From the IMG/VR virus record IMGVR_UViG_3300025703_000003, positions 1 to 53,125 of that record: a stretch of DNA of 53,125 nt, one strand, 5' to 3'. How positions within the stretch are numbered: position 1 is the first letter of the stretch; every line of letters starts with the position of its first letter. A program made the position numbers and the translations under genes. The notes below the pieces were generated by a model, which did no database searches, had not been told where the DNA came from, and saw only the letters and a program-made list of their open reading frames with translations. This document shows positions 1 through 53,125 of this stretch, in pieces. The DNA comes from a virus (lineage: Duplodnaviria > Caudoviricetes).

Positions 1-99
1 GACGCCATCAGGTCGCGAAATGAAGCCGCTGCAATTCGCCGATCACGTTCTTCGTCTGAAACTCTCATCACGCCCCCGTCAACGTGTAGCCCGCGAACA
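1..99. repeat. 99-bp exact terminal direct repeat (copy at 53027-53125); indicates a circular or circularly permuted contig
   Basis: Bases 1-99 are identical to the last 99 bases, and ORF 52738..53097 reads through the repeat. The length is typical of an assembler k-mer overlap. Confidence 0.95.
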
Positions 100-253
100 C
101 CTGGACCAGATGCGGGGTTTCAAGTTGCAGCAGTTCCGCGATGAGCGAGGCGGTCTCGGGGTTTCGGATGAGTCCGTGGTTCCCGGCCTCTTCGAGACAG
201 TGGCCGTCTATGGCGATGAAGAATGCGTCGGGGTTCTTGCGGACGTGGATCAT
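68..253 (-). CDS. hypothetical phage protein (probable start MIHVRKNP)
   Basis: Part of ORF 68..367; ATGA overlap with the upstream small gene. Confidence 0.5.
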   Translation of the reverse strand: MIHVRKNPDAFFIAIDGHCLEEAGNHGLIRNPETASLIAELLQLETPHLVQVFAGYTLTGA

Positions 254-423
254 GGGCACTCGCCGCACCGACTGCAAATGATCGCGTGAGCCAACGGAAT
301 CGGTTCGAGCCCGTCCGGTGTCGCGGCGATGGTCTTCATCTCGCGCTCTGTGACGCATTTTCGGCATAACAATGCGACAATGCCGGTGGCGGAGTATTTT
401 ACGTAGGCAGGCGCGTCAGGCAT
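250..423 (-). CDS. small Cys-rich protein (CRKC...CSRCGEC), not in the ORF track
   Basis: Hand translation MPDAPAYVKYSATGIVALLCRKC...IICSRCGECP; tightly coupled to both neighbours. Confidence 0.5.
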   Translation of the reverse strand: MPDAPAYVKYSATGIVALLCRKCVTEREMKTIAATPDGLEPIPLAHAIICSRCGECP

Positions 424-544
424 CGACCTTCTCCTTCTTGACGAACACGATGAACTTGCACTTGGCTTCGGGGCAACGGTGGCCGGCTTCGGTTGCGAGA
501 GCTTCGGTGCGTGTATGACAGCGAGGGCATTCGAAGGTCGTCAT
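416..544 (-). CDS. small zinc-ribbon-like protein (42 aa)
   Basis: Hand translation MTTFECPRCHTRTEALATEAGHRCPEAKCKFIVFVKKEKVDA; overlaps the neighbouring stop and start codons. Confidence 0.5.
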   Translation of the reverse strand: MTTFECPRCHTRTEALATEAGHRCPEAKCKFIVFVKKEKVDA

Positions 545-852
545 AGCGTGTCATCCGGAATTGACGCGAGTCCTAATACGTAGCCTGTATCGAACGCTTC
601 TTCAGCGCCGACGTCGGTACGAATTCCAAAAATCGGATGAGCGACTTTGAACATGCGTTGAACCTTCGCCATCGTGTCAGGCGAGCAGTAACCCGAGAGA
701 TAGCCGACGTTCTGGTCAGCACCTACGGGGTTATCGAGTCGATACGCCGCCATGAATCGGTCAGCAGCGTCTTGGTCGTCAGCGCGAGCAATGGCAAGAA
801 TCGCGTCACTCAGCTCGCCATAGGTATCTAACTCTTTGCCGTTCCAGTTCAT
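541..852 (-). CDS. hypothetical phage protein
   Basis: ORF 541..930; likely start MNWNGKE after a GAAGG RBS. Confidence 0.65.
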   Translation of the reverse strand: MNWNGKELDTYGELSDAILAIARADDQDAADRFMAAYRLDNPVGADQNVGYLSGYCSPDTMAKVQRMFKVAHPIFGIRTDVGAEEAFDTGYVLGLASIPDDTL

Positions 853-1111
853 AGCGTCACCTTCTCGTTGTAGTGGGACACGACACCCCGGGTCGTCGCG
901 AAGAACCATTTGAAGCCGCAGACTAAGCACTCTCGGTTGCCCTTGTCATCGGACTTGATGTGGGAGTCCGAGCAGTTGAGACACTTCATCGCGACTCCCT
1001 GACCGCAATCGTGAGCACGCCGACCGTCATGGGAATTGCGACGATGAAGAACGTGACCTCGATTGCCTTGATGATGATGTGGATCATTTACTTTCCTCTC
1101 CAGTTGGTACT

Positions 1112-1129
1112 TGTATGATTCATCATACA
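1112..1129. promoter_or_regulatory. palindromic operator TGTATGA-N4-TCATACA overlapping a minus-strand TATGAT -10 (copy 1)
   Basis: TGTATGATTCATCATACA, upstream of a CTGGAGAGG RBS and the small ORF 986..1087. Confidence 0.7.
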
Positions 1130-1350
1130 CTAATAAATCTGACCCACAAGCCACATTTCCACGAATTAAACGGGTGATTTTCAAAGGATTTCACCGAAGG
1201 GCTGATGTAGCGACGCTCGAAGGACGGCTCACGGACCTGGCGCGAGGTGCTGGAGAATCGCTTGTCACCCCAGTAAAGCCACTCTCCGGGGTGCTCGGCC
1301 ATCCATGCGAGGCTTGCTTTGATCCTCTCCGTCTTGGCGTCACTAGCCAC
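1123..1350 (-). CDS. hypothetical protein
   Basis: 75-aa ORF coupled to the upstream gene. Confidence 0.55.
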   Translation of the reverse strand: MASDAKTERIKASLAWMAEHPGEWLYWGDKRFSSTSRQVREPSFERRYISPSVKSFENHPFNSWKCGLWVRFISV

Positions 1351-1777
1351 GAGCCAACTCCCGACACGCCTTGATGGACTTAGCGATCTGCCTGTCCAAG
1401 TCCTTCTGGAACTTCCGCAGGTTCATCTCGGTCATCACCAACGTCACGGTGATGGGTTCGACGTTCTGGGCTCGGAAGGCGAAGGTTATCGAAGGTGCGA
1501 TGGTCTCAGTCTCGGGGTTGTGGACGGTGCTCGAAACGACGATGGCGTCGAACCTCCACGGGGCTTGCGTCACCCAGTTCGCCGTGGCCTTCAGGTACGC
1601 CTTGTACGCAACGTCCGCGAGGTCCTGGGCCTTAGTGAGGTTATCCGTGAGCTCAGTGATGAGTTCCTCGTCCTCTCCGTTTCGGGCTTCGTCGAGCATG
1701 TCGCTGAGTTGGTTGGCGTCGGCTACGGCGGTGGACCATTCGAGCCGTAGGGATTCGGTCGATTTCTTTTCAGTCAT
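1343..1777 (-). CDS. hypothetical protein
   Basis: 144-aa ORF with an AGGAG RBS. Confidence 0.7.
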   Translation of the reverse strand: MTEKKSTESLRLEWSTAVADANQLSDMLDEARNGEDEELITELTDNLTKAQDLADVAYKAYLKATANWVTQAPWRFDAIVVSSTVHNPETETIAPSITFAFRAQNVEPITVTLVMTEMNLRKFQKDLDRQIAKSIKACRELARG

Positions 1778-1783
1778 GGTCTC

Positions 1784-2785
1784 CTAGTCCTTCACGGTCA
1801 CTTCGTTGAACAGTGGAGCGTCGTCGCCGATTCGATTCGCGGCCATCAGTGCATATTTTGGATTCAGTTCTATCCCGACAAAGTTGCGCTGATGTTGCAA
1901 TGCCACGACACCCACCGTTCCCGACCCAGCGAAAGGATCGAGGACTAAATCATTCTCGCGACTGCCGGCGAGGACGCATGGCTCGACAAGGGCCCGAGGC
2001 ATGACTGCGAAGTGAGCTCCAGGGAATCCTTTAGTGGGGATAGTCCACACGTCACGCTTGTTCCTGGTTTCGTCCACGATTCTTTCGGCGTCGGCATTTC
2101 TCGGTTTGTTCATCCCGTGTGCAGTTTGCCCCGGCGCACCGTGGACAGACTTCATCGTTTCCGATGACCCGCGACGGGTCCGCGCGATACCTTCCTTAGA
2201 GCTTTCTTCCGCAATTGCGGCCGCGTCGTAGAAGTACCGCGCCGACTTGCTCAACAGGAACAGGTACTCATGGCTCTTGGTGCAACGATCCGTCACGCTC
2301 TCGGGCATCGGGTTGGGCTTGGCCCAGATGATGTCCTGCCTGAGATACCAGCCGTCCGCTTGGAGTGCGAAGGCCACGCGCCAGGGGATGCCGATGAGGT
2401 CTTTGGGCTTGATACCGGGCCCTGTGAAACCCTTTTGTATAGCACCGTCCATCGTTCCGCGTGAGGTCTGCTGTTTCGCGCCACCGACGATGGAACCGTC
2501 AGCCATCACACCCTTGTTGGAACCTGCGTAGGAGTCGCCCAGATTCAGCCACAGCGTCCCGTCGTCAGCCAGCACTCGCCAGACCTCGCGAAACAGGCCG
2601 ACCATCGACTTGACATACTCGTCGGGCGTGGATTCAAGCCCAATCTGCTCATCGTGTCCATAGTCACGTAGTCCAAAGTACGGAGGAGAAGTGACGCAAC
2701 AGCGGACCGACTTGTCGGAAATCTCTGACAACCGAAGCCGAGCATCGCCAACGAGAATCGTCGCGTCGCTCACGAATTCCCCCAT
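1784..2785 (-). CDS. site-specific DNA methyltransferase, N6_N4_Mtase family (beta class)
   Basis: Catalytic VTSPPY motif near the N-terminus and SAM-binding VLDPFAGSGT motif near the C-terminus; also HFAVMP and GIELNPKY. Confidence 0.93.
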   Translation of the reverse strand: MGEFVSDATILVGDARLRLSEISDKSVRCCVTSPPYFGLRDYGHDEQIGLESTPDEYVKSMVGLFREVWRVLADDGTLWLNLGDSYAGSNKGVMADGSIVGGAKQQTSRGTMDGAIQKGFTGPGIKPKDLIGIPWRVAFALQADGWYLRQDIIWAKPNPMPESVTDRCTKSHEYLFLLSKSARYFYDAAAIAEESSKEGIARTRRGSSETMKSVHGAPGQTAHGMNKPRNADAERIVDETRNKRDVWTIPTKGFPGAHFAVMPRALVEPCVLAGSRENDLVLDPFAGSGTVGVVALQHQRNFVGIELNPKYALMAANRIGDDAPLFNEVTVKD

Positions 2786-2786
2786 A

Positions 2787-3371
2787 TCACGAGGACGCTC
2801 CCGAATGGGACACGCCCGAATTTTCCATTTGCATCCTTGAAGTTAAGACGGCCATTGATGAAGCGCGTGACCACACGAGAAGAACGCTCGCGAAGTTCGG
2901 GGATCCCATCGTCGACCCGTCCTTCGTGAACTTCGTTCGGCCTTTTAAATATTGCGTCACGAGTCTCCCCCCCCCATCACGGTATGGCTCAATGTACGTC
3001 TGCCAGAACGGTTGCTCGGTTCTGTTGGCAGGGATGAGCATGACAATCACTTCGGCGTCAACTTCTTGGTGAGCTTTGCGAACCCAGGACGGAAGGTCTG
3101 AGTACGGAGGATTGCACCAAACTCGTTCACCGCCCCAGTGCGCAGTGAGACCGCTTCGCTCCTTGTCGTAGTAGTAATCACACTTTGCATTCTCTCGGGA
3201 GGCGGCGACGTCAACGGTGAAGTGAAATTCGTCATCCAGTTCATCGAACAAGGCTTGCGGAGTCCCTCTGTCGTCAACCTCATCAGTCAGGTCCACGTCA
3301 CCAAAGAGCGTGGCTCGCTGTCGTCGCGCAACCTGTTGAGGGTGATTCTTCGCGGGATTTAATTTGCTCAC
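2787..3371 (-). CDS. phage DNA N6-adenine methyltransferase (phage Dam-like)
   Basis: TPQALFDELDDEFHFTVDVAAS..NAKC and VWCNPPYS motifs; a GTG start at 3371 is inferred from the RBS (ORF track 2787..3449). Confidence 0.88.
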   Translation of the reverse strand: MSKLNPAKNHPQQVARRQRATLFGDVDLTDEVDDRGTPQALFDELDDEFHFTVDVAASRENAKCDYYYDKERSGLTAHWGGERVWCNPPYSDLPSWVRKAHQEVDAEVIVMLIPANRTEQPFWQTYIEPYRDGGGRLVTQYLKGRTKFTKDGSTMGSPNFASVLLVWSRASSMAVLTSRMQMENSGVSHSGASS

Positions 3372-3402
3372 AAGTTCCCCCTCAGTTTCTTTCGTAGATC
3401 CT

Positions 3403-3558
3403 TCATGAAAAACGCTCTGAAAGAATGTCACCGAGTTTTGATGTTCCACGATCTCCGCAGGCCACCTTCCAGGTGCTCTTGTGATAACGAACCCCTTTGG
3501 CCGTTCTATGTTCGATGAGTTCTTCTTTGCAGGCGGGGCAGGTAAGTCTCTCAGCCAT
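3403..3558 (-). CDS. small zinc-finger-like hypothetical protein
   Basis: MAERLTCPACKEEL...YH...C within ORF 3403..3624; GAGAGGA RBS. Confidence 0.5.
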   Translation of the reverse strand: MAERLTCPACKEELIEHRTAKGVRYHKSTWKVACGDRGTSKLGDILSERFS

Positions 3559-3745
3559 CGGTCCTCTCTTTTCTGATAGCAAAATCGCCGCTTGCGGCGA
3601 TGCGCTAGGTCGTTTGTTGCTCACGCGCTTTTCTCGTTGAACGTAGTCGAAACTACAAATGTGTAACTAAATCGTCTGCTGAGAGGATTCATAGTTTCGA
3701 GTTCCTTTATGAGAACTATCTCAGTTTCCAATCCTGAGAGAGTTC

Positions 3746-4078
3746 TTATTTTTCATTCTCAATCCTGAGAATTCTTTCAGGATGCTTAGTATTTCCGTTC
3801 CATAGTGGTGTTTTCTCACTAATAGCAAGTCGCTCCATGAGTAACATGCTCCCGTAATCGAAGAAGGCGTCCCAGGTGATCAGCGCCACATCCTCCCACC
3901 ACAACGAAGACGCCCGATGTGTCCACTGTCTTTTGGAGAACCGTTCCGTGGAACCGATATAGAGCAACCGGTCATCTTCCGCGAAGTGATAGTAGACGAT
4001 GCACAAACCGTCAGAGGGCGCATTGTGCCTGGTTAAATACCCGAGTTCTTTCAATAGTTCTGGGTCGGGGTATCTCAT
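3746..4078 (-). CDS. GIY-YIG nuclease family protein
   Basis: IVYYH...LLYIGSTERFSKRQWTH...ERLAISEKTPLWN pattern. Confidence 0.75.
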   Translation of the reverse strand: MRYPDPELLKELGYLTRHNAPSDGLCIVYYHFAEDDRLLYIGSTERFSKRQWTHRASSLWWEDVALITWDAFFDYGSMLLMERLAISEKTPLWNGNTKHPERILRIENEK

Positions 4079-5163
4079 TCAGCGTCAGAAGTCAGTTGAT
4101 CTATGACCTTTGAAGCCTCGGCCTTCGTGAGGTCTTTCAAGGACTCAATCTGACGCCCCAGAATGTCGCTGACGTGCGTATGAACATCCGCCTTGTCGAT
4201 GCCCTGGTTCCCGATCATCAGCCTGATCTTCCCTATTTGCGGCTGACTGATCTTCGGCGGTTCTATGGCGTCGGGATGAACGATTGCGGATTCAATTACC
4301 TCCCCGTTCTCATCGGCGACCGGCTCCGTGACAGCGTTGATAACGCCCCGTACCAATTCAATGGCCACTTCAATCTGCTCGGTGCTCAGAATCGACTTCA
4401 CCGGCAACTGATGTTCTACCCATAGGCGACTGACCTCAGGCAGATCCTCGTTTGCGAGCATTGACCAAACAGCATTGAGTTCTTCACGTTGTTCGGTCGT
4501 TGGCGCCTCACCCGATTCAATCTCAGGAGCGGACCTCAGTGTCGTCGTCGGGTTCGTCTTTCGCTTGGAGGTCTTGGGCGCCTCGGCCTTCTCGGGTGCG
4601 GGGTTCTCGGCCTGTCCCATCTCCTCGGCGCTGTAGAGCCCAGAGAGTTCCATCGGGAAGGCTTTGCGAAGCGCGAGCATCTCGGCACACTTACCAAGCA
4701 TCAGCGCCGGCATCTGCTTCCACATCCGGTTAGGATTCCCGTCCTTCACCGTCTGGACGTACTGGTCCCAGGTTGCGGTAGCCCAGAGAGGCTCGACAAA
4801 TCCCTGACGATAGACGCCGACCTTCGCGGCCTTGGGGTAACCATCTTCGGGCAGCCAGAGGTCTGTCCATTCACGATCGGCGCCGCAGTAATAAACCGGC
4901 GTCTGACCCGCGTATTCGCCGCTTCGTTGGGCTACGAGTCGAGCACCGTCAATCGAGACTTGCGTCTGCATGACGGGTCGACCGAGTTTCCCGTCGTAGC
5001 GGCTGACTGCGTAAATCTGTCGAGCGAAAGGATCTAACTGCGTGCGATTGCATTGCTCGATGAACAGAGCTAACTCGTCGTTGGTCACTCCCTTCGCGAT
5101 GGTGTTCTTGATCAACTCGACTTGATCGATGTCCAATGTGCGTACTGCTAATTCGTTACTCAT
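4075..5163 (-). CDS. bet: phage single-strand annealing recombinase Bet/RecT
   Basis: ELALFIEQCNRTQLDPFARQIY, QVSIDGARLVAQRSGEYAG and W..MPALMLGKCAE..ALRKAFP..LSGLYSAEEM motifs. Confidence 0.92.
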   Translation of the reverse strand: MSNELAVRTLDIDQVELIKNTIAKGVTNDELALFIEQCNRTQLDPFARQIYAVSRYDGKLGRPVMQTQVSIDGARLVAQRSGEYAGQTPVYYCGADREWTDLWLPEDGYPKAAKVGVYRQGFVEPLWATATWDQYVQTVKDGNPNRMWKQMPALMLGKCAEMLALRKAFPMELSGLYSAEEMGQAENPAPEKAEAPKTSKRKTNPTTTLRSAPEIESGEAPTTEQREELNAVWSMLANEDLPEVSRLWVEHQLPVKSILSTEQIEVAIELVRGVINAVTEPVADENGEVIESAIVHPDAIEPPKISQPQIGKIRLMIGNQGIDKADVHTHVSDILGRQIESLKDLTKAEASKVIDQLTSDAE

Positions 5164-6017
5164 GATTCCTCCAGGTTGTCTATGTAGTTGTTCATTTCTT
5201 TCACTGCGTTGAATAAATCAAGTGACGCTTCGAAGGCTCGCCATGCGACGTGACGCGGAACTATTGCGAACGGGTCTTTCACTGATACGGTTCCGTCGCC
5301 GCCCAGGTAGATCGCGCGCGCGCCGTCAAGTTGTGGAAGAAACTCGAACGATTCGAGTTGTCCCTTCGCGTCGTAACGAGGCAACTGACACTGCATGTAC
5401 GCCTCGAACTGTTGAGAGACAGAATCGACGTACTCGCCGCCAGTTTTCCAGTCGCCCATCATCAGACCTTCCGCGCCAGGGCCGTCAAGTTCCACGATGC
5501 AGTCGAACCGTCCGCCGTAACTGAACTCACGATTCAGCACCACGCACTCAACGTGCTTGAACTTCGGCTTGTAGATCTTGTGGAAAGTCTCGAGCGCGTC
5601 AACGTACTTCGAGTCCTCGTCAAGCACTTCCACCGCTTCACCGCGGCTCCACCGCTCGGCAACGTCGTGGACGCGATTACCGCGTGTCGCCTTCGCTCGC
5701 CATTGACGGTCGAACTCACCGCGACAGAAGTGAACGTAGATTTCATCGTCGGTTCCGTTCTCTGCGAGTGTTCGGTTCTTAATCGCGGAGTCCGTCTTTC
5801 CTTTCGACGCAGCCAACTTCGCGCGGTGCGCCGGAACGATTGTTCGCTTCTTGCGTGAATTGAGTACGGCTGTCTCAGCGGCGATCTTCGATGAAGCCCA
5901 CCTCAACCCAGGTTTGTCCGCTATGGAAATCACCGACGTGACGCCGGGAACGAACGCGCCGCCCGGCTCGACGCGGTACTTGTGACGAAGGGCCTGGTCG
6001 AAGTCAGAGAGCGTCAT
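5160..6017 (-). CDS. PD-(D/E)XK (Cas4-like) exonuclease partner of Bet
   Basis: PGVTSVI, RGNRVH, YGGRFDC, GDWKTG and Q..AY motifs; adjacent to bet. Confidence 0.82.
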   Translation of the reverse strand: MTLSDFDQALRHKYRVEPGGAFVPGVTSVISIADKPGLRWASSKIAAETAVLNSRKKRTIVPAHRAKLAASKGKTDSAIKNRTLAENGTDDEIYVHFCRGEFDRQWRAKATRGNRVHDVAERWSRGEAVEVLDEDSKYVDALETFHKIYKPKFKHVECVVLNREFSYGGRFDCIVELDGPGAEGLMMGDWKTGGEYVDSVSQQFEAYMQCQLPRYDAKGQLESFEFLPQLDGARAIYLGGDGTVSVKDPFAIVPRHVAWRAFEASLDLFNAVKEMNNYIDNLEES

Positions 6018-6187
6018 ACCTCCACCTCCGCACGCAACGCAGCGACGGTTACCCGACACTGGTCGATGATGGCGTTGAGTAGTGCACTTGACTCCGCGTG
6101 CAGTTGACGCTCGTTGCGCAGTTCGCGCCTCAGTTCGTAGATGTCGCGCTGACATCCGTTGAGGCTGTGGTCAATTTCTTTACTCAT
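6014..6187 (-). CDS. small coiled-coil hypothetical protein, first gene of the recombination operon
   Basis: Start MSKEID behind a CCTGGAGAGG RBS. Confidence 0.6.
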   Translation of the reverse strand: MSKEIDHSLNGCQRDIYELRRELRNERQLHAESSALLNAIIDQCRVTVAALRAEVEV

Positions 6188-6217
6188 TATTTCCTCTCCA
6201 GGTACGGGCTGTTTGTC

Positions 6218-6261
6218 CGTATGATTCATCATACATTACCCTAGTTCGTGTGTGTGACAAA
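6218..6261 (-). promoter_or_regulatory. promoter of the exo-bet operon with operator copy 2 (6218-6235) and TGTGTGACAAA box (6251-6261)
   Basis: The minus strand reads TTGTCA-N16-TAATGT, overlapping the CGTATGATTCATCATACA palindrome. Confidence 0.65.
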
Positions 6262-6301
6262 GCCCCGAAAGCCCAATGATTTAGCGGGTTTTCGGGCTTT
6301 C

Positions 6302-6329
6302 AAATGACGAAGCGCACCCGAAGGTGCGC
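6302..6329 (-). terminator. intrinsic terminator at the end of the late operon
   Basis: Minus strand GCGCACC-TTCG-GGTGCGC followed by TTCGTCATTT; a second hairpin lies at 6259-6300. Confidence 0.75.
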
Positions 6330-6376
6330 CCCATCGCTACCCTGGAGAGTAGTCCCAAATCGTTTCCAGATTGGTG
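6302..6376 (-). ncRNA. putative ~75-nt small RNA with an anti-RBS hairpin loop
   Basis: Extended -10 TGcTAGGGT (6382-6390), GAAA-capped hairpin, CUACUC-UCCA-GGGUAG hairpin and UUCG terminator; predicted only. Confidence 0.4.
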
Positions 6377-6391
6377 ATTACACCCTAGCAC

Positions 6392-6973
6392 CTACACATG
6401 CGCGGCTCCGAACCACAGGGCCATCCGAGCCGGTACGATCATGCTCGCCGGTCGATCTGGAAAGAGCCCGAGACCCATGAGGACCATCGTACAATGAGTG
6501 CTGCAGATTATTGCATTGCCCCACGTACACGCCAACTTCGCGCCAGTGAGTCCGTCAGTGATTAGCGCGGGATATTCAAACCAGCCGTAATCAAGTCCCT
6601 GACACGACACGTCATTCGAGACGGCATTGGCTCTCAGTTCGTCGCTGACGTTGAAGTGAACTTTGGCATACAGGTGATGTTTGTAGTCGTAGAGTTGCCG
6701 ACGCTCGAAGCCCGCAAAACCCATCTCTGAGACTGCCGTGAGTCCGTCGATCGTCCCTCGAACGACCGCGGTGTGAGCGCACCAAGTGAAGCCTTTCAAG
6801 TCGGGCTCAGTAATAGTTAAAGCCTCTTGACCGAGCTTGATCGCGTCATCGGCCCACGTCCCGTGATCGATGAGAAGCAGGTCAGCGTCAGTCGCATCGG
6901 TACAGTTCTGACCCGCTTCGTACCACTCAATGGTGAATGACGGCACGACCAGAGTCATGCGATCGTTGGTCAC
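6392..6973 (-). CDS. permuted papain-like (YaeF/YiiX-type NlpC/P60) amidase-like protein
   Basis: His motif (AHTAVV) precedes G.DY and the C-terminal IICSTHC, which is the permuted catalytic order. Confidence 0.65.
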   Translation of the reverse strand: MTNDRMTLVVPSFTIEWYEAGQNCTDATDADLLLIDHGTWADDAIKLGQEALTITEPDLKGFTWCAHTAVVRGTIDGLTAVSEMGFAGFERRQLYDYKHHLYAKVHFNVSDELRANAVSNDVSCQGLDYGWFEYPALITDGLTGAKLACTWGNAIICSTHCTMVLMGLGLFPDRPASMIVPARMALWFGAAHV

Positions 6974-8379
6974 GCGAAGAGCGCCTGCACGGCCGCAAAT
7001 GCGGGCTTCGGGTTCGTGTCGCCCTCACTCTGCATGCTGTGAACGATGCCCCACCAGCCGTCACCGCCGACTTGACCTTTGTTGGCGTAGTCCGCGAAGC
7101 AGTAGACGAAGAACGCTTCGATGAGCGCGATGCCAACGGTCAGTTGAATCAACGCGACCAGTTGCGTCGCTTGCGATGCCTCAGTCATCTCAGGCAAACC
7201 GTTTCCGCTATTTGCTGTGTTCGATGGGAAGCCACCCTCGGTGACCCACGACGGCTTCGTGACTCCAGCCGCCGCCATGAACGTCTGCGTCTGACCGGCG
7301 AGCGTCACAGCAGGCTCATTGCTTGGATAGGTGTAGAAGTGCCAGCCGTCGTAGTCGATGGACTGAGCGAAGTTTGGTAGTGCCTTCAACAGAGCGGCGC
7401 GCCACGTGACGTTCGTTTGATTCACGCCCGACACCGGCGCGATGTGGACGAAGCACGTCGGGTCGGCGGCCTTGCACTGCGCGTAGACGAGAGGCATTGC
7501 AATCGCGTAGTCACTCGCCAAGAAGGGTACTGACCCGTTCCACTGGGCGTAACCATTCGGCTCGTTCGGCCCTTCGATGTGTGCGCCCTTGACCTGTGAG
7601 CAGAACCACGCGCACGCCTCAGCGTATGCCTCGGGCGAGTACGGCAGACCTGGTGTGTAATTCCCAACGCCCGTTGTCGGTGGCGTTGCGGACGAGATGA
7701 ATCCATCGATGAGAAAGAGAACCGTAATCCCATACGTCGCAGCCAGCGTCTTGATTGCATTCGCCTTCGTAGCGATCGCCGCGTTGAACGTCCCATCGGC
7801 GTTGTAGAACGGAATCCCGCCTTCGGCATCCCACTGGTCGTGATAGTTCCACGTGATTTGAGTGCGAACGTACTTCACGCCGAGAGTCTTCATCTGGGCG
7901 AGAGAGGCCGCGTCCGTCCCGCCATTCATACCGAGCGCGAGAGGCGTGAGCGGCGTTACAGGAATTGTGCACGTAGTCGTCAATGTCAAGCCTTCGCCAT
8001 AAGTGAGCGTCAACGTATAGATGTAACCAGGAATCATGTAATCAAACGCAAACGAGCCCGCAAGAGGTTGGTTGACCAGCGGCCCTGTATTCCACGGTCC
8101 AGAATTGCTCGTGTCGGTGCCATCACGTGCGAGTTCAACGGGCTCAACACCTGACCAACTAACCGTGATTTCGTTCGCGCCGGTCTGCTTCGCAGTGAAT
8201 GTTGTCACGGGAGGTGGCGGCGGCGGTGTGACTCGCGTCACGTAGACAGTCGTCGGTGGAAAGTCCTGGTGTCTGGCGTCCCATGAGCGAACAGGCTTAC
8301 CGTTCAGTTCGGTCAGTGCGACCAAGTTCGCCTTAGTCAGTTGTGTTTGGGTTGGGCCTACTGTGGCTTCGTCGCTCAT
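6970..8379 (-). CDS. clan GH-A glycoside hydrolase (GH5/GH39-like TIM barrel) with N-terminal module and FN3-like domain
   Basis: LGVKYVR, acid/base GPNEPN, GWHFY and nucleophile WVTEGGF motifs, C-terminal PKPAFAA; Pro linker. Confidence 0.8.
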   Translation of the reverse strand: MSDEATVGPTQTQLTKANLVALTELNGKPVRSWDARHQDFPPTTVYVTRVTPPPPPPVTTFTAKQTGANEITVSWSGVEPVELARDGTDTSNSGPWNTGPLVNQPLAGSFAFDYMIPGYIYTLTLTYGEGLTLTTTCTIPVTPLTPLALGMNGGTDAASLAQMKTLGVKYVRTQITWNYHDQWDAEGGIPFYNADGTFNAAIATKANAIKTLAATYGITVLFLIDGFISSATPPTTGVGNYTPGLPYSPEAYAEACAWFCSQVKGAHIEGPNEPNGYAQWNGSVPFLASDYAIAMPLVYAQCKAADPTCFVHIAPVSGVNQTNVTWRAALLKALPNFAQSIDYDGWHFYTYPSNEPAVTLAGQTQTFMAAAGVTKPSWVTEGGFPSNTANSGNGLPEMTEASQATQLVALIQLTVGIALIEAFFVYCFADYANKGQVGGDGWWGIVHSMQSEGDTNPKPAFAAVQALFA

Positions 8380-9452
8380 ATTTTTATGTACGCCCTGACT
8401 ATCTGTTGCAAGACCTGAAGGATCAGCTGCTCAGATTCACGGCTCAGCGCAAGGCCCATCGCCTTGTGAAGACCCTGCTCAAGTTCCTTGGCGCGCTTCT
8501 CGGCGTCCTCGAAAGTCTTGGATTCCTCTAGGCCGTGGAACTCGGTGCGCACCTTGTTGAGTATCTCTTCGAGAAACGACTCGTGGGCGGGGTTAGAGGG
8601 GGTATGAAGCGTCGGTGTCGCGTAGACCGTCGTCGGCGGGAAGTTCTGGTGCTTCGCGTCCCACGCACGAACGGGCTTGCCATTCATCTCCGTGACCGCG
8701 ATGAGGTTCTTCTCTTCCAGTAGTGCGGCTGAGGGCACCGGTACGGGTTTGCTCAACGGCACCAGAGAGGTCACGTCGCCTTGGCTGGCGAGCAGTGCGG
8801 CAAAAGTCTCCGTCGAGTAGTAGAAGTGCCCCTCCACGCCGTAGGACGTGCCCCAGGAGTTGACGAGGTGCCAGAGGTCGCTTGGGAGGTCGTAGCCGGT
8901 GCATTCGTACTCGTGACCGCCTCGAACGGTGGCTTCGCGAGCAATCGCAACAAGTCCACTCGCGTCAGGCGTGTCGAAACTGGTGTACCAGTCCGAGCCG
9001 ACCATGAACGGCCCCGACTGGATGGCGGTATGTGCGGCAGCGACCGAAAGGGCATGCAGATAGCCCGAGCAGAGACCCTTGGCCTGAGCGGCCTTCGCCA
9101 CTGAGAGACCCGACGAGCCATTGTCATTGGGTGGGTAGGGACCATCGCCGTCGATAGTCTCAGCCGCCGAATACAACGCCAGTGCCTCGTTCTCGTCGAG
9201 CACCAACCCAGCGGCGATGAGAGCCGCGAGGTCGCCGTCGTCGGGGTTTGTCCCAAGGATTCCAGTACAGGCGTTGCCCGTGCAAGATCCCACGTCGCCC
9301 TGGTTGAGCACCGGGATAACGCGGTCCCACTGGACGGTGACGATGGTGTCGGCCTCGGGGAGCACATACGCCAGCGAGCGTTCGTCGTGGTTGACATGCC
9401 TGCCCAATCTCTTTCCCTCGACGATGATTTCGGGAATTAGGCGAGTGGTCAT
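8376..9452 (-). CDS. papain-family (C1-like) cysteine peptidase with C-terminal extension
   Basis: NQGDVGSCTG, GGHEY and LVNSWG catalytic motifs. Confidence 0.85.
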   Translation of the reverse strand: MTTRLIPEIIVEGKRLGRHVNHDERSLAYVLPEADTIVTVQWDRVIPVLNQGDVGSCTGNACTGILGTNPDDGDLAALIAAGLVLDENEALALYSAAETIDGDGPYPPNDNGSSGLSVAKAAQAKGLCSGYLHALSVAAAHTAIQSGPFMVGSDWYTSFDTPDASGLVAIAREATVRGGHEYECTGYDLPSDLWHLVNSWGTSYGVEGHFYYSTETFAALLASQGDVTSLVPLSKPVPVPSAALLEEKNLIAVTEMNGKPVRAWDAKHQNFPPTTVYATPTLHTPSNPAHESFLEEILNKVRTEFHGLEESKTFEDAEKRAKELEQGLHKAMGLALSRESEQLILQVLQQIVRAYIKI

Positions 9453-9964
9453 TGCTTCACTCTCTTCGCTAGTTGCTTGGCCGCAACTTTCTTCACGGCC
9501 TTCTTGGCTGGTGCGGCTTTCTTGACGACCTTTTTGGTGGTCGACTTCGTTTTCGGTATCGACGTGGTGACGTTCACTGGTCGTTTCAGCGCGTCCATGT
9601 GCGCCAGATGCTGAGCGTCCATCTTGTCGTGAAGCGCAACGTTCGCCGCCGCCGTGTTTCGCGTGAGCGAATCAATCTTCGCGTGCAGGTCATTCATTTT
9701 CTTACTCATCAACTCTCCTTTGTCTTGTTGGGATTCCAGCAGAGGTTTCACAACCTCGCGATGATGGCGTTCGAGTTCCTCGTGATGAATCTTGGCGAGT
9801 CCAGCCTTGACCCACTTTTTGAGGAACCACTGCCAGCAGATATTGATGACGACGAACACGAATACGCCCGCGACGATATTTCCCCACCAGACAATGGGGT
9901 GAGCCTGCGAGAAGAGGAAGTGTCGAGTGGCGTCAAAGTCATGCGCTATGTGATGAAGGAACAT
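9449..9964 (-). CDS. single-pass membrane protein with Lys/Ala-rich C-terminal tail
   Basis: Hydrophobic IVAGVFVFVVINICWQWFL; KKAAPAKKAVKK tail. Confidence 0.7.
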   Translation of the reverse strand: MFLHHIAHDFDATRHFLFSQAHPIVWWGNIVAGVFVFVVINICWQWFLKKWVKAGLAKIHHEELERHHREVVKPLLESQQDKGELMSKKMNDLHAKIDSLTRNTAAANVALHDKMDAQHLAHMDALKRPVNVTTSIPKTKSTTKKVVKKAAPAKKAVKKVAAKQLAKRVKQ

Positions 9965-10004
9965 TTCCCCTCATGGTAGGACGCAGCGAAGCGCCAAACG
10001 CGGA

Positions 10005-10340
10005 TTAGGCGTTCTGTGTCGGGGCCTGTGGCGAGAGAATCAACTGCGTCGGTGCGCTTGCGCCCACATCGAAGACCTCTGAGCCCGTCCATGCCACGCC
10101 AGCGACGGTGAAGTCCACCGTGACCGTGACAGCCGCGTCGAGCGGGCCATCGGCAGTCGCGACGAAGCCCGACTGGTCGGCGGCTGGGGTGCAGGTGATC
10201 GCGGCAGGGTCCGAGGACGTCACTGTGAGACTTCCAGCATCGATCGTCGGGGCCGTGGTCGGGTTGTTGGCGGCGTCTTCGAAGACGAAGATCACGTCAG
10301 AATTCTGGTTGTCGGCTAGGCCGAATGGTACGTTACTCAT
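10005..10340 (-). CDS. Ig-like beta-sandwich protein
   Basis: Beta-rich composition, TVTSSDPAAITCTP pattern, AAGGAG RBS. Confidence 0.65.
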   Translation of the reverse strand: MSNVPFGLADNQNSDVIFVFEDAANNPTTAPTIDAGSLTVTSSDPAAITCTPAADQSGFVATADGPLDAAVTVTVDFTVAGVAWTGSEVFDVGASAPTQLILSPQAPTQNA

Positions 10341-10501
10341 TGATTCTCCTTAGGTGTTTGAGGCTCGAGAATTACTTTTACTGCGGGGTTCGATTCGTTC
10401 ACTACATGGATCGTAACGCTGACTTCGATTCCTTCGTCCAGCCGTCGAAGTATCGCTTCGAGAAGTTCTCTGGTACGTCGACGACCTTCGAGTTCGTCCA
10501 C
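10337..10501 (-). CDS. small hypothetical protein, not in the ORF track
   Basis: GTG start; translation ends VILEPQTPKENQ, resembling the LILSPQAPTQNA end of the next gene. Confidence 0.45.
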   Translation of the reverse strand: MDELEGRRRTRELLEAILRRLDEGIEVSVTIHVVNESNPAVKVILEPQTPKENQ

Positions 10502-10690
10502 CTAGAGCTCCGTGGCGAACCACAGGTGCAGGCAGACCGCGATAAGCCCAGCGCCGAGCCACACGGCCCAGTTGGTGATGAAGACCGTTCCTGAGGCCAC
10601 GATGATGAGCAGCGCGAAACACACGATCGCCAAGATGAGCCACAGCGGTAGTCGCCGCCTGCGCGTTGGGGCTGGTGAAGGGTTAGTCAT
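10502..10690 (-). CDS. two-TM membrane protein, holin candidate
   Basis: Basic N-terminus followed by two hydrophobic helices; lies in the lysis cluster. Confidence 0.55.
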   Translation of the reverse strand: MTNPSPAPTRRRRLPLWLILAIVCFALLIIVASGTVFITNWAVWLGAGLIAVCLHLWFATEL

Positions 10691-10766
10691 AACTTTCCTT
10701 TCCTTTCTAGAGCCGGGTAACCACGACAACGAGGACGATTAAAAGTAGACCGAGCACGTCTTCACC

Positions 10767-11393
10767 TTACGCCCCTTCGTCGTCTTTCAGGCGTTCTTGC
10801 TCTTGCACGACGCTTTCTAGCAAATCACGCGAACTACCTCCGCCATCGGTGTGCATGTCCTTCACGAGAGCGGTGGTGTCCTTTTGAATCGCCCCTAGGA
10901 GTTCGGCCTGACGCGCCTCGCCTGCCTCGTGCTCCTGAGCAACGGCATCTCTAACTTCTGCGACCGAAGCAGGAACGGGCTTGCCGGCGAGTTCGCTGAC
11001 GGCTAACTCGATGCTCGAGACCGAGTTGTGGAGGCTCGCGACGTCGTCTTGAATCTTCAGTACCGTGCCGTTCTGTTGCCCGAAGCGAGTTGACATCGCG
11101 AGTACGGCTTCGGAGTTTTCCTTTGTCTCAGCGGTAGCGGCTCTCGTCGCTTCGATTGCAGTAGCGGCGTTGGCGTTGGCGTCTTTGATCTGTTCCATGA
11201 ACCCGGGCGGCGGGTCCGGTTCGAGGTCTGACTTCGGGCGCCCGACGATGAACTCTCTCAGTTCGTGGACGGACTTGAACTGCTTCGATAGATAAATACC
11301 AAGTCCCGAGAGAATCGCAATGATGACGCCATCGGCGATTTCCGTGAATGACGAGGGGTGCGGCGCGGCCTGTTGGACGATAACAGACAGCAC
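10767..11393 (-). CDS. membrane-anchored coiled-coil protein of the lysis region
   Basis: N-terminal TM segment GVIIAILSGLGIYL followed by a helical region. Confidence 0.65.
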   Translation of the reverse strand: MLSVIVQQAAPHPSSFTEIADGVIIAILSGLGIYLSKQFKSVHELREFIVGRPKSDLEPDPPPGFMEQIKDANANAATAIEATRAATAETKENSEAVLAMSTRFGQQNGTVLKIQDDVASLHNSVSSIELAVSELAGKPVPASVAEVRDAVAQEHEAGEARQAELLGAIQKDTTALVKDMHTDGGGSSRDLLESVVQEQERLKDDEGA

Positions 11394-11395
11394 GT

Positions 11396-12016
11396 CTACT
11401 TCTTTGGTGGGAAGCGAACGGCCTTCGCTCTCGTGTTGACTCGTAGGAACGTCCGCGGGCGAGTGTCGAGTCGTAGTGGCTGAATGAACGGCCCACCAGG
11501 TTGCCCGTGACTCACGACCATCGGTACGGGCTTCACTGCGACGACGATTGAAATGTGCTCATCACCGTTCGGTCCGTAGGCGGCGTAGTCACCGGGACGT
11601 AGTTCAGCAATGTCGGTGAATCGCCTTATCGCACTTCGCCAGAACGAACCGGAGTTTCCTGCGCCGCTGGCCCACGGGTAACCAGATGGACTGATGTCCA
11701 AGCCCGCGAGCGCGGCTGAAATCTCGCTCGACCCTGAGCAGTCTGTGATGACGACGTGCCGATTGCCCCACAGTTTCGTGTTCAACCAGTTGCGAGCGAA
11801 GGGTATCGGTCGAATCTCGTCGTAGTCCGTCGGCATCGTCGAGTGCTTGTGTCGCGCCCAGTACATCGCCCACTGCGCTATTGCTGGCCCGGCGTTGTGG
11901 TTGACCTTCGACTTTGCGAGATCGATCGACCTGCGAATCACCCCTTGAACAGGCGCGTCGAAATCTATCTTGCTCGGATTACTCGGGTCGGTTATCCGTG
12001 CGGTCATGGTCGACAT
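11396..12016 (-). CDS. NlpC/P60-family peptidoglycan peptidase, endolysin candidate
   Basis: TDCSG, LRPGD, EHISIVV and VSHG motifs; follows the tail genes. Confidence 0.75.
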   Translation of the reverse strand: MSTMTARITDPSNPSKIDFDAPVQGVIRRSIDLAKSKVNHNAGPAIAQWAMYWARHKHSTMPTDYDEIRPIPFARNWLNTKLWGNRHVVITDCSGSSEISAALAGLDISPSGYPWASGAGNSGSFWRSAIRRFTDIAELRPGDYAAYGPNGDEHISIVVAVKPVPMVVSHGQPGGPFIQPLRLDTRPRTFLRVNTRAKAVRFPPKK

Positions 12017-12047
12017 CCTAACTGTCGGATTGTTGCGTGGAGGGGCA

Positions 12048-12980
12048 TCACATCATCATGATTATCTGCACAGCGACCCCGTTAATCATGGTGTTCGTCG
12101 AAGCGTACGCAATCGCGACCCAGTGACCGAGGCCGTCCGTGGCGAGAGATTCCCAGTTCGCCGCTGACGGAGGAGCGCCGCCGAACGCCCACGTCACACC
12201 ATTGTCAGTGGAAATCATGGTGTAGGCCGAACCACCGTTAACCGCGACCCAGTTTCCTGCGCCGTCGGTGGTGAGTGATTGCCAATTATACGCCGCTGGA
12301 GGGGCGCCGCCCGCGCTCCACGTGACGCCGTTGTTGGAAGAAATCATGGTGTACGACGGGCCAATTCCAATCGAAACCGCGACCCAATGACCGGCACCGT
12401 CCGTGGCTAGTGAACGCCAGTAAGCCGATACCGGTGCGGCGCCGCCCGCCGACCAGGTGACGCCGTTGTCAGTGGAAATCATGGTGTTCGAAGAATTGGC
12501 AATCGCGACCCAATGACCGGCACCGTCCGTGGCGAGAGGGAACCAGGAATCCGATACCGGTGCGGCGCCGCCCGCCGACCAGGTGACGCCGTTGTCAGTG
12601 GAAATCATGGTGTTCGTCGAAGCGTACGCAATCGCGACCCAGTGACCGAGGCCGTCCGTGGCGAGAGATTCCCATTGATCTGCTGCCGGTGCAGCGCCGC
12701 CCGCCGACCAGGTGACGCCGTTGTTCGAGGAAATCATGGTGTTGGTCGAACTGTTCGCAATCGCGACCCAATGACCGGCACCGTCCGTGGCGAGAGATTG
12801 CCAGGAATCCGCTGACGGTGCCGCCCCTCCTGCACTCCACGTCACACCATTGTCAGTGGAAATCATGGTGTTCGTCGAAGAATTGGCAATCGCGACCCAG
12901 TTTCCTAGTCTATCGGTGGCGAGTGATTGCCAGTTATCCGATACCGGTGCTGCACCACCCGCTATCCACGAGATACTCAC
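12048..12980 (-). CDS. Asp-box (BNR) repeat beta-propeller protein, probable receptor-binding or tail-tip protein
   Basis: Seven ~43-aa repeats, six of them ending S(T/S)(D/N)NGVTW. Confidence 0.8.
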   Translation of the reverse strand: MSISWIAGGAAPVSDNWQSLATDRLGNWVAIANSSTNTMISTDNGVTWSAGGAAPSADSWQSLATDGAGHWVAIANSSTNTMISSNNGVTWSAGGAAPAADQWESLATDGLGHWVAIAYASTNTMISTDNGVTWSAGGAAPVSDSWFPLATDGAGHWVAIANSSNTMISTDNGVTWSAGGAAPVSAYWRSLATDGAGHWVAVSIGIGPSYTMISSNNGVTWSAGGAPPAAYNWQSLTTDGAGNWVAVNGGSAYTMISTDNGVTWAFGGAPPSAANWESLATDGLGHWVAIAYASTNTMINGVAVQIIMMM

Positions 12981-13032
12981 GGAGTCACCGAGAACACGTA
13001 GTCAACCACAATGTCACTGGTCAATGAATTCA

Positions 13033-13650
13033 TTAGACCGTCGCGGTCAAGACGCTGAAGGACATATCAACCGCGCTGGAAGAACTAGACACGCCGTTCA
13101 CTTTTGTCAAATTCGGGACGCGATACGGCGTGCACGTCCACGCGGTCGGCGTCGTCGTGACACTGAGTCCCGTGAGTCCCGTGACATCAGACCCATTGAC
13201 CTGAACCTTCATCGTGACTGATCCAGTTCCGGTGTCGCCCTTCGCGCCGACGACGTAGGTGGCACCACCAGGAACGTATACGCCAGGCAGTGTCTGAGCG
13301 GGAACAGAACCGAGAATGGCATATCCGAGTACTGATTGCAGACCACCGCCAACAACCGCCATCGTGCCGAGAACGATTCGGTCGGTACCGTCGACCAAGA
13401 CGAGAACTGAATCGCCCACGGTCGGCGTGTACCAACTTTGATAACTAACGCCCGTCCACTGTGTCCCGCCGGTCACGCCGCCAGGGGCGACGTCGATACT
13501 TGGTGGCGTGTCATTGACCGTGACGACGACCGCCCATACGAGACGAGTGATGGTCTGTTTCGGAACCGCGACGTCGGCCTGAGATCGCACTGCGTCAGCG
13601 ACGTCGCGAATCCGAGCGTGGAGATCAGGAGACGGAGTGTCGTTACTCAC
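13033..13650 (-). CDS. minor tail protein
   Basis: SWYTPTVGDSVLVL OB-fold-like motif; position in the tail module. Confidence 0.7.
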   Translation of the reverse strand: MSNDTPSPDLHARIRDVADAVRSQADVAVPKQTITRLVWAVVVTVNDTPPSIDVAPGGVTGGTQWTGVSYQSWYTPTVGDSVLVLVDGTDRIVLGTMAVVGGGLQSVLGYAILGSVPAQTLPGVYVPGGATYVVGAKGDTGTGSVTMKVQVNGSDVTGLTGLSVTTTPTAWTCTPYRVPNLTKVNGVSSSSSAVDMSFSVLTATV

Positions 13651-14954
13651 GGTTGCCAGACCAGTCGGCCAACGGCTTGCGCGCCAGCACCACCGGCGCT
13701 GAGGTCAATCATCACCTGGTCGAGAATGTAATTGAAGCCCGCGAGACTTAGGGCCGTATCCGCAGGGATTCCGGCTTTCGGGTTGTAGACGGTGATCACA
13801 TCATCGATATCGTGCGCTGGTTGGTCACGCAACGTGAAGGTCGATTTCTCAAGTGAACCAATTGAAGTCAGCCCGATCGCGAGCGCCATCGCTTGGGCTG
13901 CGTTCGGGTCGCCTTGTTGGATGTTCGTCGTGAACTTCTGCAAGAGCACTGAGTACGTTCCGGTGAGTGGCGGAAGTGTGTACTGCGGCACCGTCCAGTC
14001 AGCAGGCGCGTCGGCAAAGAACGTCGGGGAACCAGGATAAGAATCCCACCAAAACACGGTGACTGGTGGGTTCGCCTTCGTGCCACTCGACTCGACGCAG
14101 ATGACGTTAGGAACCTGCTGGTTACTAATAGCTCTCGAAATTTGATACGGAGAAGTAGACGTGTTCGCTAAGTATTCGACGCACGATGTAATGCTCGACG
14201 GGTCAGGAACGACAACGAGACAGAGCGCACCGGTGCAGTTGAAGTAGAGGGCGGCTCCGTAGGCCGAGGCCAGGTCCGTCGCGGCTTTCGCGGGATCATC
14301 ACCAATCGCGTAATGCGCCAGAGGCGCGTCTGCACTAATGATGTCCGTCTCTCCGACGGGGAACGGAATCGAGAAGTAACCTGCGTAACTGCTTGCCCTA
14401 GCGATTATCTCGTAAATCGCGTCAGTAATAGTCTCGACATCACCCGGACCGCCGCCAGACCAAGGATAATTGAACGAGAGCCTCGACAACCACTCCATGC
14501 GGTCGCTCATCGTCCCCTTGAAGATCATTCCATTTGAATCTCGGTTGATGTCCACTTCATCGATGAGGAACACGCCGAGTTGCGCGTAGGTCGCGACACC
14601 GCTGACATACGTGCCCTTGAAAATCCTCATCTCGTTTCCGTAAGGGGAGAACCACCCGTCATTAGTACCGGCTATCGGTAGAAGGTCTCCGCCTGGGTCA
14701 TTGGCGAGGTCATTGAGAATAACGATGTTCGTTGCAGTACGTCGGATGATGTTCGACCGGTCGATCTTCACCGTGCCCGAGACGTATTTGAACGTTCCGA
14801 GAAGCGTCTGCGATGTGTAGCCTGCGTTGATGCTCGTCCAGATTTCGACGTAGCCGAGTGGTCGGAGTATCGGCACGGTGTACGCCGCGAGCCAGTCCGC
14901 TATTGAAATAGGCGTTGGAACGCCGATTGTAGAACCGTATAACTGACCGGCCAT
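13647..14954 (-). CDS. minor tail protein (hub/Tal-like)
   Basis: GTVKIDRSNIIRRT, PYGNEMRI and LGVFLID motifs; second gene after the tape measure. Confidence 0.75.
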   Translation of the reverse strand: MAGQLYGSTIGVPTPISIADWLAAYTVPILRPLGYVEIWTSINAGYTSQTLLGTFKYVSGTVKIDRSNIIRRTATNIVILNDLANDPGGDLLPIAGTNDGWFSPYGNEMRIFKGTYVSGVATYAQLGVFLIDEVDINRDSNGMIFKGTMSDRMEWLSRLSFNYPWSGGGPGDVETITDAIYEIIARASSYAGYFSIPFPVGETDIISADAPLAHYAIGDDPAKAATDLASAYGAALYFNCTGALCLVVVPDPSSITSCVEYLANTSTSPYQISRAISNQQVPNVICVESSGTKANPPVTVFWWDSYPGSPTFFADAPADWTVPQYTLPPLTGTYSVLLQKFTTNIQQGDPNAAQAMALAIGLTSIGSLEKSTFTLRDQPAHDIDDVITVYNPKAGIPADTALSLAGFNYILDQVMIDLSAGGAGAQAVGRLVWQP

Positions 14955-15328
14955 TACGCAGATACCTCGAAGAATTTCACCGTCCAGGTGTCGACGTAAT
15001 CATTGAGCCACGTCGAGTACTGAACTGCACCGAGTGGGTCAGTCGCGGGGTCTATTCCAACGACCATCGTCGAAGTATCAGGGAAAGTGATCGTGAGTGG
15101 GACGCCCTCCATGAGCATTGCTTCTAGTGCCGCGTCGTTGGCGACAGAATTAGGAATCGCGATCATCGTCCACGTTCCACCACGTCGTATGACGTCGACC
15201 GAGAGAACCGTATACGGATAGTCGAGTGGGTAGTACGCCGCGCCGTTGGAGTGAAGAAGTGGCTTGTAGTCGGGGTTACCGATGAAGGTAATCGTCGTCG
15301 TGCCGTCAGTGATCGTGGCATCGCTCAT
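14954..15328 (-). CDS. distal tail-like protein
   Basis: Directly downstream of the tape measure gene. Confidence 0.6.
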   Translation of the reverse strand: MSDATITDGTTTITFIGNPDYKPLLHSNGAAYYPLDYPYTVLSVDVIRRGGTWTMIAIPNSVANDAALEAMLMEGVPLTITFPDTSTMVVGIDPATDPLGAVQYSTWLNDYVDTWTVKFFEVSA

Positions 15329-18045
15329 CGAACCACCGCCAGTCCTGAAGTGCCACCACGGAGTTCGGCGGCGAGTTGACGGAGCGCCTGGTCGATGTAG
15401 GTCTTGGTTGCATTAAGTGACGCTGCGTCATTGCCGGGCGCGGGATGAATGTTGATAGCCCCCGAGGCGATATTGAGCACTACTCCCCTGCTGAGAGACC
15501 GTGTCGGTGTGGGTGCGACTGGGGCTGACATAAAACCAATAGGAGTGCTCGCATTGGTCCCATTGAGATTCGCACCCGTCTGAGTCTTATACGCTGCGCC
15601 GATCGCCGCGCGATAGACCGAACCGGATACCGCGATGCCGTTTACCATGAGGGCCGTCAGAGACCCCGTGGTGGCAGTTGTCGCGGCCTTGACGGCGGCT
15701 TTGGCCTTCGCGGCGGCGGCTTTGGCTTCTTTTTGAAGTTCCGCTTGACCGGCGTCGGCGATCTTCACTGATTCGGCGGCGGTGAACCCGGCCTTCTCCA
15801 AGGCTTTCACGGAGTCAGTGAATGGCTTCACGGCGTCGTGAAGGGCCTGGGTCGCTTTGTTCGCCGGTACACCCAGGGCTTTGAGTTGTTCGACGCCTTT
15901 CGCGAAGGGCATCTTGATAGCGGTGACGACTTCACTAGTCAAAGTCGTCTGAGCCTTTACTGCATCTGCGGCTGATTTCTTGGCGGCGGCTGTCGCAGCA
16001 CTCGTGGCCTTCTTCGCGGCAGCGGCAGCGGCTTTGATTGCGACTGTGTTCGGCGGTGCGATGTAAGCGTCGACCTGTCGTTGATACTGCGCTGTGCCGT
16101 GCGTCGCCACGCTGTGCTTGTAGGCAGCAGCGTATGAAGCGCTCAGCGCACTCACCGCTTTCGTGTTCGTGTCGAGAGATGTCTTGCTGTCGGGTGTGAA
16201 TGAAAACCCGAAGAGTTTCGCGGCCTTCGTGTCGAATTTGTTCAACGCAGAGAGTTTCGAAGGACTGTTCTTGTCTAGCGCCGCCTGAGCATCATATTTC
16301 TGTTGAAATTGTGCAGAATTGTTCACCGTCCCGAACACTGAATTAGAGATGTCGTTGATAGCGCCGACAATCTGTTTACGACCGAGAATCGCTGCGGCGA
16401 CCGCGATACTTATCGGGTTGAGAAGTGAGAGAAACGATGCACCCATCGCCTTCGTCTCAGTTCCAACGACTCCCGCTGTTTCGGCGGTGGTAGTTCCAAT
16501 AGTCGCGATGGATGTATCAGCCAAACCCGTTTGAACCGCAACCTTATCCGCCATCGTCGTCGCACCACCTGACATCGTGACGAAGGCGATGACTGACCTC
16601 GCTGCTTGAGCAACGGCGGTAGCGCCCATCTTGATAAGCGCGGGAGCGAGAATGGTGGCAATAACAGCCTCGACCGCGTGCGCCTCCGTCGAACCCTTCG
16701 CGAACCACCCAACGACATCCACCAGTCCATTGATGACCGGAAGAATTGCCCCCGCGACTTTCGTCAATGCGGGAACGAGAACGCTGCCGAGTTTCGTCCC
16801 ATCGTCGCTGACGGCCGCGCCGAGAATTGCCATCTTGCCTTGAAGGGTCTGCTGTTCAATGGCCGAAGCCTTCGTTACGGTGTTGTTCTGATTCACTGCC
16901 GTTGTTGCTTTGTTGTACGAGTTCGTTCCAGCATCGAGAACCGCCGTCATCTGCTTCGCGGCCGAGGCACCGAAGATAAGTGTCGCCGTCGCCAACTGCT
17001 GTTGCTGAGTCATGGTCTTAAACTTCGGCCCGAGTTTTTCGATGATCGTTGACATCGGGGTTATTTGACCCTTCGCGTTCACGACTTGGATCCCGTATTC
17101 CTTGAGCGTGTCCCTTGCGGTGATGTTCGTCTTGGTCGTTCCAGTTGCCGCACCAGCCAACGCTGTGTACGAACCTTGCAAGGCTGTAAGAGCACCGCGA
17201 CCCGTAATCCCGTTATGAGTCAGGTCCACCATCAAGGCGCTGAGGTCTTTCAAGGGCGGGGCCAACGTACCGAGACGGCCCTTCACCCGCTCGACGCTCG
17301 CCGCCAAGGTATCGATACCTATCCCGGTGGCACGGCTCGCGTTGAAGAGCGTCTGCGCGGCACCCGCGGCCTGTGATACAGGTACCTGAAATGCCTGCAT
17401 GACACCGGCGAGCGTCTGCGTCGACGTGGTTAAATCGTTCCCACTCGCCGCTGCTAGGTCCATTGCGTTATTCATGAACGTCGTCGATTGAGCGGTCGTT
17501 AGCGCTTGACCCTGAATTGATTTGAGTTCGCCCGCTACCTGGGAGAACGCCTGGGCCTGCTTGATACCCGAGTACTCCGCTTTACCAGCCGTGTTCAAAA
17601 ACGCGTTACCGACGTTGGTCGCGGCTTTCACAGTGATGTTTTCACTGGTGGCAATCGAGGCGTTCGCCGTCTGCATGTCGATGGCGAGTTTGACCGACGC
17701 AGCACCGATTGCCGCTATTCCCAATGCCGCGACCTTGGGTCCGCTCAACAACGAAGCCGGGACACCGAGACTTGAGAGGGAACCAGAGGCTTTCTGCCCG
17801 ATGTCATTCCAGAGGCCCTTGATCTTGCCCGTCTCTGTTTCAGCGGACTTGACCGCATCTTTTCCGATGTCTTTCGCGCCTTTACCGAACCCACTTGAGA
17901 GCGCAGCGCCAGCGTCCGCACCGGCCGTATCGGCCTTGGACGCTAACGCGCCACCAGCGCTGAGGTCGGTTTCGGCAATGTCAGCTTTGACCGCTGAGGT
18001 ATTCGCTCGTACGACAATCTGGGCTTCGCCGACAGTGGTGATCAT
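15325..18045 (-). CDS. tail tape measure protein
   Basis: 906-aa Ala/Thr-rich helical protein, VGEAQIVVRA N-terminus, AMDLAAASG...IFG core; follows the chaperone genes. Confidence 0.92.
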   Translation of the reverse strand: MITTVGEAQIVVRANTSAVKADIAETDLSAGGALASKADTAGADAGAALSSGFGKGAKDIGKDAVKSAETETGKIKGLWNDIGQKASGSLSSLGVPASLLSGPKVAALGIAAIGAASVKLAIDMQTANASIATSENITVKAATNVGNAFLNTAGKAEYSGIKQAQAFSQVAGELKSIQGQALTTAQSTTFMNNAMDLAAASGNDLTTSTQTLAGVMQAFQVPVSQAAGAAQTLFNASRATGIGIDTLAASVERVKGRLGTLAPPLKDLSALMVDLTHNGITGRGALTALQGSYTALAGAATGTTKTNITARDTLKEYGIQVVNAKGQITPMSTIIEKLGPKFKTMTQQQQLATATLIFGASAAKQMTAVLDAGTNSYNKATTAVNQNNTVTKASAIEQQTLQGKMAILGAAVSDDGTKLGSVLVPALTKVAGAILPVINGLVDVVGWFAKGSTEAHAVEAVIATILAPALIKMGATAVAQAARSVIAFVTMSGGATTMADKVAVQTGLADTSIATIGTTTAETAGVVGTETKAMGASFLSLLNPISIAVAAAILGRKQIVGAINDISNSVFGTVNNSAQFQQKYDAQAALDKNSPSKLSALNKFDTKAAKLFGFSFTPDSKTSLDTNTKAVSALSASYAAAYKHSVATHGTAQYQRQVDAYIAPPNTVAIKAAAAAAKKATSAATAAAKKSAADAVKAQTTLTSEVVTAIKMPFAKGVEQLKALGVPANKATQALHDAVKPFTDSVKALEKAGFTAAESVKIADAGQAELQKEAKAAAAKAKAAVKAATTATTGSLTALMVNGIAVSGSVYRAAIGAAYKTQTGANLNGTNASTPIGFMSAPVAPTPTRSLSRGVVLNIASGAINIHPAPGNDAASLNATKTYIDQALRQLAAELRGGTSGLAVVR

Positions 18046-18389
18046 TATTTCTTACGCCACTTACTCTGTATCTCTTCGTCACGGCCCTGTGCGAGGATGG
18101 CGGCTTCTTTGGCCTTGCGGTCTTGCTCTTTCGTGATGGCCCCGGGAACAATGTCGTCGTCGTTGCTCACGATGAAGGGCGCGTTCAACTGGCCGTTGAG
18201 ATCACCGCGTACCTCTGAGCGCGTGTTGAATCCACCGCTCAACTCATCCAAGAGAAAGACGTACACGAGATCGAGCCACTCCTTTAGTTCGAGTCCGTTG
18301 GGGTCGACTTGGGCGAGCGTGCAGCGGGCCGAGAGGTCGGCTTCGTAGAAGACGGACCAGTGCGCGAGCCGGACCGCCGCTTGGTAAAA
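18045..18389 (-). CDS. tail assembly chaperone extension (-1 frameshift product, gpGT-like)
   Basis: The -1 frame is open from CGT TTT TAC (18383-18392) into the 18045..18266 ORF. Confidence 0.7.
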   Translation of the reverse strand, partial: FYQAAVRLAHWSVFYEADLSARCTLAQVDPNGLELKEWLDLVYVFLLDELSGGFNTRSEVRGDLNGQLNAPFIVSNDDDIVPGAITKEQDRKAKEAAILAQGRDEEIQSKWRKK

Positions 18390-18730
18390 CGGCCCGCGTA
18401 GAACTCTCCGAGTCTCGCGTAGACATCAATGACTGTTACTTGGTCGATGATGACGTCAGTGTCGTGGACTAACTTGTCCCACTTCTCGCGGTCGTCGTCT
18501 AAGACACAGCCGTCGACGTACTTCAGGGCCTCGTTGTAGTCGATGTTCCCGTTGATATCAGTGACCTTGATCATGTCCAAGGCAACGCCTGCGGGCAACT
18601 TGCCCGCGAAGCGGATTATCGTTTCGACTTCAAGACCCTTCTTCGAGTAGCCGACGATCGGCACGGAGGCCGGTTCAGCCTTTCGCAACTTAACGTCGGT
18701 CACCTTCCCTACTGGTTCGAGTGTTGGCAT
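18284..18730 (-). CDS. tail assembly chaperone (gpG-like)
   Basis: Start MPTLEP after a GAAAGGA RBS; Ser/Pro/Thr-rich tail after the slippery site. Confidence 0.75.
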   Translation of the reverse strand: MPTLEPVGKVTDVKLRKAEPASVPIVGYSKKGLEVETIIRFAGKLPAGVALDMIKVTDINGNIDYNEALKYVDGCVLDDDREKWDKLVHDTDVIIDQVTVIDVYARLGEFYAGRFTKRRSGSRTGPSSTKPTSRPAARSPKSTPTDSN

Positions 18731-18765
18731 TCGATTCCTTTCATAGCGTGGGTTTGAAATACAGA

Positions 18766-19170
18766 TTAGGACGGGAACGGCTGATAGAAGAGGTACATCT
18801 GATCCGTGAGAAATCTCCGCGCCGGCGTGCCGGGGTGGTGAGAGACCTTCGCAAAGATTGCTGCCCCGTCGGCGCCGTACCATCGAAGCGCTTTTGCCTT
18901 AACCGGGTAGATGTCGTGAGGCTTCGTACCCTCATGGACGTACAAGGCGTAGGGCTGCAGGGCTGCAATGACTACAGTGAAACCTTCTGGCGAGTCGTAG
19001 AAACGCTTCACGATGGACTGAGAGAGTCTGCCTGTTCTCTTAGGACACGCGACGATGGCTGCGTTCTGGACGACTTGGGATTTGCCGATCATGTAACGAC
19101 CAACAATCCCGTCAGGACCGTGGAGCATGTTCTCGACGACCGCTCCGTCGATTATCAACTTGTACGCCAT
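18766..19170 (-). CDS. HK97 gp10-like neck/tail-completion protein
   Basis: CPKRTGRLSQSI, YALYVHEGT and HHPGT..RRFL motifs. Confidence 0.82.
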   Translation of the reverse strand: MAYKLIIDGAVVENMLHGPDGIVGRYMIGKSQVVQNAAIVACPKRTGRLSQSIVKRFYDSPEGFTVVIAALQPYALYVHEGTKPHDIYPVKAKALRWYGADGAAIFAKVSHHPGTPARRFLTDQMYLFYQPFPS

Positions 19171-19680
19171 CTACGGCTCATCAATTGAGACGTCGAGTTG
19201 CAGCCTCATCGCCGCCATGCCGCCCTGCGGACCCAAGGGTAGGACCTGACCAATGACAAAACCTGCGGACTGACTCTTAACGGCCAAGTCCTGTTTCTTG
19301 ATTTTCGCCGCGCACGAGAGTAACGCCCCGGCGTCTCGGACGGCTTGGGTTCCGTTGGCGTTCAGGATGTTGTCGGGCGCAGGGTTAACACCCCCGTCAT
19401 TCCAGTAGCCGTAGGTCGCGACGGTTCTAAGGATCATGACGAAGAAACTTACTGAGAAAACGAGACCTTGGGCACTTTGGATGTTCTGGCCCTGTGGAGC
19501 GCCAGGTTGTCCAGTGTTGCCCGCTCCGACGTAGAGATAGAGCCCGGGCTTGTCCCAAGGCACCTCACCCGCTGCCACGTAACGATTGCCCTCGAGCGTG
19601 AAGCCCGGGATCAGCGCGAGTTGCTCCGCGAAGGAATCCAGCAGGTCATTGGCCGACGAACCCAGGTCGCTTAACTTCAT
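19171..19680 (-). CDS. tail terminator-like protein
   Basis: PLGPQGG motif and position in the neck module. Confidence 0.65.
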   Translation of the reverse strand: MKLSDLGSSANDLLDSFAEQLALIPGFTLEGNRYVAAGEVPWDKPGLYLYVGAGNTGQPGAPQGQNIQSAQGLVFSVSFFVMILRTVATYGYWNDGGVNPAPDNILNANGTQAVRDAGALLSCAAKIKKQDLAVKSQSAGFVIGQVLPLGPQGGMAAMRLQLDVSIDEP

Positions 19681-19682
19681 GT

Positions 19683-20009
19683 CTACTCAGTGACGGCGGA
19701 TGGCTCAGTCTCGTCCGATTCAGGGGGTAGCGAGGACTTTCTGGCCTTCGTCGGAACGTCGTCGCCCACAAGATCAAAGTCGCCAGAATCGCCTTCTGGG
19801 GCCTCCTCAACGGCATCCATGAAATGACCCCCAGAACGCAGGTTTTCGAGGTACTCACGGATGCCCGAGGTTGACTGGCTCTTGAAGTGCTCGATCATGC
19901 CCTGTTGGACGCCCAAGTCACTTCGTTCGAACTCACGCTTGAGTTGGTCCTTCTCCGCCTTGGTCGCTCCGGCTGTCGTGAAGCGTTTCACGGGAAACAA
20001 TTCAGCCAT
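19683..20009 (-). CDS. hypothetical protein
   Basis: 108-aa ORF with a GAGGGGAG RBS. Confidence 0.6.
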   Translation of the reverse strand: MAELFPVKRFTTAGATKAEKDQLKREFERSDLGVQQGMIEHFKSQSTSGIREYLENLRSGGHFMDAVEEAPEGDSGDFDLVGDDVPTKARKSSLPPESDETEPSAVTE

Positions 20010-20128
20010 TGGTGACTCCCCTCAAGAACGCTGGTGCCGTGCTTACCACCGGCGCTTTGTTCGCAGTATCGGCCACCACCTTCGGCGCTTCGGTTTTGAC
20101 TTCTTCGGGGGCTGCAAAGGGATCTGTG

Positions 20129-20389
20129 TCACTCATCGGTTTCCTTCTCATACTCGTACGTTCCGGGACCGTCCGCGACCTCAATAACGTCGACTTCGTC
20201 GTTACCAACGCGCGCGTACTGGTCATCGGCATTGCCAGGCGCACCCGAAACCTGAACCTTCTCGCCGTCGACTTCCTTCTCGACGATTACAGGGTCACGC
20301 GGCTCTTGCTGCTTGATTTCCTTCGGGTCGACACCATCGAACTCTGTGACGCTCTCAGATGCGGGAACGACTTCGGGTGTATCGCTCAT
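20129..20389 (-). CDS. acidic hypothetical protein
   Basis: 86-aa ORF with an AAAGGAG RBS. Confidence 0.6.
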   Translation of the reverse strand: MSDTPEVVPASESVTEFDGVDPKEIKQQEPRDPVIVEKEVDGEKVQVSGAPGNADDQYARVGNDEVDVIEVADGPGTYEYEKETDE

Positions 20390-20398
20390 GATTCTCCT

Positions 20399-20605
20399 TT
20401 ATCGGTTAAAAACATTGGGGCCAACGGTGGCACGATTAAACGAATTACATTCCAAATTCCGAATTGAGTCGGTAAGAATCTTGGGCCCGTGAACAGTGAG
20501 GCGTTGCAAACGGTGAAGAACGACGGTCGTTGCGGCCCACGGACGACTTCGAACCTTCATTGCCCAGTGGTCAAACTTCAGTCGCCTAACGCTGTATCGG
20601 TTCAT
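20399..20605 (-). CDS. hypothetical protein in a repeat-flanked insert
   Basis: AAAGGAG RBS; flanked by the direct repeat TCATGATTCTCCTTTAT. Confidence 0.45.
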   Translation of the reverse strand: MNRYSVRRLKFDHWAMKVRSRPWAATTVVLHRLQRLTVHGPKILTDSIRNLECNSFNRATVGPNVFNR

Positions 20606-20614
20606 GATTCTCCT

Positions 20615-21523
20615 TTATGTCGGTGATGGGAATTGCTGACGCTGATTTCTAGCGGTATCTGGTGAAAAGACTAGAGGTTTCTTCATCAGACCATTGGGAT
20701 TCACGCTACGAAGCCACATATCGACCGTTCGAAGACCCGTAGGGCCACCCTTGGACATGACGTCGACGACTGAAGCGATCTGGGCGGTTACTCCCTGGCG
20801 GGTGATCGTCGTCACTCGGTCGGGGTAGGCGTTCATGTCGCCCAAGAACGGGATCGCGAGGTTCTCGGCGAGAGACTTACAGGCCATCCGTCCGCCCGAG
20901 CCGCAGTCCTGACCGAACATGTACGTGACCGAGAACGTACCCTCTTGGGTGTCAGGGAAGTATTGAGTCTGGGACACGGGCCATCCCCATCTGGCTGTGG
21001 CCTTGGCGCCTTGGTAGGGCAGCATCCGAATCAGCCACTTGTTCTCGCGCAGTTCGTATTCATCCGCAGGAATGACAGTCCCGTCGATCTTGACTTCGAC
21101 TATCTCCGTGACGGGGTAGTCGTAGAGTTCGATGTAGGGCGCGGTGTCCTCGGCGTAGAGCGACATGACCGGAGGCTCGCCGAGGTTATTGACCAACGAA
21201 GCTCCCCAGCCATAGCCCCACGACCCCCAACCCGCCGAAGTCCAGGCTCGCACATCGGCATTGACCGGCCTCGAAACGGGACGAATCGTTACAGGCCCAC
21301 AGTTGCCCGTGAACCTGTGGGCCGTTCGCTCGTAGAGGATTTCGGTTGCTGACTGCGCGGCCTCGGCGCAGATCACCGCGACGATCTCGTCGCTGATTGG
21401 TGAGAGCGGGGGTATCGCCTGCGTGAGTGTCGCGTTAATCGACGCAACCGCGCTTTGAATCGCCAACGAGGATAGGACGTCGTCACCGGTGATCCACGGA
21501 CTGCAACTCGATGATCTGGGCAA
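20615..21523 (-). CDS. head-to-tail adaptor
   Basis: ATEILYERTAHRFTG, VTIRP, EVKIDG, RVTTITRQGV and TGL..VD.W...VNP motifs; TTG start inferred (ORF track 20615..21601). Confidence 0.78.
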   Translation of the reverse strand: MPRSSSCSPWITGDDVLSSLAIQSAVASINATLTQAIPPLSPISDEIVAVICAEAAQSATEILYERTAHRFTGNCGPVTIRPVSRPVNADVRAWTSAGWGSWGYGWGASLVNNLGEPPVMSLYAEDTAPYIELYDYPVTEIVEVKIDGTVIPADEYELRENKWLIRMLPYQGAKATARWGWPVSQTQYFPDTQEGTFSVTYMFGQDCGSGGRMACKSLAENLAIPFLGDMNAYPDRVTTITRQGVTAQIASVVDVMSKGGPTGLRTVDMWLRSVNPNGLMKKPLVFSPDTARNQRQQFPSPT

Positions 21524-21537
21524 TTTTCGCCCTCTGC

Positions 21538-22761
21538 TTAACCGGCAGCTTGCGCCACGTAGGACGGAACAGGCACGACGTCTGCGCCGCACGCGGTCCA
21601 CTGAAGGATCTCGCTCGAGTCGAACGGGAACTGACCCGAAGGTCCACCGCCCCAGTTCGGGTTCGGGAAGGCCACGCCGTTGTAGAGCGCCTGCAACTCA
21701 GAGTTGCTAACGTCCCTCACTCCAACCACGAAGTACGTGCACAGCGGCAGCGCGAACCAGGTGTACGGAGTAACGGGGTCTTGGTGACCTTCGGTGAATC
21801 GCTCCATGAAGAACTCGAGTGAAACACCGTTCGGGTTACCCACAATGCCAGGGGTCGGGGTTTGCTGACCGACTCCGATTCCAGGCCCGGCCGAGAGGTC
21901 GGTCTCGTTCGGTACGCCGGCGGGCTTGACCGAACCAGTGTCGACGAAGACGGGAATCAGTGCAGCGGCGGCGATCGTCGTGGTGATCGATGGAGCGGAG
22001 ACCGCGAGGCTGACTGCACCGATGGCTCCCGTCTCAGTGACCGTGAAGACGATCTTGGCGGTGTTGGTGTCGCCAGTGATCTGGAAGGTCGTTCCCGCCG
22101 GCACCAACTTCGTCAAGGCCGTGACCGTGAGTGAAGTGACCGTTCCAGTCCCCGATGCAGCAGAGGTGGCCTGTGAACCGATGGCTGGGACCGTGCCGAT
22201 CTTCTGCAAGGTGCCGAGGTAGCGACCGTAGACGACGACTCCGAGTCCGCCAGCAGCGAAGGTGAATCCCGACACGACGTTCTGGTTCGTGGTCCCCGAA
22301 GCAACGACAACAGTCTGGTCGGGGCCGATTGGCGTACGGCCATAGACCGAGTAGTTCGCGTAGGCGTAGTCGTAGGTCCCTGCGGGCAGTGTCCCACCAG
22401 TTGCTTCGAGCGTGACCGTGGGCGCGCCTGACGGCGCACCCAAAGCAACGGCAGCGTCGGAGAACAACGTGCCACCCGTGAGCAAGGCTTCGATCTGCGG
22501 GTCCGGATAGACCATCTCGATATCGACGGTGTACCACTTCTGGATGTCTCCACGTAAGTACCAGACTCCGAGGTTTCCAGCGGCGTTCTTGATAGCTCCG
22601 GTATCACCTGCCTCGTTGACCTGCGTCAAGGTGGCCTTCATCATCTGGTCTGTCACGAACACTGAAGTGCCGGGGATGATGTTGCCGGACCCGTCGAGTT
22701 GCGTGATGCGCGTGCACTTGGCGAAAACGATGCCGCCGGGTGGAAGGGTGGATTCGGTCAT
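21538..22761 (-). CDS. major tail protein with inserted beta-rich domain
   Basis: TRITQLDGSG N-terminus and NPNWGGGP C-terminus; central Thr/Val-rich insert. Confidence 0.78.
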   Translation of the reverse strand: MTESTLPPGGIVFAKCTRITQLDGSGNIIPGTSVFVTDQMMKATLTQVNEAGDTGAIKNAAGNLGVWYLRGDIQKWYTVDIEMVYPDPQIEALLTGGTLFSDAAVALGAPSGAPTVTLEATGGTLPAGTYDYAYANYSVYGRTPIGPDQTVVVASGTTNQNVVSGFTFAAGGLGVVVYGRYLGTLQKIGTVPAIGSQATSAASGTGTVTSLTVTALTKLVPAGTTFQITGDTNTAKIVFTVTETGAIGAVSLAVSAPSITTTIAAAALIPVFVDTGSVKPAGVPNETDLSAGPGIGVGQQTPTPGIVGNPNGVSLEFFMERFTEGHQDPVTPYTWFALPLCTYFVVGVRDVSNSELQALYNGVAFPNPNWGGGPSGQFPFDSSEILQWTACGADVVPVPSYVAQAAG

Positions 22762-22772
22762 TTCATTTCTCC

Positions 22773-24239
22773 TTAGGGAAATCCGGGTAGATAAACGAGG
22801 ACGGCGAACTGGCGGAGTCCATCGAAATACGCAGCGGCGAAGCGGGTCGCGCGCATTGTGATCAGGTTGGGATTCCCGCCCTCACCGCGATCGAGCGCCT
22901 GCGAGAGAAGTTTCGGGAAGACGGTCGGATTCTTTTGAAGACGAGTCGCCACGAGGTCGGTACCGTAAATCCACGACGTACCGGTCGCGGGCTCTTCGGT
23001 CGAAGGTCCAGTGCCGGGGTAGCCAACGCCGGGAACGATGATGTTGTCGAACTGGTCAAGCAGGAACGTTCCAACGCGACGTGAGTTCAAGAGGTTCGGC
23101 GCGGCTTCGGGTACGAGGTGAATCATGCCCTGACCACCAAAGCCGGTGTTCGAGAGGTACGACTGGATTATCCCTAGACCTTCGAGCATTGAGACCGCGA
23201 CGGCTTGGGTTCCCGAAGCGAAGGTGTCAGGGTTCCCGCTGAATCCAATGGCCGCGCCGCCGCCGTTTCCTTCGGTGATTGTGTCAGAGTTCCCGCTCGT
23301 GCCACGGATGACGTCAGTGAAGACGAGTTTGGTGGATGCAACGGTGACGTTGACGTACTTCGAGAATGGAAGGTGCGGGGACACTGTTGACTCAGCGGCA
23401 GATACAGCAGCGGCGAGTTCTCCGATGGTCGTGTAGACCCCCGGCGCGATCGTGAAGGTGTCGGGTGAGTTGACGTCGTAGCCACTGGTCAGAATGAACG
23501 TGTCATTGGTCGCAAGCGTGATTGTCAGCGGCAGCGTCGGGGCGGAATCTGCCGTTACGTGCGCGGGAGCCGAAGGCGTTGGCGAGACGTCCTGTGTCCT
23601 CGGTCCGGCCAAGTAGTTGTTCGGCCAGCCATTGGCTTGCGCAAGTTCACCGGTCCAGAACTCGTACTCAATCCTACCCGGCGCCGCAGAGTCGCTCTGT
23701 CGCTGCACACGTCCCAAATAGTCGATCTGCTCTTCACCGTTCAGGCTTGAGGCCGACATCTTGACGCCGACGTCCCACGGCTGTACTTCGACCTTGAGCA
23801 GATTCGGAGGTTGTGTGGGGTCGTCGACCGTCGTGACATCACCCGGCGCGCGGTTGATCGCGGCACTTCCATTTTCTGGAAGATACGCAAATCCCCGGAC
23901 CCACTTCTCGTTCTGGTCGAGGTCCAGTTCCTCACGAAGTTCAACGGGCAAAAGTCCGAGTTGCTTCGCGAGGTTCGCTTGGCTCATCGCAACCGCATCC
24001 AGAACGCCTTGATAGGCAACCTCGACGTTATCGGTCGCATACTGCTTGTCCTCTAGGGAGTCGGCTTTGGCGAACTGATCGTTGGCGTTCTTGAGTTGAA
24101 TCTTGGCCGCGACTACGTTGTCGTCGTTCTCGATGACGTCGTTACTCGGTGGCGAAATCGACGAGCCGAGCAGGGTGACCTGCGGCGGCTTCGGCGGTAT
24201 CGGTGGTACCGGGTAATACATCCCTGGTTCGTTCGGCAT
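22773..24239 (-). CDS. second capsid protein (major capsid pentamer-like) with insertions
   Basis: EYEFWTG, GMIH, IIVPGVGYPG and WIYGT motifs; directly after the major capsid gene. Confidence 0.68.
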   Translation of the reverse strand: MPNEPGMYYPVPPIPPKPPQVTLLGSSISPPSNDVIENDDNVVAAKIQLKNANDQFAKADSLEDKQYATDNVEVAYQGVLDAVAMSQANLAKQLGLLPVELREELDLDQNEKWVRGFAYLPENGSAAINRAPGDVTTVDDPTQPPNLLKVEVQPWDVGVKMSASSLNGEEQIDYLGRVQRQSDSAAPGRIEYEFWTGELAQANGWPNNYLAGPRTQDVSPTPSAPAHVTADSAPTLPLTITLATNDTFILTSGYDVNSPDTFTIAPGVYTTIGELAAAVSAAESTVSPHLPFSKYVNVTVASTKLVFTDVIRGTSGNSDTITEGNGGGAAIGFSGNPDTFASGTQAVAVSMLEGLGIIQSYLSNTGFGGQGMIHLVPEAAPNLLNSRRVGTFLLDQFDNIIVPGVGYPGTGPSTEEPATGTSWIYGTDLVATRLQKNPTVFPKLLSQALDRGEGGNPNLITMRATRFAAAYFDGLRQFAVLVYLPGFP

Positions 24240-24245
24240 GGCGCC

Positions 24246-25979
24246 TTAGGCAATCGCGACCGTAGCGGACGATCCACCACGGGGGTGCGTCGTCGAGACG
24301 ATCTGAAGGACACCACCGGAGAAGCTCCGGTTCGCAGCACCCTCGAAGGTTTCCACGAAGGTCTCGTAATCGTTGGTCGAGTCCAATGTGGCGTCTCGGA
24401 CAACTCCGAGGTCAAGGCGACCACCGTCGAGGAACTGGATCGAACCCTCGATGAAGAGGTTCCACATGACCTCGGTCGGGTAGGCCGGGACCGCAGACGA
24501 GGCCGTGAATGCACCGAAGTTCTGGGTGACGTACGTTCCCGCACCGGCGTTGGCCGTCAAACCGTCCAATGACCAGATGACCTTCACGTTGTAACCCGCG
24601 AACCAGTCGTCAATCATGGCATCGGTGATCGAGAAGACGTCGTACGGACCATCAGACGAGTGAGCAAGTTCCAAGACTCGGTCCTGCTTGATGATGTCAC
24701 GACCCCAGATGGGGAAGATGCACGTCAGGGTCTGGTCACGGTTGAGGCGGTTCGTGAAGCGGTAGTTGGCCGACGTCTGGATGATGGTCGTGAACAAGTC
24801 ACGAGAGGCACCCAACTGCGAAGCCGACGTGATCGTGTTCGTCGCGAAGCCCTGAATCGCCGTCCACAGCGCCAGGTCCGCCGCTCGCGCGGTGTAGGCC
24901 ATAGCGAGGTCGGTGTTGGAGGCAATCGTCTCGGGGTCGAACTGACCCATGAGGTTACCGAACTGCAGGCGTGTGACCATCGCGTTCACGTAGGTCGTGA
25001 CCGGGCTTTCGCAGGTGATGGTCTGAACGTTCTTGACGCTCGCACCGGGGTCGGCATCGGTCGCTTCGGTCCATTCGGTGAAAGAACCCGACAGCGCACC
25101 GATGGTGTTCGGCTGACGGTAGATAAGCCCACCGCGATTGACTTGGAATGCAGCCAAACCGTCTCGGATTGGTCGCTCCTGACTCGCCCAGACGTCGAGC
25201 GAGTAGTCGACGTTGGTCGGCAGGCACACGCCACCAGAAGCGGCGATTGCTGTCGGAGTGGTTATTGCGTCGAGCTTCTTGAAGTCCTCGGCCGTCGAGT
25301 TGCCCGAGAGTCGTCGAGACTCGGGGTACTGGTCGGCCCAGCGTGCGCGAGCGATCTTCATCTTTCCGTTCGCGGCGGTCGGGTCGAGTCCTTCAAGGGC
25401 ATAGGACATCTCTTCGGCGAGGTCGTAGCGACCTTCGTTGCCGGTGGCGAACTCGTCACCGTTCGAGTGACGCTCGAGTTGACCAACTGCGACCAGGGAC
25501 GTGCGTCCCTTCGCCTCGGTCCTCAACTCAGGGGAGAGTGTGGCTCCGCGCGAGACGCTCTTCATCTTCGCGGGGCTCGAACGCAGTGCGGAGGCGGTGA
25601 CGGCGACCTTCTCGCCTTCGGTAGCGCCTTCGGTCTCTTCGGCGACGACCTCAGTCGTCTCGTCGCCCTCTTCGGGCTCTTCGTCCTCGGGTCCACCGGT
25701 CGCGGCCTTGATGCGGGCGCGCGCGGCGTTGCGGGCTTCGGCGGCAGCGGCCTTCTCTGTCTCGAGGGAGGTCTTACGTGCCGTCACGGAATCGGCGATG
25801 TCCGCCAACTCGACGATGGTTTCCAGTGTGGCGACCGAGTCGTCGTTGTCGTCGATGTTCGAATCGACTTCGAGGATCTCGGCCTGAAGGGTCGCGAGTT
25901 CGTCGGACGTGAGTTCGTTGATGAGAGTCGCGCGTGCGGACTCATCCTTTTCGGCCCTGATGGTTGAAAGAAGGCTCAT
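24246..25979 (-). CDS. major capsid (hexamer) protein with N-terminal scaffold-like region
   Basis: AIAASGGVCLP, VNRGGL and LDLGVVRDATLDSTNDYETFVETFEG motifs. Confidence 0.88.
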   Translation of the reverse strand: MSLLSTIRAEKDESARATLINELTSDELATLQAEILEVDSNIDDNDDSVATLETIVELADIADSVTARKTSLETEKAAAAEARNAARARIKAATGGPEDEEPEEGDETTEVVAEETEGATEGEKVAVTASALRSSPAKMKSVSRGATLSPELRTEAKGRTSLVAVGQLERHSNGDEFATGNEGRYDLAEEMSYALEGLDPTAANGKMKIARARWADQYPESRRLSGNSTAEDFKKLDAITTPTAIAASGGVCLPTNVDYSLDVWASQERPIRDGLAAFQVNRGGLIYRQPNTIGALSGSFTEWTEATDADPGASVKNVQTITCESPVTTYVNAMVTRLQFGNLMGQFDPETIASNTDLAMAYTARAADLALWTAIQGFATNTITSASQLGASRDLFTTIIQTSANYRFTNRLNRDQTLTCIFPIWGRDIIKQDRVLELAHSSDGPYDVFSITDAMIDDWFAGYNVKVIWSLDGLTANAGAGTYVTQNFGAFTASSAVPAYPTEVMWNLFIEGSIQFLDGGRLDLGVVRDATLDSTNDYETFVETFEGAANRSFSGGVLQIVSTTHPRGGSSATVAIA

Positions 25980-26136
25980 AGTAAATCCGGCTCCTGTAAG
26001 TCGTGCGACACATTGTTGTGTCTAGGAACTGGATTTACCAGCAGGGCTTCGTCTTCGAATTCATCGAGATTTTGCCTTCAGTGAGATTTATAGTACACAC
26101 CGCAAAGCGTAAGACAGAGCATTTCCGAAAAGTTTT

Positions 26137-28386
26137 TTACGCCACGCCCGAAAGAGACTTGATTCGTTCGCGCGCATCCTTCGCCGCGTCTTTGCGCAAC
26201 TTCGCGAGTCGTGCGTTCGCGTCGCTCTTGACGAGTCGGATCATCGGGCCACGAGCGAGCTTTGCCAGCGTTGCCCCGTCCTCTTCGGTGAGGTCTGAGA
26301 CTTCGGGGTGACCGAGTACGAACATCTGCCACGACCCTGCGGCGGTAAGGGACCTAACGGCACCGTGAGCGGTGATCGCCATTGGGAAACCCGGCTGATT
26401 GACAGCAAGCGCAGCAACCAATTCGAGGTTCCCGCCAATCTCGCGCCAGTCGCCTGAGAGGGCAGAGGCGCGGAGCATCCTGACTTGGGCTTCGGTGGCG
26501 TCGGGTCGTAAAGCGCCGTGATACCAGATGCCGAACTCGTCTTCACCGATTACGACGTCAGCGGCTTGGAAGGCCGTGTTGTCGTAGTGCGCCATTGAGG
26601 CATTGGCATTCAAGTGAAGATCCGCGTGACCCGTGTTCGCAGTTAAAACTCCGACTCGAACGGACTCACCTTCGGCTGTGATGACGTGCTGACCGCGCTT
26701 GAAGTGCGCGTAGTCCACGGCGGAGTGCGGAGCAGTCACACACTTCCCACGTTGCCCGATGTGACACACACCCCACGGTGCGAGATAGCCGAAGACTTCA
26801 CCTTCTTCGGTGACAGTCGGAGGACAGGCGTGACCGGAGATCATCTTGCCCTTGTCGCCTTGGGCGATGAAGGGCATCATGCGACCATCGTCAATCGCGA
26901 ACTTCGGGTCTTCGAACCACGCCTTGGGCGGTTTGTTCGGTCCACCAGAAGCAAGCATGACGTCAAGTCCCTGGTCACAGGGCACGCAGTCTGACGAGGC
27001 GATCCAGTGCACGATCTGACCACCAGCGGCGAGAGCGGGCGGCATTTGCGGTACGTCGGATTCAGGCGAGGTCACGGGGATGGCTTGGGTCTCTCCGCCA
27101 TCACCTAAGACGATGTACGCGCCTTCGAAGGCGGGACCGAACGGGAGGATTGTGACTGCGGCCAAAGTTCCTTTGGTCAGCGTCTCGGTCATGTCCATCG
27201 GCCAGCCCATTTCGTCGACCTCACCAACGGTGACTTCGGACTCATCGACCGTGACATCTCCCGAAACCGGAAGCCGCCCCATCTGCTCCAAGAGGTCCGC
27301 GAAGTACATCCCGTCATCGTTGGCGAGGAAATACCCCTTGCCGATGATGATGTTCGTACTGCCTTCGCCGGGCCCGCGTTCGAAGGAATCGATTCGACCA
27401 CACAACACGGCCGGATCGTTCGGGTCGAAGCCCATCGGGTCATGTGTGGAGGTCGCCATGCCCATCAAGGCGTAGGGCGCTGGACCCCATGAGAGGGCAT
27501 CCAAAGCGATGTCTCGTCCGTCGCCGGTCGGCTGACCTTCGATTATCGCCACGGGGATCGTGAAGGCCGGGCCCATGTTCATGCCACCAGCGGAAGCCGG
27601 CGGCAGGTTGAGTTCGTCATCTACCACAACAGCATCCGGCGCTGAGTCGTCACCCGGCACCGAATCGCTGACGGCATCGGCGAATGCCTCCCCACGCGAA
27701 GTCATGTCGCCTTCACCGTCTCCGCCCTGGTTGTCAGGTCCGCCCCCAGTGCTGGTCCCGTCCTCAGTATTAGACGCGAACGTCAACTCTTGGCACTCAC
27801 ACTCAGGCGCAGTGCAAGCCCCGGTGTTCTCGCCCGTGTCGGTGTCGTTGTGCACGCTTCCAAGGTGACCACAGCCGTCCGTCGCGCAGATGGCGTCGGG
27901 GTCGACGTTGCCCATCTCGTCTACGGGGTTCACAACAGGCGTCGTCGTGTCCTCGGGCGCGAGAGCGAGCTTTGAGTTCTTCGAAGGCGTCTCATTCTGT
28001 TCGGTCGGCGGCACGACGGCGTCAGTCTTGGTATCAGCGTCACCCTTGGCGTCGGCGTCCTGGGCGCTCTTTAGGGTCGCGAGGTCCGTCTCAAGAGCCG
28101 TAATCGCGTCGTCGACCTTGGCGTCGTTGGGGTCGGTGTTGTCGTCGGGGTCTTTGGCCTGCGTTGCCTTGACGTCAGCCAACGCCGCTTCAAGCGCGGT
28201 GATCTTGGTGTTGAGTTCGGTGTCGACCTCATCGGAGGTCGGCGCGGTCGCGTCAACTGGCGCAGTATCAGTCGTGGGCTTCGCCGGCGCGGTGTCAGCC
28301 GGTGCTACAGGCGCAGCGAACTTCATTGAAGCGAACGACGAAATGATTTCACCACGGGATTTAGGTTCCGACAATTTACGCGACAT
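26137..28386 (-). CDS. capsid maturation protease
   Basis: EGQPTGDGR, GEVFGYLAPWGVCHIG, HYDNT, GEDEFGIW, LSGDWR and VNQPGFP motifs; start after AAGGAG (ORF track 26137..28461). Confidence 0.82.
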   Translation of the reverse strand: MSRKLSEPKSRGEIISSFASMKFAAPVAPADTAPAKPTTDTAPVDATAPTSDEVDTELNTKITALEAALADVKATQAKDPDDNTDPNDAKVDDAITALETDLATLKSAQDADAKGDADTKTDAVVPPTEQNETPSKNSKLALAPEDTTTPVVNPVDEMGNVDPDAICATDGCGHLGSVHNDTDTGENTGACTAPECECQELTFASNTEDGTSTGGGPDNQGGDGEGDMTSRGEAFADAVSDSVPGDDSAPDAVVVDDELNLPPASAGGMNMGPAFTIPVAIIEGQPTGDGRDIALDALSWGPAPYALMGMATSTHDPMGFDPNDPAVLCGRIDSFERGPGEGSTNIIIGKGYFLANDDGMYFADLLEQMGRLPVSGDVTVDESEVTVGEVDEMGWPMDMTETLTKGTLAAVTILPFGPAFEGAYIVLGDGGETQAIPVTSPESDVPQMPPALAAGGQIVHWIASSDCVPCDQGLDVMLASGGPNKPPKAWFEDPKFAIDDGRMMPFIAQGDKGKMISGHACPPTVTEEGEVFGYLAPWGVCHIGQRGKCVTAPHSAVDYAHFKRGQHVITAEGESVRVGVLTANTGHADLHLNANASMAHYDNTAFQAADVVIGEDEFGIWYHGALRPDATEAQVRMLRASALSGDWREIGGNLELVAALAVNQPGFPMAITAHGAVRSLTAAGSWQMFVLGHPEVSDLTEEDGATLAKLARGPMIRLVKSDANARLAKLRKDAAKDARERIKSLSGVA

Positions 28387-28797
28387 TGGACTCCTTGAGC
28401 ACTTGCTCGGAATGTTACAGCGCGCGAGTCGTGAAATGTCGGAACTAGTTTTGTCACACAAAAACGAATGATGGATATACAGTTAGCAACTGTATCGAAG
28501 GCTTAATGATTTCTATGACAGCCAAGGATGTGGTGCGCGTCACGATCGACCACCGCGCTGGCGACCGAGTAGTGAGGCAGCCCCTCTGCCTTGCAGACGC
28601 GGCATCGGAACCACACATGGCCCAGGCGATCACGGCGTATCTCAAATCGCATCAGTGGTTCCTCCATAGTCGGCGACGCTGTAAGACCGTCACCGGTACG
28701 CGTGAACGATCGACGAGTTTCTCGGCGAGTGCGGGCGTCATCTTGGCGTGACCCACGTAGTCGAGGAAGATCGCGACGGTCTGGTGTTCTCTAGCCA

Positions 28798-29211
28798 TCA
28801 GAAGCACCCGTCGCCTTTCCACGGTCCGAAGCCGTTGAGCCCATCGTCATGATCTGCCCAGCGGATATTCATAGCAGCGATTGCTTGCTGTCGCGGTGTG
28901 GCCTGCCATACGTGCAGAGTCTTGACCCCAAAATGAGCGTGAAAGGTGGGGTCCTGTATTTGGAAGATGCCAGAGTTCGGCCCCATTGCCGGAGTGCGAT
29001 TGTCACCGAGATTCGGGTGCGTCCACGTCGAACGCGATTCGGCTCGGATAACACACGTCCACGTTGCCCACTCAGCCCGGTCATTACGCAGGAGCGGTTC
29101 GTACCACGGGATTCGATGAACCCTGGGGGTGGCGGCAGACGCCGTGACAGCGCCAAACGCCAGCGATGAAGCGACAATAAGGACGATCAAGATTCGGTTG
29201 ATTCGATTCAT
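28798..29211 (-). CDS. secreted lysozyme-like transglycosylase (Rpf-like)
   Basis: Signal peptide ending ASA-A; W.CV..AES, GIFQI...TF, ATPRQQ..AA and G.GPW motifs. Confidence 0.75.
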   Translation of the reverse strand: MNRINRILIVLIVASSLAFGAVTASAATPRVHRIPWYEPLLRNDRAEWATWTCVIRAESRSTWTHPNLGDNRTPAMGPNSGIFQIQDPTFHAHFGVKTLHVWQATPRQQAIAAMNIRWADHDDGLNGFGPWKGDGCF

Positions 29212-29257
29212 GTGAGACCTTTGAACGAGGGCTAGGCACTTTCGTTAAGCGTGTTGG

Positions 29258-29650
29258 TCACTTAGCCTCACCCCCGATCGTGCCATGCTTGCCCTTCTCA
29301 CCAGGCTTGAGCGCGAAGAATGAACCCGTCTGACGATATTCGCGGTCTATCCGTGCTATGTCCTTGCGAAAGTTTCGTGAAGATTCGGATTCATCGTCTA
29401 GAACTCTCGACCCGAGGTATCCGTCGCTCATCCCAGTAGCGCCGAAAGGCAGGTCCACATCGCCACAGTTGCAAGGGACACTGGTGACTTCCTCGTCAAT
29501 CACGCTTGCTGCCAGGAGCATGTCGAACACGTCAGACTGCCAATTCTCGCGTTGTCGCGTCTGTCGTTCATCGATAACTCGGAATCCTCGCAACGGATAC
29601 CTCGGGTCGAGCGGCTCAGGCGCTAACCGGTGATTGCGACGTAGTTTCAT
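29258..29650 (-). CDS. hypothetical protein with its own operator/promoter (moron-like)
   Basis: TTGGAGGG RBS with operator copy 3 upstream. Confidence 0.6.
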   Translation of the reverse strand: MKLRRNHRLAPEPLDPRYPLRGFRVIDERQTRQRENWQSDVFDMLLAASVIDEEVTSVPCNCGDVDLPFGATGMSDGYLGSRVLDDESESSRNFRKDIARIDREYRQTGSFFALKPGEKGKHGTIGGEAK

Positions 29651-29664
29651 TTACCCTCCAAGTT

Positions 29665-29682
29665 TGTATGAGCAATCATACA
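29665..29682. promoter_or_regulatory. palindromic operator copy 3
   Basis: TGTATGAGCAATCATACA in the intergenic gap after the portal gene. Confidence 0.7.
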
Positions 29683-29693
29683 CAGAGACGAGA

Positions 29694-32378
29694 CTACTCG
29701 CTGGTATCCGCTGAATTTGCAGGGCCTACCCAGTTCGCCTGTTCATCGCAAATGCAGCCAAAATGGTCTCCGGCCAGGTAAAATGCTACCGGTGGCCAGT
29801 CATTTGGGTTGGCTAAAACGGGGTCTGTGAATGAATCGAACTCGACTCCATCGAGCGCTTCGTGAGGTTCAAAGGGCTTAGTCGAAGGTCCGTGGATCCA
29901 GGTAAACGACGAGGTTGAACAGCCTGCGCTCGTCAAGAGATTCGAGATTGTGGCACCTGACGCCACGCCACCAACACCGATTGTGTTCGGCAATGCTGGC
30001 ACCGTAGCTCCAGTATCGAGAACAACGTTCAGGAAGTCTTCCTTAGTCGCACCGCCCGCAACTCCCACCGCGCAACGAATCACGCCAGTTGGAACCAGTG
30101 TGTCAGGGTTCAACGCCTCGAGCGCCGCGTCGTCGGTCATGTTCGGGTCAGGGTTGTAGGCGAGGTGTTGTGCTATCTCGTCCATTGAATCCTTCAAGAC
30201 TCGCCAGCCCTTGTCGACGCCTTCGCTCATTGCGATGACTGCCGATGCAGACGACCCGAGTTCGTCGTCACCGCTGAGTTGTCGTGCGGCGGCTATGGCT
30301 TGGCGTTGGGCAAGTCCCGTCCATGACTTGAACTGCTCTTCGAGTGACGTCCAGTCGTTGGTGACGTAACTGGCGGCAACGATTGGGTCGATGTCGCCAG
30401 AGAGCCTGAGTGCAACGAATTCGTTTCGAGTCCTCGCGATCTTGGTCTTGAGTTCCTTATCCCGTGAGACGCTTTGGCGTACGCGGTGTGAAGCCTTTTC
30501 GAGTTGACGGCGCATCTCGGCGTTCGCGGCGACTTGGAGTTTCATGCGCAGGTCTGAGTCGATCTGGGTCAACTTGCGAGAAAGTCGAAGTTCCTTGTCG
30601 GTCGGTCCGACCTTCGCTGCTGCCGTCAACTGCAACATTGGCTGAGAGAAAACGTCGATTCCACGTCGAGCGAGTTCCATCTTGAGCACGCGAACCATCA
30701 TCTCTCGGTCGGCGTCGTCGTAGTAACCACTGGCGAGGATGCTGCCGTTCTCGTTGCTCGGCAGTGGGTTGGTGACTGTGCCGGTCGTGGGCTCGGGAAC
30801 GGTCGTCGCCGGCGTCGTGATGGGCGTTGAACCAATCGCTGCTGGCGTGGTTTGAGCAGGAACGTCGAGACCGCCGGGGTCGGTCGCAGTCTCTGCCTTG
30901 AGTCCGGGGATGATGCCGGGCCCGGGGATGGCGGGGAAAGCCAGTTCGGGGTCCAACTTGTGCAGCAGGGCGATGAGTGCGTTGACCGGCCACGTACGGG
31001 TGTCGCTGATGAGACGCACTTCGATCTCTTCGCCGCTCGGAGCATCAGAGTCCTTGAAGCCGAGGTACTTGCGAAGCGCGGCGGCAGAGATGACTCGCGC
31101 GTTGTAGGCGGTGATCGCAGAGGCTGAGAGGTCTGGGGGAGTTACTAACTCAGTCGGGTCGTACCAGAAGACCAGACGTGAAATCCATGCATCGACGACT
31201 GACTTATCGAGTCCACACGTAGCGAAGTACGGACGAAGGAACGCACCGGTCAGGGCTTCGACGAGCTTGATGACGTGTATCTCAACGTGATAACGAAAGG
31301 TGTTTGAATCTATTTGAAAGATTCCCCAATGGTTGATGTCGGCGAGATTGAAAATCTCCTTCGGAAGGTCCAAGCCCGTAGCGACAACACCGACGAGTTC
31401 GTCACGAATCTTTCCGGCCTGCTCGTCGAAGACCGACGCGAATTCAATCCACTTGATCTTGCTGATCTGATCGCCGGGGGCTTGGACGACTAACGGAACA
31501 ACGCCCGAAGCATCGCCCTCGTTGCGAATAGGCGTCATCATGGCCGTGGTCAATGTCGAAAGGAACTCGTCGGAGTCGATATTCCCGTTGTCGTCATTGA
31601 GATTCGGGACGGACATCTCAGAGGGCAGGAACAGGATTCCCCTGCCCGCAAGACGTGAGCGACCCGTCGCGCGAATCAATCGGCGCATGATTTGCAGGTC
31701 TTCGCAGGTATTGATCAGTGCCCGCATCGGCGACTGAGCGAGAAGTCTGAACTGGGGGTGCGGCTGCCACATCCTCTCTACGAGAGCGTCTTCGGGCAAG
31801 TCAATCAATCCAAGAACACCCGTGTTGGTCATCGGCCCTTCGCGCAGTTTCACGTAGTCGTCGTAAATTACTATTTCGGAGACTGAACGAATTGAGTAGA
31901 CGTTCTGCAAGGTCTCGGGGTCCGTCAGTCCTAGAAGGAACGCTTCTCCGGTAACGGAGAAGTTCAGCGAGAGTTGCTCCAAGATGTTTGATATTGCCAG
32001 ACGTCCGTTACCAAGGTCCGTCATGGCGTTCGTGCAGGCTGCAATGACCTCGGGCGGCGTTTCGAGCAACGGGTCAGTGATGTCGAGCGGCTTGTCAGTC
32101 TCCCCAATCAATGGATACGCGGCCGGAAACAGCCGCATCCTTGATGCGCAGTGCGCGAGGAATCCGTGACCGTAGGACAACTCGGGCAGAGAATTGTGCA
32201 TGCTCCATGCCTGCAACTGCCAGTTCTGACGAAGCATCCTCTGTCGTTGAGCCTCGACCTTGTTGCCGACCTCAATCTCACTCGATGCCGCAGTAAGCGC
32301 GCGGAACGGTCGGTTCTTCTTCTTGTTCTCAGTGGCGCGCTGGTGTCGGTCTTCCCACTTCGTTGTCTTGGTCGCCAT
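29694..32378 (-). CDS. portal protein (with C-terminal extension)
   Basis: WQLQAW, SRMRLF, WQPHP, RSRLAGRGILFLPSE, VVPLVV, GLDLPKEI and NHW motifs. Confidence 0.85.
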   Translation of the reverse strand: MATKTTKWEDRHQRATENKKKNRPFRALTAASSEIEVGNKVEAQRQRMLRQNWQLQAWSMHNSLPELSYGHGFLAHCASRMRLFPAAYPLIGETDKPLDITDPLLETPPEVIAACTNAMTDLGNGRLAISNILEQLSLNFSVTGEAFLLGLTDPETLQNVYSIRSVSEIVIYDDYVKLREGPMTNTGVLGLIDLPEDALVERMWQPHPQFRLLAQSPMRALINTCEDLQIMRRLIRATGRSRLAGRGILFLPSEMSVPNLNDDNGNIDSDEFLSTLTTAMMTPIRNEGDASGVVPLVVQAPGDQISKIKWIEFASVFDEQAGKIRDELVGVVATGLDLPKEIFNLADINHWGIFQIDSNTFRYHVEIHVIKLVEALTGAFLRPYFATCGLDKSVVDAWISRLVFWYDPTELVTPPDLSASAITAYNARVISAAALRKYLGFKDSDAPSGEEIEVRLISDTRTWPVNALIALLHKLDPELAFPAIPGPGIIPGLKAETATDPGGLDVPAQTTPAAIGSTPITTPATTVPEPTTGTVTNPLPSNENGSILASGYYDDADREMMVRVLKMELARRGIDVFSQPMLQLTAAAKVGPTDKELRLSRKLTQIDSDLRMKLQVAANAEMRRQLEKASHRVRQSVSRDKELKTKIARTRNEFVALRLSGDIDPIVAASYVTNDWTSLEEQFKSWTGLAQRQAIAAARQLSGDDELGSSASAVIAMSEGVDKGWRVLKDSMDEIAQHLAYNPDPNMTDDAALEALNPDTLVPTGVIRCAVGVAGGATKEDFLNVVLDTGATVPALPNTIGVGGVASGATISNLLTSAGCSTSSFTWIHGPSTKPFEPHEALDGVEFDSFTDPVLANPNDWPPVAFYLAGDHFGCICDEQANWVGPANSADTSE

Positions 32379-32734
32379 CAGGTCTTCTCAGAGATGAGTG
32401 CGGCGATAGACGAGAACGCGAGAACCAGCGCGACGTATTTGAACCATGAGCCTTGAAAGTACGCCAAGGTCACTACACCCGCTGCCATGTACATGCTCAG
32501 GCACCACGGGCAGGTTGTCAGTTTCCAGAGCCACGACCACAGTGACTTCGGCTTCGGCGACGGCGTTCGACTAATGACGTTGCCCGTGATGTTGTCGCGC
32601 TCCACTAATTCGCCGAATGACTTACCTTTCAGCCAATCACGAATCGGCTCAGTGATCGTGTCCTCAGTGCCGAGAATCGTCAGTCGATGAACCGCCAAGG
32701 CGTAGATCACGAAGAGCAGGAATGAATGCGTCAT
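32378..32734 (-). CDS. DUF1360-like membrane protein
   Basis: LAVHRLT....DTITEPIR and LTTCPWCLSMY motifs; typically found upstream of portal genes. Confidence 0.78.
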   Translation of the reverse strand: MTHSFLLFVIYALAVHRLTILGTEDTITEPIRDWLKGKSFGELVERDNITGNVISRTPSPKPKSLWSWLWKLTTCPWCLSMYMAAGVVTLAYFQGSWFKYVALVLAFSSIAALISEKT

Positions 32735-33075
32735 ACGGCGTTGTCCTGTAGTTGAACGAAGGTGATCGGGTTATTCGCATTGAGTACTGGCGCGTTGAAC
32801 TCCACGACTGACTGGCCGTCGAGATTCAGCGTGAATATGTAGAAGTACCCCTGCGGGATTGTGCCTGCATCATCAGTCGCGCAGAGCGTAAACGGCTTTC
32901 CGTTCTGAGCGATCAGGGATCCAGTGGGATCGAGCAGACCACACACCGGCTCTTGCGATTGTTCTATCCCATCATTAGATAGCGAAGCACTGAGTGTCGC
33001 GCACAAAGTCCCCGAGGCCGGGGAGTCGTCGCTGTTCACGAATGCACCCGTGATCGTTACGAGAGTAAAACTCAC
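32731..33075 (-). CDS. hypothetical virion-associated protein
   Basis: Beta-rich, VTITGAF...PASG N-terminus. Confidence 0.6.
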   Translation of the reverse strand: MSFTLVTITGAFVNSDDSPASGTLCATLSASLSNDGIEQSQEPVCGLLDPTGSLIAQNGKPFTLCATDDAGTIPQGYFYIFTLNLDGQSVVEFNAPVLNANNPITFVQLQDNAV

Positions 33076-33386
33076 GAGAACCCCGTTGGGATGACGATGA
33101 ACTGCTTCTGGCCCGGCGCTTGACCAACGCCTACGCCATTCCAGAACTCGCTAGTGGTGCCAGCGAATGAAGTGGTATCGATCCACGTTTGATACCAGCC
33201 AACGCCCATTCTCGCGATGACGCCAACAGATGGGACGGTCGCGTCAACGTAGGTGATAGTTGTACTTGGTCCTTGCCCGTTGATCTGGTAGTAGAACTCG
33301 ACCGTCGTGGGGTCAATGGCGGCTCGTGTCACCTCGTCACGGAAACGCACATTACTGATGACGATGCTCCCTTGAAGGTAACTCAT
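33072..33386 (-). CDS. hypothetical Ig-like virion protein
   Basis: DPTTV...G.G.Y...IDT pattern. Confidence 0.6.
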   Translation of the reverse strand: MSYLQGSIVISNVRFRDEVTRAAIDPTTVEFYYQINGQGPSTTITYVDATVPSVGVIARMGVGWYQTWIDTTSFAGTTSEFWNGVGVGQAPGQKQFIVIPTGFS

Positions 33387-35281
33387 CTAACTTTGGCCTC
33401 TATTAACAATGCGTCACTCACCGTTGCGCTTGATTTCGCTATATCCCTTACCGTCGCGCTGGTTAGAAGTGTATCTGTGACACTCGCGGTGGCTGGTGAC
33501 CTTGGAAAGCCAGCAGACAGCGTTGAGTAGACGATGGTGAGGATGGTGACAAAGGCGCTCAGTGACGCAGTGGCGCTCAATGAAGCCGTTACGCCAGTCA
33601 TGACGTTGACAACGGCGCCCAACGAAGCAGGGGCGCTCAGTGCGCTGATGACGCTCGTGACGATGGCTGGGTTGGCCGTCATCTGACTCGCCGCCGTGAG
33701 CGAGGTATCCACTGAAGTTGCCACTGGGATACTGGCCGTGAGGCTCGCTGGAACCGTCAACTTGGCCACAACTGACGTGGTGATCGTCACGAATGCCGCT
33801 GCTTCACCGGCTGCCGTGAGTTTCGCCGTCACCCCAAAGATGATTGGAACAGTGGTATTCAGGAACGTCTTTGCTACCAGCGAGGCGACGACACTCGTGT
33901 TGATGGCCACTTGAACGCTCAATGAGGCTGGCGTTGTCAGTGCCGCCGAGACCGTCGAGGTAATTGGTACGTCAACACTCAGGAGTGGCCTAGAGGCCAG
34001 ATTGGCAACGACGGTCGTGGTAATGGGGATAATCGCATTTAGTTCAGGGACAGTCCCAGCAGTCAAGTTCGCTAAGACGGTGAAGTTGATTGGAACCGCG
34101 GCCGAGAGTGGGGCCGTGGTGGTGACCGTCGAAACCACTGAGGTCGTTATTGGCACAGTGGTCGTAAGGGACGTCGGCGCCGTGAGTCCAGCAGCAACAC
34201 TGACGGTCACTGGGACGGTGGCGCTCACAAGCGCCGGGGAAGCCAATGCAGCGGTCACCGAGGTTGATATTGGGACCAAGGCTGTCAGGAACGTCTTAGC
34301 CGAAAGTGACGTGACCACAGTTGTCGTAATTGGGATCGTGGCTGTTAAAGGTTGTGGGACCGTCAGATTGGCAGAGACGGTCGTGACGATGTTGACGATT
34401 GGGGCCAGGTCAGCCGATGCAGTGAGCGTGGCGGCAACTGAGGTGGTAATCGGGACCGTAGCAGTCAGGAGTGTCGTAGCGCTGAGACTCGATACCACCG
34501 TGACATTGATGGGGATGAGAGCGGTGAGCGGTGCCGTGGTCGTGACAATTGCGACAACTGAGGTAGTCACTGGAACGGTCGCGCTCAGGAGTGCTGGCAC
34601 GGTCAGTGCAGTTGAAACGGTCGTGATTGCTGGGATCGTGACTGTGAGCGCGACAGGAGCCCCAACTGAAGCCACGACTGTCGTGATGATCGGGACTGTG
34701 ACGCTGAGCAGTGCTGGGGCGGTGAGTTGAGTCGCCACGCTGGTCGTAATTGGTATCAGCGTCGTGGACAGTGAAGTGGCTGAGAGTTCGACAATGACGC
34801 TCGTGGTTACTGGAATTGTCGTCGCAAGGAACGTCTTAGCTGAGAGCGCGGTGGTGACAGTGGTGGTGATTGGAATAACACACGTCAAAGATTGAGGCAC
34901 CGTCGTCTGAGCAACTACCGTCGTCGTAATCGGAATGATGCACGTCATCAACGCGGGCGCTGAAAGATTCGCTGTGATCGTCGTAGAGACCGGAACCGTT
35001 GCAGCAAGCAGCGATGGCGCGGTAATGTTCGCGGTGACAGTTGACGTTGAGTTTATGGTCACGCTCAACGGGGCACCCGCGGCCACGAGCCACGCTACGG
35101 TAGCCCCCATGCCGTACGCCTGAGTGCCGTAGGCACCGTCTCCGTAGCCGTTACCGGATGACGAGGGGTAGAGGAACGCGAAGGGCTGTGTTGCTTGGGT
35201 TATCGCGGTGCCGAGTGAACCGTCTGTTTCTTGGCGACCGGCGAGTCGGGACCGAGCCGCGAGGCCGTCACCGTTCTGCAT
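33383..35281 (-). CDS. Thr/Val/Ala-rich 20-aa tandem repeat protein (fibre-like)
   Basis: About 25 repeats of the type LSATVPITTSVxAxLTAPAx. Confidence 0.75.
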   Translation of the reverse strand: MQNGDGLAARSRLAGRQETDGSLGTAITQATQPFAFLYPSSSGNGYGDGAYGTQAYGMGATVAWLVAAGAPLSVTINSTSTVTANITAPSLLAATVPVSTTITANLSAPALMTCIIPITTTVVAQTTVPQSLTCVIPITTTVTTALSAKTFLATTIPVTTSVIVELSATSLSTTLIPITTSVATQLTAPALLSVTVPIITTVVASVGAPVALTVTIPAITTVSTALTVPALLSATVPVTTSVVAIVTTTAPLTALIPINVTVVSSLSATTLLTATVPITTSVAATLTASADLAPIVNIVTTVSANLTVPQPLTATIPITTTVVTSLSAKTFLTALVPISTSVTAALASPALVSATVPVTVSVAAGLTAPTSLTTTVPITTSVVSTVTTTAPLSAAVPINFTVLANLTAGTVPELNAIIPITTTVVANLASRPLLSVDVPITSTVSAALTTPASLSVQVAINTSVVASLVAKTFLNTTVPIIFGVTAKLTAAGEAAAFVTITTSVVAKLTVPASLTASIPVATSVDTSLTAASQMTANPAIVTSVISALSAPASLGAVVNVMTGVTASLSATASLSAFVTILTIVYSTLSAGFPRSPATASVTDTLLTSATVRDIAKSSATVSDALLIEAKVR

Positions 35282-35284
35282 CGG

Positions 35285-36082
35285 TTACCCCTGCGCGAGC
35301 GCGAATTGAGCGAGGATGATTCCCGTCGAGGTGGTCGAGCACAGGACGCGCAGCGCCAGACAGGCGTTCGTCTCAATGACCGGAAGGCCGAGCGCGGCGT
35401 AATCCAGCGGGGGCGCGGCGACGTTGGCAATCTGAATCGGAGCGAGCGCGAAGTCGTAGCCGAGCGTTATGCCCCAGTTTCCTGCGGTGCCCGTCGTGGT
35501 TCCGAACTGCACCGACTGGACCGACTGCACGCCCTCGTCGCCAGCCGCGAGCGTCATGGGAAGCATCTGGCCCGCGACCGGAGACGCTGGAAACGCAATG
35601 GTCCCTGAACGGCTACCGACCGAAGCGGAGTTCGTGTAGGTGATCGTGCAATTCTCGGGCGTCGCCCCGGTTGGCGTGTAAATCTCCGCCCAACACATGA
35701 CGCCCGCGCCGGTGGTTTGGCGCGTCAGAGCGGTGGAACTGACCGTCTGGGAGGTGATGATGTTCGCGACGAGGCCCGAAGTGTGGACGAGCCGGTCGTA
35801 CAGTGTCACCGACCCAATCGTGGCTCCGGTCACCCCGAGGCGAGCGAGGTAGAGGGTGTTCGAGCCGGAAGGGTTGGTCAGCGGTAGGGCTCCAGCGGTC
35901 GAATTGGTCGGCGCGGCTCCTGCTCCGGTCGCGGGGGTTGACCCCGAACCGGGAAAGCCTCCGGCCTCCCACAGTGACGAGAATGTCCCTGCGGCCTTGG
36001 CAGTGAGTGACGCATCGTAGGTTTGAACAATCTGCGCGTTCGCGAGTGCTGCTACCAGTTGGTCCATTGTCGTGATAGCCAT
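35285..36082 (-). CDS. hypothetical beta-rich virion protein
   Basis: 265-aa ORF with an AAGGAG RBS. Confidence 0.7.
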   Translation of the reverse strand: MAITTMDQLVAALANAQIVQTYDASLTAKAAGTFSSLWEAGGFPGSGSTPATGAGAAPTNSTAGALPLTNPSGSNTLYLARLGVTGATIGSVTLYDRLVHTSGLVANIITSQTVSSTALTRQTTGAGVMCWAEIYTPTGATPENCTITYTNSASVGSRSGTIAFPASPVAGQMLPMTLAAGDEGVQSVQSVQFGTTTGTAGNWGITLGYDFALAPIQIANVAAPPLDYAALGLPVIETNACLALRVLCSTTSTGIILAQFALAQG

Positions 36083-36091
36083 GAGTTCTCC

Positions 36092-36943
36092 TTACGCCGG
36101 GGTTGCCGTGACCAAGTACAGCACTGCCGAACCTTGGGTTGCCCCGGTCGCTGAGCCGTTGTTGAGGCCGTTCTGTGTAACCCAGAACTGCACCGGGTTC
36201 GTCGATGAGAACTTGAACGGCAGGAATCGGCTACCAGACGACACCGCGTTTGCAATCCACTCCACATCGTTCCCTAGGGCAGGCACGGTGAACAACGCAG
36301 AGGTTGTTGTCGTGGCATTCGAAAGGGTCAGCGCCGCCACCAGCGCCCCGAGGTTATTGCCCGTTGGAAAACCCAGGCCAAAGTCGGCATCCGCGTTAGA
36401 CATAGACAACTTGGAGCCGACAGCAATACCATACAGACCTAGGTGCGTCAGCGGCGTGATTGCGAGGTCGCCTAACGGCGTTGTTCCGTTCCACGCCGTG
36501 TCAATCTCTACCCACGCATCCAAGAGAATGTCACCGACGCTCGGGGTGTACAAGGACGCCCCCGTTGCGATGCTGGCGGTGTTGTAGGCAAAGGGGAACT
36601 TGCGAACAATCGGCAGACCCGCAAAGTCCGAAATCGTTGGCGCGACAGACCAGACTGCCGTCCCACCACCGGGACCAGAGGTTGAGTTGTGAGCGACTGC
36701 GGGCCAGTTCGCTGAATCCTCGGCTGCGCGGGTGATCGTGCCACTTGTTCCACCTGATGTGTAGGCAGTCAGGTAGACGACCTCGAAGTTCGCGGTCCCG
36801 TAGTCGAGCGTGAGCGCGATGTAGTCGGGGCTCGTGATGGTCGCGAAGTCGGGCGCAGCGGAGAAGTTGATCGTCGTGCCCCCCGAAGTCAGGGGTAGTG
36901 ACGCGAGAGTCCCGGCTTGGTTATTGTACCGGAGGCGAGCCAC
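36092..36943 (-). CDS. hypothetical fibre/decoration-like protein
   Basis: NFEVVYLTA....TITRAAE....AH N-terminal module. Confidence 0.65.
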   Translation of the reverse strand: MARLRYNNQAGTLASLPLTSGGTTINFSAAPDFATITSPDYIALTLDYGTANFEVVYLTAYTSGGTSGTITRAAEDSANWPAVAHNSTSGPGGGTAVWSVAPTISDFAGLPIVRKFPFAYNTASIATGASLYTPSVGDILLDAWVEIDTAWNGTTPLGDLAITPLTHLGLYGIAVGSKLSMSNADADFGLGFPTGNNLGALVAALTLSNATTTTSALFTVPALGNDVEWIANAVSSGSRFLPFKFSSTNPVQFWVTQNGLNNGSATGATQGSAVLYLVTATPA

Positions 36944-36949
36944 GGGGAA

Positions 36950-37366
36950 TCAGGTGCAGGTTAGTTCAAAGGCATTTATGGCGAACGTGGCTGGCGTCTG
37001 TGACGCTGAGATGACCGTGGACGCCGTGGAACCCCACGCCAGCATGTTGCCCGCGCCGATGGTGATGGAGTCCAGCAACGCGGCTCCAACGATGGTGGAG
37101 GTCGAAGCGGTACAGGCCGCGAACGTCATGGCTGACGAGTTGAAGATCGTGGACGGTGCGCCCAGTGTCGGTGAACCCCAGTCACCAGACGTCGCGAGCC
37201 TCAGGTAGCCGGTGTAGGTGGCTTCAACGATGGTGGCGCCAGTGGACGCTGACGTTGGGACGGTGGTCGTCAGGGCGAGATAGGTAGTTGGAAGAGTGAA
37301 ACTCGTCTTGCCAACCACATGGGCCAGCACTGCGCCTTCGCAGTACTCACTAAGGGAACCTGACAT
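36950..37366 (-). CDS. small fibre-associated structural protein
   Basis: LSEY.E..VL, YLAL.T..P, EATYTGYLR and GNML.WG motifs. Confidence 0.68.
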   Translation of the reverse strand: MSGSLSEYCEGAVLAHVVGKTSFTLPTTYLALTTTVPTSASTGATIVEATYTGYLRLATSGDWGSPTLGAPSTIFNSSAMTFAACTASTSTIVGAALLDSITIGAGNMLAWGSTASTVISASQTPATFAINAFELTCT

Positions 37367-37428
37367 TGACTAACCTCTCAGTCGATTGATGAGCGAATCG
37401 TAGCATCGCTCTTTAGCAAAAACGTGCA

Positions 37429-37653
37429 TCACACGGAATCGCAGTCTGCATTGAGAATCAAACTCAACTTGAACTTGTCGGCGGTGGTGATCGTCTCGCT
37501 GTCCTGCACGTAGCCACGCACCGTGTCAATGACCTCAGCACGTTTGGCGTTCTGGTTGCCCTTGCGAATCAGGCGCTCGTGGACCACTTCAATTGGGTCG
37601 GTGTCGATTGACAGCGTTGCCTTCACTGAACTTCCCATTCCTACATCGCTCAC
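37429..37653 (-). CDS. hypothetical protein
   Basis: Translationally coupled ORF. Confidence 0.5.
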   Translation of the reverse strand: MSDVGMGSSVKATLSIDTDPIEVVHERLIRKGNQNAKRAEVIDTVRGYVQDSETITTADKFKLSLILNADCDSV

Positions 37654-37916
37654 GGCTCCCAGCCTTTCAGTTTCATCATGCCATCGGCTTCATGCTCCGC
37701 TACCTTTCCAGGTGCGAGCCCCAAGTCTCTGGCGTCTTTGTTCACACTATCCTCGTCAATGCCATAGATCGTAGTCCCGACGTTTCCGTTGATCTGACGG
37801 AGTGAGACTGCTAGGAGCCAACGTTCTTCTTTCCGCGCCAGGAGCGCACTGCCATCCTTGAACTCGTATTCCTTAAGAATGACGGTATCAATCACACTTT
37901 CACCTTGTGCTTCCAC
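37650..37916 (-). CDS. hypothetical protein
   Basis: Coupled ORF; the start may be the GTG near 37895. Confidence 0.5.
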   Translation of the reverse strand: MEAQGESVIDTVILKEYEFKDGSALLARKEERWLLAVSLRQINGNVGTTIYGIDEDSVNKDARDLGLAPGKVAEHEADGMMKLKGWEP

Positions 37917-38227
37917 TCAGCAGGACGAGGTAGTGCTTTCAAGATTGAACCACACATGCAGCCGTGACCCTGATTGATGATGTAACCCTTGGTCAGCGTT
38001 GACACTTCGATTCTCTCTCCGTGACCTAACTTCGCTTCCTGAGATGAGACGCTTCCTGGTTCGGCCAACTTCACTTCTAGGCAGATACCGGGAACCTTCG
38101 CCGCGTCCGTTCGCCACACGATCATCCGATGCGTGGTGATGAACACGCGAACCTTCGTCATCAATGCGCCGCCGACTTCTAATACCTCGGCAGGGAACAC
38201 GTCACGAACGAGCAGTTCGCCGTCCAC
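37892..38227 (-). CDS. hypothetical protein (GCxCGS motif)
   Basis: KVRVFIT...GHGCMCGSILK. Confidence 0.6.
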   Translation of the reverse strand: MDGELLVRDVFPAEVLEVGGALMTKVRVFITTHRMIVWRTDAAKVPGICLEVKLAEPGSVSSQEAKLGHGERIEVSTLTKGYIINQGHGCMCGSILKALPRPAEWKHKVKV

Positions 38228-38231
38228 CGTG

Positions 38232-38576
38232 TTACAAACCGGTGGCGACGACCGAGGATGCGACGATGGTAGCCGTGGCGACCGTGACCTTGATGTACCA
38301 ACCGGCCGGGACGTCGATGACCAGAGTCTGACTGGCAGCGGCGTTCGCCGCAGTAGCAGGGATCAGGTTGTCAGCGACTGCGTTCGTCGGGCCGATGTCG
38401 ACCTTCACTGTTCCAGCCGAACCACCAGTGATGCCGATGAAGTACTTGGCCGAAACCGCCGCGGCGTTCGCCTGAGCGGTGCCTGAGACCAGCGTGGCCG
38501 TGGTGAAGGTGGGCGCAGCGACATTGGCGAGGTAGTTGTCCCACACCAATTCCCAGTTGTCGAGATTACCGGACAT
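38232..38576 (-). CDS. small beta-rich virion protein
   Basis: VPAGWYIKVT motif; AAGGAG RBS before MSGNLD. Confidence 0.6.
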   Translation of the reverse strand: MSGNLDNWELVWDNYLANVAAPTFTTATLVSGTAQANAAAVSAKYFIGITGGSAGTVKVDIGPTNAVADNLIPATAANAAASQTLVIDVPAGWYIKVTVATATIVASSVVATGL

Positions 38577-38767
38577 TGATTTCTCCTTGTTAGAACTCGT
38601 CGTCATAGTAGTTGGCGAGAAGGCTAAGAACGTGAATGTGTCTTACAAGGTCTTTCGGAAGGTCGGCTTGACCTCGCGCAGGTCGGCGCCGCACATTCCG
38701 CAGAACCGCGGGCGACCGAGCAAGCCAATCCACAGCGGCCACGCTTTGTAGCAGTACGGGCAGACGA

Positions 38768-41701
38768 TCACGCGCTGCGCTTCTCGCGGATCCGTCTCGC
38801 GATTTCGCTCTCTTCGGCGGGTGGTGTCACACGAGGCTTGGGTCCGGTTCCTACTGGTGAAGAGATCGTCGTTGGTCCGGTTCCGTAGACCTCGTTGATG
38901 TAGTACGTCAATGCGTCAACGATGTCGTCATGTGCCCCGTGGTTGAAGGCCGTGCAATTATGAACCGTTCCTCCGGTAGTTACATAACTCTCATCTTCGT
39001 CAACGTGAAAGTTAATCACCTCGCATGGCCCTGTATCGGCCACGCTTCGAACCCAGAAACCGAGTAACTTGTCGCCGTCGTCATCAGCCCACACCTCCGT
39101 GGTGCGAGATTTTGCATTCATATCGACGGTGAATGTCGTGTGCCGACCTTGAATACGACGCTCGGGGTGAAATCGTGGAGTTGCTCGCGTCAATTTGGGC
39201 CACACTCCCATACGGGTGGCGATCAATCGCATCCCCCATGCAAGATGAGGCGAGACCGTAGTACCACGCCCATCGTGACCGTCTCCATCAAGCCATCCGT
39301 CAATAAGACCCTGATGAAATACAAGAGGTGCAGCCCATGCCCACTCAGGGATTCTCTTACCAAATGCCTTATGCCCAAAGGATTTAAACCAGCGCTCGAG
39401 ACGCGGAAGGCTCGCACTAACCACGGTGCAGTTTGGTGATCGAACTGCGGTGAATGTCGCTGATCGAATGCCAAATCTATCTAAGAGCAATGACTGAATC
39501 TCGTCGATAAAGGAAATCTCCGCTGCATTGAATGACCACTGGGCTCTTCCTGACGAATAACTGCCCTCAGCAAGCCACAGGCCACAGAATCGACCGAAAT
39601 CGTAATCAAGCTTCTGTGCATATTTCAACGATTGAGCGCGAACACTGTTGACGCTGATGTATTCACCGTCATCGGTCACAGTGAGACTTCGAGTTCCGGA
39701 TTTTGGCTCTCCTGGGTAGTCGTACCATTCACGAAGATCGATTGACTCCACCTCATAGTCCTCGTCGAGCACAGGAAAAGTAAGCGCGTCACTCATTTTT
39801 GGAGACGGCTGAAGCGTTCCATTCGATACTCTGCGAAACGCACGAGGTGAAAGTTCGCCAGCCGCTTTCCACGCAATCGCTTGGGCGAACTTGCCATTCG
39901 GTTCACTAGCGTTGCTCATCACCATAGAGAGGACTGGATGTTCCGGAGTAAGGCGCAAAGGATCAAGCGTCTTAGCAGTCAACTCGATAGTCGCAGGGGC
40001 TTGACGACGGCTGACTTCCAGAACTTCGCGGAATCGTCCCAGATGGGTTAAAACCCAGTCTCCCACTACAACTTCGCTTGCTTCGATTACACCTCGTCGT
40101 GTGAATATCATGGTATTTATACTAACGCACTCATCAATGAACTGTTCGACGTCAAAGGTCAACTCTGGTATGGCTTTTGATACCGCGACTGACGGGAGAT
40201 AGATGTTGCCGGAACGAATGATCGGGCTCGCGGCTTCCGCGCGGGCTTCCTTCGATGAGGTTGGGTTGACGGGTATCAATCCTGCAATTTCGTGACGTAG
40301 GGCTTTGTGAACCTCGGGACCGTTCGCCCTGTTCTCGAAGTACTTTCGCTTTGCCTGAGGGAACAGCATTGAGACTCGCCTCATGGCGTCAATCGTCCTC
40401 GGCAGGCTGAGTCTGTCGCGCACCTGATAGATGAGAAATGAGTCCGCGCCCTTCTTCGCCCAGACCTGACCGACAACGAAGTCGCTCGTCTTGGTCTCCT
40501 TGAAAGCGAAGTCCCAGGATTGGACGAGTTCATAGCCTCCTTCGACGTGGAACGCGCCGCCGTGCTGAACCCACATCACTCGCTCGTAGCGTTGCCACCA
40601 TTCACGCAGAAGGATCGCTCCGGTGCCCGGTGTCGGATTCCCCTGATACAGCGCGGACCAGTATCTTGCTGACGTCGCGTTCTTCGTCGCCTCCCAGTCA
40701 GCGTTCGTTCGACCACGAGCTGAGACCATGTACTCGCCTACTTCACGCCCAAGGATGTCACTCTCACCCTTGGCAGCGTTGAAGTCAGCCTGGGCGGGGA
40801 TGTTGACCACCGTCCAGTCGTCGTAGTCCTTCACCCCGCTCATGATGTCCTCATCACGCTTACGGATCAACTGCCCTGCAAGATCGTTGTCTGACCATCT
40901 CGTCATCGTCAACATTACGGGCGCCCACGGTGCCAAGCGAGGTCTGGCGGTCGTCTCCCACCACTCCATGTGCTGGCGCGATTGCAACGTTGAGTCTGCG
41001 GCTCGGATGTCCTTCACCGGGTCGTCGATGTTCATCAGGTCTGACGGGTGGCCGGTAAGACCACCGCCAATGCCGATCGCGTACACTCCACCACCGGTCT
41101 CGAGCATCCACCGGCCCATTGCCTTCTGGTCCCTCATCAGACGAAGCCCGATGTCGACGTTGTTCGAGGTGCCGTCAAAGAGTTCGATGTCGCTTCGCAC
41201 CTGATAACTGAACTGACCGGCGTTCACCCCGTCGTAGGAAACCAGCGTGATTCGAAGCGCCGGGTACTGACGTAGTAACCATTCAAGCCCGTAGCGACTT
41301 ACGCGGCTCGACTTCCCTTCTTGTGGGCTCATGCTCAGAATCAGGCGAGTGATGCCACGGCTCGGGATCTCTTCGGTCGCTCTCTCAATGGCGATCTTGT
41401 CGTTGACTCCTTGCGCTAGTAGTTCCTGCAACCGTCGACGTCGTGCGTACATGACCTCGATGGCCTGACTGATCTGCACGAGTTTCGAGTCGATTATCGT
41501 CAACGCAGGGGTTTGGACGGTGGCCGGGTCTAAAGAAACTGCCAGGTCACCGGGCGTCGGATACTCCATGATCCGCTGAATCCTGCGTGTCTCTACACGC
41601 ACTAATTCCTGTTCGTCGGGTCTCAGCGCGTTCCACTTGGCTCGACGTTCGGCCTCGGGGAGTTTGATGAACTCTCTCGCTGAGGGTGAGAGTAGTTTCA
41701 C
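38768..41701 (-). CDS. terL: terminase large subunit, intein-containing
   Basis: Walker A-like MSPQEGKS, Walker B NIDDP, MTRW, LYQGNP, QSWD, SDF, ENRANG and HDDIVDA motifs. Confidence 0.93.
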   Translation of the reverse strand: MKLLSPSAREFIKLPEAERRAKWNALRPDEQELVRVETRRIQRIMEYPTPGDLAVSLDPATVQTPALTIIDSKLVQISQAIEVMYARRRRLQELLAQGVNDKIAIERATEEIPSRGITRLILSMSPQEGKSSRVSRYGLEWLLRQYPALRITLVSYDGVNAGQFSYQVRSDIELFDGTSNNVDIGLRLMRDQKAMGRWMLETGGGVYAIGIGGGLTGHPSDLMNIDDPVKDIRAADSTLQSRQHMEWWETTARPRLAPWAPVMLTMTRWSDNDLAGQLIRKRDEDIMSGVKDYDDWTVVNIPAQADFNAAKGESDILGREVGEYMVSARGRTNADWEATKNATSARYWSALYQGNPTPGTGAILLREWWQRYERVMWVQHGGAFHVEGGYELVQSWDFAFKETKTSDFVVGQVWAKKGADSFLIYQVRDRLSLPRTIDAMRRVSMLFPQAKRKYFENRANGPEVHKALRHEIAGLIPVNPTSSKEARAEAASPIIRSGNIYLPSVAVSKAIPELTFDVEQFIDECVSINTMIFTRRGVIEASEVVVGDWVLTHLGRFREVLEVSRRQAPATIELTAKTLDPLRLTPEHPVLSMVMSNASEPNGKFAQAIAWKAAGELSPRAFRRVSNGTLQPSPKMSDALTFPVLDEDYEVESIDLREWYDYPGEPKSGTRSLTVTDDGEYISVNSVRAQSLKYAQKLDYDFGRFCGLWLAEGSYSSGRAQWSFNAAEISFIDEIQSLLLDRFGIRSATFTAVRSPNCTVVSASLPRLERWFKSFGHKAFGKRIPEWAWAAPLVFHQGLIDGWLDGDGHDGRGTTVSPHLAWGMRLIATRMGVWPKLTRATPRFHPERRIQGRHTTFTVDMNAKSRTTEVWADDDGDKLLGFWVRSVADTGPCEVINFHVDEDESYVTTGGTVHNCTAFNHGAHDDIVDALTYYINEVYGTGPTTISSPVGTGPKPRVTPPAEESEIARRIREKRSA
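38957..40129 (-). mobile_element. intein with LAGLIDADG homing endonuclease (391 aa)
   Basis: Starts CVSINT, block B LTPEHPV, endonuclease motifs GLWLAEGS and GWLDGDG, ends VHN followed by Cys+1. Confidence 0.92.
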
Positions 41702-41850
41702 TTACTTCGCATGAAGTGTTCAGCCAGGACTTTCCTCACGAACGCAGAGGGTGCGATGTTGAGCGTCGAGGCTTCGTGTTCGATTCTCGCTCGCAGTTCG
41801 GGTTTGACTCTGACGTGCAGGAGTTCGGTTCGGTTCTGGCGCTCAGTCAT
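41698..41850 (-). CDS. ribbon-helix-helix DNA-binding protein
   Basis: LHVRVKPELRARIEHEA.....SAFVR pattern. Confidence 0.68.
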   Translation of the reverse strand: MTERQNRTELLHVRVKPELRARIEHEASTLNIAPSAFVRKVLAEHFMRSK

Positions 41851-42033
41851 CGTGGGTCGAATCTCGCGCAGCAATTGAACCCCGAATCCCAGTTGTGGAA
41901 TCGCCGCTGAATTCCGCATCGCGCGCACTTCTTTTCACCTGCCAACGCGTCTTCGTGTTTCTTCTGCCATTTACGGTCAGCGCGAGCCTGACGACGTTCC
42001 TCACGACTCCACCTGGTTAATTCATCCCAGATG

Positions 42034-42399
42034 TCAGCCATTCGGCCACCGATCGAAGACCACGCCATCGGGCATCGTTACTGCACCGTTCGGCGCTCGA
42101 ACTGGCATGGCCTTTAAGACCACGGCCGGCGTGTGCTTGGCGTCACGCTCACCCTTGTCAATCGCCATCTCGATTGCGACGAGGACGAACTCGGTCTTCG
42201 TGCAGTTGAGTTTGGCGACCTGCTTCAAGAGTCTCTCGTTGAGGTCGTCGGAGATTCGACAGGAGACGGTGTTAGCCACGATCTTCTTTCTCGAACGTCC
42301 GACACGGACAGCGGCCCCATAGCGTGGTTTCGTGGTTCCCGTTGCATCCTGTGTAGAGCGGTCGCTTGCCGAAACCAAAGGCAAGAGTTCCGTGGTCAC
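42034..42399 (-). CDS. ribbon-helix-helix domain protein
   Basis: VSCRISDDLNERL.......TKTEFV..AI pattern. Confidence 0.62.
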   Translation of the reverse strand: MTTELLPLVSASDRSTQDATGTTKPRYGAAVRVGRSRKKIVANTVSCRISDDLNERLLKQVAKLNCTKTEFVLVAIEMAIDKGERDAKHTPAVVLKAMPVRAPNGAVTMPDGVVFDRWPNG

Positions 42400-42628
42400 C
42401 GATTGAGTGGCCGCATTTGCAGATCATTGGAAGCAACTCGTGTTCGGCTCGTCAAGGTCGAGCGGCACCATCATCGCCGCGGTCAATTCGGCCATGAACT
42501 CGTCCTGGGCTTTGCGTCGTTTGAAATACCACCAGCGAATCTTCATTGATCGCGGAATCATGATGAACGCCTTATTGGGATCGCGGTTACGCCTCGCGAC
42601 CGATACTCGCGATTCAGAGATTCCTATT

Positions 42629-42964
42629 TCACTCATCGTTACTGACTCCGTGAACTTCGAGCATGTGCCTATTGAAGTCAGCGCGAACTCCCGCCATCAT
42701 TTCTTTCGAATCCTCGTCGGGTTCACAACTGTCCATTGCGTTGTAGCCGCAATATATGCAGATGATTCCGAGGCTCAACGTTCCTGGCATCAGGTAGATG
42801 ACGTCACCGTTCTCATCAGTCAATGGGTGAGTTCCGACGACCGTTATGTTTCCGTGTTCGCCCGGAGCCCAGTCAGCACTTGAAACGATCTGCACCCCTT
42901 TGAATGGCCTGAACTGAACGTTGTCGAACACCTCCACGAACGCGTCGTCAGACTCTTTACTCAC
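42629..42964 (-). CDS. hypothetical protein
   Basis: Coupled ORF with CxxC and HxxxxH. Confidence 0.55.
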   Translation of the reverse strand: MSKESDDAFVEVFDNVQFRPFKGVQIVSSADWAPGEHGNITVVGTHPLTDENGDVIYLMPGTLSLGIICIYCGYNAMDSCEPDEDSKEMMAGVRADFNRHMLEVHGVSNDE

Positions 42965-43238
42965 GATTGTCCTTCAGCGTCGGTGAGTCAGGGAGTTCGA
43001 AGATCGTCCCGCACTCGCAACAGCCGTGCAGGGTCACGAGGTTCACCACTGGGTCGCATTCGTAGGATTCCACGCCCTGGCGCTTCATCAGCACCGCGAC
43101 GTCGACGATTTCAGCACTCGGCAGGTTGCAGGTCGAGCACCAGACTTGGGTCGACTCTCCTATTCGCTGGCCGGAGAGTTCGACCATGATCGGCTCAAAA
43201 GAGATGATGGGCGGGTACTTGGGGAGCCAGTCAGTCAT
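42957..43238 (-). CDS. hypothetical Cys-rich protein
   Basis: WCSTC...CCECG; likely start MTDWLP. Confidence 0.5.
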   Translation of the reverse strand: MTDWLPKYPPIISFEPIMVELSGQRIGESTQVWCSTCNLPSAEIVDVAVLMKRQGVESYECDPVVNLVTLHGCCECGTIFELPDSPTLKDNRE

Positions 43239-43729
43239 GGCAGATTCTTCAGTCTGTACTCGGCTCGCCAAATGGCGTTCTTGTCATCCCATCCGAGAAG
43301 TTCTCGTGATTCCTTCGTGTCATCTGAACCGAACGTGACGTACTTCGTGAGATCATCGAGGTTCATCCTTGCCTGCAGAAGATTCATGCATGGATAGTGA
43401 AGAACGTCGTCGCTCGACATGTAGCCAGTCTGCCCCTGCTTCCACAGGAATCGGTGACCGCACTCAGCGCAACGGTTGAACAACCATCGCTTCACGCGAT
43501 CGTACGGTCGTATCTGAATTCGGAGGTGGCGAACGTGACGCGCAGCGAACTTCAGCGTCGTCCACGAAAGCCCTGACGAGAATCGGCCCTTACAGATTTC
43601 TCCGCTGTCGTGACCATTGGGCTCGACGTGCCAGACGGTCACGAATGACTTGTGGTACCGGCGCTTCCACGATGTCTTCTCCCACCACGGATACCGGATA
43701 TCGAACAGAACAACCATCGGGTCATGCAT
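43235..43729 (-). CDS. hypothetical phage protein
   Basis: Start MHDPMVV; VTVWHVEP..DSG..C and RCAECG motifs. Confidence 0.65.
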   Translation of the reverse strand: MHDPMVVLFDIRYPWWEKTSWKRRYHKSFVTVWHVEPNGHDSGEICKGRFSSGLSWTTLKFAARHVRHLRIQIRPYDRVKRWLFNRCAECGHRFLWKQGQTGYMSSDDVLHYPCMNLLQARMNLDDLTKYVTFGSDDTKESRELLGWDDKNAIWRAEYRLKNLP

Positions 43730-44282
43730 CCTCGCTCGCCTCCTCAACTGCCTGGGCTTCCAAGAGAACCTTGAACACGTCCTCACCAGAGAGTGCGATG
43801 TCGATTGAACCTCCATTGGGGCCAGAGACTTCGGTCGCTGATTTCGTTGAGTATTCGTCACTCGCCTGATGTGTGAGCTTGAACTTCGCTGTTGAAGTAG
43901 CAAGGGCTCGATCGGCATCAGAAGCGTTATTCCATCGCTCTTTACCTGATCCTGATTCCAGCGCGAATGCCAAGACTGTTTCGCACCTTCGGAGCCATTC
44001 GTCTTCGACTACGGCACTTGCTGCAAGAAAAGCGATGCACTTGTTATCAAAGGCGTTTCGCTTAGTAGGGGTCTTTTCCAAGGCTGCTTCGCCACGGGCC
44101 TTCCAGTTCTTTACGGTCACGATGCTGACGCCGGAAAGTCTGGCTGATCGTTCCCAGGATATTCCGAGCCTGCGATTGGTGAAAATCTGCTCTTGCACCT
44201 CGTCGGTCAGTGACGGTGGTCTGCCCCCTCCGTGAGGTAGGACCTTGCGACGTCCGTCGACTTTCTTTCGGGGAGTGACCAT
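43722..44282 (-). CDS. terminase small subunit-like HTH protein
   Basis: GRPPSLTDEVQEQI, HTH SARLSGVS..TVKNW and EVSGPNGGSI tail. Confidence 0.7.
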   Translation of the reverse strand: MVTPRKKVDGRRKVLPHGGGRPPSLTDEVQEQIFTNRRLGISWERSARLSGVSIVTVKNWKARGEAALEKTPTKRNAFDNKCIAFLAASAVVEDEWLRRCETVLAFALESGSGKERWNNASDADRALATSTAKFKLTHQASDEYSTKSATEVSGPNGGSIDIALSGEDVFKVLLEAQAVEEASEDA

Positions 44283-44483
44283 TTGTCACACATTAACAAA
44301 ATTCGAATGCGTTTGTGTGACAAACTCTAAATGTCTGGCGCTGCTCGCTCGCTTCTTTGAGGTCCAGAAATGGGGGTTGCGCTATGACGTGGAGATCCCA
44401 TGATTTCGAATGGGACTCTCCACAGGTCGTCAGCGTGACTCGGGCTCGACGCCTTAAGGGAAACTGCGTTCTCATCCTACAGC

Positions 44484-44517
44484 GAAAGACCCCCGGGAAA
44501 CGATCCGAGGGCCTTTC
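44484..44517 (-). terminator. intrinsic terminator ending the accessory operon
   Basis: Minus strand GAAAGGCCCTCGG-loop-CCGGGGGTCTTTC. Confidence 0.65.
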
Positions 44518-44546
44518 TGAGTGTCTCCTTTCCGTGTGTTACAAAG

Positions 44547-44906
44547 TCATGTCTCGTCCAGCAGTCTCTGAATAGAAGAAGCCACGAATTGTGCTTTTTC
44601 GAGTGTGTCGCGTCGAGTTAATTCATACCCGTGTCGAGTGATGGACCACTCCGCTATCACGTCCGAATCGCGGGTTGGCGAATACTTGCGCAGCGGCCTC
44701 AGAAGCCAGTCACCAGCAACGAATATCTCGCCAAGAAATCCAGTTCCCTCCCACTCCAACACTGGTGCTAAGGGGGGTGAAAGACGAGATTCGTGAACGT
44801 TCACGGCATACTCGCGGCACATGCGCGACAAATCCGCCAGGTCGCTATCGTCCAGTATCGGCGCGAAACGCTCCAAGATTTCGTAAAGTTCTGTTGGTTC
44901 GCTCAT
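44547..44906 (-). CDS. hypothetical protein (cassette array)
   Basis: RBS supplied by the junction repeat CCCCTAAGGAGCCGTAAATG. Confidence 0.65.
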   Translation of the reverse strand: MSEPTELYEILERFAPILDDSDLADLSRMCREYAVNVHESRLSPPLAPVLEWEGTGFLGEIFVAGDWLLRPLRKYSPTRDSDVIAEWSITRHGYELTRRDTLEKAQFVASSIQRLLDET

Positions 44907-45162
44907 TTACGGCTCCTTAGGGGCCGACAGTGGGAGTTTTCGGCGTTGTGTGCGCTGACAAAAGGGGTCATTTTGTTTTTTCCTTTTCGACGAAGACTTG
45001 ACCCGGCGCGAGTTTCTTGAGAATTGACATGAGGAGGCTCATTCTCATCGTGATCTCTTGGGTTGACCACGGCATACTGTCATTTCGCGCAATTTCCCCC
45101 GAGAATTGGTCTCGATATTTCGGCCACTGTTCGAGTGCTGCCGTGGAGTTAAGTCGGTCACA

Positions 45163-45276
45163 ATGGCCGTCCAGATGCCTCCAGCGAAGCCTGAGACGAC
45201 GCCGCTGGCAAGTCGCATGGCAGACCTCGCAACGCGCGTTGCTGGTCGCCTGACCTACAAGGCGATTACTCGCTAA
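45163..45276 (+). pseudogene. C-terminal remnant of an IS1595-family transposase
   Basis: Translates ...SRMADLATRVAGRLTYKAITR*, resembling the GxRLTYKxL C-terminus of IS1595 transposases. Confidence 0.55.
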
Positions 45277-45406
45277 TTCCTTCGGCTTCAGCGCGGTCCA
45301 ATTCTTCGTCCGCGCCAGACTCCACGAGGGCTTGCGCGACCTCTTCAGGGTCGTTGCCGACAAGGGTGAATCGCTCGTCCAAATCGGGTTTGAATTTGCG
45401 TTCCAT
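45266..45406 (-). CDS. small acidic ORF convergent with the transposase remnant
   Basis: Hand translation MERKFKPDLDERFTLVGNDPEEVAQALVESG... Confidence 0.45.
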   Translation of the reverse strand: MERKFKPDLDERFTLVGNDPEEVAQALVESGADEELDRAEAEGISE

Positions 45407-45410
45407 GACA

Positions 45411-46010
45411 TCATTCTACGCCCGAGCGCCAGTGATTTAGACGGTGTAGCGTCCGACTTAGTAGCCCATCAGAGGAGATGAAATGGCGAAGTACTACTGG
45501 ACGATCAATAAAGAAGAAGACCCGAGATACCACACGAACACCGGATGCTTTGAGGGATTGAAGATCAAGAAGGAGAACCGACGAGAGGGTGACTCCATCC
45601 CCGCTGACCGGACTCTCTGCGAAGAGTGCTGAGTCCCTAGTCTCGCGCCACTCGGCTTGAGCCTGGTCCCATTGGTGCCAGTGCCCATCAGTTCCAATGA
45701 AACTCGCGTACCACTGGCGCATGAGTTCCCGCGGTTCACCCGTGTAGTAGTGGTAGGTGGGTACAACACGACCCTCTAGGGGCATTCGAGCGCCGAATCC
45801 TTTGGGGATGGGAACGAGTTCCCAGTTCACGTCCGTAAGTCCTTTGTCCCATGCTCTGCGCACAAAACACAGTGGGCACCTAACGCCACCGGTTGAGCCG
45901 TCCAAGCCACAGTCCATGATCGAATCCCAGATTTCAAAGGGCGCGTGCCACCGGATATTCAGCCCTCCGCAGTCCGCACATGGTCCATCGCCGAGCCAAT
46001 TACCGGCCAT
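45411..46010 (-). CDS. passenger hypothetical protein (CxxC...CxxC N-terminal domain)
   Basis: PCADCGG...W...RCPLCFVRRA. Confidence 0.55.
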   Translation of the reverse strand: MAGNWLGDGPCADCGGLNIRWHAPFEIWDSIMDCGLDGSTGGVRCPLCFVRRAWDKGLTDVNWELVPIPKGFGARMPLEGRVVPTYHYYTGEPRELMRQWYASFIGTDGHWHQWDQAQAEWRETRDSALFAESPVSGDGVTLSSVLLLDLQSLKASGVRVVSRVFFFIDRPVVLRHFISSDGLLSRTLHRLNHWRSGVE

Positions 46011-46227
46011 GAGTGGCCTGATTTATGAGTTCATTTCGACCCTTTTTGTCAGCGCACTCGTCGCCGAGTTTTCGGTAGCGCGTCGTTATCCAAATCTTGC
46101 GCCTACCCGCATCGACAATCGTGTAGCACTGATGAGCAGAGCAGCGCGTACAGTCACGACACTGGCCCGGCGCTCTACCTCCATCCGGCTCAACGCCTTC
46201 GGTGGTCCATTTATGACGATGAATCAT
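46000..46227 (-). CDS. Cys-rich gene interrupted near its 3' end by the IS-like element
   Basis: Removing the element restores the ending ...RYRKLPLSAPKEP*. Confidence 0.6.
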   Translation of the reverse strand: MIHRHKWTTEGVEPDGGRAPGQCRDCTRCSAHQCYTIVDAGRRKIWITTRYRKLGDECADKKGRNELINQATHGR

Positions 46228-46228
46228 T

Positions 46229-46591
46229 TTACGGCTCCTTAGGGGCGCTGGAAGATGGGGAACACTTCATGCGCTTCTTCCATTTTCGCGGTGACTCCAC
46301 GACCCAATCTCGCCAGCACGGAAGAACACGGACGCTCCCTCGCTCAATGATTCCGCTGTTTCGCGGTTGGTCGTTAGGCCACTGCAACGTCCAGCGACGG
46401 TGACAGGAATCGCACTCCCACACGTCGCCGTCACGGTAGTTCATTGAGTCATCGTGAACCAGATTGCGCCCGATCATCTCGCTCGGCAATCCGAAGCGAC
46501 CCGTCGTCATTGCTTCGGTGATGAGTTCGAGTAGTTGCGCGACTCGACAAGTGTGGGCCGCCGGACGCCTGCTAATTACAGTTCCGCTCAT
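46229..46591 (-). CDS. hypothetical protein (cassette array), ends SSSAPKEP
   Basis: HTC...GDVWECDSCHRRW. Confidence 0.65.
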   Translation of the reverse strand: MSGTVISRRPAAHTCRVAQLLELITEAMTTGRFGLPSEMIGRNLVHDDSMNYRDGDVWECDSCHRRWTLQWPNDQPRNSGIIERGSVRVLPCWRDWVVESPRKWKKRMKCSPSSSAPKEP

Positions 46592-46902
46592 AGTTCCCCC
46601 GTCACTGGATGCCGCTCAATACTTTGAGGACACGTCTCGGCAGTGTGACCGTTCCGTCCGCACCAATCGCATTTCTCTCCCATTCGCTCGGCTACAATCA
46701 CAACTTCCCAGATAGCAACGCGAATTGCGTCTTGGGCTATCTCTCTCGCGTCCGCCATCGACACGTCCTCGGGCTTGAACCATTCCTTGGTCAAGGCAGC
46801 GTCAGCCATCGCGTAAAGAGCTTTGGCAATTGACTGGCGCTCTTGACTGCGCCCCGCTTCTCGCGCCGCCTCAACGACATCATCTAAAGTCGCTTCACTC
46901 AT
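46588..46902 (-). CDS. hypothetical protein with zinc-knuckle-like C-terminus
   Basis: CDWCGRNGHTAETC; start supplied by the junction repeat. Confidence 0.62.
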   Translation of the reverse strand: MSEATLDDVVEAAREAGRSQERQSIAKALYAMADAALTKEWFKPEDVSMADAREIAQDAIRVAIWEVVIVAERMGEKCDWCGRNGHTAETCPQSIERHPVTGEL

Positions 46903-46903
46903 T

Positions 46904-47245
46904 TCACCCCTCCGTTTCAGGTGTAGGGGCGTTGGAAGATGGGGTGGCCTCGTCAATTTCGGTTGGGCACCCTTGGTCCAACAGTGCCAGAACTGAAGTG
47001 GTCCCGTGGCCGCTGTCACGCTGTTCCTTAACCCAATTGCGCGCCACTTCAATTATCCCCTGAAGGCGCGCAATCTCGGTGACCTTGGCGTCGATAAAGT
47101 CGCACTGATGCTTACATACGGCAGCGTCGCACACAACGCACGAATCCCAGGTTGATTCGCTCACAGGTTTCCTTTTTGGGGGGGCCGTGGGTATGGGGGC
47201 GAAGCCTCGAACTGAACCTTTCGCCTGACGATGATTTTCACTCAT
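46904..47245 (-). CDS. hypothetical protein (cassette array), ends SSNAPTPETEG
   Basis: Bounded by two junction repeats. Confidence 0.62.
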   Translation of the reverse strand: MSENHRQAKGSVRGFAPIPTAPPKRKPVSESTWDSCVVCDAAVCKHQCDFIDAKVTEIARLQGIIEVARNWVKEQRDSGHGTTSVLALLDQGCPTEIDEATPSSNAPTPETEG

Positions 47246-47246
47246 T

Positions 47247-47504
47247 TCACTCCTCCGTTTCAGGTGTAGGGGCGCTCGAAGATGGGAAACGTGCTTTGTC
47301 AACTTCGGCTCTGAGGTCAGCGGCCAAGAGTGGCAGTTCGCGCTCGCACAGGTCGGCGTAGGCGTTCAGTGCCTCGCGGGCGAAGGTGTCGTGAGTCACG
47401 TCCAGCACGAAGTAGAAACAGCCGTCATGCTTTCGGCCCTTCCCATCGTTGCCGTCAACTCGCGAAATGTGATACTTCCCTTCGGGGTAAAGACCGTCCT
47501 TCAT
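47247..47504 (-). CDS. hypothetical phage protein (cassette array), ends SSSAPTPETEE
   Basis: KY...RVDG.....KHDGC.YFVLD..HD.FA..AL.AYA motif. Confidence 0.7.
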   Translation of the reverse strand: MKDGLYPEGKYHISRVDGNDGKGRKHDGCFYFVLDVTHDTFAREALNAYADLCERELPLLAADLRAEVDKARFPSSSAPTPETEE

Positions 47505-47505
47505 T

Positions 47506-48153
47506 TCATTTCTCCGTTTCAGGTGTAGGGGCGCTGGAAGATTCAAGAATGCGCCATTGAAAATCTTCGCCGTCCCAGAATGCGTCAACGGGGCCGTCGT
47601 ACAACTTCGATTCATAGCCGGTCGATTCGTGGCATTCGAGCCAGTCGTAGCACTCAAACGATTCTTGGCTCTGGCATTTCCCAGCGTCAACCAACGTGTG
47701 GTCGCCAAGTTCGTCCCACAGTTCACAGTCGTCGTCCGTACAACGCATCCGACAGAACGAACCCTCGGGAGCCGTGCAAGTGAACTTCGTTCGCACCCAA
47801 TCGTTCTCGACCCAAACACGCAAATTGTGAAAGTTCCTCTCCGTTAGCCCTGTAGGGGCGCTCGCGGCGAGAATGAAATCGTGCTTTGGAAGTGCCTTTC
47901 GGCCACTGTCGTTGGCGAACCATAGAGCGCAGAAGTAGCAGCCGTCCTCGCCAGCCAACAGACGTGCAGCCTGAACTTGGTCGTGCGGTAATCGCGGCGG
48001 TTCAGGGGCGAGGGTTTTTAATTTGTCGGCGGCGAAGCATAATCCCATGCTGAACTCATGAATTTCATTGGTTTCGGCAGCCGCTTTGTAGAGCAGGTCA
48101 ATCGCCGCTTCACGCGAAATCACGTCGCCCCTCAGTTCACTTGGCTCAGTCAC
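47506..48153 (-). CDS. hypothetical protein, probable fusion of two cassettes
   Basis: Begins MTEPSE with DVISREAAI, ends SSSAPTPETEK; internal degenerate repeat. Confidence 0.65.
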   Translation of the reverse strand: MTEPSELRGDVISREAAIDLLYKAAAETNEIHEFSMGLCFAADKLKTLAPEPPRLPHDQVQAARLLAGEDGCYFCALWFANDSGRKALPKHDFILAASAPTGLTERNFHNLRVWVENDWVRTKFTCTAPEGSFCRMRCTDDDCELWDELGDHTLVDAGKCQSQESFECYDWLECHESTGYESKLYDGPVDAFWDGEDFQWRILESSSAPTPETEK

Positions 48154-48349
48154 TGGTCTCCTCTGAAATTAGGGCGTCGATAGCAAATTGAAGTCCTTCC
48201 ATCCGAGCGTCGTGACAGATTCCGCGAGGCTTGAATGAGTTGTCGCAGCACTTCTCGTCGCACTTGAAATACATCTCTCGCTCCTTCGTCAACTCGGTAA
48301 CCAACACTCCAAGAGTGTCGTTCCTCTTTCGTTCACTTGGCTCAGTCAT
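48146..48349 (-). CDS. hypothetical protein starting MTEPSE
   Basis: Coupled to both neighbours. Confidence 0.55.
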   Translation of the reverse strand: MTEPSERKRNDTLGVLVTELTKEREMYFKCDEKCCDNSFKPRGICHDARMEGLQFAIDALISEETSD

Positions 48350-48524
48350 AGAGTTTCCCTTTCGGCTTGCGATGGTGCAGGTAGGCGTCGGAGTTTTCCT
48401 CGACGTAGGGCGCGAGTGTCGCTCGCAAGTCTCGGGCGACATCTGTGTCAATGCGGCCCAATTGCCACCATCTGTCGATGTGCGCCTTGCAAACCTCGTA
48501 TGGCTCTGGCTGGACGAGACTCAT
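48342..48524 (-). CDS. hypothetical protein
   Basis: 60-aa coupled ORF. Confidence 0.5.
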   Translation of the reverse strand: MSLVQPEPYEVCKAHIDRWWQLGRIDTDVARDLRATLAPYVEENSDAYLHHRKPKGKLYD

Positions 48525-48561
48525 TTCTTTTCCTTTCGTTCACTTGGCTCAGGGGGGCGAG

Positions 48562-48888
48562 TCATGCGTTTTCTTTCGCAGCGGCACGTTCAAAACGACG
48601 ACGGGCGATTTCTGCATCAGCGAGGTCGAGTCCTTCCGCTATGCCCGAGGCGCGACCGAGAAAATGCGGCATAACGGGCTTCTGGTCGATGAAGAACATC
48701 ATCCGATCATTCCTTGCGTACTCCACGAGGAACCACTGACGTTTCGTTTCGTCGGTCTGGCCTTCGTAGATTGCGAAGTAACGGTCCTCTTGCAGTGTCC
48801 AGACTCCGGTGTCGGCCTTCTTCCACACACCGACCGCCGAGAAATGGAACTTGGGCTTCGCGGACTTCTTCTTGGCTTTCTTGCTCAT
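48562..48888 (-). CDS. hypothetical protein
   Basis: 108-aa ORF with a GAGGA RBS. Confidence 0.6.
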   Translation of the reverse strand: MSKKAKKKSAKPKFHFSAVGVWKKADTGVWTLQEDRYFAIYEGQTDETKRQWFLVEYARNDRMMFFIDQKPVMPHFLGRASGIAEGLDLADAEIARRRFERAAAKENA

Positions 48889-48938
48889 TTCATCCTCATT
48901 TTCCTTGGCTCAGGGGCAAGATTTTCGTTTTTCATGGT

Positions 48939-49112
48939 TCAGCTTTCTGATCGTGTCGCTCGGTACGTCTCGTCGTTAATTCCTAGAACCTCGTCGGCCG
49001 CTTGCATGGCCGCTTTGTGCACGAACTCAGCGAAGGTTATGCCGAGGATACGGCAGACCTCCGCGAGACGCTTACGCTCTTCGGCGCTGAAGGTGACGAT
49101 CTTGCGCGTCAT
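48939..49112 (-). CDS. ribbon-helix-helix-like protein (57 aa, not in the ORF track)
   Basis: MTRKIVTFSAEERKRLAEVCRILGITFAEFVHKAAM... Confidence 0.55.
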   Translation of the reverse strand: MTRKIVTFSAEERKRLAEVCRILGITFAEFVHKAAMQAADEVLGINDETYRATRSES

Positions 49113-49286
49113 AACGGCAGGCTGTGACGCGTGATGACCATGTGCTGGCCGTCCTTGTCGTGGAAGGTCAGGCCGTCCTTGAATGCCTCGACGTACCTCG
49201 GGTAGGTGGCTACTGGGACGCGAGTCGTCTTGGCGTCGTTCTCTCGCTCGAGGGTGTACAGAACCTCGTGGCGGCGGACGTTGGTC

Positions 49287-49613
49287 TCAGACATTCGATT
49301 CCTTAGCAATCTCCCTAGGCAGTCCGTACCATTCGCGCTCGGCACGGTGATTGGGCATCGCGAGTCGTGCGGCTAATGCTTTGCGGTAACTGTCGATCAT
49401 GCGCTGCGCGAACGCGACCGCTTCTTCACGAGTTGCGAACGCTTTGCGGAGAGCAGGATTCTTGGTGTAACCGCGACTGCCGTCCTTGGTCTTGGTGCAG
49501 TTGATAACTGGCACGTAGGGCCACTCAGGACTGCGCCCGCGCTTCACGGCCGACGCCGTTCCGAAGTCGACTCCCGCGACTACCTTTTCAATGGCTTCGG
49601 TCAGTTCACTCAT
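49287..49613 (-). CDS. hypothetical protein, first gene of the accessory operon
   Basis: CCTGGAGGG RBS directly behind the promoter/operator. Confidence 0.68.
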   Translation of the reverse strand: MSELTEAIEKVVAGVDFGTASAVKRGRSPEWPYVPVINCTKTKDGSRGYTKNPALRKAFATREEAVAFAQRMIDSYRKALAARLAMPNHRAEREWYGLPREIAKESNV

Positions 49614-49639
49614 TTAACCCTCCAGGTTAGTTACTGCCT

Positions 49640-49677
49640 TGTATGACCAATCATACATGGTTCGGAGGCAATTGCAA
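49640..49677 (-). promoter_or_regulatory. sigma70-type promoter with operator copy 4 (49640-49657)
   Basis: Minus strand TTGCAA-N16-TATGAT overlapping TGTATGACCAATCATACA. Confidence 0.75.
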
Positions 49678-49683
49678 GTCAAT

Positions 49684-49899
49684 TTAGGGTATTTCTGGCT
49701 TCTCACCGTGCTTTACCCCGCGAATGATGTCCGCCCTCATCACTCCCGAGGCCCGAGCGAGTTCGGCCTGGGAATCTCCGGCTTCGAGTCGACGTCGCCA
49801 GATACTGCGTCTCCGGGCGTAGATGCCGTTCTTCTTGTCGGTCAGGCCCGCTATCTCGCGGAGTTCTTCGTAGTCGCGCTCTTTAGAGATTCGGGGCAT
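49684..49899 (-). CDS. helix-turn-helix DNA-binding protein
   Basis: GDSQAELARASGV.RADI motif. Confidence 0.68.
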   Translation of the reverse strand: MPRISKERDYEELREIAGLTDKKNGIYARRRSIWRRRLEAGDSQAELARASGVMRADIIRGVKHGEKPEIP

Positions 49900-50173
49900 T
49901 GATGACCTTCTCCATGTCGTCTCGTAGTCGTTCTTCATCTAAATCTGCGGGCGTAAGATTCGATAGCCGACGATGTATCGAGCCAGTGTTGTATTCGTGC
50001 GCTAACTCACCCCTTGACCAAAGAATCGTAATCTTCTCAATGCCGTTGCCAACGGCGAGTTTCAGTAATTCTTCTTCGACCGCGACTCGATCAGTGAAGG
50101 TAAACACGATCTTGTCACCTTCGATGACGCCACCACAATGCGCGACCATTTCTTCGAGCGACATCCCACTCAT
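49883..50173 (-). CDS. hypothetical protein
   Basis: Coupled ORF. Confidence 0.55.
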   Translation of the reverse strand: MSGMSLEEMVAHCGGVIEGDKIVFTFTDRVAVEEELLKLAVGNGIEKITILWSRGELAHEYNTGSIHRRLSNLTPADLDEERLRDDMEKVINAPNL

Positions 50174-50538
50174 TCCTCATCCTCTCCGAGGTCCATCGTC
50201 AACTGTCCGCGCTTCAATGCTTCGGCTTCGACGAAGAGGTCGACGGCCTTTTGCAGCACTGAACCCAAGAGTTCGTCCTTGTCGCCCTCGTCGAAGAACA
50301 CTGCGGAGCGAGCTTCGAATATTTGGATTTGCTCGACACCGATTGGGGATCCATCGACGCTCTCGTAGTCGAAGCGGTCCTTTGCTTTCACTAAGCGCAC
50401 GATTGCGAACACCGTCTCGTTGGGTTCGTACAACTGGGGCTTGATCTCCAATGTCTCACTGAGTCGGGTGTTCAACTTCGACACCGTGGCTGAGGTTGAG
50501 AGGATGGGGAGTTTCTTGAACTTGCCGAGATCGGTCAC
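50170..50538 (-). CDS. hypothetical protein
   Basis: Coupled ORF ending GQLTMDL. Confidence 0.62.
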   Translation of the reverse strand: MTDLGKFKKLPILSTSATVSKLNTRLSETLEIKPQLYEPNETVFAIVRLVKAKDRFDYESVDGSPIGVEQIQIFEARSAVFFDEGDKDELLGSVLQKAVDLFVEAEALKRGQLTMDLGEDEE

Positions 50539-50900
50539 AGATCAATCCTCTCTTGGATATCGCGTAGACGTCGCGTGAGTTTACGAACCTTGACGGCGTG
50601 CATTAAAAACCATGACTGAACGTTGCTCCCGTCGACCGCCTCTGCGATTTCGTCAACGAGCGACATCTTCTCGTTCGATGGTCGAAGTAGGTCTGACGTC
50701 TTGTCCTCAAGCGCCGAAACAGTCAAATCGAGAGATTCGAGAGCATCCGTTAACTCCTTCTCGGCGTCCCGGATTGTCATTCGGTCTCGGCTCTGTCCGG
50801 GTTCTGCGCGCCCGTTGTATTCCTGCTTGCCTACTACTTCGGTTGCCTCTTCATACGCCATTGGAATACCTTTCGTGGGTGGGTTTGGTAAGTGGTTCAA
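50535..50900 (-). CDS. coiled-coil hypothetical protein
   Basis: Likely start MAYEE at 50861. Confidence 0.6.
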   Translation of the reverse strand: MNHLPNPPTKGIPMAYEEATEVVGKQEYNGRAEPGQSRDRMTIRDAEKELTDALESLDLTVSALEDKTSDLLRPSNEKMSLVDEIAEAVDGSNVQSWFLMHAVKVRKLTRRLRDIQERIDL

Positions 50901-50907
50901 TCATACA

Positions 50908-51258
50908 TCAGGAGGCTTTACGCCTCACGAGTATCGCCGGTGATTCGTGGACTTCGCGGAGTTGGAACAAGCCGTCCCAGTCTGGATGATTCTTCAAGAG
51001 CAGCCTTGCGTAATAAGCCGAATAGGAATTGTTGAGGCGATATTCGCTGGACGGGTCTGTGGTCTGCAAGTAATAATTCCACCTAAGGACTTCGACGCAC
51101 ATTTTGATAGAGATCCGCTTGCGGCCCCGTGCCACCATCATCGCAGCCATGCCCTCTAACGCTTCATACACGCGAGGGTTGCGGGCGTGGAACGTCTCGA
51201 AGCGGTCACGGAGCGTCGCGGTCTTTGGCAGGTCGTCAACGTCGAAAAGTGTGTTCAT
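50908..51258 (-). CDS. conserved-looking phage hypothetical protein
   Basis: F..FHA.NP.VY, EVLRW and YRLNNSYSAYYAR pattern. Confidence 0.7.
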   Translation of the reverse strand: MNTLFDVDDLPKTATLRDRFETFHARNPRVYEALEGMAAMMVARGRKRISIKMCVEVLRWNYYLQTTDPSSEYRLNNSYSAYYARLLLKNHPDWDGLFQLREVHESPAILVRRKAS

Positions 51259-51509
51259 AGGTTCTTCATGTCCTCGCTCAATAGATACGCAAACCTGTCT
51301 CGCCACTTCTCGTCATCCCTACGATCGCGCCAGTCGACAATCATGCCGAATGCGTACATCACCGTCACGGGGAGCGCGAGCGCCAACATCCAATGATTCT
51401 GAGTCATCACGAGGAGCGCCGTCCACGTAGCCATAACTGGAACCGACATAATCACACACGTAACCGCAAACGAGAACGGGTGACGCTTTTCCCATAGCGA
51501 GGTGTTCAC
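51255..51509 (-). CDS. two-TM membrane protein
   Basis: Two hydrophobic stretches. Confidence 0.55.
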   Translation of the reverse strand: MNTSLWEKRHPFSFAVTCVIMSVPVMATWTALLVMTQNHWMLALALPVTVMYAFGMIVDWRDRRDDEKWRDRFAYLLSEDMKNL

Positions 51510-51709
51510 TGGAACGCCCCCTTCCCGTAGAGCGCGGTGATCGTGGCGTCGAGCAGGTCTTCCACCGCATGAAAGTCGCCGTTGAATCTCACGTCCTGTG
51601 GCTGCTCGGGATCGAAGACGACGCCGGTCGGGTTGCCGTAGCGCATGACCATTTCGTAGCGGAAACGCTTCTCTTCGAGTTCACTGAGGCCGCCGAGGAT
51701 GATTGCCAT
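51506..51709 (-). CDS. hypothetical protein
   Basis: Coupled ORF. Confidence 0.55.
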   Translation of the reverse strand: MAIILGGLSELEEKRFRYEMVMRYGNPTGVVFDPEQPQDVRFNGDFHAVEDLLDATITALYGKGAFQ

Positions 51710-52221
51710 CAGTCGACCTCCACGAACACGCAGTCCTCGTGAACTACTGTCTTCGACCCGTTTGGCAATGTTCGCTCAACGAGGTCCGACGATCCGAATA
51801 CAGCGGGCTTGTGGCATACCCAGCACTGAGCGTTGTCGCGCCAGTCGTCATATTCCTTCGGGATATCTTTGATGACGTCGTTGTCCGAGCCTTCGACGAG
51901 AGCGACGCTGTGCGGCAGTTGCCAGACCCTTCCACATTCCGCGCAACGCAGGGCGTATGCGAAGTCGCCGTCGTAGTGTCCTTGCGTTCCACAGTCGCAG
52001 TAGAAGTCGAGACAGACTTCAGTTCCTTTCCACTGAATGAAAACGCTCGTACCCTCGATAGGCGTGTAGTCCGGCGCGTAACGCGCTGGTCGTTCGCGCC
52101 CAGCCAACTCTTCTCGGAGCGCAGCATTCGTGGCGAGGAGTCGCTGTCGACAGGTGTGAGCCGAGTACGGCCACGTATCCATGTCGTCGTAACGCTGTTC
52201 GTCTGAATTGTCGACAGTCAT
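51709..52221 (-). CDS. Cys-rich hypothetical phage protein
   Basis: FIQWKGTEVCLDFYCDCG...H.DG.FAY..RCAECG. Confidence 0.65.
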   Translation of the reverse strand: MTVDNSDEQRYDDMDTWPYSAHTCRQRLLATNAALREELAGRERPARYAPDYTPIEGTSVFIQWKGTEVCLDFYCDCGTQGHYDGDFAYALRCAECGRVWQLPHSVALVEGSDNDVIKDIPKEYDDWRDNAQCWVCHKPAVFGSSDLVERTLPNGSKTVVHEDCVFVEVD

Positions 52222-52583
52222 AGTTCCTCACTCTCGCCGGCACTGAGCGCCAGCCCTAGAATGTTCGCCGGTTCCCCGAAGCCTCCATGTGCATGCGTCC
52301 AAGAATGCGCTTCGTTACAAAGCGCGATCAGATTCGATTCCGAGTTGGTCCCGCCTCGCGAGCGGTACTTACGGTGGTGGACGTGAACGGCGGCGTGCCA
52401 GTTGTAGCCATCGCCGCATACCGTCCATAGTTGCCCCGTTGCCATGCGTGTAGCAAGGGTAAAATTCGCGGCCTCGCACAGAACGTGAGCGCGTTCCATG
52501 ATGATCGGTTTCATTCGATTGAACTCGGCGTCGTACTCGCTGAGTCGCTTGGTCTTCTTCTTGGTGGGTGCGGAACGCTTCAC
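52218..52583 (-). CDS. HNH endonuclease
   Basis: HVHHRKYRSRGGTNSESNLIALCNEAHSWTH; GTG start inferred (ORF track 52218..52754). Confidence 0.82.
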   Translation of the reverse strand: MKRSAPTKKKTKRLSEYDAEFNRMKPIIMERAHVLCEAANFTLATRMATGQLWTVCGDGYNWHAAVHVHHRKYRSRGGTNSESNLIALCNEAHSWTHAHGGFGEPANILGLALSAGESEEL

Positions 52584-52737
52584 TTGCGCACCCCGCTCAT
52601 GATCCTCACGTCGGCCTTGGGGTCCTTGCTCAAGATGAATCCCCTCATGGACCAGGCTTCGAAGAGCGTCATCATCTTTCGGTTGTCGGTTCCGCGTACT
52701 GCGGTTACTCCGTAGACCGTGACATAGAAGCGGCGCT

Positions 52738-53097
52738 TCATACGTGCGCCTCATCGCACTCTTGCTGAGACTTCAACAGAACGCCGATGCGCTCGGGTTT
52801 GAACTCTTCACGCGCAAAGGGCCCGTACATCGCAACCTGACCGCCAGGATTGCACCCGAGACGGTGCGCCGCCGCTACCGCGCTGGCCGCGTCCATCGCG
52901 GGAACGATGCAAGCCCCTAGCCATGACGGACCGCCAGGGCGCTGTTCTTCCAAAGGAATCGAGTTAGATATCTCGGTGTCCACAAACGACAGATACCAGA
53001 CCGACATGTCGCCCTCGTCGAGCGACGACGCCATCAGGTCGCGAAATGAAGCCGCTGCAATTCGCCGATCACGTTCTTCGTCTGAAACTCTCATCAC
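52738..53097 (-). CDS. hypothetical phage protein
   Basis: WYLSFVD...WLGACIV...AHRLGCNPGGQV. Confidence 0.68.
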   Translation of the reverse strand: MMRVSDEERDRRIAAASFRDLMASSLDEGDMSVWYLSFVDTEISNSIPLEEQRPGGPSWLGACIVPAMDAASAVAAAHRLGCNPGGQVAMYGPFAREEFKPERIGVLLKSQQECDEAHV

Positions 53098-53125
53098 GCC
53101 CCCGTCAACGTGTAGCCCGCGAACA

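Follow-up and report, generated by a model that had tools for sequence, protein, structure and literature searches.

A conserved hairpin element behind the late genes of an uncultured phage, a candidate antisense partner for the leaders of its operator cassettes

What does the gap behind the last gene of a phage's tail and lysis block encode? In an uncultured phage, known from IMG/VR record IMGVR_UViG_3300025703_000003 and analyzed here over a stretch of 53,125 nucleotides (the window), this gap holds a small conserved three-hairpin element on the minus strand (6390-6304). A sequence-only reading had proposed a small RNA whose hairpin loop is antisense to the ribosome-binding site of every operator-controlled gene, and the coordinates it gave for the -10-like motif, the hairpins, the seed and the leaders, including that of RecT (bet), are all correct. 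The gene ahead (ORF 6392..6973, minus strand) ends with a TAG read at 6394-6392, and the element begins 1-3 nt past the stop codon with TGCTAGGGT (TGcTAGGGT, 6390-6382), which may be an extended -10 promoter or may mark the 5' edge of an RNA module. The start of the candidate RNA is predicted near A6375. Since no terminator lies ahead of the element and it starts so close to the stop codon, late transcripts must contain it.

Folding places all three hairpins on the minus strand. HP1 (CCAAUCUGGAAACGAUUUGG, 6374-6355) is a 5' hairpin around GAAA; it is present as had been noticed, but it is weak, consisting of 4 bp, an internal loop and 2 bp, and its sequence is not conserved. HP2 (CUACUC-UCCA-GGGUAG, 6352-6337) carries the anti-leader seed ACUCUCCAGG (6350-6341). 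The complementarity claimed for this segment held up, whereas its description as a loop did so only in part: of the 10 nt of the seed, UCCA alone is in the loop and the other 6 nt are in the stem arms. HP3 (GAUGGGGCGCACC-UUCG-GGUGCGCUUCGUC, 6335-6306), in which UUCGUC pairs with GAUGRR at the base, is a stable 13-bp UUCG hairpin and a possible terminator; it had been called a terminator outright, but its 3' flank (UUCGUCAUUUG) offers no clean U tract and a strict terminator scan did not list it. Two further hairpins lie between the element and the next promoter. A second hairpin, which follows HP3 (6259..6300, minus strand), holds a conserved box, ACCCGCTAAATCATTG (6289-6274), followed by CUUUGU, and is possibly a (bidirectional) terminator or a protein site. 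Two ORFs that cross the region were rejected as coding: a 36-aa ORF (6391-6281) meets an early stop in the relative L026, and a plus-strand ORF (6304-6480) has no start codon there.

Two relatives, L026 and G001, carry the module as well, and the structured, conserved element is real. In the window and L026 it follows a 193-aa ORF, in G001 a Ro60 gene; because the module stands behind different genes and each time starts at TGnTAGRGT, it behaves as a portable unit. Each of the three sequences, folded by itself, forms HP1, HP2 and HP3, with z scores of -4.3 to -6.4. Compensatory changes maintain the pairing of HP2 and HP3, whereas HP1 and the flanks differ among the sequences; the HP1 position reads GAUUCC-UUUG-GGAGUC in L026 and AUCGCC-UUCG-GGUGGU in G001, a hairpin in all three without a conserved sequence. 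HP2 has a paired insertion in L026 (CUUACUC-UCCA-GGGUAAG) and becomes CUUCC-CCUCCA-GGAAG in G001, where A-U is replaced by U-A and U.G by C-G, and both relatives keep its CUCCAGG core. HP3 has undergone compensatory change at two pairs in L026 and at more of them in G001, with its base GAUGRR/UUCGUC kept; it is a stable hairpin of 13-15 bp in all three sequences, flanked on its 3' side in the relatives by UUCGUCGCGU, and a U run is absent in two of the three. The box ACCCGCTAAATCATTG is identical in L026 and in G001 (42848), near-identical at G001 15155 and in a further relative, G002, and present as an inverted copy near 40.74 kb of G001. A MAFFT alignment of the three sequences misplaces the paired indels of both HP2 and HP3.

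The three sequences represent about two lineages, and L026 is close to the window (4-fold site identity 0.64-0.87), so that conservation of the loop alone is weak evidence. Covariation between loop and leaders, which the sequence-only reading had hoped for, was not seen between the window and its relatives: the seed of G001 carries a U to C change with all four leaders unchanged, which keeps pairing with two of them and leaves a C.A mismatch with the other two.

Further relatives were sparse. A blastn search with 5900-7000 against cultured phages gave no match, nor did the exonuclease and a 469-aa protein used as anchors in IMG/VR; the 193-aa protein led to two distant IMG/VR loci with a different downstream arrangement. 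An HP2-HP3 pattern hit 25 stretches in IMG/VR, one of them real (G001). The box-plus-operator pattern returned G001 and G002 only from IMG/VR, the G002 contig again and L026 from metagenomes, and no match from genomes. The operator-plus-leader pattern found 10 stretches in IMG/VR, of which five were kept (two in G001, one in G002 and two in a phage designated G003) and five were judged by inspection to be chance. In genomes the operator-leader pattern had five matches scattered over unrelated taxa, which were taken as chance, so that no host regulon was found.

Could the element have its own promoter? The window and G001 each have a single TGNTAGRGT, at the same place in both, so that it is unique in each genome; its equivalents are TGCTAGAGT in L026 and TGATAGGGT in G001, the latter overlapping the stop codon of a different gene. 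No conserved -35 was seen in the three sequences. According to PMC1616969, promoters of mycobacteria depend on a -10 element together with a TGN motif, and in comparison with that account TGnTAGRGT fits a mycobacterial-type extended -10. For the capsid protein, the 155 records of nearest cultured relatives are actinophages, as are nearly all of the 877 cultured-relative records for the portal protein. From these two proteins, we infer that the host likely belongs to the Actinobacteria, and their relatives make TGnTAGRGT credible as an extended -10 promoter. A rival to the promoter reading is that AGRGU of the motif can pair with ACYCU of HP2.

The proposed targets are the short leaders of four cassettes, all on the minus strand. 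The first (1087..1129) has its operator at 1129-1112, the leader CUGGAGAG at 1103-1096 and the AUG of a short ORF at 1087; its G001 homologue is at 49406. Next to the element itself (6218..6260), a putative promoter, TTGTCA-16-TAATGT (or TATGAT) with hexamers read by eye, overlaps the operator TGTATGATGAATCATACG (6235-6218) and precedes the leader CCUGGAGAG (6202-6194); with the AUG (6187-6185) of a 57-aa gene, this leader forms 6185..6202 (CCUGGAGAGGAAAUA), and the exonuclease and RecT follow, RecT having a leader of its own, CCUGGAGG (5175-5168). The third cassette (29650..29682) combines an operator at 29682-29665, the leader CUUGGAGGGU (29662-29653) and an AUG at 29650, and an identical cassette is present in G001 and G002. 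The fourth (49613..49657) comprises an operator at 49657-49640, the leader CCUGGAGGGU (49626-49617) and an AUG at 49613, together with a promoter-like TTGCAA-16-TATGAT listed by a promoter scan. All four TGTATGA-N4-TCATACA operators that had been described are present, but the copy at 6218, which reads CGTATGA...TCATACA on the plus strand, is one mismatch away from the strict palindrome. The target class had been characterized as early, recombination and accessory genes; this is too neat, because one of the operators, that at 29665, has the portal gene on one side and the head genes on the other.

What these leaders share is an extended Shine-Dalgarno (SD) motif. When YTGGAGRG was counted, as the sequence-only reading had suggested, its four matches on the minus (coding) strand of the window were exactly the four leaders behind the operators; the two plus-strand matches are the candidate itself (6342) and a site within a gene (12296). 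On the sense strand of G001, four of five matches are operator leaders. An 8-mer of this degeneracy is expected about six times per strand in 53 kb, so the mere presence of the motif is unremarkable; the placement of a copy in a gap and in a conserved hairpin is remarkable. The distance from palindrome to motif ranges from 2 to 16 nt, and that from motif to start codon is constant.

No operator-binding protein was found among 40 window ORFs compared with Pfam, 20 of them also or only with PHROGs; a weak, sub-threshold NikA-like match of ORF 41698-41928 is the only hint of one. A LexA-type host site was also considered for the palindrome and dropped. In G003, which is unrelated to the window by tblastx, the palindrome core recurs in two cassettes, each with a CACUGGAGAG leader, and another cassette, which is mismatched, has a different leader; no intergenic anti-leader hairpin was found in that phage.

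How well does HP2 fit the leaders? HP2 provides the best complement of the four operator leaders: it ranks first among about 53,000 14-nt sense-strand segments of the window, at -17.5 kcal/mol against all four leaders compared with -14.2 for the next best, and it is also the top 14-nt sense-strand segment for all four leaders in G001. In dinucleotide shuffles of the 159-nt gap, 0 of 300 matched the real 14-nt segment for pairing with all four (best shuffle, -15.0 kcal/mol). Since the four leaders share one motif, complementarity to one implies complementarity to all. Among called translation start regions, the operator leaders occupy ranks 1-4 of 98 for HP2 in the window and 1-4 of 85 in G001; with full cofolding they rank 1, 3, 8 and 34 of 98 in the window and 1-4 of 84 in G001. 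The leader of the 57-aa gene is the top-ranked start region (-18.9 kcal/mol), and it pairs with HP2 in the minimum free energy structure of the read-through RNA. With the opening of HP2 included, the gain on cofolding is -4.5 to -16.1 kcal/mol. When the whole 20-nt HP2 was scored genome-wide, coding sites scored equal to or above the leaders. The sense strand has CTCCAGG at one site in the window and at two in G001. The unpaired part of the seed is 4 nt in the window and L026, both with a 4-nt loop, and the loop is 6 nt in G001.

The best explanation of the locus as a whole, which we put forward tentatively and at somewhat less than even confidence, is a small structured RNA module that pairs with the extended SD of the four cassettes and forms a second tier of control. 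The gap behind the last tail/lysis gene would encode a small structured non-coding RNA module, produced as the late transcript's 3' end, by initiation at the module's own extended -10 TGcTAGGGT, or in both ways, and we infer that it would persist as a stable RNA of about 72 nt with its end at HP3 or about 115 nt with its end at the next hairpin. HP2 would present the C-rich CUCUCCAGG for pairing with YUGGAGRG, a sequence that on the coding strand of this genome marks only the short leaders behind the four promoter/operator cassettes. Such pairing in vivo would hide the ribosome-binding site and so block translation of the first gene of each cassette. A protein at the palindromes would be the first tier and the RNA the second. 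The RNA could act in trans on all four cassettes and, on read-through RNA, possibly also in cis on the adjacent 57-aa/exonuclease/RecT operon; the cis action is as plausible as the trans action and accounts equally well for the complementarity. An anti-RBS function as such seems to us plausible, if not quite probable.

It is possible, though we think it doubtful, that the element is simply the structured 3' end of the late operon, with hairpins that stop transcription and shield late mRNA from 3' exonucleases, and that its pairing potential with the leaders comes as a by-product of having a C-rich, anti-SD-like loop and serves no regulation. The position of the element 1-3 nt past a stop codon with no terminator before it, hence within late transcripts, and the two more hairpins ahead of the next promoter are what this account would predict; covariation in the stems is equally expected of a terminator or stabilizer, G003 has similar cassettes without such an element, and the whole of HP2 pairs as well with many coding sites. 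It does not, however, explain why CCAGG, which matches the non-SD YUGG extension of the leaders, is kept in all three phages, why HP2 is the single best anti-leader segment in two genomes, why TGnTAGRGT is conserved and unique, or why the module moves as a unit behind unrelated genes.

Two other accounts turn to proteins. CCTGGAGRG could be a double-stranded DNA site for a phage or host DNA-binding protein, in five copies of which one is inverted, with the hairpin incidental. The plus strand at 6341-6349 does read CCTGGAGAG, the same as the leaders, and in its available text the study of Pope et al. left RNA versus protein recognition of a comparable Cluster K motif open (PMC3203893). We nevertheless consider a DNA site very improbable: the palindrome-motif distance varies from 2 to 16 nt while the start codon follows the motif at a fixed distance, as it would after a ribosome-binding site, the Pfam and PHROGs comparisons (40 ORFs, and 20 also or only, respectively) brought up no DNA-binding protein, and the account gives no reason for an inverted copy within a covarying hairpin, either here or in Cluster K1. 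We give still less credence to the proposal that YUGGAGRG in the leaders is the target of a protein, for example a translational repressor or an endoribonuclease like RegB, which cuts GGAG in early T4 messages, HP2 being unrelated or a decoy for something else. This would agree with the sharing of the motif by cassettes of an unrelated phage without HP2 and with the lack of seed-leader covariation, but no candidate protein emerged by Pfam or PHROGs among the ORFs scanned, and the conservation of HP2 and its exact complementarity are left unaccounted for.

Does a pairing RNA module of the kind we favor resemble any known system? The c4 RNA of P1 and P7 and the CI RNA of P4 are phage small RNAs that add a layer of control over protein regulators, working in trans through short stretches complementary to the ribosome-binding or leader regions of phage messages. 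They are processed from the leader of the operon they control, belong to temperate elements and act mainly through premature termination. The analogy drawn to them by the sequence-only reading is sound in logic, in that trans pairing with phage leaders is proposed beside protein control, but it does not extend to family membership: the element of the window stands at the end of late genes and matches no Rfam family. Rfam at gathering threshold over the whole window matched no family, and at E up to 10 over the gap it gave seven sub-threshold matches, all far below the cut-offs; the P1 c4, P4 CI and 6C RNA models were absent from both sets. No integrase or CI was found among the window ORFs scanned. 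For the PAK_P3 small RNAs the published study proposes other targets, and these RNAs were set aside as an anti-SD parallel.

The actinobacterial 6C small RNA, in the available text of PMC6486639, binds its targets via C-rich loops without chaperones. The likeness is that a hairpin-borne C-rich sequence would pair with G-rich sites by few G-C pairs, without Hfq or ProQ in the case of 6C, in what is probably the same host group. The two differ in that HP2 has a loop of 4-6 nt, is a single such hairpin, is phage-encoded and would have phage leaders as targets; there is no sequence or Rfam match between them.

The nearest parallel in design comes from Cluster K phages. Their start-associated sequence (SAS/ESAS) is described, in the available text of two studies, as containing an SD, as conserved beyond pairing with 16S rRNA and as lying, for some of the genes behind large gaps, a few nucleotides ahead of the start codon; in half of the SAS copies a SigA-like promoter stands upstream, with an inverted repeat at which a regulator is thought to bind (PMC3203893, PMC11373665). 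The window likewise has an SD-containing motif conserved beyond the SD, with a SigA-like promoter and an inverted repeat, in gaps. Cluster K1 phages have exactly one reversed SAS copy, which this analysis located in the 10-nt loop of a covarying hairpin. This hairpin lies in the gp96-gp97 gap of Anaya and, at 58650-58710, in the gp92-gp93 gap of Adephagia, the latter gap said to be the start of late transcription in the available portion of PMC11373665.

The likeness is an analogy of design and not homology. The window phage and Cluster K are unrelated at the DNA level, and the 13-bp SAS consensus GGGATAGGAGCCC has three matches in the window at up to 3 mismatches against 10.9 expected, with none at the operator leaders. 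There are four cassettes in the window and 11-19 SAS in Cluster K, every motif in the window has a palindrome, unlike in Cluster K, and the window has its reversed copy at the late block's 3' end, Cluster K1 in a 5' leader. Seven of the 13 Cluster K phages examined have no reversed motif. As far as the available text of the Cluster K literature goes, no RNA partner encoded by a reversed copy has been proposed.

To our knowledge, few phage-encoded regulatory RNAs have been described, and in the portions of the literature that our search made available we found no actinophage RNA that controls a whole gene set via a private ribosome-binding motif. The element of the window offers the leader motif a concrete candidate partner, one open to mutational testing. 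A bolder and rather unlikely extension, which we offer as speculation, is that actinobacteriophages share a riboregulatory design: a private extended ribosome-binding motif would mark a set of genes, and a reversed hairpin copy on the late transcript (3'-terminal in the late block here, in a 5' leader in Cluster K1) would pair with all of them and shut them off as late transcription rises. If true, this would be the first mechanism for start-associated sequences, which were described in 2011 and still called unexplained in 2024-2025. The Cluster K1 parallel is the more useful part of the finding: these phages grow in culture and are open to engineering in the laboratory strain M. smegmatis, and PMC11373665 names a public RNA-seq series for Adephagia.

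The module proposed as a small RNA by the sequence-only reading, which lies on the minus strand at 6390-6304 and comprises TGcTAGGGT and three hairpins (HP1, 6374-6355; HP2, 6352-6337; HP3, 6335-6306), is real, structured and conserved, and every feature described in that reading was found at its coordinates. A DNA-level search of cultured phages gave no match. Three sets of related or cassette-bearing sequences came out of pattern searches: G001, an IMG/VR genome of 52,964 bp collinear with the window (67-85% identity in blocks); G002, a 10-kb fragment; and L026, a 1,068-bp metagenome contig with the order 193-aa gene, gap, 57-aa gene, exonuclease, as in the window. L026 is near to the window (4-fold site identity 0.64-0.87) and G001 is more distant. 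The gaps of the window, L026 and G001 share one order of elements: TGnTAGRGT at or just past the stop codon, a 5' hairpin without sequence conservation, HP2 with CUCCAGG, GAUG, a long UUCG hairpin with UUCGUC at the end of its 3' arm, a hairpin with the invariant box AAACCCGCTAAATCATTGG, and a promoter, operator and leader. The window and G001 each have a single TGNTAGRGT, in both cases at the gap module. HP2 reads CUACUC-UCCA-GGGUAG in the window, CUUACUC-UCCA-GGGUAAG in L026 (a paired insertion) and CUUCC-CCUCCA-GGAAG in G001, where A-U is replaced by U-A and U.G by C-G; L026 shows two compensatory pairs in HP3, and G001 shows more. Each of the three sequences separately reached the three-hairpin fold (z -4.3 to -6.4). 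Three details of the original description need amending: the operator at 6218 departs from the strict palindrome, only UCCA, 4 of the 10 seed nucleotides (6350-6341), lies in the hairpin loop, and the hairpin called a UUCG terminator is present without a clean U run, which is absent after HP3 in two of three sequences.

Box ACCCGCTAAATCATTG was found at 6274-6289 (minus strand) in the window, at 15155 and 42848 in G001 with an inverted copy near 40743, in G002 (L009) and at about 485-520 in L026. It sits in a hairpin loop 35-38 nt upstream of operator palindromes, in both orientations in G001, and may serve as a terminator loop, as an activator site or as a promoter element. In G001 the gap is preceded by the gene of a Ro60 homologue with TROVE and Ro60 vWA domains (L014 37-1419; G001 41169-42761) that has no counterpart in the window. 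A Y RNA-like (YrlA) match lies immediately upstream of it (L016 1772-1885; about 40998-41111), with E 5.6e-6 and 39 bits, short of the gathering score (69); the window has none. The promoter ahead of it resembles the operator cassettes.

The four TGTATGA-N4-TCATACA operators, at 1112, 6218, 29665 and 49640, were all present, the 6218 site being one mismatch off the strict palindrome. The coding strand has four copies of YTGGAGRG, each in the leader of the first gene behind one of these palindromes and 5-9 nt before the start codon; the motif's two copies on the opposite strand are the candidate element itself and one inside a gene. The leaders read CTGGAGAGGAAA at cassettes 1112 and 6218 and YTGGAGGGT at 29665 and 49640, and because they fall into two pairs the cassettes are not four independent observations. 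All four cassettes recur at collinear positions in G001, where the leaders fall into the same two classes. At the cassettes a TTGNNN hexamer stands 16 nt from TATGAT, inside the left palindrome arm, or from TAATGT, just before the palindrome. With one promoter listed by a promoter scan and the rest read by eye, the cassettes look like predicted sigma-70/SigA-type promoters with an overlapping operator. The cassette at 29665-29682 is embedded among the structural genes, with the portal gene on one side and the head-morphogenesis genes on the other, an odd site for an 'early' operator.

When the 16-nt HP2 core of either phage was set against the translation start regions of that phage, taken from a rough gene call, the four operator leaders took ranks 1-4 in both genomes, of 98 regions in the window and of 85 in G001, with the RecT leader sixth in the window. 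Under full cofolding, which charges for opening both HP2 and target, the window's operator leaders ranked 1, 3, 8 and 34 of 98 and those of G001 1-4 of 84, and the net gain for HP2 with the leaders was -4.5 to -16.1 kcal/mol. Among all sense-strand 14-nt windows, HP2 was the best for pairing with all four leaders in both genomes (best versus next-best, -17.5 versus -14.2 in the window and -16.3 versus -15.2 in G001), and none of 300 gap shuffles equalled the observed pairing. With the whole 20-nt HP2, stems included, coding sites scored equal or better and the leaders were not top in the window. HP2 is the anti-leader element of the genome. These pairing tests do not establish that it acts in trans, and complementarity to all four leaders follows from complementarity to one because they share a single motif. 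The covariation between seed and leaders looked for in relatives was not seen among the window, L026 and G001.

A complete virus record of 53,125 bp with direct terminal repeats, the window has a GC content of 57%, and a tRNA search of it found none. The minus strand carries nearly all the genes. In descending coordinates, small genes without known function come first, then the large terminase (38768-41701, minus strand), the portal gene (29694-32378), the head genes, among them the major head protein (24246-25979), the tape measure gene (15325-18045) and after it the tail genes. A papain-like peptidase (8376-9452) and two ORFs without known function (6970-8379 and 6392-6973) precede the gap; beyond it lie, in order, the 57-aa gene, exonuclease, RecT, endonuclease and Dam methylase. 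The 977-aa terminase ORF matches terminases over residues 107-528, and residues 524-596, with a hit to a family of unknown function and a faint one to a ribonucleotide reductase family, could represent an inserted domain or intein. Near-identical 25-nt sequences lie upstream of the minus-strand starts in gene pairs 46902/47245 and 44906/46227, two beginning cctacacctgaaacggagg(a/g)gtgaaATG and two cccctaaggagccgtaaATG; the pairs are probably tandem paralogues, or carry another repeated start-associated motif. RecT relatives are of mixed origin. Actinobacteriophages account for the closest cultured relatives that the major head protein has (155 records at 33-37% identity) and for nearly all of the 877 records matching the portal, so the host is likely an actinobacterium.

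The stretch from the upstream stop codon to HP1 contains no terminator, and late transcripts must therefore include the element. In Streptomyces the -10 consensus reads TAGRRT. In mycobacteria the -10 element is described as the only conserved promoter signal, strengthened by a TGN motif (PMC1616969), and TGnTAGRGT fits this TGN plus -10 type. The conserved unit starts exactly at TGnTAGRGT behind two unrelated genes, as would fit a promoter without a -35. By RNAalifold, AGRGU is instead paired to ACYCU of HP2 (G.U, A-U and G-C across the three sequences), which makes a structural role of these bases in the long transcript an equal alternative. An own promoter and the late-transcript 3' end may both be sources of the RNA.

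We folded the read-through RNA of the window, G001 and L026 from the upstream stop codon to the 57-aa gene. The window's minimum-energy fold pairs the Shine-Dalgarno of that gene with the HP2 core, and the summed pair probability was 8.0/9 in the window, 7.4/9 in G001 and 1.2/9 in L026. Because of this pairing the element could keep the following operon untranslated when late RNA reads through into it, whether or not it also acts in trans on the remaining three cassettes. Against regulation stand the sample of three sequences, a seed mostly in stem, the missing U run after HP3 in two of the three, the lack of covariation between seed and leaders, and the case of G003. This 75.9-kb phage, which shows no similarity to the window in tblastx, carries three cassettes (12008, 22494 and 25234; L021-L024) with a GTATGA-N4-TCAT palindrome core, two of them with the full TCATAC arm; the leader is CACTGGAGAG at two, and the third is mismatched with another leader. 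No intergenic anti-leader was found in G003, where the only CTCTCCAG on the relevant strand sits in a region coding on the other strand, so the leader motif can exist without such an RNA. The similarity of these cassettes suggests a common host factor or horizontal movement of a promoter/operator/leader cassette. That candidate pairing of the element regulates the four cassettes is the best single explanation, held tentatively and with slightly less than even confidence; a passive 3' end ranks next and is rather unlikely.

Rfam gave no match, so the element does not belong to the P1 c4, P4 CI or 6C families, although its mode of action would be like theirs. Among described systems the nearest is the arrangement of start-associated sequences (SAS/ESAS) in Cluster K mycobacteriophages. 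SAS is described as a 13-bp motif with the Shine-Dalgarno inside, conserved beyond the reach of 16S rRNA pairing and just upstream of 11-19 start codons of genes after large gaps (PMC3203893). An inverted repeat precedes half of the copies and was later placed within a SigA-like promoter. K1 phages have a single copy in opposite orientation, and the authors write that it 'remains to be determined' whether the motif is bound by an RNA or a protein, of host or of phage (PMC3203893); its role was still described as unclear in 2024 and 2025. We found the reversed SAS of Anaya (L056/L057, 59870-59882) in the 385-bp gp96-gp97 gap, as the 10-nt loop CCUCCUAUCC of a strong hairpin, and that of Adephagia (L069, 58682-58694) in the gp92-gp93 gap, from which late transcription 'appears to initiate' (PMC11373665). 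Conservation of the gap extends across 182 records. In a sample of 13 (11 of the 182 plus Anaya and Adephagia), six have a hairpin with conserved loop and covarying stem (Anaya, Adephagia, Tiri, Peanam, Validus and SgtBeansprout), and the reversed motif is absent at up to three mismatches from seven (Amgine, Amohnition, Krueger, Shandong1, Unicorn, KiSi and Keshu). The SAS consensus is not present in the window, and the two systems are alike in design, not by descent. No proposal of an RNA partner encoded by the reversed copy was found in the papers and passages covered. If the pairing model is true, it would be a new variant of phage antisense control and would point to a testable solution for an outstanding question about mycobacteriophages.

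Follow-up and report, generated by a model that had tools for sequence, protein, structure and literature searches.

Short DNA-conserved junction sequences mark gene and module boundaries in an accessory-gene array of a Caudoviricetes phage

Introduction

The minus strand of a 53,125-nt stretch of phage DNA (Duplodnaviria; Caudoviricetes; IMG/VR record IMGVR_UViG_3300025703_000003; hereafter the window) carries a row of small accessory genes separated by near-identical repeats. The locus raises the question of whether these junctions serve the exchange of genes, their expression, or the peptide that they encode. The phage is one of soil and peat.

Anatomy of the array

Our repeat search of the window identified one family of three 50-nt repeats (46894-46943, 47237-47286 with 94% identity and 47496-47545 with 80% identity) and two related copies (46240-46263, and a 19-nt pair at 44906-44924 and 46228-46246). 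A 30-nt repeat pattern allowing at most 3 mismatches matched exactly the three family sites and nothing in 100 shuffles, and a 16-nt core occurred at four places in the window versus a shuffle mean of 0.43. The repeats are real and far exceed chance expectation, and the position of the three repeats and two relatives at gene boundaries, given in the preliminary description, was borne out, all of them lying on the minus strand, as do all cassette genes (Table 1).

In the stop-start copies, the sense-strand order is a C-terminal tail (SSSAPTPETEx or SAPKEP), TGA or TAA, and ATG, with GGAG or AAGGAG located 6-9 nt 5' of the ATG and only 0-2 nt between stop and start. The start codons concerned are those of g5 (46902-46900), g4 (47245-47243), g3 (47504-47502), g7 (46227-46225) and g11 (44906-44904). 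Among the 10 array proteins, the sole blastp matches at E < 0.05 were alignments ending in the common tail. The repeat had been described as supplying the tail, stop, ribosome-binding site and next ATG between unrelated genes, which holds except in two places: g5 has no tail, so that g5 and g6 form a two-gene unit between two repeats, and the tail at 44904 (junction C') is that of the g7 remnant, a 1,126-bp element having interrupted this gene. The CxxCGxxGHxxxxC spacing in g5 resembles that of a CCHC zinc knuckle. Compared with L043 and L045, g11 is itself a mosaic, and a patch inside it (44745-44786) is conserved.

The array is wider than first described, comprising a sixth, in-frame copy of these S-type junctions, a second junction family and the inserted mobile element. 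The second family (E-type, PEPSE[RL][KR]) has four copies and carries the array on to approximately 48.9 kb; copy 4 showed 92-96% identity over 48-53 nt to L043, L035 and L047. The mobile element, which is flanked by a 6-bp direct repeat (44935-44940 and 46067-46072), is no part of the junction system, and the single sense-strand terminator-like site (45887-45875) falls within it.

Table 1. Positions of array features and candidate recombination genes in the window
Feature	Position	Strand	Description
RecT-family single-strand annealing protein	4075..5163	-	Candidate catalyst; PF03837, 6.2e-33
Exonuclease	5160..6155	-	Candidate RecT partner; phrog_298, 2.3e-25
g11	44547..44906	-	119 aa
Junction C'	44904..44926	-	LSAPKEP, TAA, then ATG of g11
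Mobile element	44941..46066	.	1,126 bp, terminal inverted repeats of ~29 bp; inserted in g7
g7	46000..46227	-	Cassette gene, 3' part displaced by inserted element
Junction C, g6 to g7	46224..46263	-	PSSSAPKEP, TAA, then ATG
g6	46229..46591	-	120 aa, C-terminus SSSAPKEP
g5	46588..46902	-	104 aa, no tail, overlaps g6 start
Junction A3, g4 to g5	46894..46946	-	Repeat and pattern search
g4	46904..47245	-	113 aa, Cys-rich cassette gene
Junction A2, g3 to g4	47237..47286	-	Repeat and pattern search
g3	47247..47504	-	85 aa; matches phrog_9572
Junction A1, g2 to g3	47496..47550	-	ILESSSAPTPETEK, TGA, then ATG; repeat and pattern search
g2	47506..48153	-	215 aa, two modules fused in frame by S-type linker
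In-frame S-type linker	47839..47864	-	AASAPTGLTER, no stop codon, inside g2; sixth S-type copy
E-type copy 4	48098..48153	-	g2 start, VTEPSELRGDVISREAAIE; repeat-search span 48125-48149
g1	48146..48349	-	Cassette gene, 67 aa
E-type copy 3	48321..48345	-	g1 N-terminus MTEPSERK
Cassette gene	48342..48524	-	60 aa
E-type copy 2	48528..48552	-	In 14-codon remnant ORF preceding gene 48342-48524
Cassette gene	48562..48888	-	108 aa; absent from L043 and from one X1 contig
E-type copy 1	48889..48913	-	In 16-codon remnant ORF between RHH-like gene and gene 48562-48888

Distribution and codon-level conservation of the junctions

The S-type core was found in 33 copies at 11 loci, in at least three phage lineages with almost nothing else in common; 18 copies are of the stop-start form and 15 are in-frame copies that have neither a stop nor a start close by, and 19 of the 33 do not depend on the scan pattern. 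All occurrences of the core in G000 (46248-47861, in the array region of the window) and in G001 (41923-42395) fall within these intervals and on the sense strand, the junction copies being confined to one 4-kb stretch. Comparison of G000 with G001 by blastn revealed only one gene (64% identity), one 86-nt stretch (73%) and the junctions (92-100%), and six G000 proteins had a G001 match by blastp. L047 and the window have only the junctions and an exonuclease in common.

To gauge the level of conservation, we asked what fraction of identical residues is encoded by the same codon. For two linkers of G001, neither of which had been used for finding G001, the fraction was 16/18 versus 127/409 (0.31) for the window-G001 gene baseline (P = 5.6e-7); between the linkers of the window and L047, which was found through the other linker family, it was 17/18 versus 45/99 (0.45; P = 1.6e-5). 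Chance [SN]AP[TK] peptides elsewhere varied in their codons, and one G001 copy, located after a stop codon and before the following ATG, is read by a 10-codon mini-ORF only and is essentially non-coding. The junctions are thus conserved at the DNA level across otherwise unrelated phages; the suggested check for constraint on DNA or on peptide gave same-codon use far above both baselines.

The tail is no part of the protein families. It is absent from 12 of 13 g3 homologues, and homologues of the g2 C-module have a different linker family or no linker. An element acting as a peptide (a flexible inter-module linker, a protease site in multi-module precursors, or the C-terminal targeting or degradation tag proposed earlier) therefore seems very unlikely, although in-frame copies do link modules within longer proteins such as L038 (303 aa), L035 and P0011-P0013. 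The same-codon use, the copies present only in mini-ORFs of 10-16 codons and the g3 and g2 C-module homologues that work without a tail argue against it, and the tag in particular is disfavoured by the codon identity, the 10-codon mini-ORF copy and the tail-less homologues. The KE and TE residues are accounted for by the Shine-Dalgarno (SD) sequence; however, the Pro codon varies only synonymously (CCT or CCC), and in several linker families Ala-Pro precedes Ser, Thr, Lys or Val, as it does in APSRAEGGEQ of another lineage, which hints at some peptide-level constraint.

Codon identity fits purifying selection on an RNA or DNA signal as well as it fits recombination, raising the possibility that the junction serves chiefly in cis as a signal for expression (for translation coupling, ribosome standby or factor binding on mRNA or DNA, for example), with recombination incidental. 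The SD position and the close stop-start spacing agree with such a signal, for which a precedent exists in the Start-Associated Sequences (SAS) of Cluster K mycobacteriophages (PMC3203893). Three junctions folded as DNA on both strands were no more structured than shuffles (z = 0.08 to 1.71; folding was equal or better in 104-195 of 200 shuffles), which would suit ribosome access. We nevertheless consider a mainly cis-acting role unlikely: nearly half of the copies (15/33) are in frame without a stop or start, copies occur in one 4-kb region and not across the early genes, the same behaviour is seen in at least three unrelated junction sequences (S, E and P types), the invariant part reaches approximately 30 nt upstream of the SD, and no Rfam family was matched by the junction.

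Breakpoints in related phages

The flanking genes of L043 are 76-92% identical to those of the window, whereas inside 48.9-44.9 kb the two match at junction sequences only, and each of the six non-homologous intervals is bounded by junction sequences on both sides. Between the strains G001 and L033, a 4,140-nt stretch of 99.98% identity stops at the end of a linker, 23 nt past a junction core. P0014, which is 99% identical to g3, has a tail composed of the start of the g3 tail and the end of the g4 tail. Contigs of runs X1-X4 with alignment to the window at junctions only were found; one X1 contig joins 48555 to 48916 with two letters between, so that gene 48562-48888 is missing from it, and in run X2 the in-frame linker at 47842 is connected with junction A (47546-47550) by three separate joints. 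Since the relatives differ exactly at the junctions, these are most likely the recombination points for module swaps. Exchange is not confined to junction sequences, because no such repeat accompanies the g5-g6 boundary or a gene at 49287-49613 that has been replaced.

The comparison DNA consisted throughout of metagenome assemblies, with Logan contigs as the run-level data, and assemblers can switch strains at shared repeats, so some junction breakpoints may be chimeras. That the mosaic is largely an artefact of short-read assemblers joining co-occurring related phages at shared junction repeats is highly improbable. Many variants do co-occur within the same runs, and Logan contigs break at junctions: X1 contigs merely overlap at 47521-47541 and 48123-48145, and the single-contig support for window contiguity in run X1 covers 44757-47541 only. 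However, this one contig passes through four junctions with 0 differences, the order of linker types is the same in the separate assemblies L035, L038, L043 and L047/L048, and junctions are present in G000, G001 and G003, all of them complete records with terminal repeats. A chimera would itself need genomes that share a junction yet differ on both sides of it, which is the phenomenon in question. When the two points on which the cassette proposal could fail were tested, the gene content of the relatives varied and the breakpoints coincided with the repeats (L043, L033 and X1). The proposed gain, loss and shuffling of cassettes by short-homology recombination is supported by the L043 intervals, the G001/L033 endpoint and the X1 joint.

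Comparison with known systems

Integron arrays adjoin a gene for an IntI-type tyrosine recombinase, and their attC sites, which are imperfect inverted repeats, form hairpins as single strands. The present array resembles them in its promoterless small ORFs in one direction, the recurrent junction between them and the gain and loss of units; in contrast, its junctions are translated and are not palindromic attC sites. Pfam scans of 76 window ORFs (19 + 24 + 33; outside 42-49.7 kb, minus-strand ORFs of at least 70 aa only) detected no integrase, recombinase or transposase family. The window repeat search found no inverted repeats at the junctions, and the DNA folding gave no attC-like hairpin. 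The label of an integron-like array without an integrase thus survives as an analogy only, the hairpin being absent from the repeats.

The promoter-early stem-loops (PeSLs) of T4-type phages are repeated motifs that border small non-essential genes in a variable region, reach from the stop of one gene to the SD and start codon of the next, and provide functional expression signals; PeSL-PeSL recombination explains insertions, deletions and replacements among close relatives, and neighbouring repeats give rise to mini-circles (Arbiol et al. 2010, PMC2839356). The junctions here likewise run from stop to SD and start at the borders of small genes, and border insertions, deletions or replacements (L043, L033 and X1 48555-48916). 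Whereas PeSLs, as that account presents them, are intergenic and contain a sigma-70-like promoter and a terminator stem-loop, our junctions have neither, are mostly coding, provide a peptide tail, and in 15 of 33 cases are in-frame linkers that fuse modules. No promoter was found in the junctions, the four promoter-like sites (2.3 expected) all lying elsewhere. Comeau et al. 2014 (PMC4122927) is reportedly a further paper on T4-type PeSLs.

In the modular theory of lambdoid phages, short conserved boundary sequences between non-homologous segments let homologous recombination reassort modules (Pope et al. 2011, PMC3029335). Our junctions are likewise short and conserved, and the DNA on either side of them is non-homologous in related phages; they differ from the boundaries outlined there in being explicit, many-copy and codon-identical across unrelated phages, and in acting on protein modules in addition to genes. 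SAS and ESAS are described as asymmetric, one-orientation repeats containing an SD a few nucleotides before the starts of non-structural genes of different families, sometimes overlapping the upstream stop; the SAS, of 13 bp, is spread over half of the genome, always lies 5' of a start codon, and has a proposed role in translation initiation, not as a mosaic breakpoint (Pope et al. 2011, PMC3203893). The junctions also have one orientation and, in their stop-start form, an SD just before the starts of genes of different families, and the SAS position (3-7 bp before the start, SD inside) holds for the 18 stop-start copies but not for the 15 in-frame copies, which have no start. The SAS is dispersed over the non-structural half in that description, whereas the core is restricted in G000 and G001 to the intervals given above, and the SAS consensus GGGATAGGAGCCC had one 2-mismatch match in the window, at 34650 on the other strand (0.77 expected). 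Phage protein domain mosaicism, in which fragments are common to otherwise non-homologous proteins and shuffling is ongoing, has been surveyed by Smug et al. (2023, PMC10684548); that survey is agnostic on mechanism, the words "linker" and "breakpoint" being absent from its main text, whereas in the present array the points of exchange are marked by a defined DNA linker.

Proposed mechanism

These results suggest that the 25-55-nt junctions probably have two roles, as portable adaptors for expression and as patches of homology at which modules are exchanged. Where a copy has the stop-start form, the gene upstream of it ends in a Ser/Ala/Pro/Thr tail whose last codons spell the SD, followed by a stop and, at once or 1-2 nt on, the next ATG; with half a junction at each end, a module would be translated wherever it landed. 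Copies of the in-frame form (SSAPTGLTRE and others) use this core to fuse two protein modules into one polypeptide. Because the junction DNA is nearly identical among copies and co-occurring phages, short-homology recombination could replace, delete, duplicate or fuse modules, either within concatemers or between co-infecting phages, and repeated exchange would keep the junctions homogeneous while the modules diverge. The mechanism of recombination, its catalyst and the translational coupling are inferred.

The catalyst would probably be the phage RecT and exonuclease (Table 1) or an equivalent. G001, G002 and G003, however, carry junctions and gave no RecT or ERF match. According to De Paepe et al. 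(2014, PMC3945230), phage Rad52-like recombinases, including RecT, drive the formation of mosaics where sequences have diverged. A dedicated module-shuffling system, the phage counterpart of exon shuffling, is a more speculative and rather doubtful extension. The invariant 12-nt core AGCGCCCCTACA in one reading frame would then provide designated crossovers that always give expressed products (coupled genes or in-frame fusions), with a pool of small early-gene modules, possibly for anti-defence or host takeover, common to unrelated phages; the core might be targeted by a specific nuclease or annealing factor instead of being a passive patch.

Significance

Boundary sequences are usually not found, according to the account of modular theory cited above (PMC3029335). 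Those described here are explicit, many-copy, common to unrelated phages, coding and frame-preserving, and they offer a concrete substrate for experiment. If the adaptor and homology-patch role is true, it would explain the reassortment and domain-level fusion of small early phage proteins of unknown function.

Structure of the junction array

Two families of short repeats recur in the array. The S-type family, which encodes a tail (SSSAPTPETEx or SAPKEP) or an in-frame SSAPTGLTRE-like linker, includes three 50-nt copies and several shorter relatives, and its core was found only in the array region and only on the sense strand. A 30-nt pattern matched just the three 50-nt copies and had no match in 100 shuffles. 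On the sense strand, each copy provides the C-terminal codons of the upstream gene (...SSSAPTPETEx or ...SSSAPKEP), a TGA or TAA stop codon, and the start codon (ATG) of the gene that follows. The ATG follows the stop codon immediately or after 1-2 nt, and GGAG or AAGGAG lies 6-9 nt upstream of the ATG in the stop-start copies. The boundary repeats reported in the preliminary description were thus confirmed, with this anatomy and beyond shuffled expectation. Any likeness among the cassette proteins was restricted to alignments ending in the shared tail. Since g5 has no tail, g5 and g6 form a single two-gene unit between repeats. A sixth S-type copy (47839-47864) lies in frame, with no stop codon, within the 215-aa ORF g2 (...AASAPTGLTER...); an AlphaFold2 model of g2 from an 11-row alignment was unusable (mean pLDDT 44.3, pTM 0.27).

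The E-type family encodes PEPSE[RL][KR]. The proteins g1 and g2 each have one copy as their N-terminus, and the other two copies precede other genes, within remnant ORFs 16 and 14 codons long.

Main features of the window and of the related locus L043
Feature	Position	Strand	Remarks
S-type 50-nt repeat family	46894-46943; 47237-47286 (94%); 47496-47545 (80%)	-	repeat search
Relatives of the 50-nt family	46240-46263; pair 44906-44924 / 46228-46246	-	repeat search
E-type junction family	48913; 48552; 48345; 48149 (four copies)	-	sense CCTGAGCCAAGTGAAC, PEPSE[RL][KR]
Mobile element in cassette gene g7	44941-46066		1,126 bp; terminal inverted repeats of ~29 bp
RecT-family annealing protein	4075-5163	-	PF03837, 6.2e-33
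Exonuclease, following the RecT gene	5160-6155	-	phrog_298, 2.3e-25
L043 matches inside the array (only these)	48555-48533; 48145-48098; 47864-47842; 47550-47501 (98%); 46258-46224; 44926-44871		

A CxxCGxxGHxxxxC spacing, which resembles a CCHC zinc knuckle, was seen in several cassette proteins (g5, 46588-46902; metagenome loci L043, 551-688, and L045, 268-852) with no family match, and CxxC pairs occur in many others. L043 and L045 differ from g11 except in an internal patch of 34-42 nt (44745-44786, LSPPLAPVLEW), where identity is 95-100%; this patch may be another in-frame linker.

Genomic context

At 53,125 bp and with direct terminal repeats, the window represents a complete virus record in IMG/VR; its genes are nearly all on the minus strand. 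Its products include a portal, a major head protein, a tape-measure protein, two DNA methyltransferases, and one HNH protein. The nearest relatives of its large terminase are from a cyanophage and phages of Actinobacteria (~40% identity). The terminase ORF (38768-41701) is 977 aa long, of which the terminase part extends to about residue 530; the LAGLIDADG_3 domain found farther on (residues 700-751) may be an intein-like insertion or belong to a fused homing endonuclease. The 19 proteins from 42 to 49.7 kb had no confident Pfam family (the sole match, E 0.008, was under the curated cut-off), PHROGs named only g3, a small terminase subunit, and a repressor-like protein in that region, and a blastn search of GenBank phages with 44500-49500 gave no match.

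A Pfam scan of 76 window ORFs revealed no integrase, recombinase, or transposase family. The array had been likened to an integron without an integrase; this likeness is no more than an analogy. The junctions showed no excess of secondary structure (z = 0.08-1.71).

An inserted element within g7

The preliminary description treated the whole region as strung-together cassettes. Repeats do lie at the gene boundaries, but the interval from 46225 to 44904 is no simple cassette: it holds an inserted element flanked by a 6-bp direct repeat (44935-44940 and 46067-46072). The sequencing depth of the element in the soil runs X2 and X3 was 120-195, against 2-5 in the flanks (30-60 times the phage flanks), and contig homology to it stopped at its tips (44941 and 46065), indicating that the element is mobile and resides mainly elsewhere. 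The frame of g7 and the frame ending in ...SAPKEP are offset by 1,132 nt (1 modulo 3), which fits a single ORF once the element and one copy of the direct repeat are removed. The longest ORF of the element (199 aa) has homologues at 57-67% identity; neither it nor its eight database matches contained a Pfam family, and no match to the element was found among plasmids. A variant with 331 extra letters at 45144/45145 was also present.

The same junctions in other phages

An exact 22-mer search of IMG/VR recovered one other record, G001 (75 kb, with terminal repeats). Nucleotide similarity between the window and G001 in blastn was limited to a single gene (64%), an 86-nt stretch (73%), and the junctions (92-100% across 26-36 nt); in blastp, six window proteins had a match in G001. 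One 156-aa ORF of G001 contains three in-frame copies at a spacing of 117-135 nt. A fourth copy falls in the gap separating the stop codon of a gene from the ATG of the gene that follows, where a 10-codon mini-ORF alone reads it.

A degenerate 22-nt pattern matched 13 metagenome loci, eight of which had recognisable junctions (six with 2-6 copies); two of the other five repeat G001, and three look like chance, as does the sole GTDB match. Single copies without an extended core in L036, L040, L044, and L046 (an Actinomycetes MAG) were treated as chance, and no host was inferred from them. With an 18-nt degenerate pattern, 17 of the 19 IMG/VR matches were single and chance-like, the exceptions being G001 and two contigs confirmed by E-type linkers (counted once). 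These two, L047 and L048, which are identical over the junction stretch, emerged from the E-type linker scan as a third lineage; they also hold two S-type linkers and, besides the junctions, have just an exonuclease in common with the window. In total, 33 S-type copies were found at 11 loci, 18 with a stop codon within 12 codons and 15 in frame. The search of viral metagenomes placed the repeat in further loci, among them phages otherwise unrelated to the window. Neither RecT nor ERF, the two families sought, was found in the three junction-bearing records G001, G002, and G003.

In L047 (3328-3981, 5925-6778), one ORF has a methyltransferase-like DPPY motif and a junction-like C-terminal tail (...SSASTPEMES), and the shared ending ...SSP(T/A)SVGGGE of two consecutive genes resembles another tail and junction family.

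Breakpoints at the junctions

Synteny between locus L043 (4.6 kb) and the window extends over 42.0-49.9 kb of the latter, and the flanking genes are 76-92% identical. The conserved flanks of the array include an RHH-like gene near 48.95 kb and the gene for the small terminase subunit near 44.2 kb. Inside the array, six non-homologous intervals separate its matches to the window; one gene stands in place of g3-g6 and one in place of g7 and the inserted element. G001 and locus L033 were 99.98% identical over 4,140 nt, and the match stopped 23 nt past the start of the linker core, at the end of SSAPTGLTR. Both comparisons revealed variable gene content with breakpoints at the junctions, as the cassette proposal implied, rather than fixed content and order or breakpoints off the repeats, although all the relatives are metagenome assemblies and can be chimeric at shared repeats. 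The database protein P0014 is 99% identical to g3, and its tail consists of the start of the g3 tail and the end of the g4 tail; such a tail would be the product expected from recombination between junctions A2 (g3 to g4) and A3 (g4 to g5). At the window gene 49287-49613, L043 has an unrelated 45-aa gene; the breakpoints there are at the gene ends, with no junction repeat.

Logan contigs from four peat/soil runs aligned to the array solely at junction sequences. A single contig from run X1 covered 44757-47541 with 0 differences and confirmed the window order through four junctions, and another joined 48555 to 48916 with two letters between, and hence was without the gene 48562-48888. In X2, three separate joints connected junction A to the in-frame linker. 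The check for circles and deletion junctions was based on contigs, in which most of the joints are relatives aligning at junctions with undefined intervening sequence. A backward joint in run X4 (48152 to 47512, eight letters between) resembled the order of locus L035, an S-type junction followed by an E-type gene start, and was not taken as a circle.

Conservation at the DNA level

We compared the share of identical residues with the same codon in junctions and in shared genes. The genes common to the window and G001 used the same codon at 127 of 409 residues (0.31), as against 16 of 18 in two G001 linkers independent of the search that retrieved this record (P = 5.6e-7) and 24 of 26 when the ascertained copy was included. 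In L047, which was found via its E-type linker, the S-type linkers gave 17 of 18 compared with 45 of 99 in the common exonuclease (P = 1.6e-5). Because the pattern used for counting copies fixes part of the core, the codon argument rests on the flanking codons and the independently ascertained copies. When the peptide [SN]AP[TK] was searched for irrespective of its codons, occurrences outside the junction context showed varied codon use; two K-type junctions encode Ser by TCG instead of AGC.

The tail was missing in 12 of 13 non-identical homologues of g3, and homologues of the C-module of g2 (61-66% identical) were flanked by the APSRAEGGEQ / APSRAPEQK linker family or by none. Judging from these homologues, the tail does not belong to the protein families as such. 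Both the excess of identical codons and the tailless g3 homologues argue against a peptide tag, the alternative raised in the preliminary description, and the codon comparison places conservation of the repeat at the DNA level. Several linker families have Ala-Pro-(Ser/Thr/Lys/Val) in common, which suggests that some peptide-level constraint also acts. Codon identity would likewise be expected if purifying selection acted on a cis-acting signal. No promoter-like sites were found in the junctions, no sense-strand terminator-like sites were found outside the inserted element, and an Rfam search of 43500-50500 with E up to 1 gave no match.

Proposed recombination between shared junctions

Short boundary sequences were proposed long ago but have seldom been identifiable (PMC3029335). 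Among described systems, the PeSLs of T4-type phages (PMC2839356) come closest; unlike the present junctions, they are intergenic promoter-terminator units. The SAS elements of Cluster K mycobacteriophages (PMC3203893) have a similar look near start codons; they are dispersed, however, and their consensus is absent from the window. No description of coding, frame-preserving junctions like these was found in the literature searched, including a term check of PMC10684548, which does not prove that none exists. In another phage lineage (P0002-P0005), the same Cys-rich module (...VENDW...FQWRI) and other small modules are joined by the recurrent linker AAPSRAEGGEQ / APSRAPEQK; since this linker is a different one, conserved linkers between small modules may be widespread. 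Searches of IMG/VR with P0005 and with alignment A1 returned no relatives.

We consider it rather probable that the junctions serve as expression adaptors and that, being shared, they act in addition as homology patches. Phage recombinases work on diverged sequences (PMC3945230). Exchange from one junction to another would replace, delete, duplicate, or fuse modules, and the same exchange would keep the junction sequences homogeneous.
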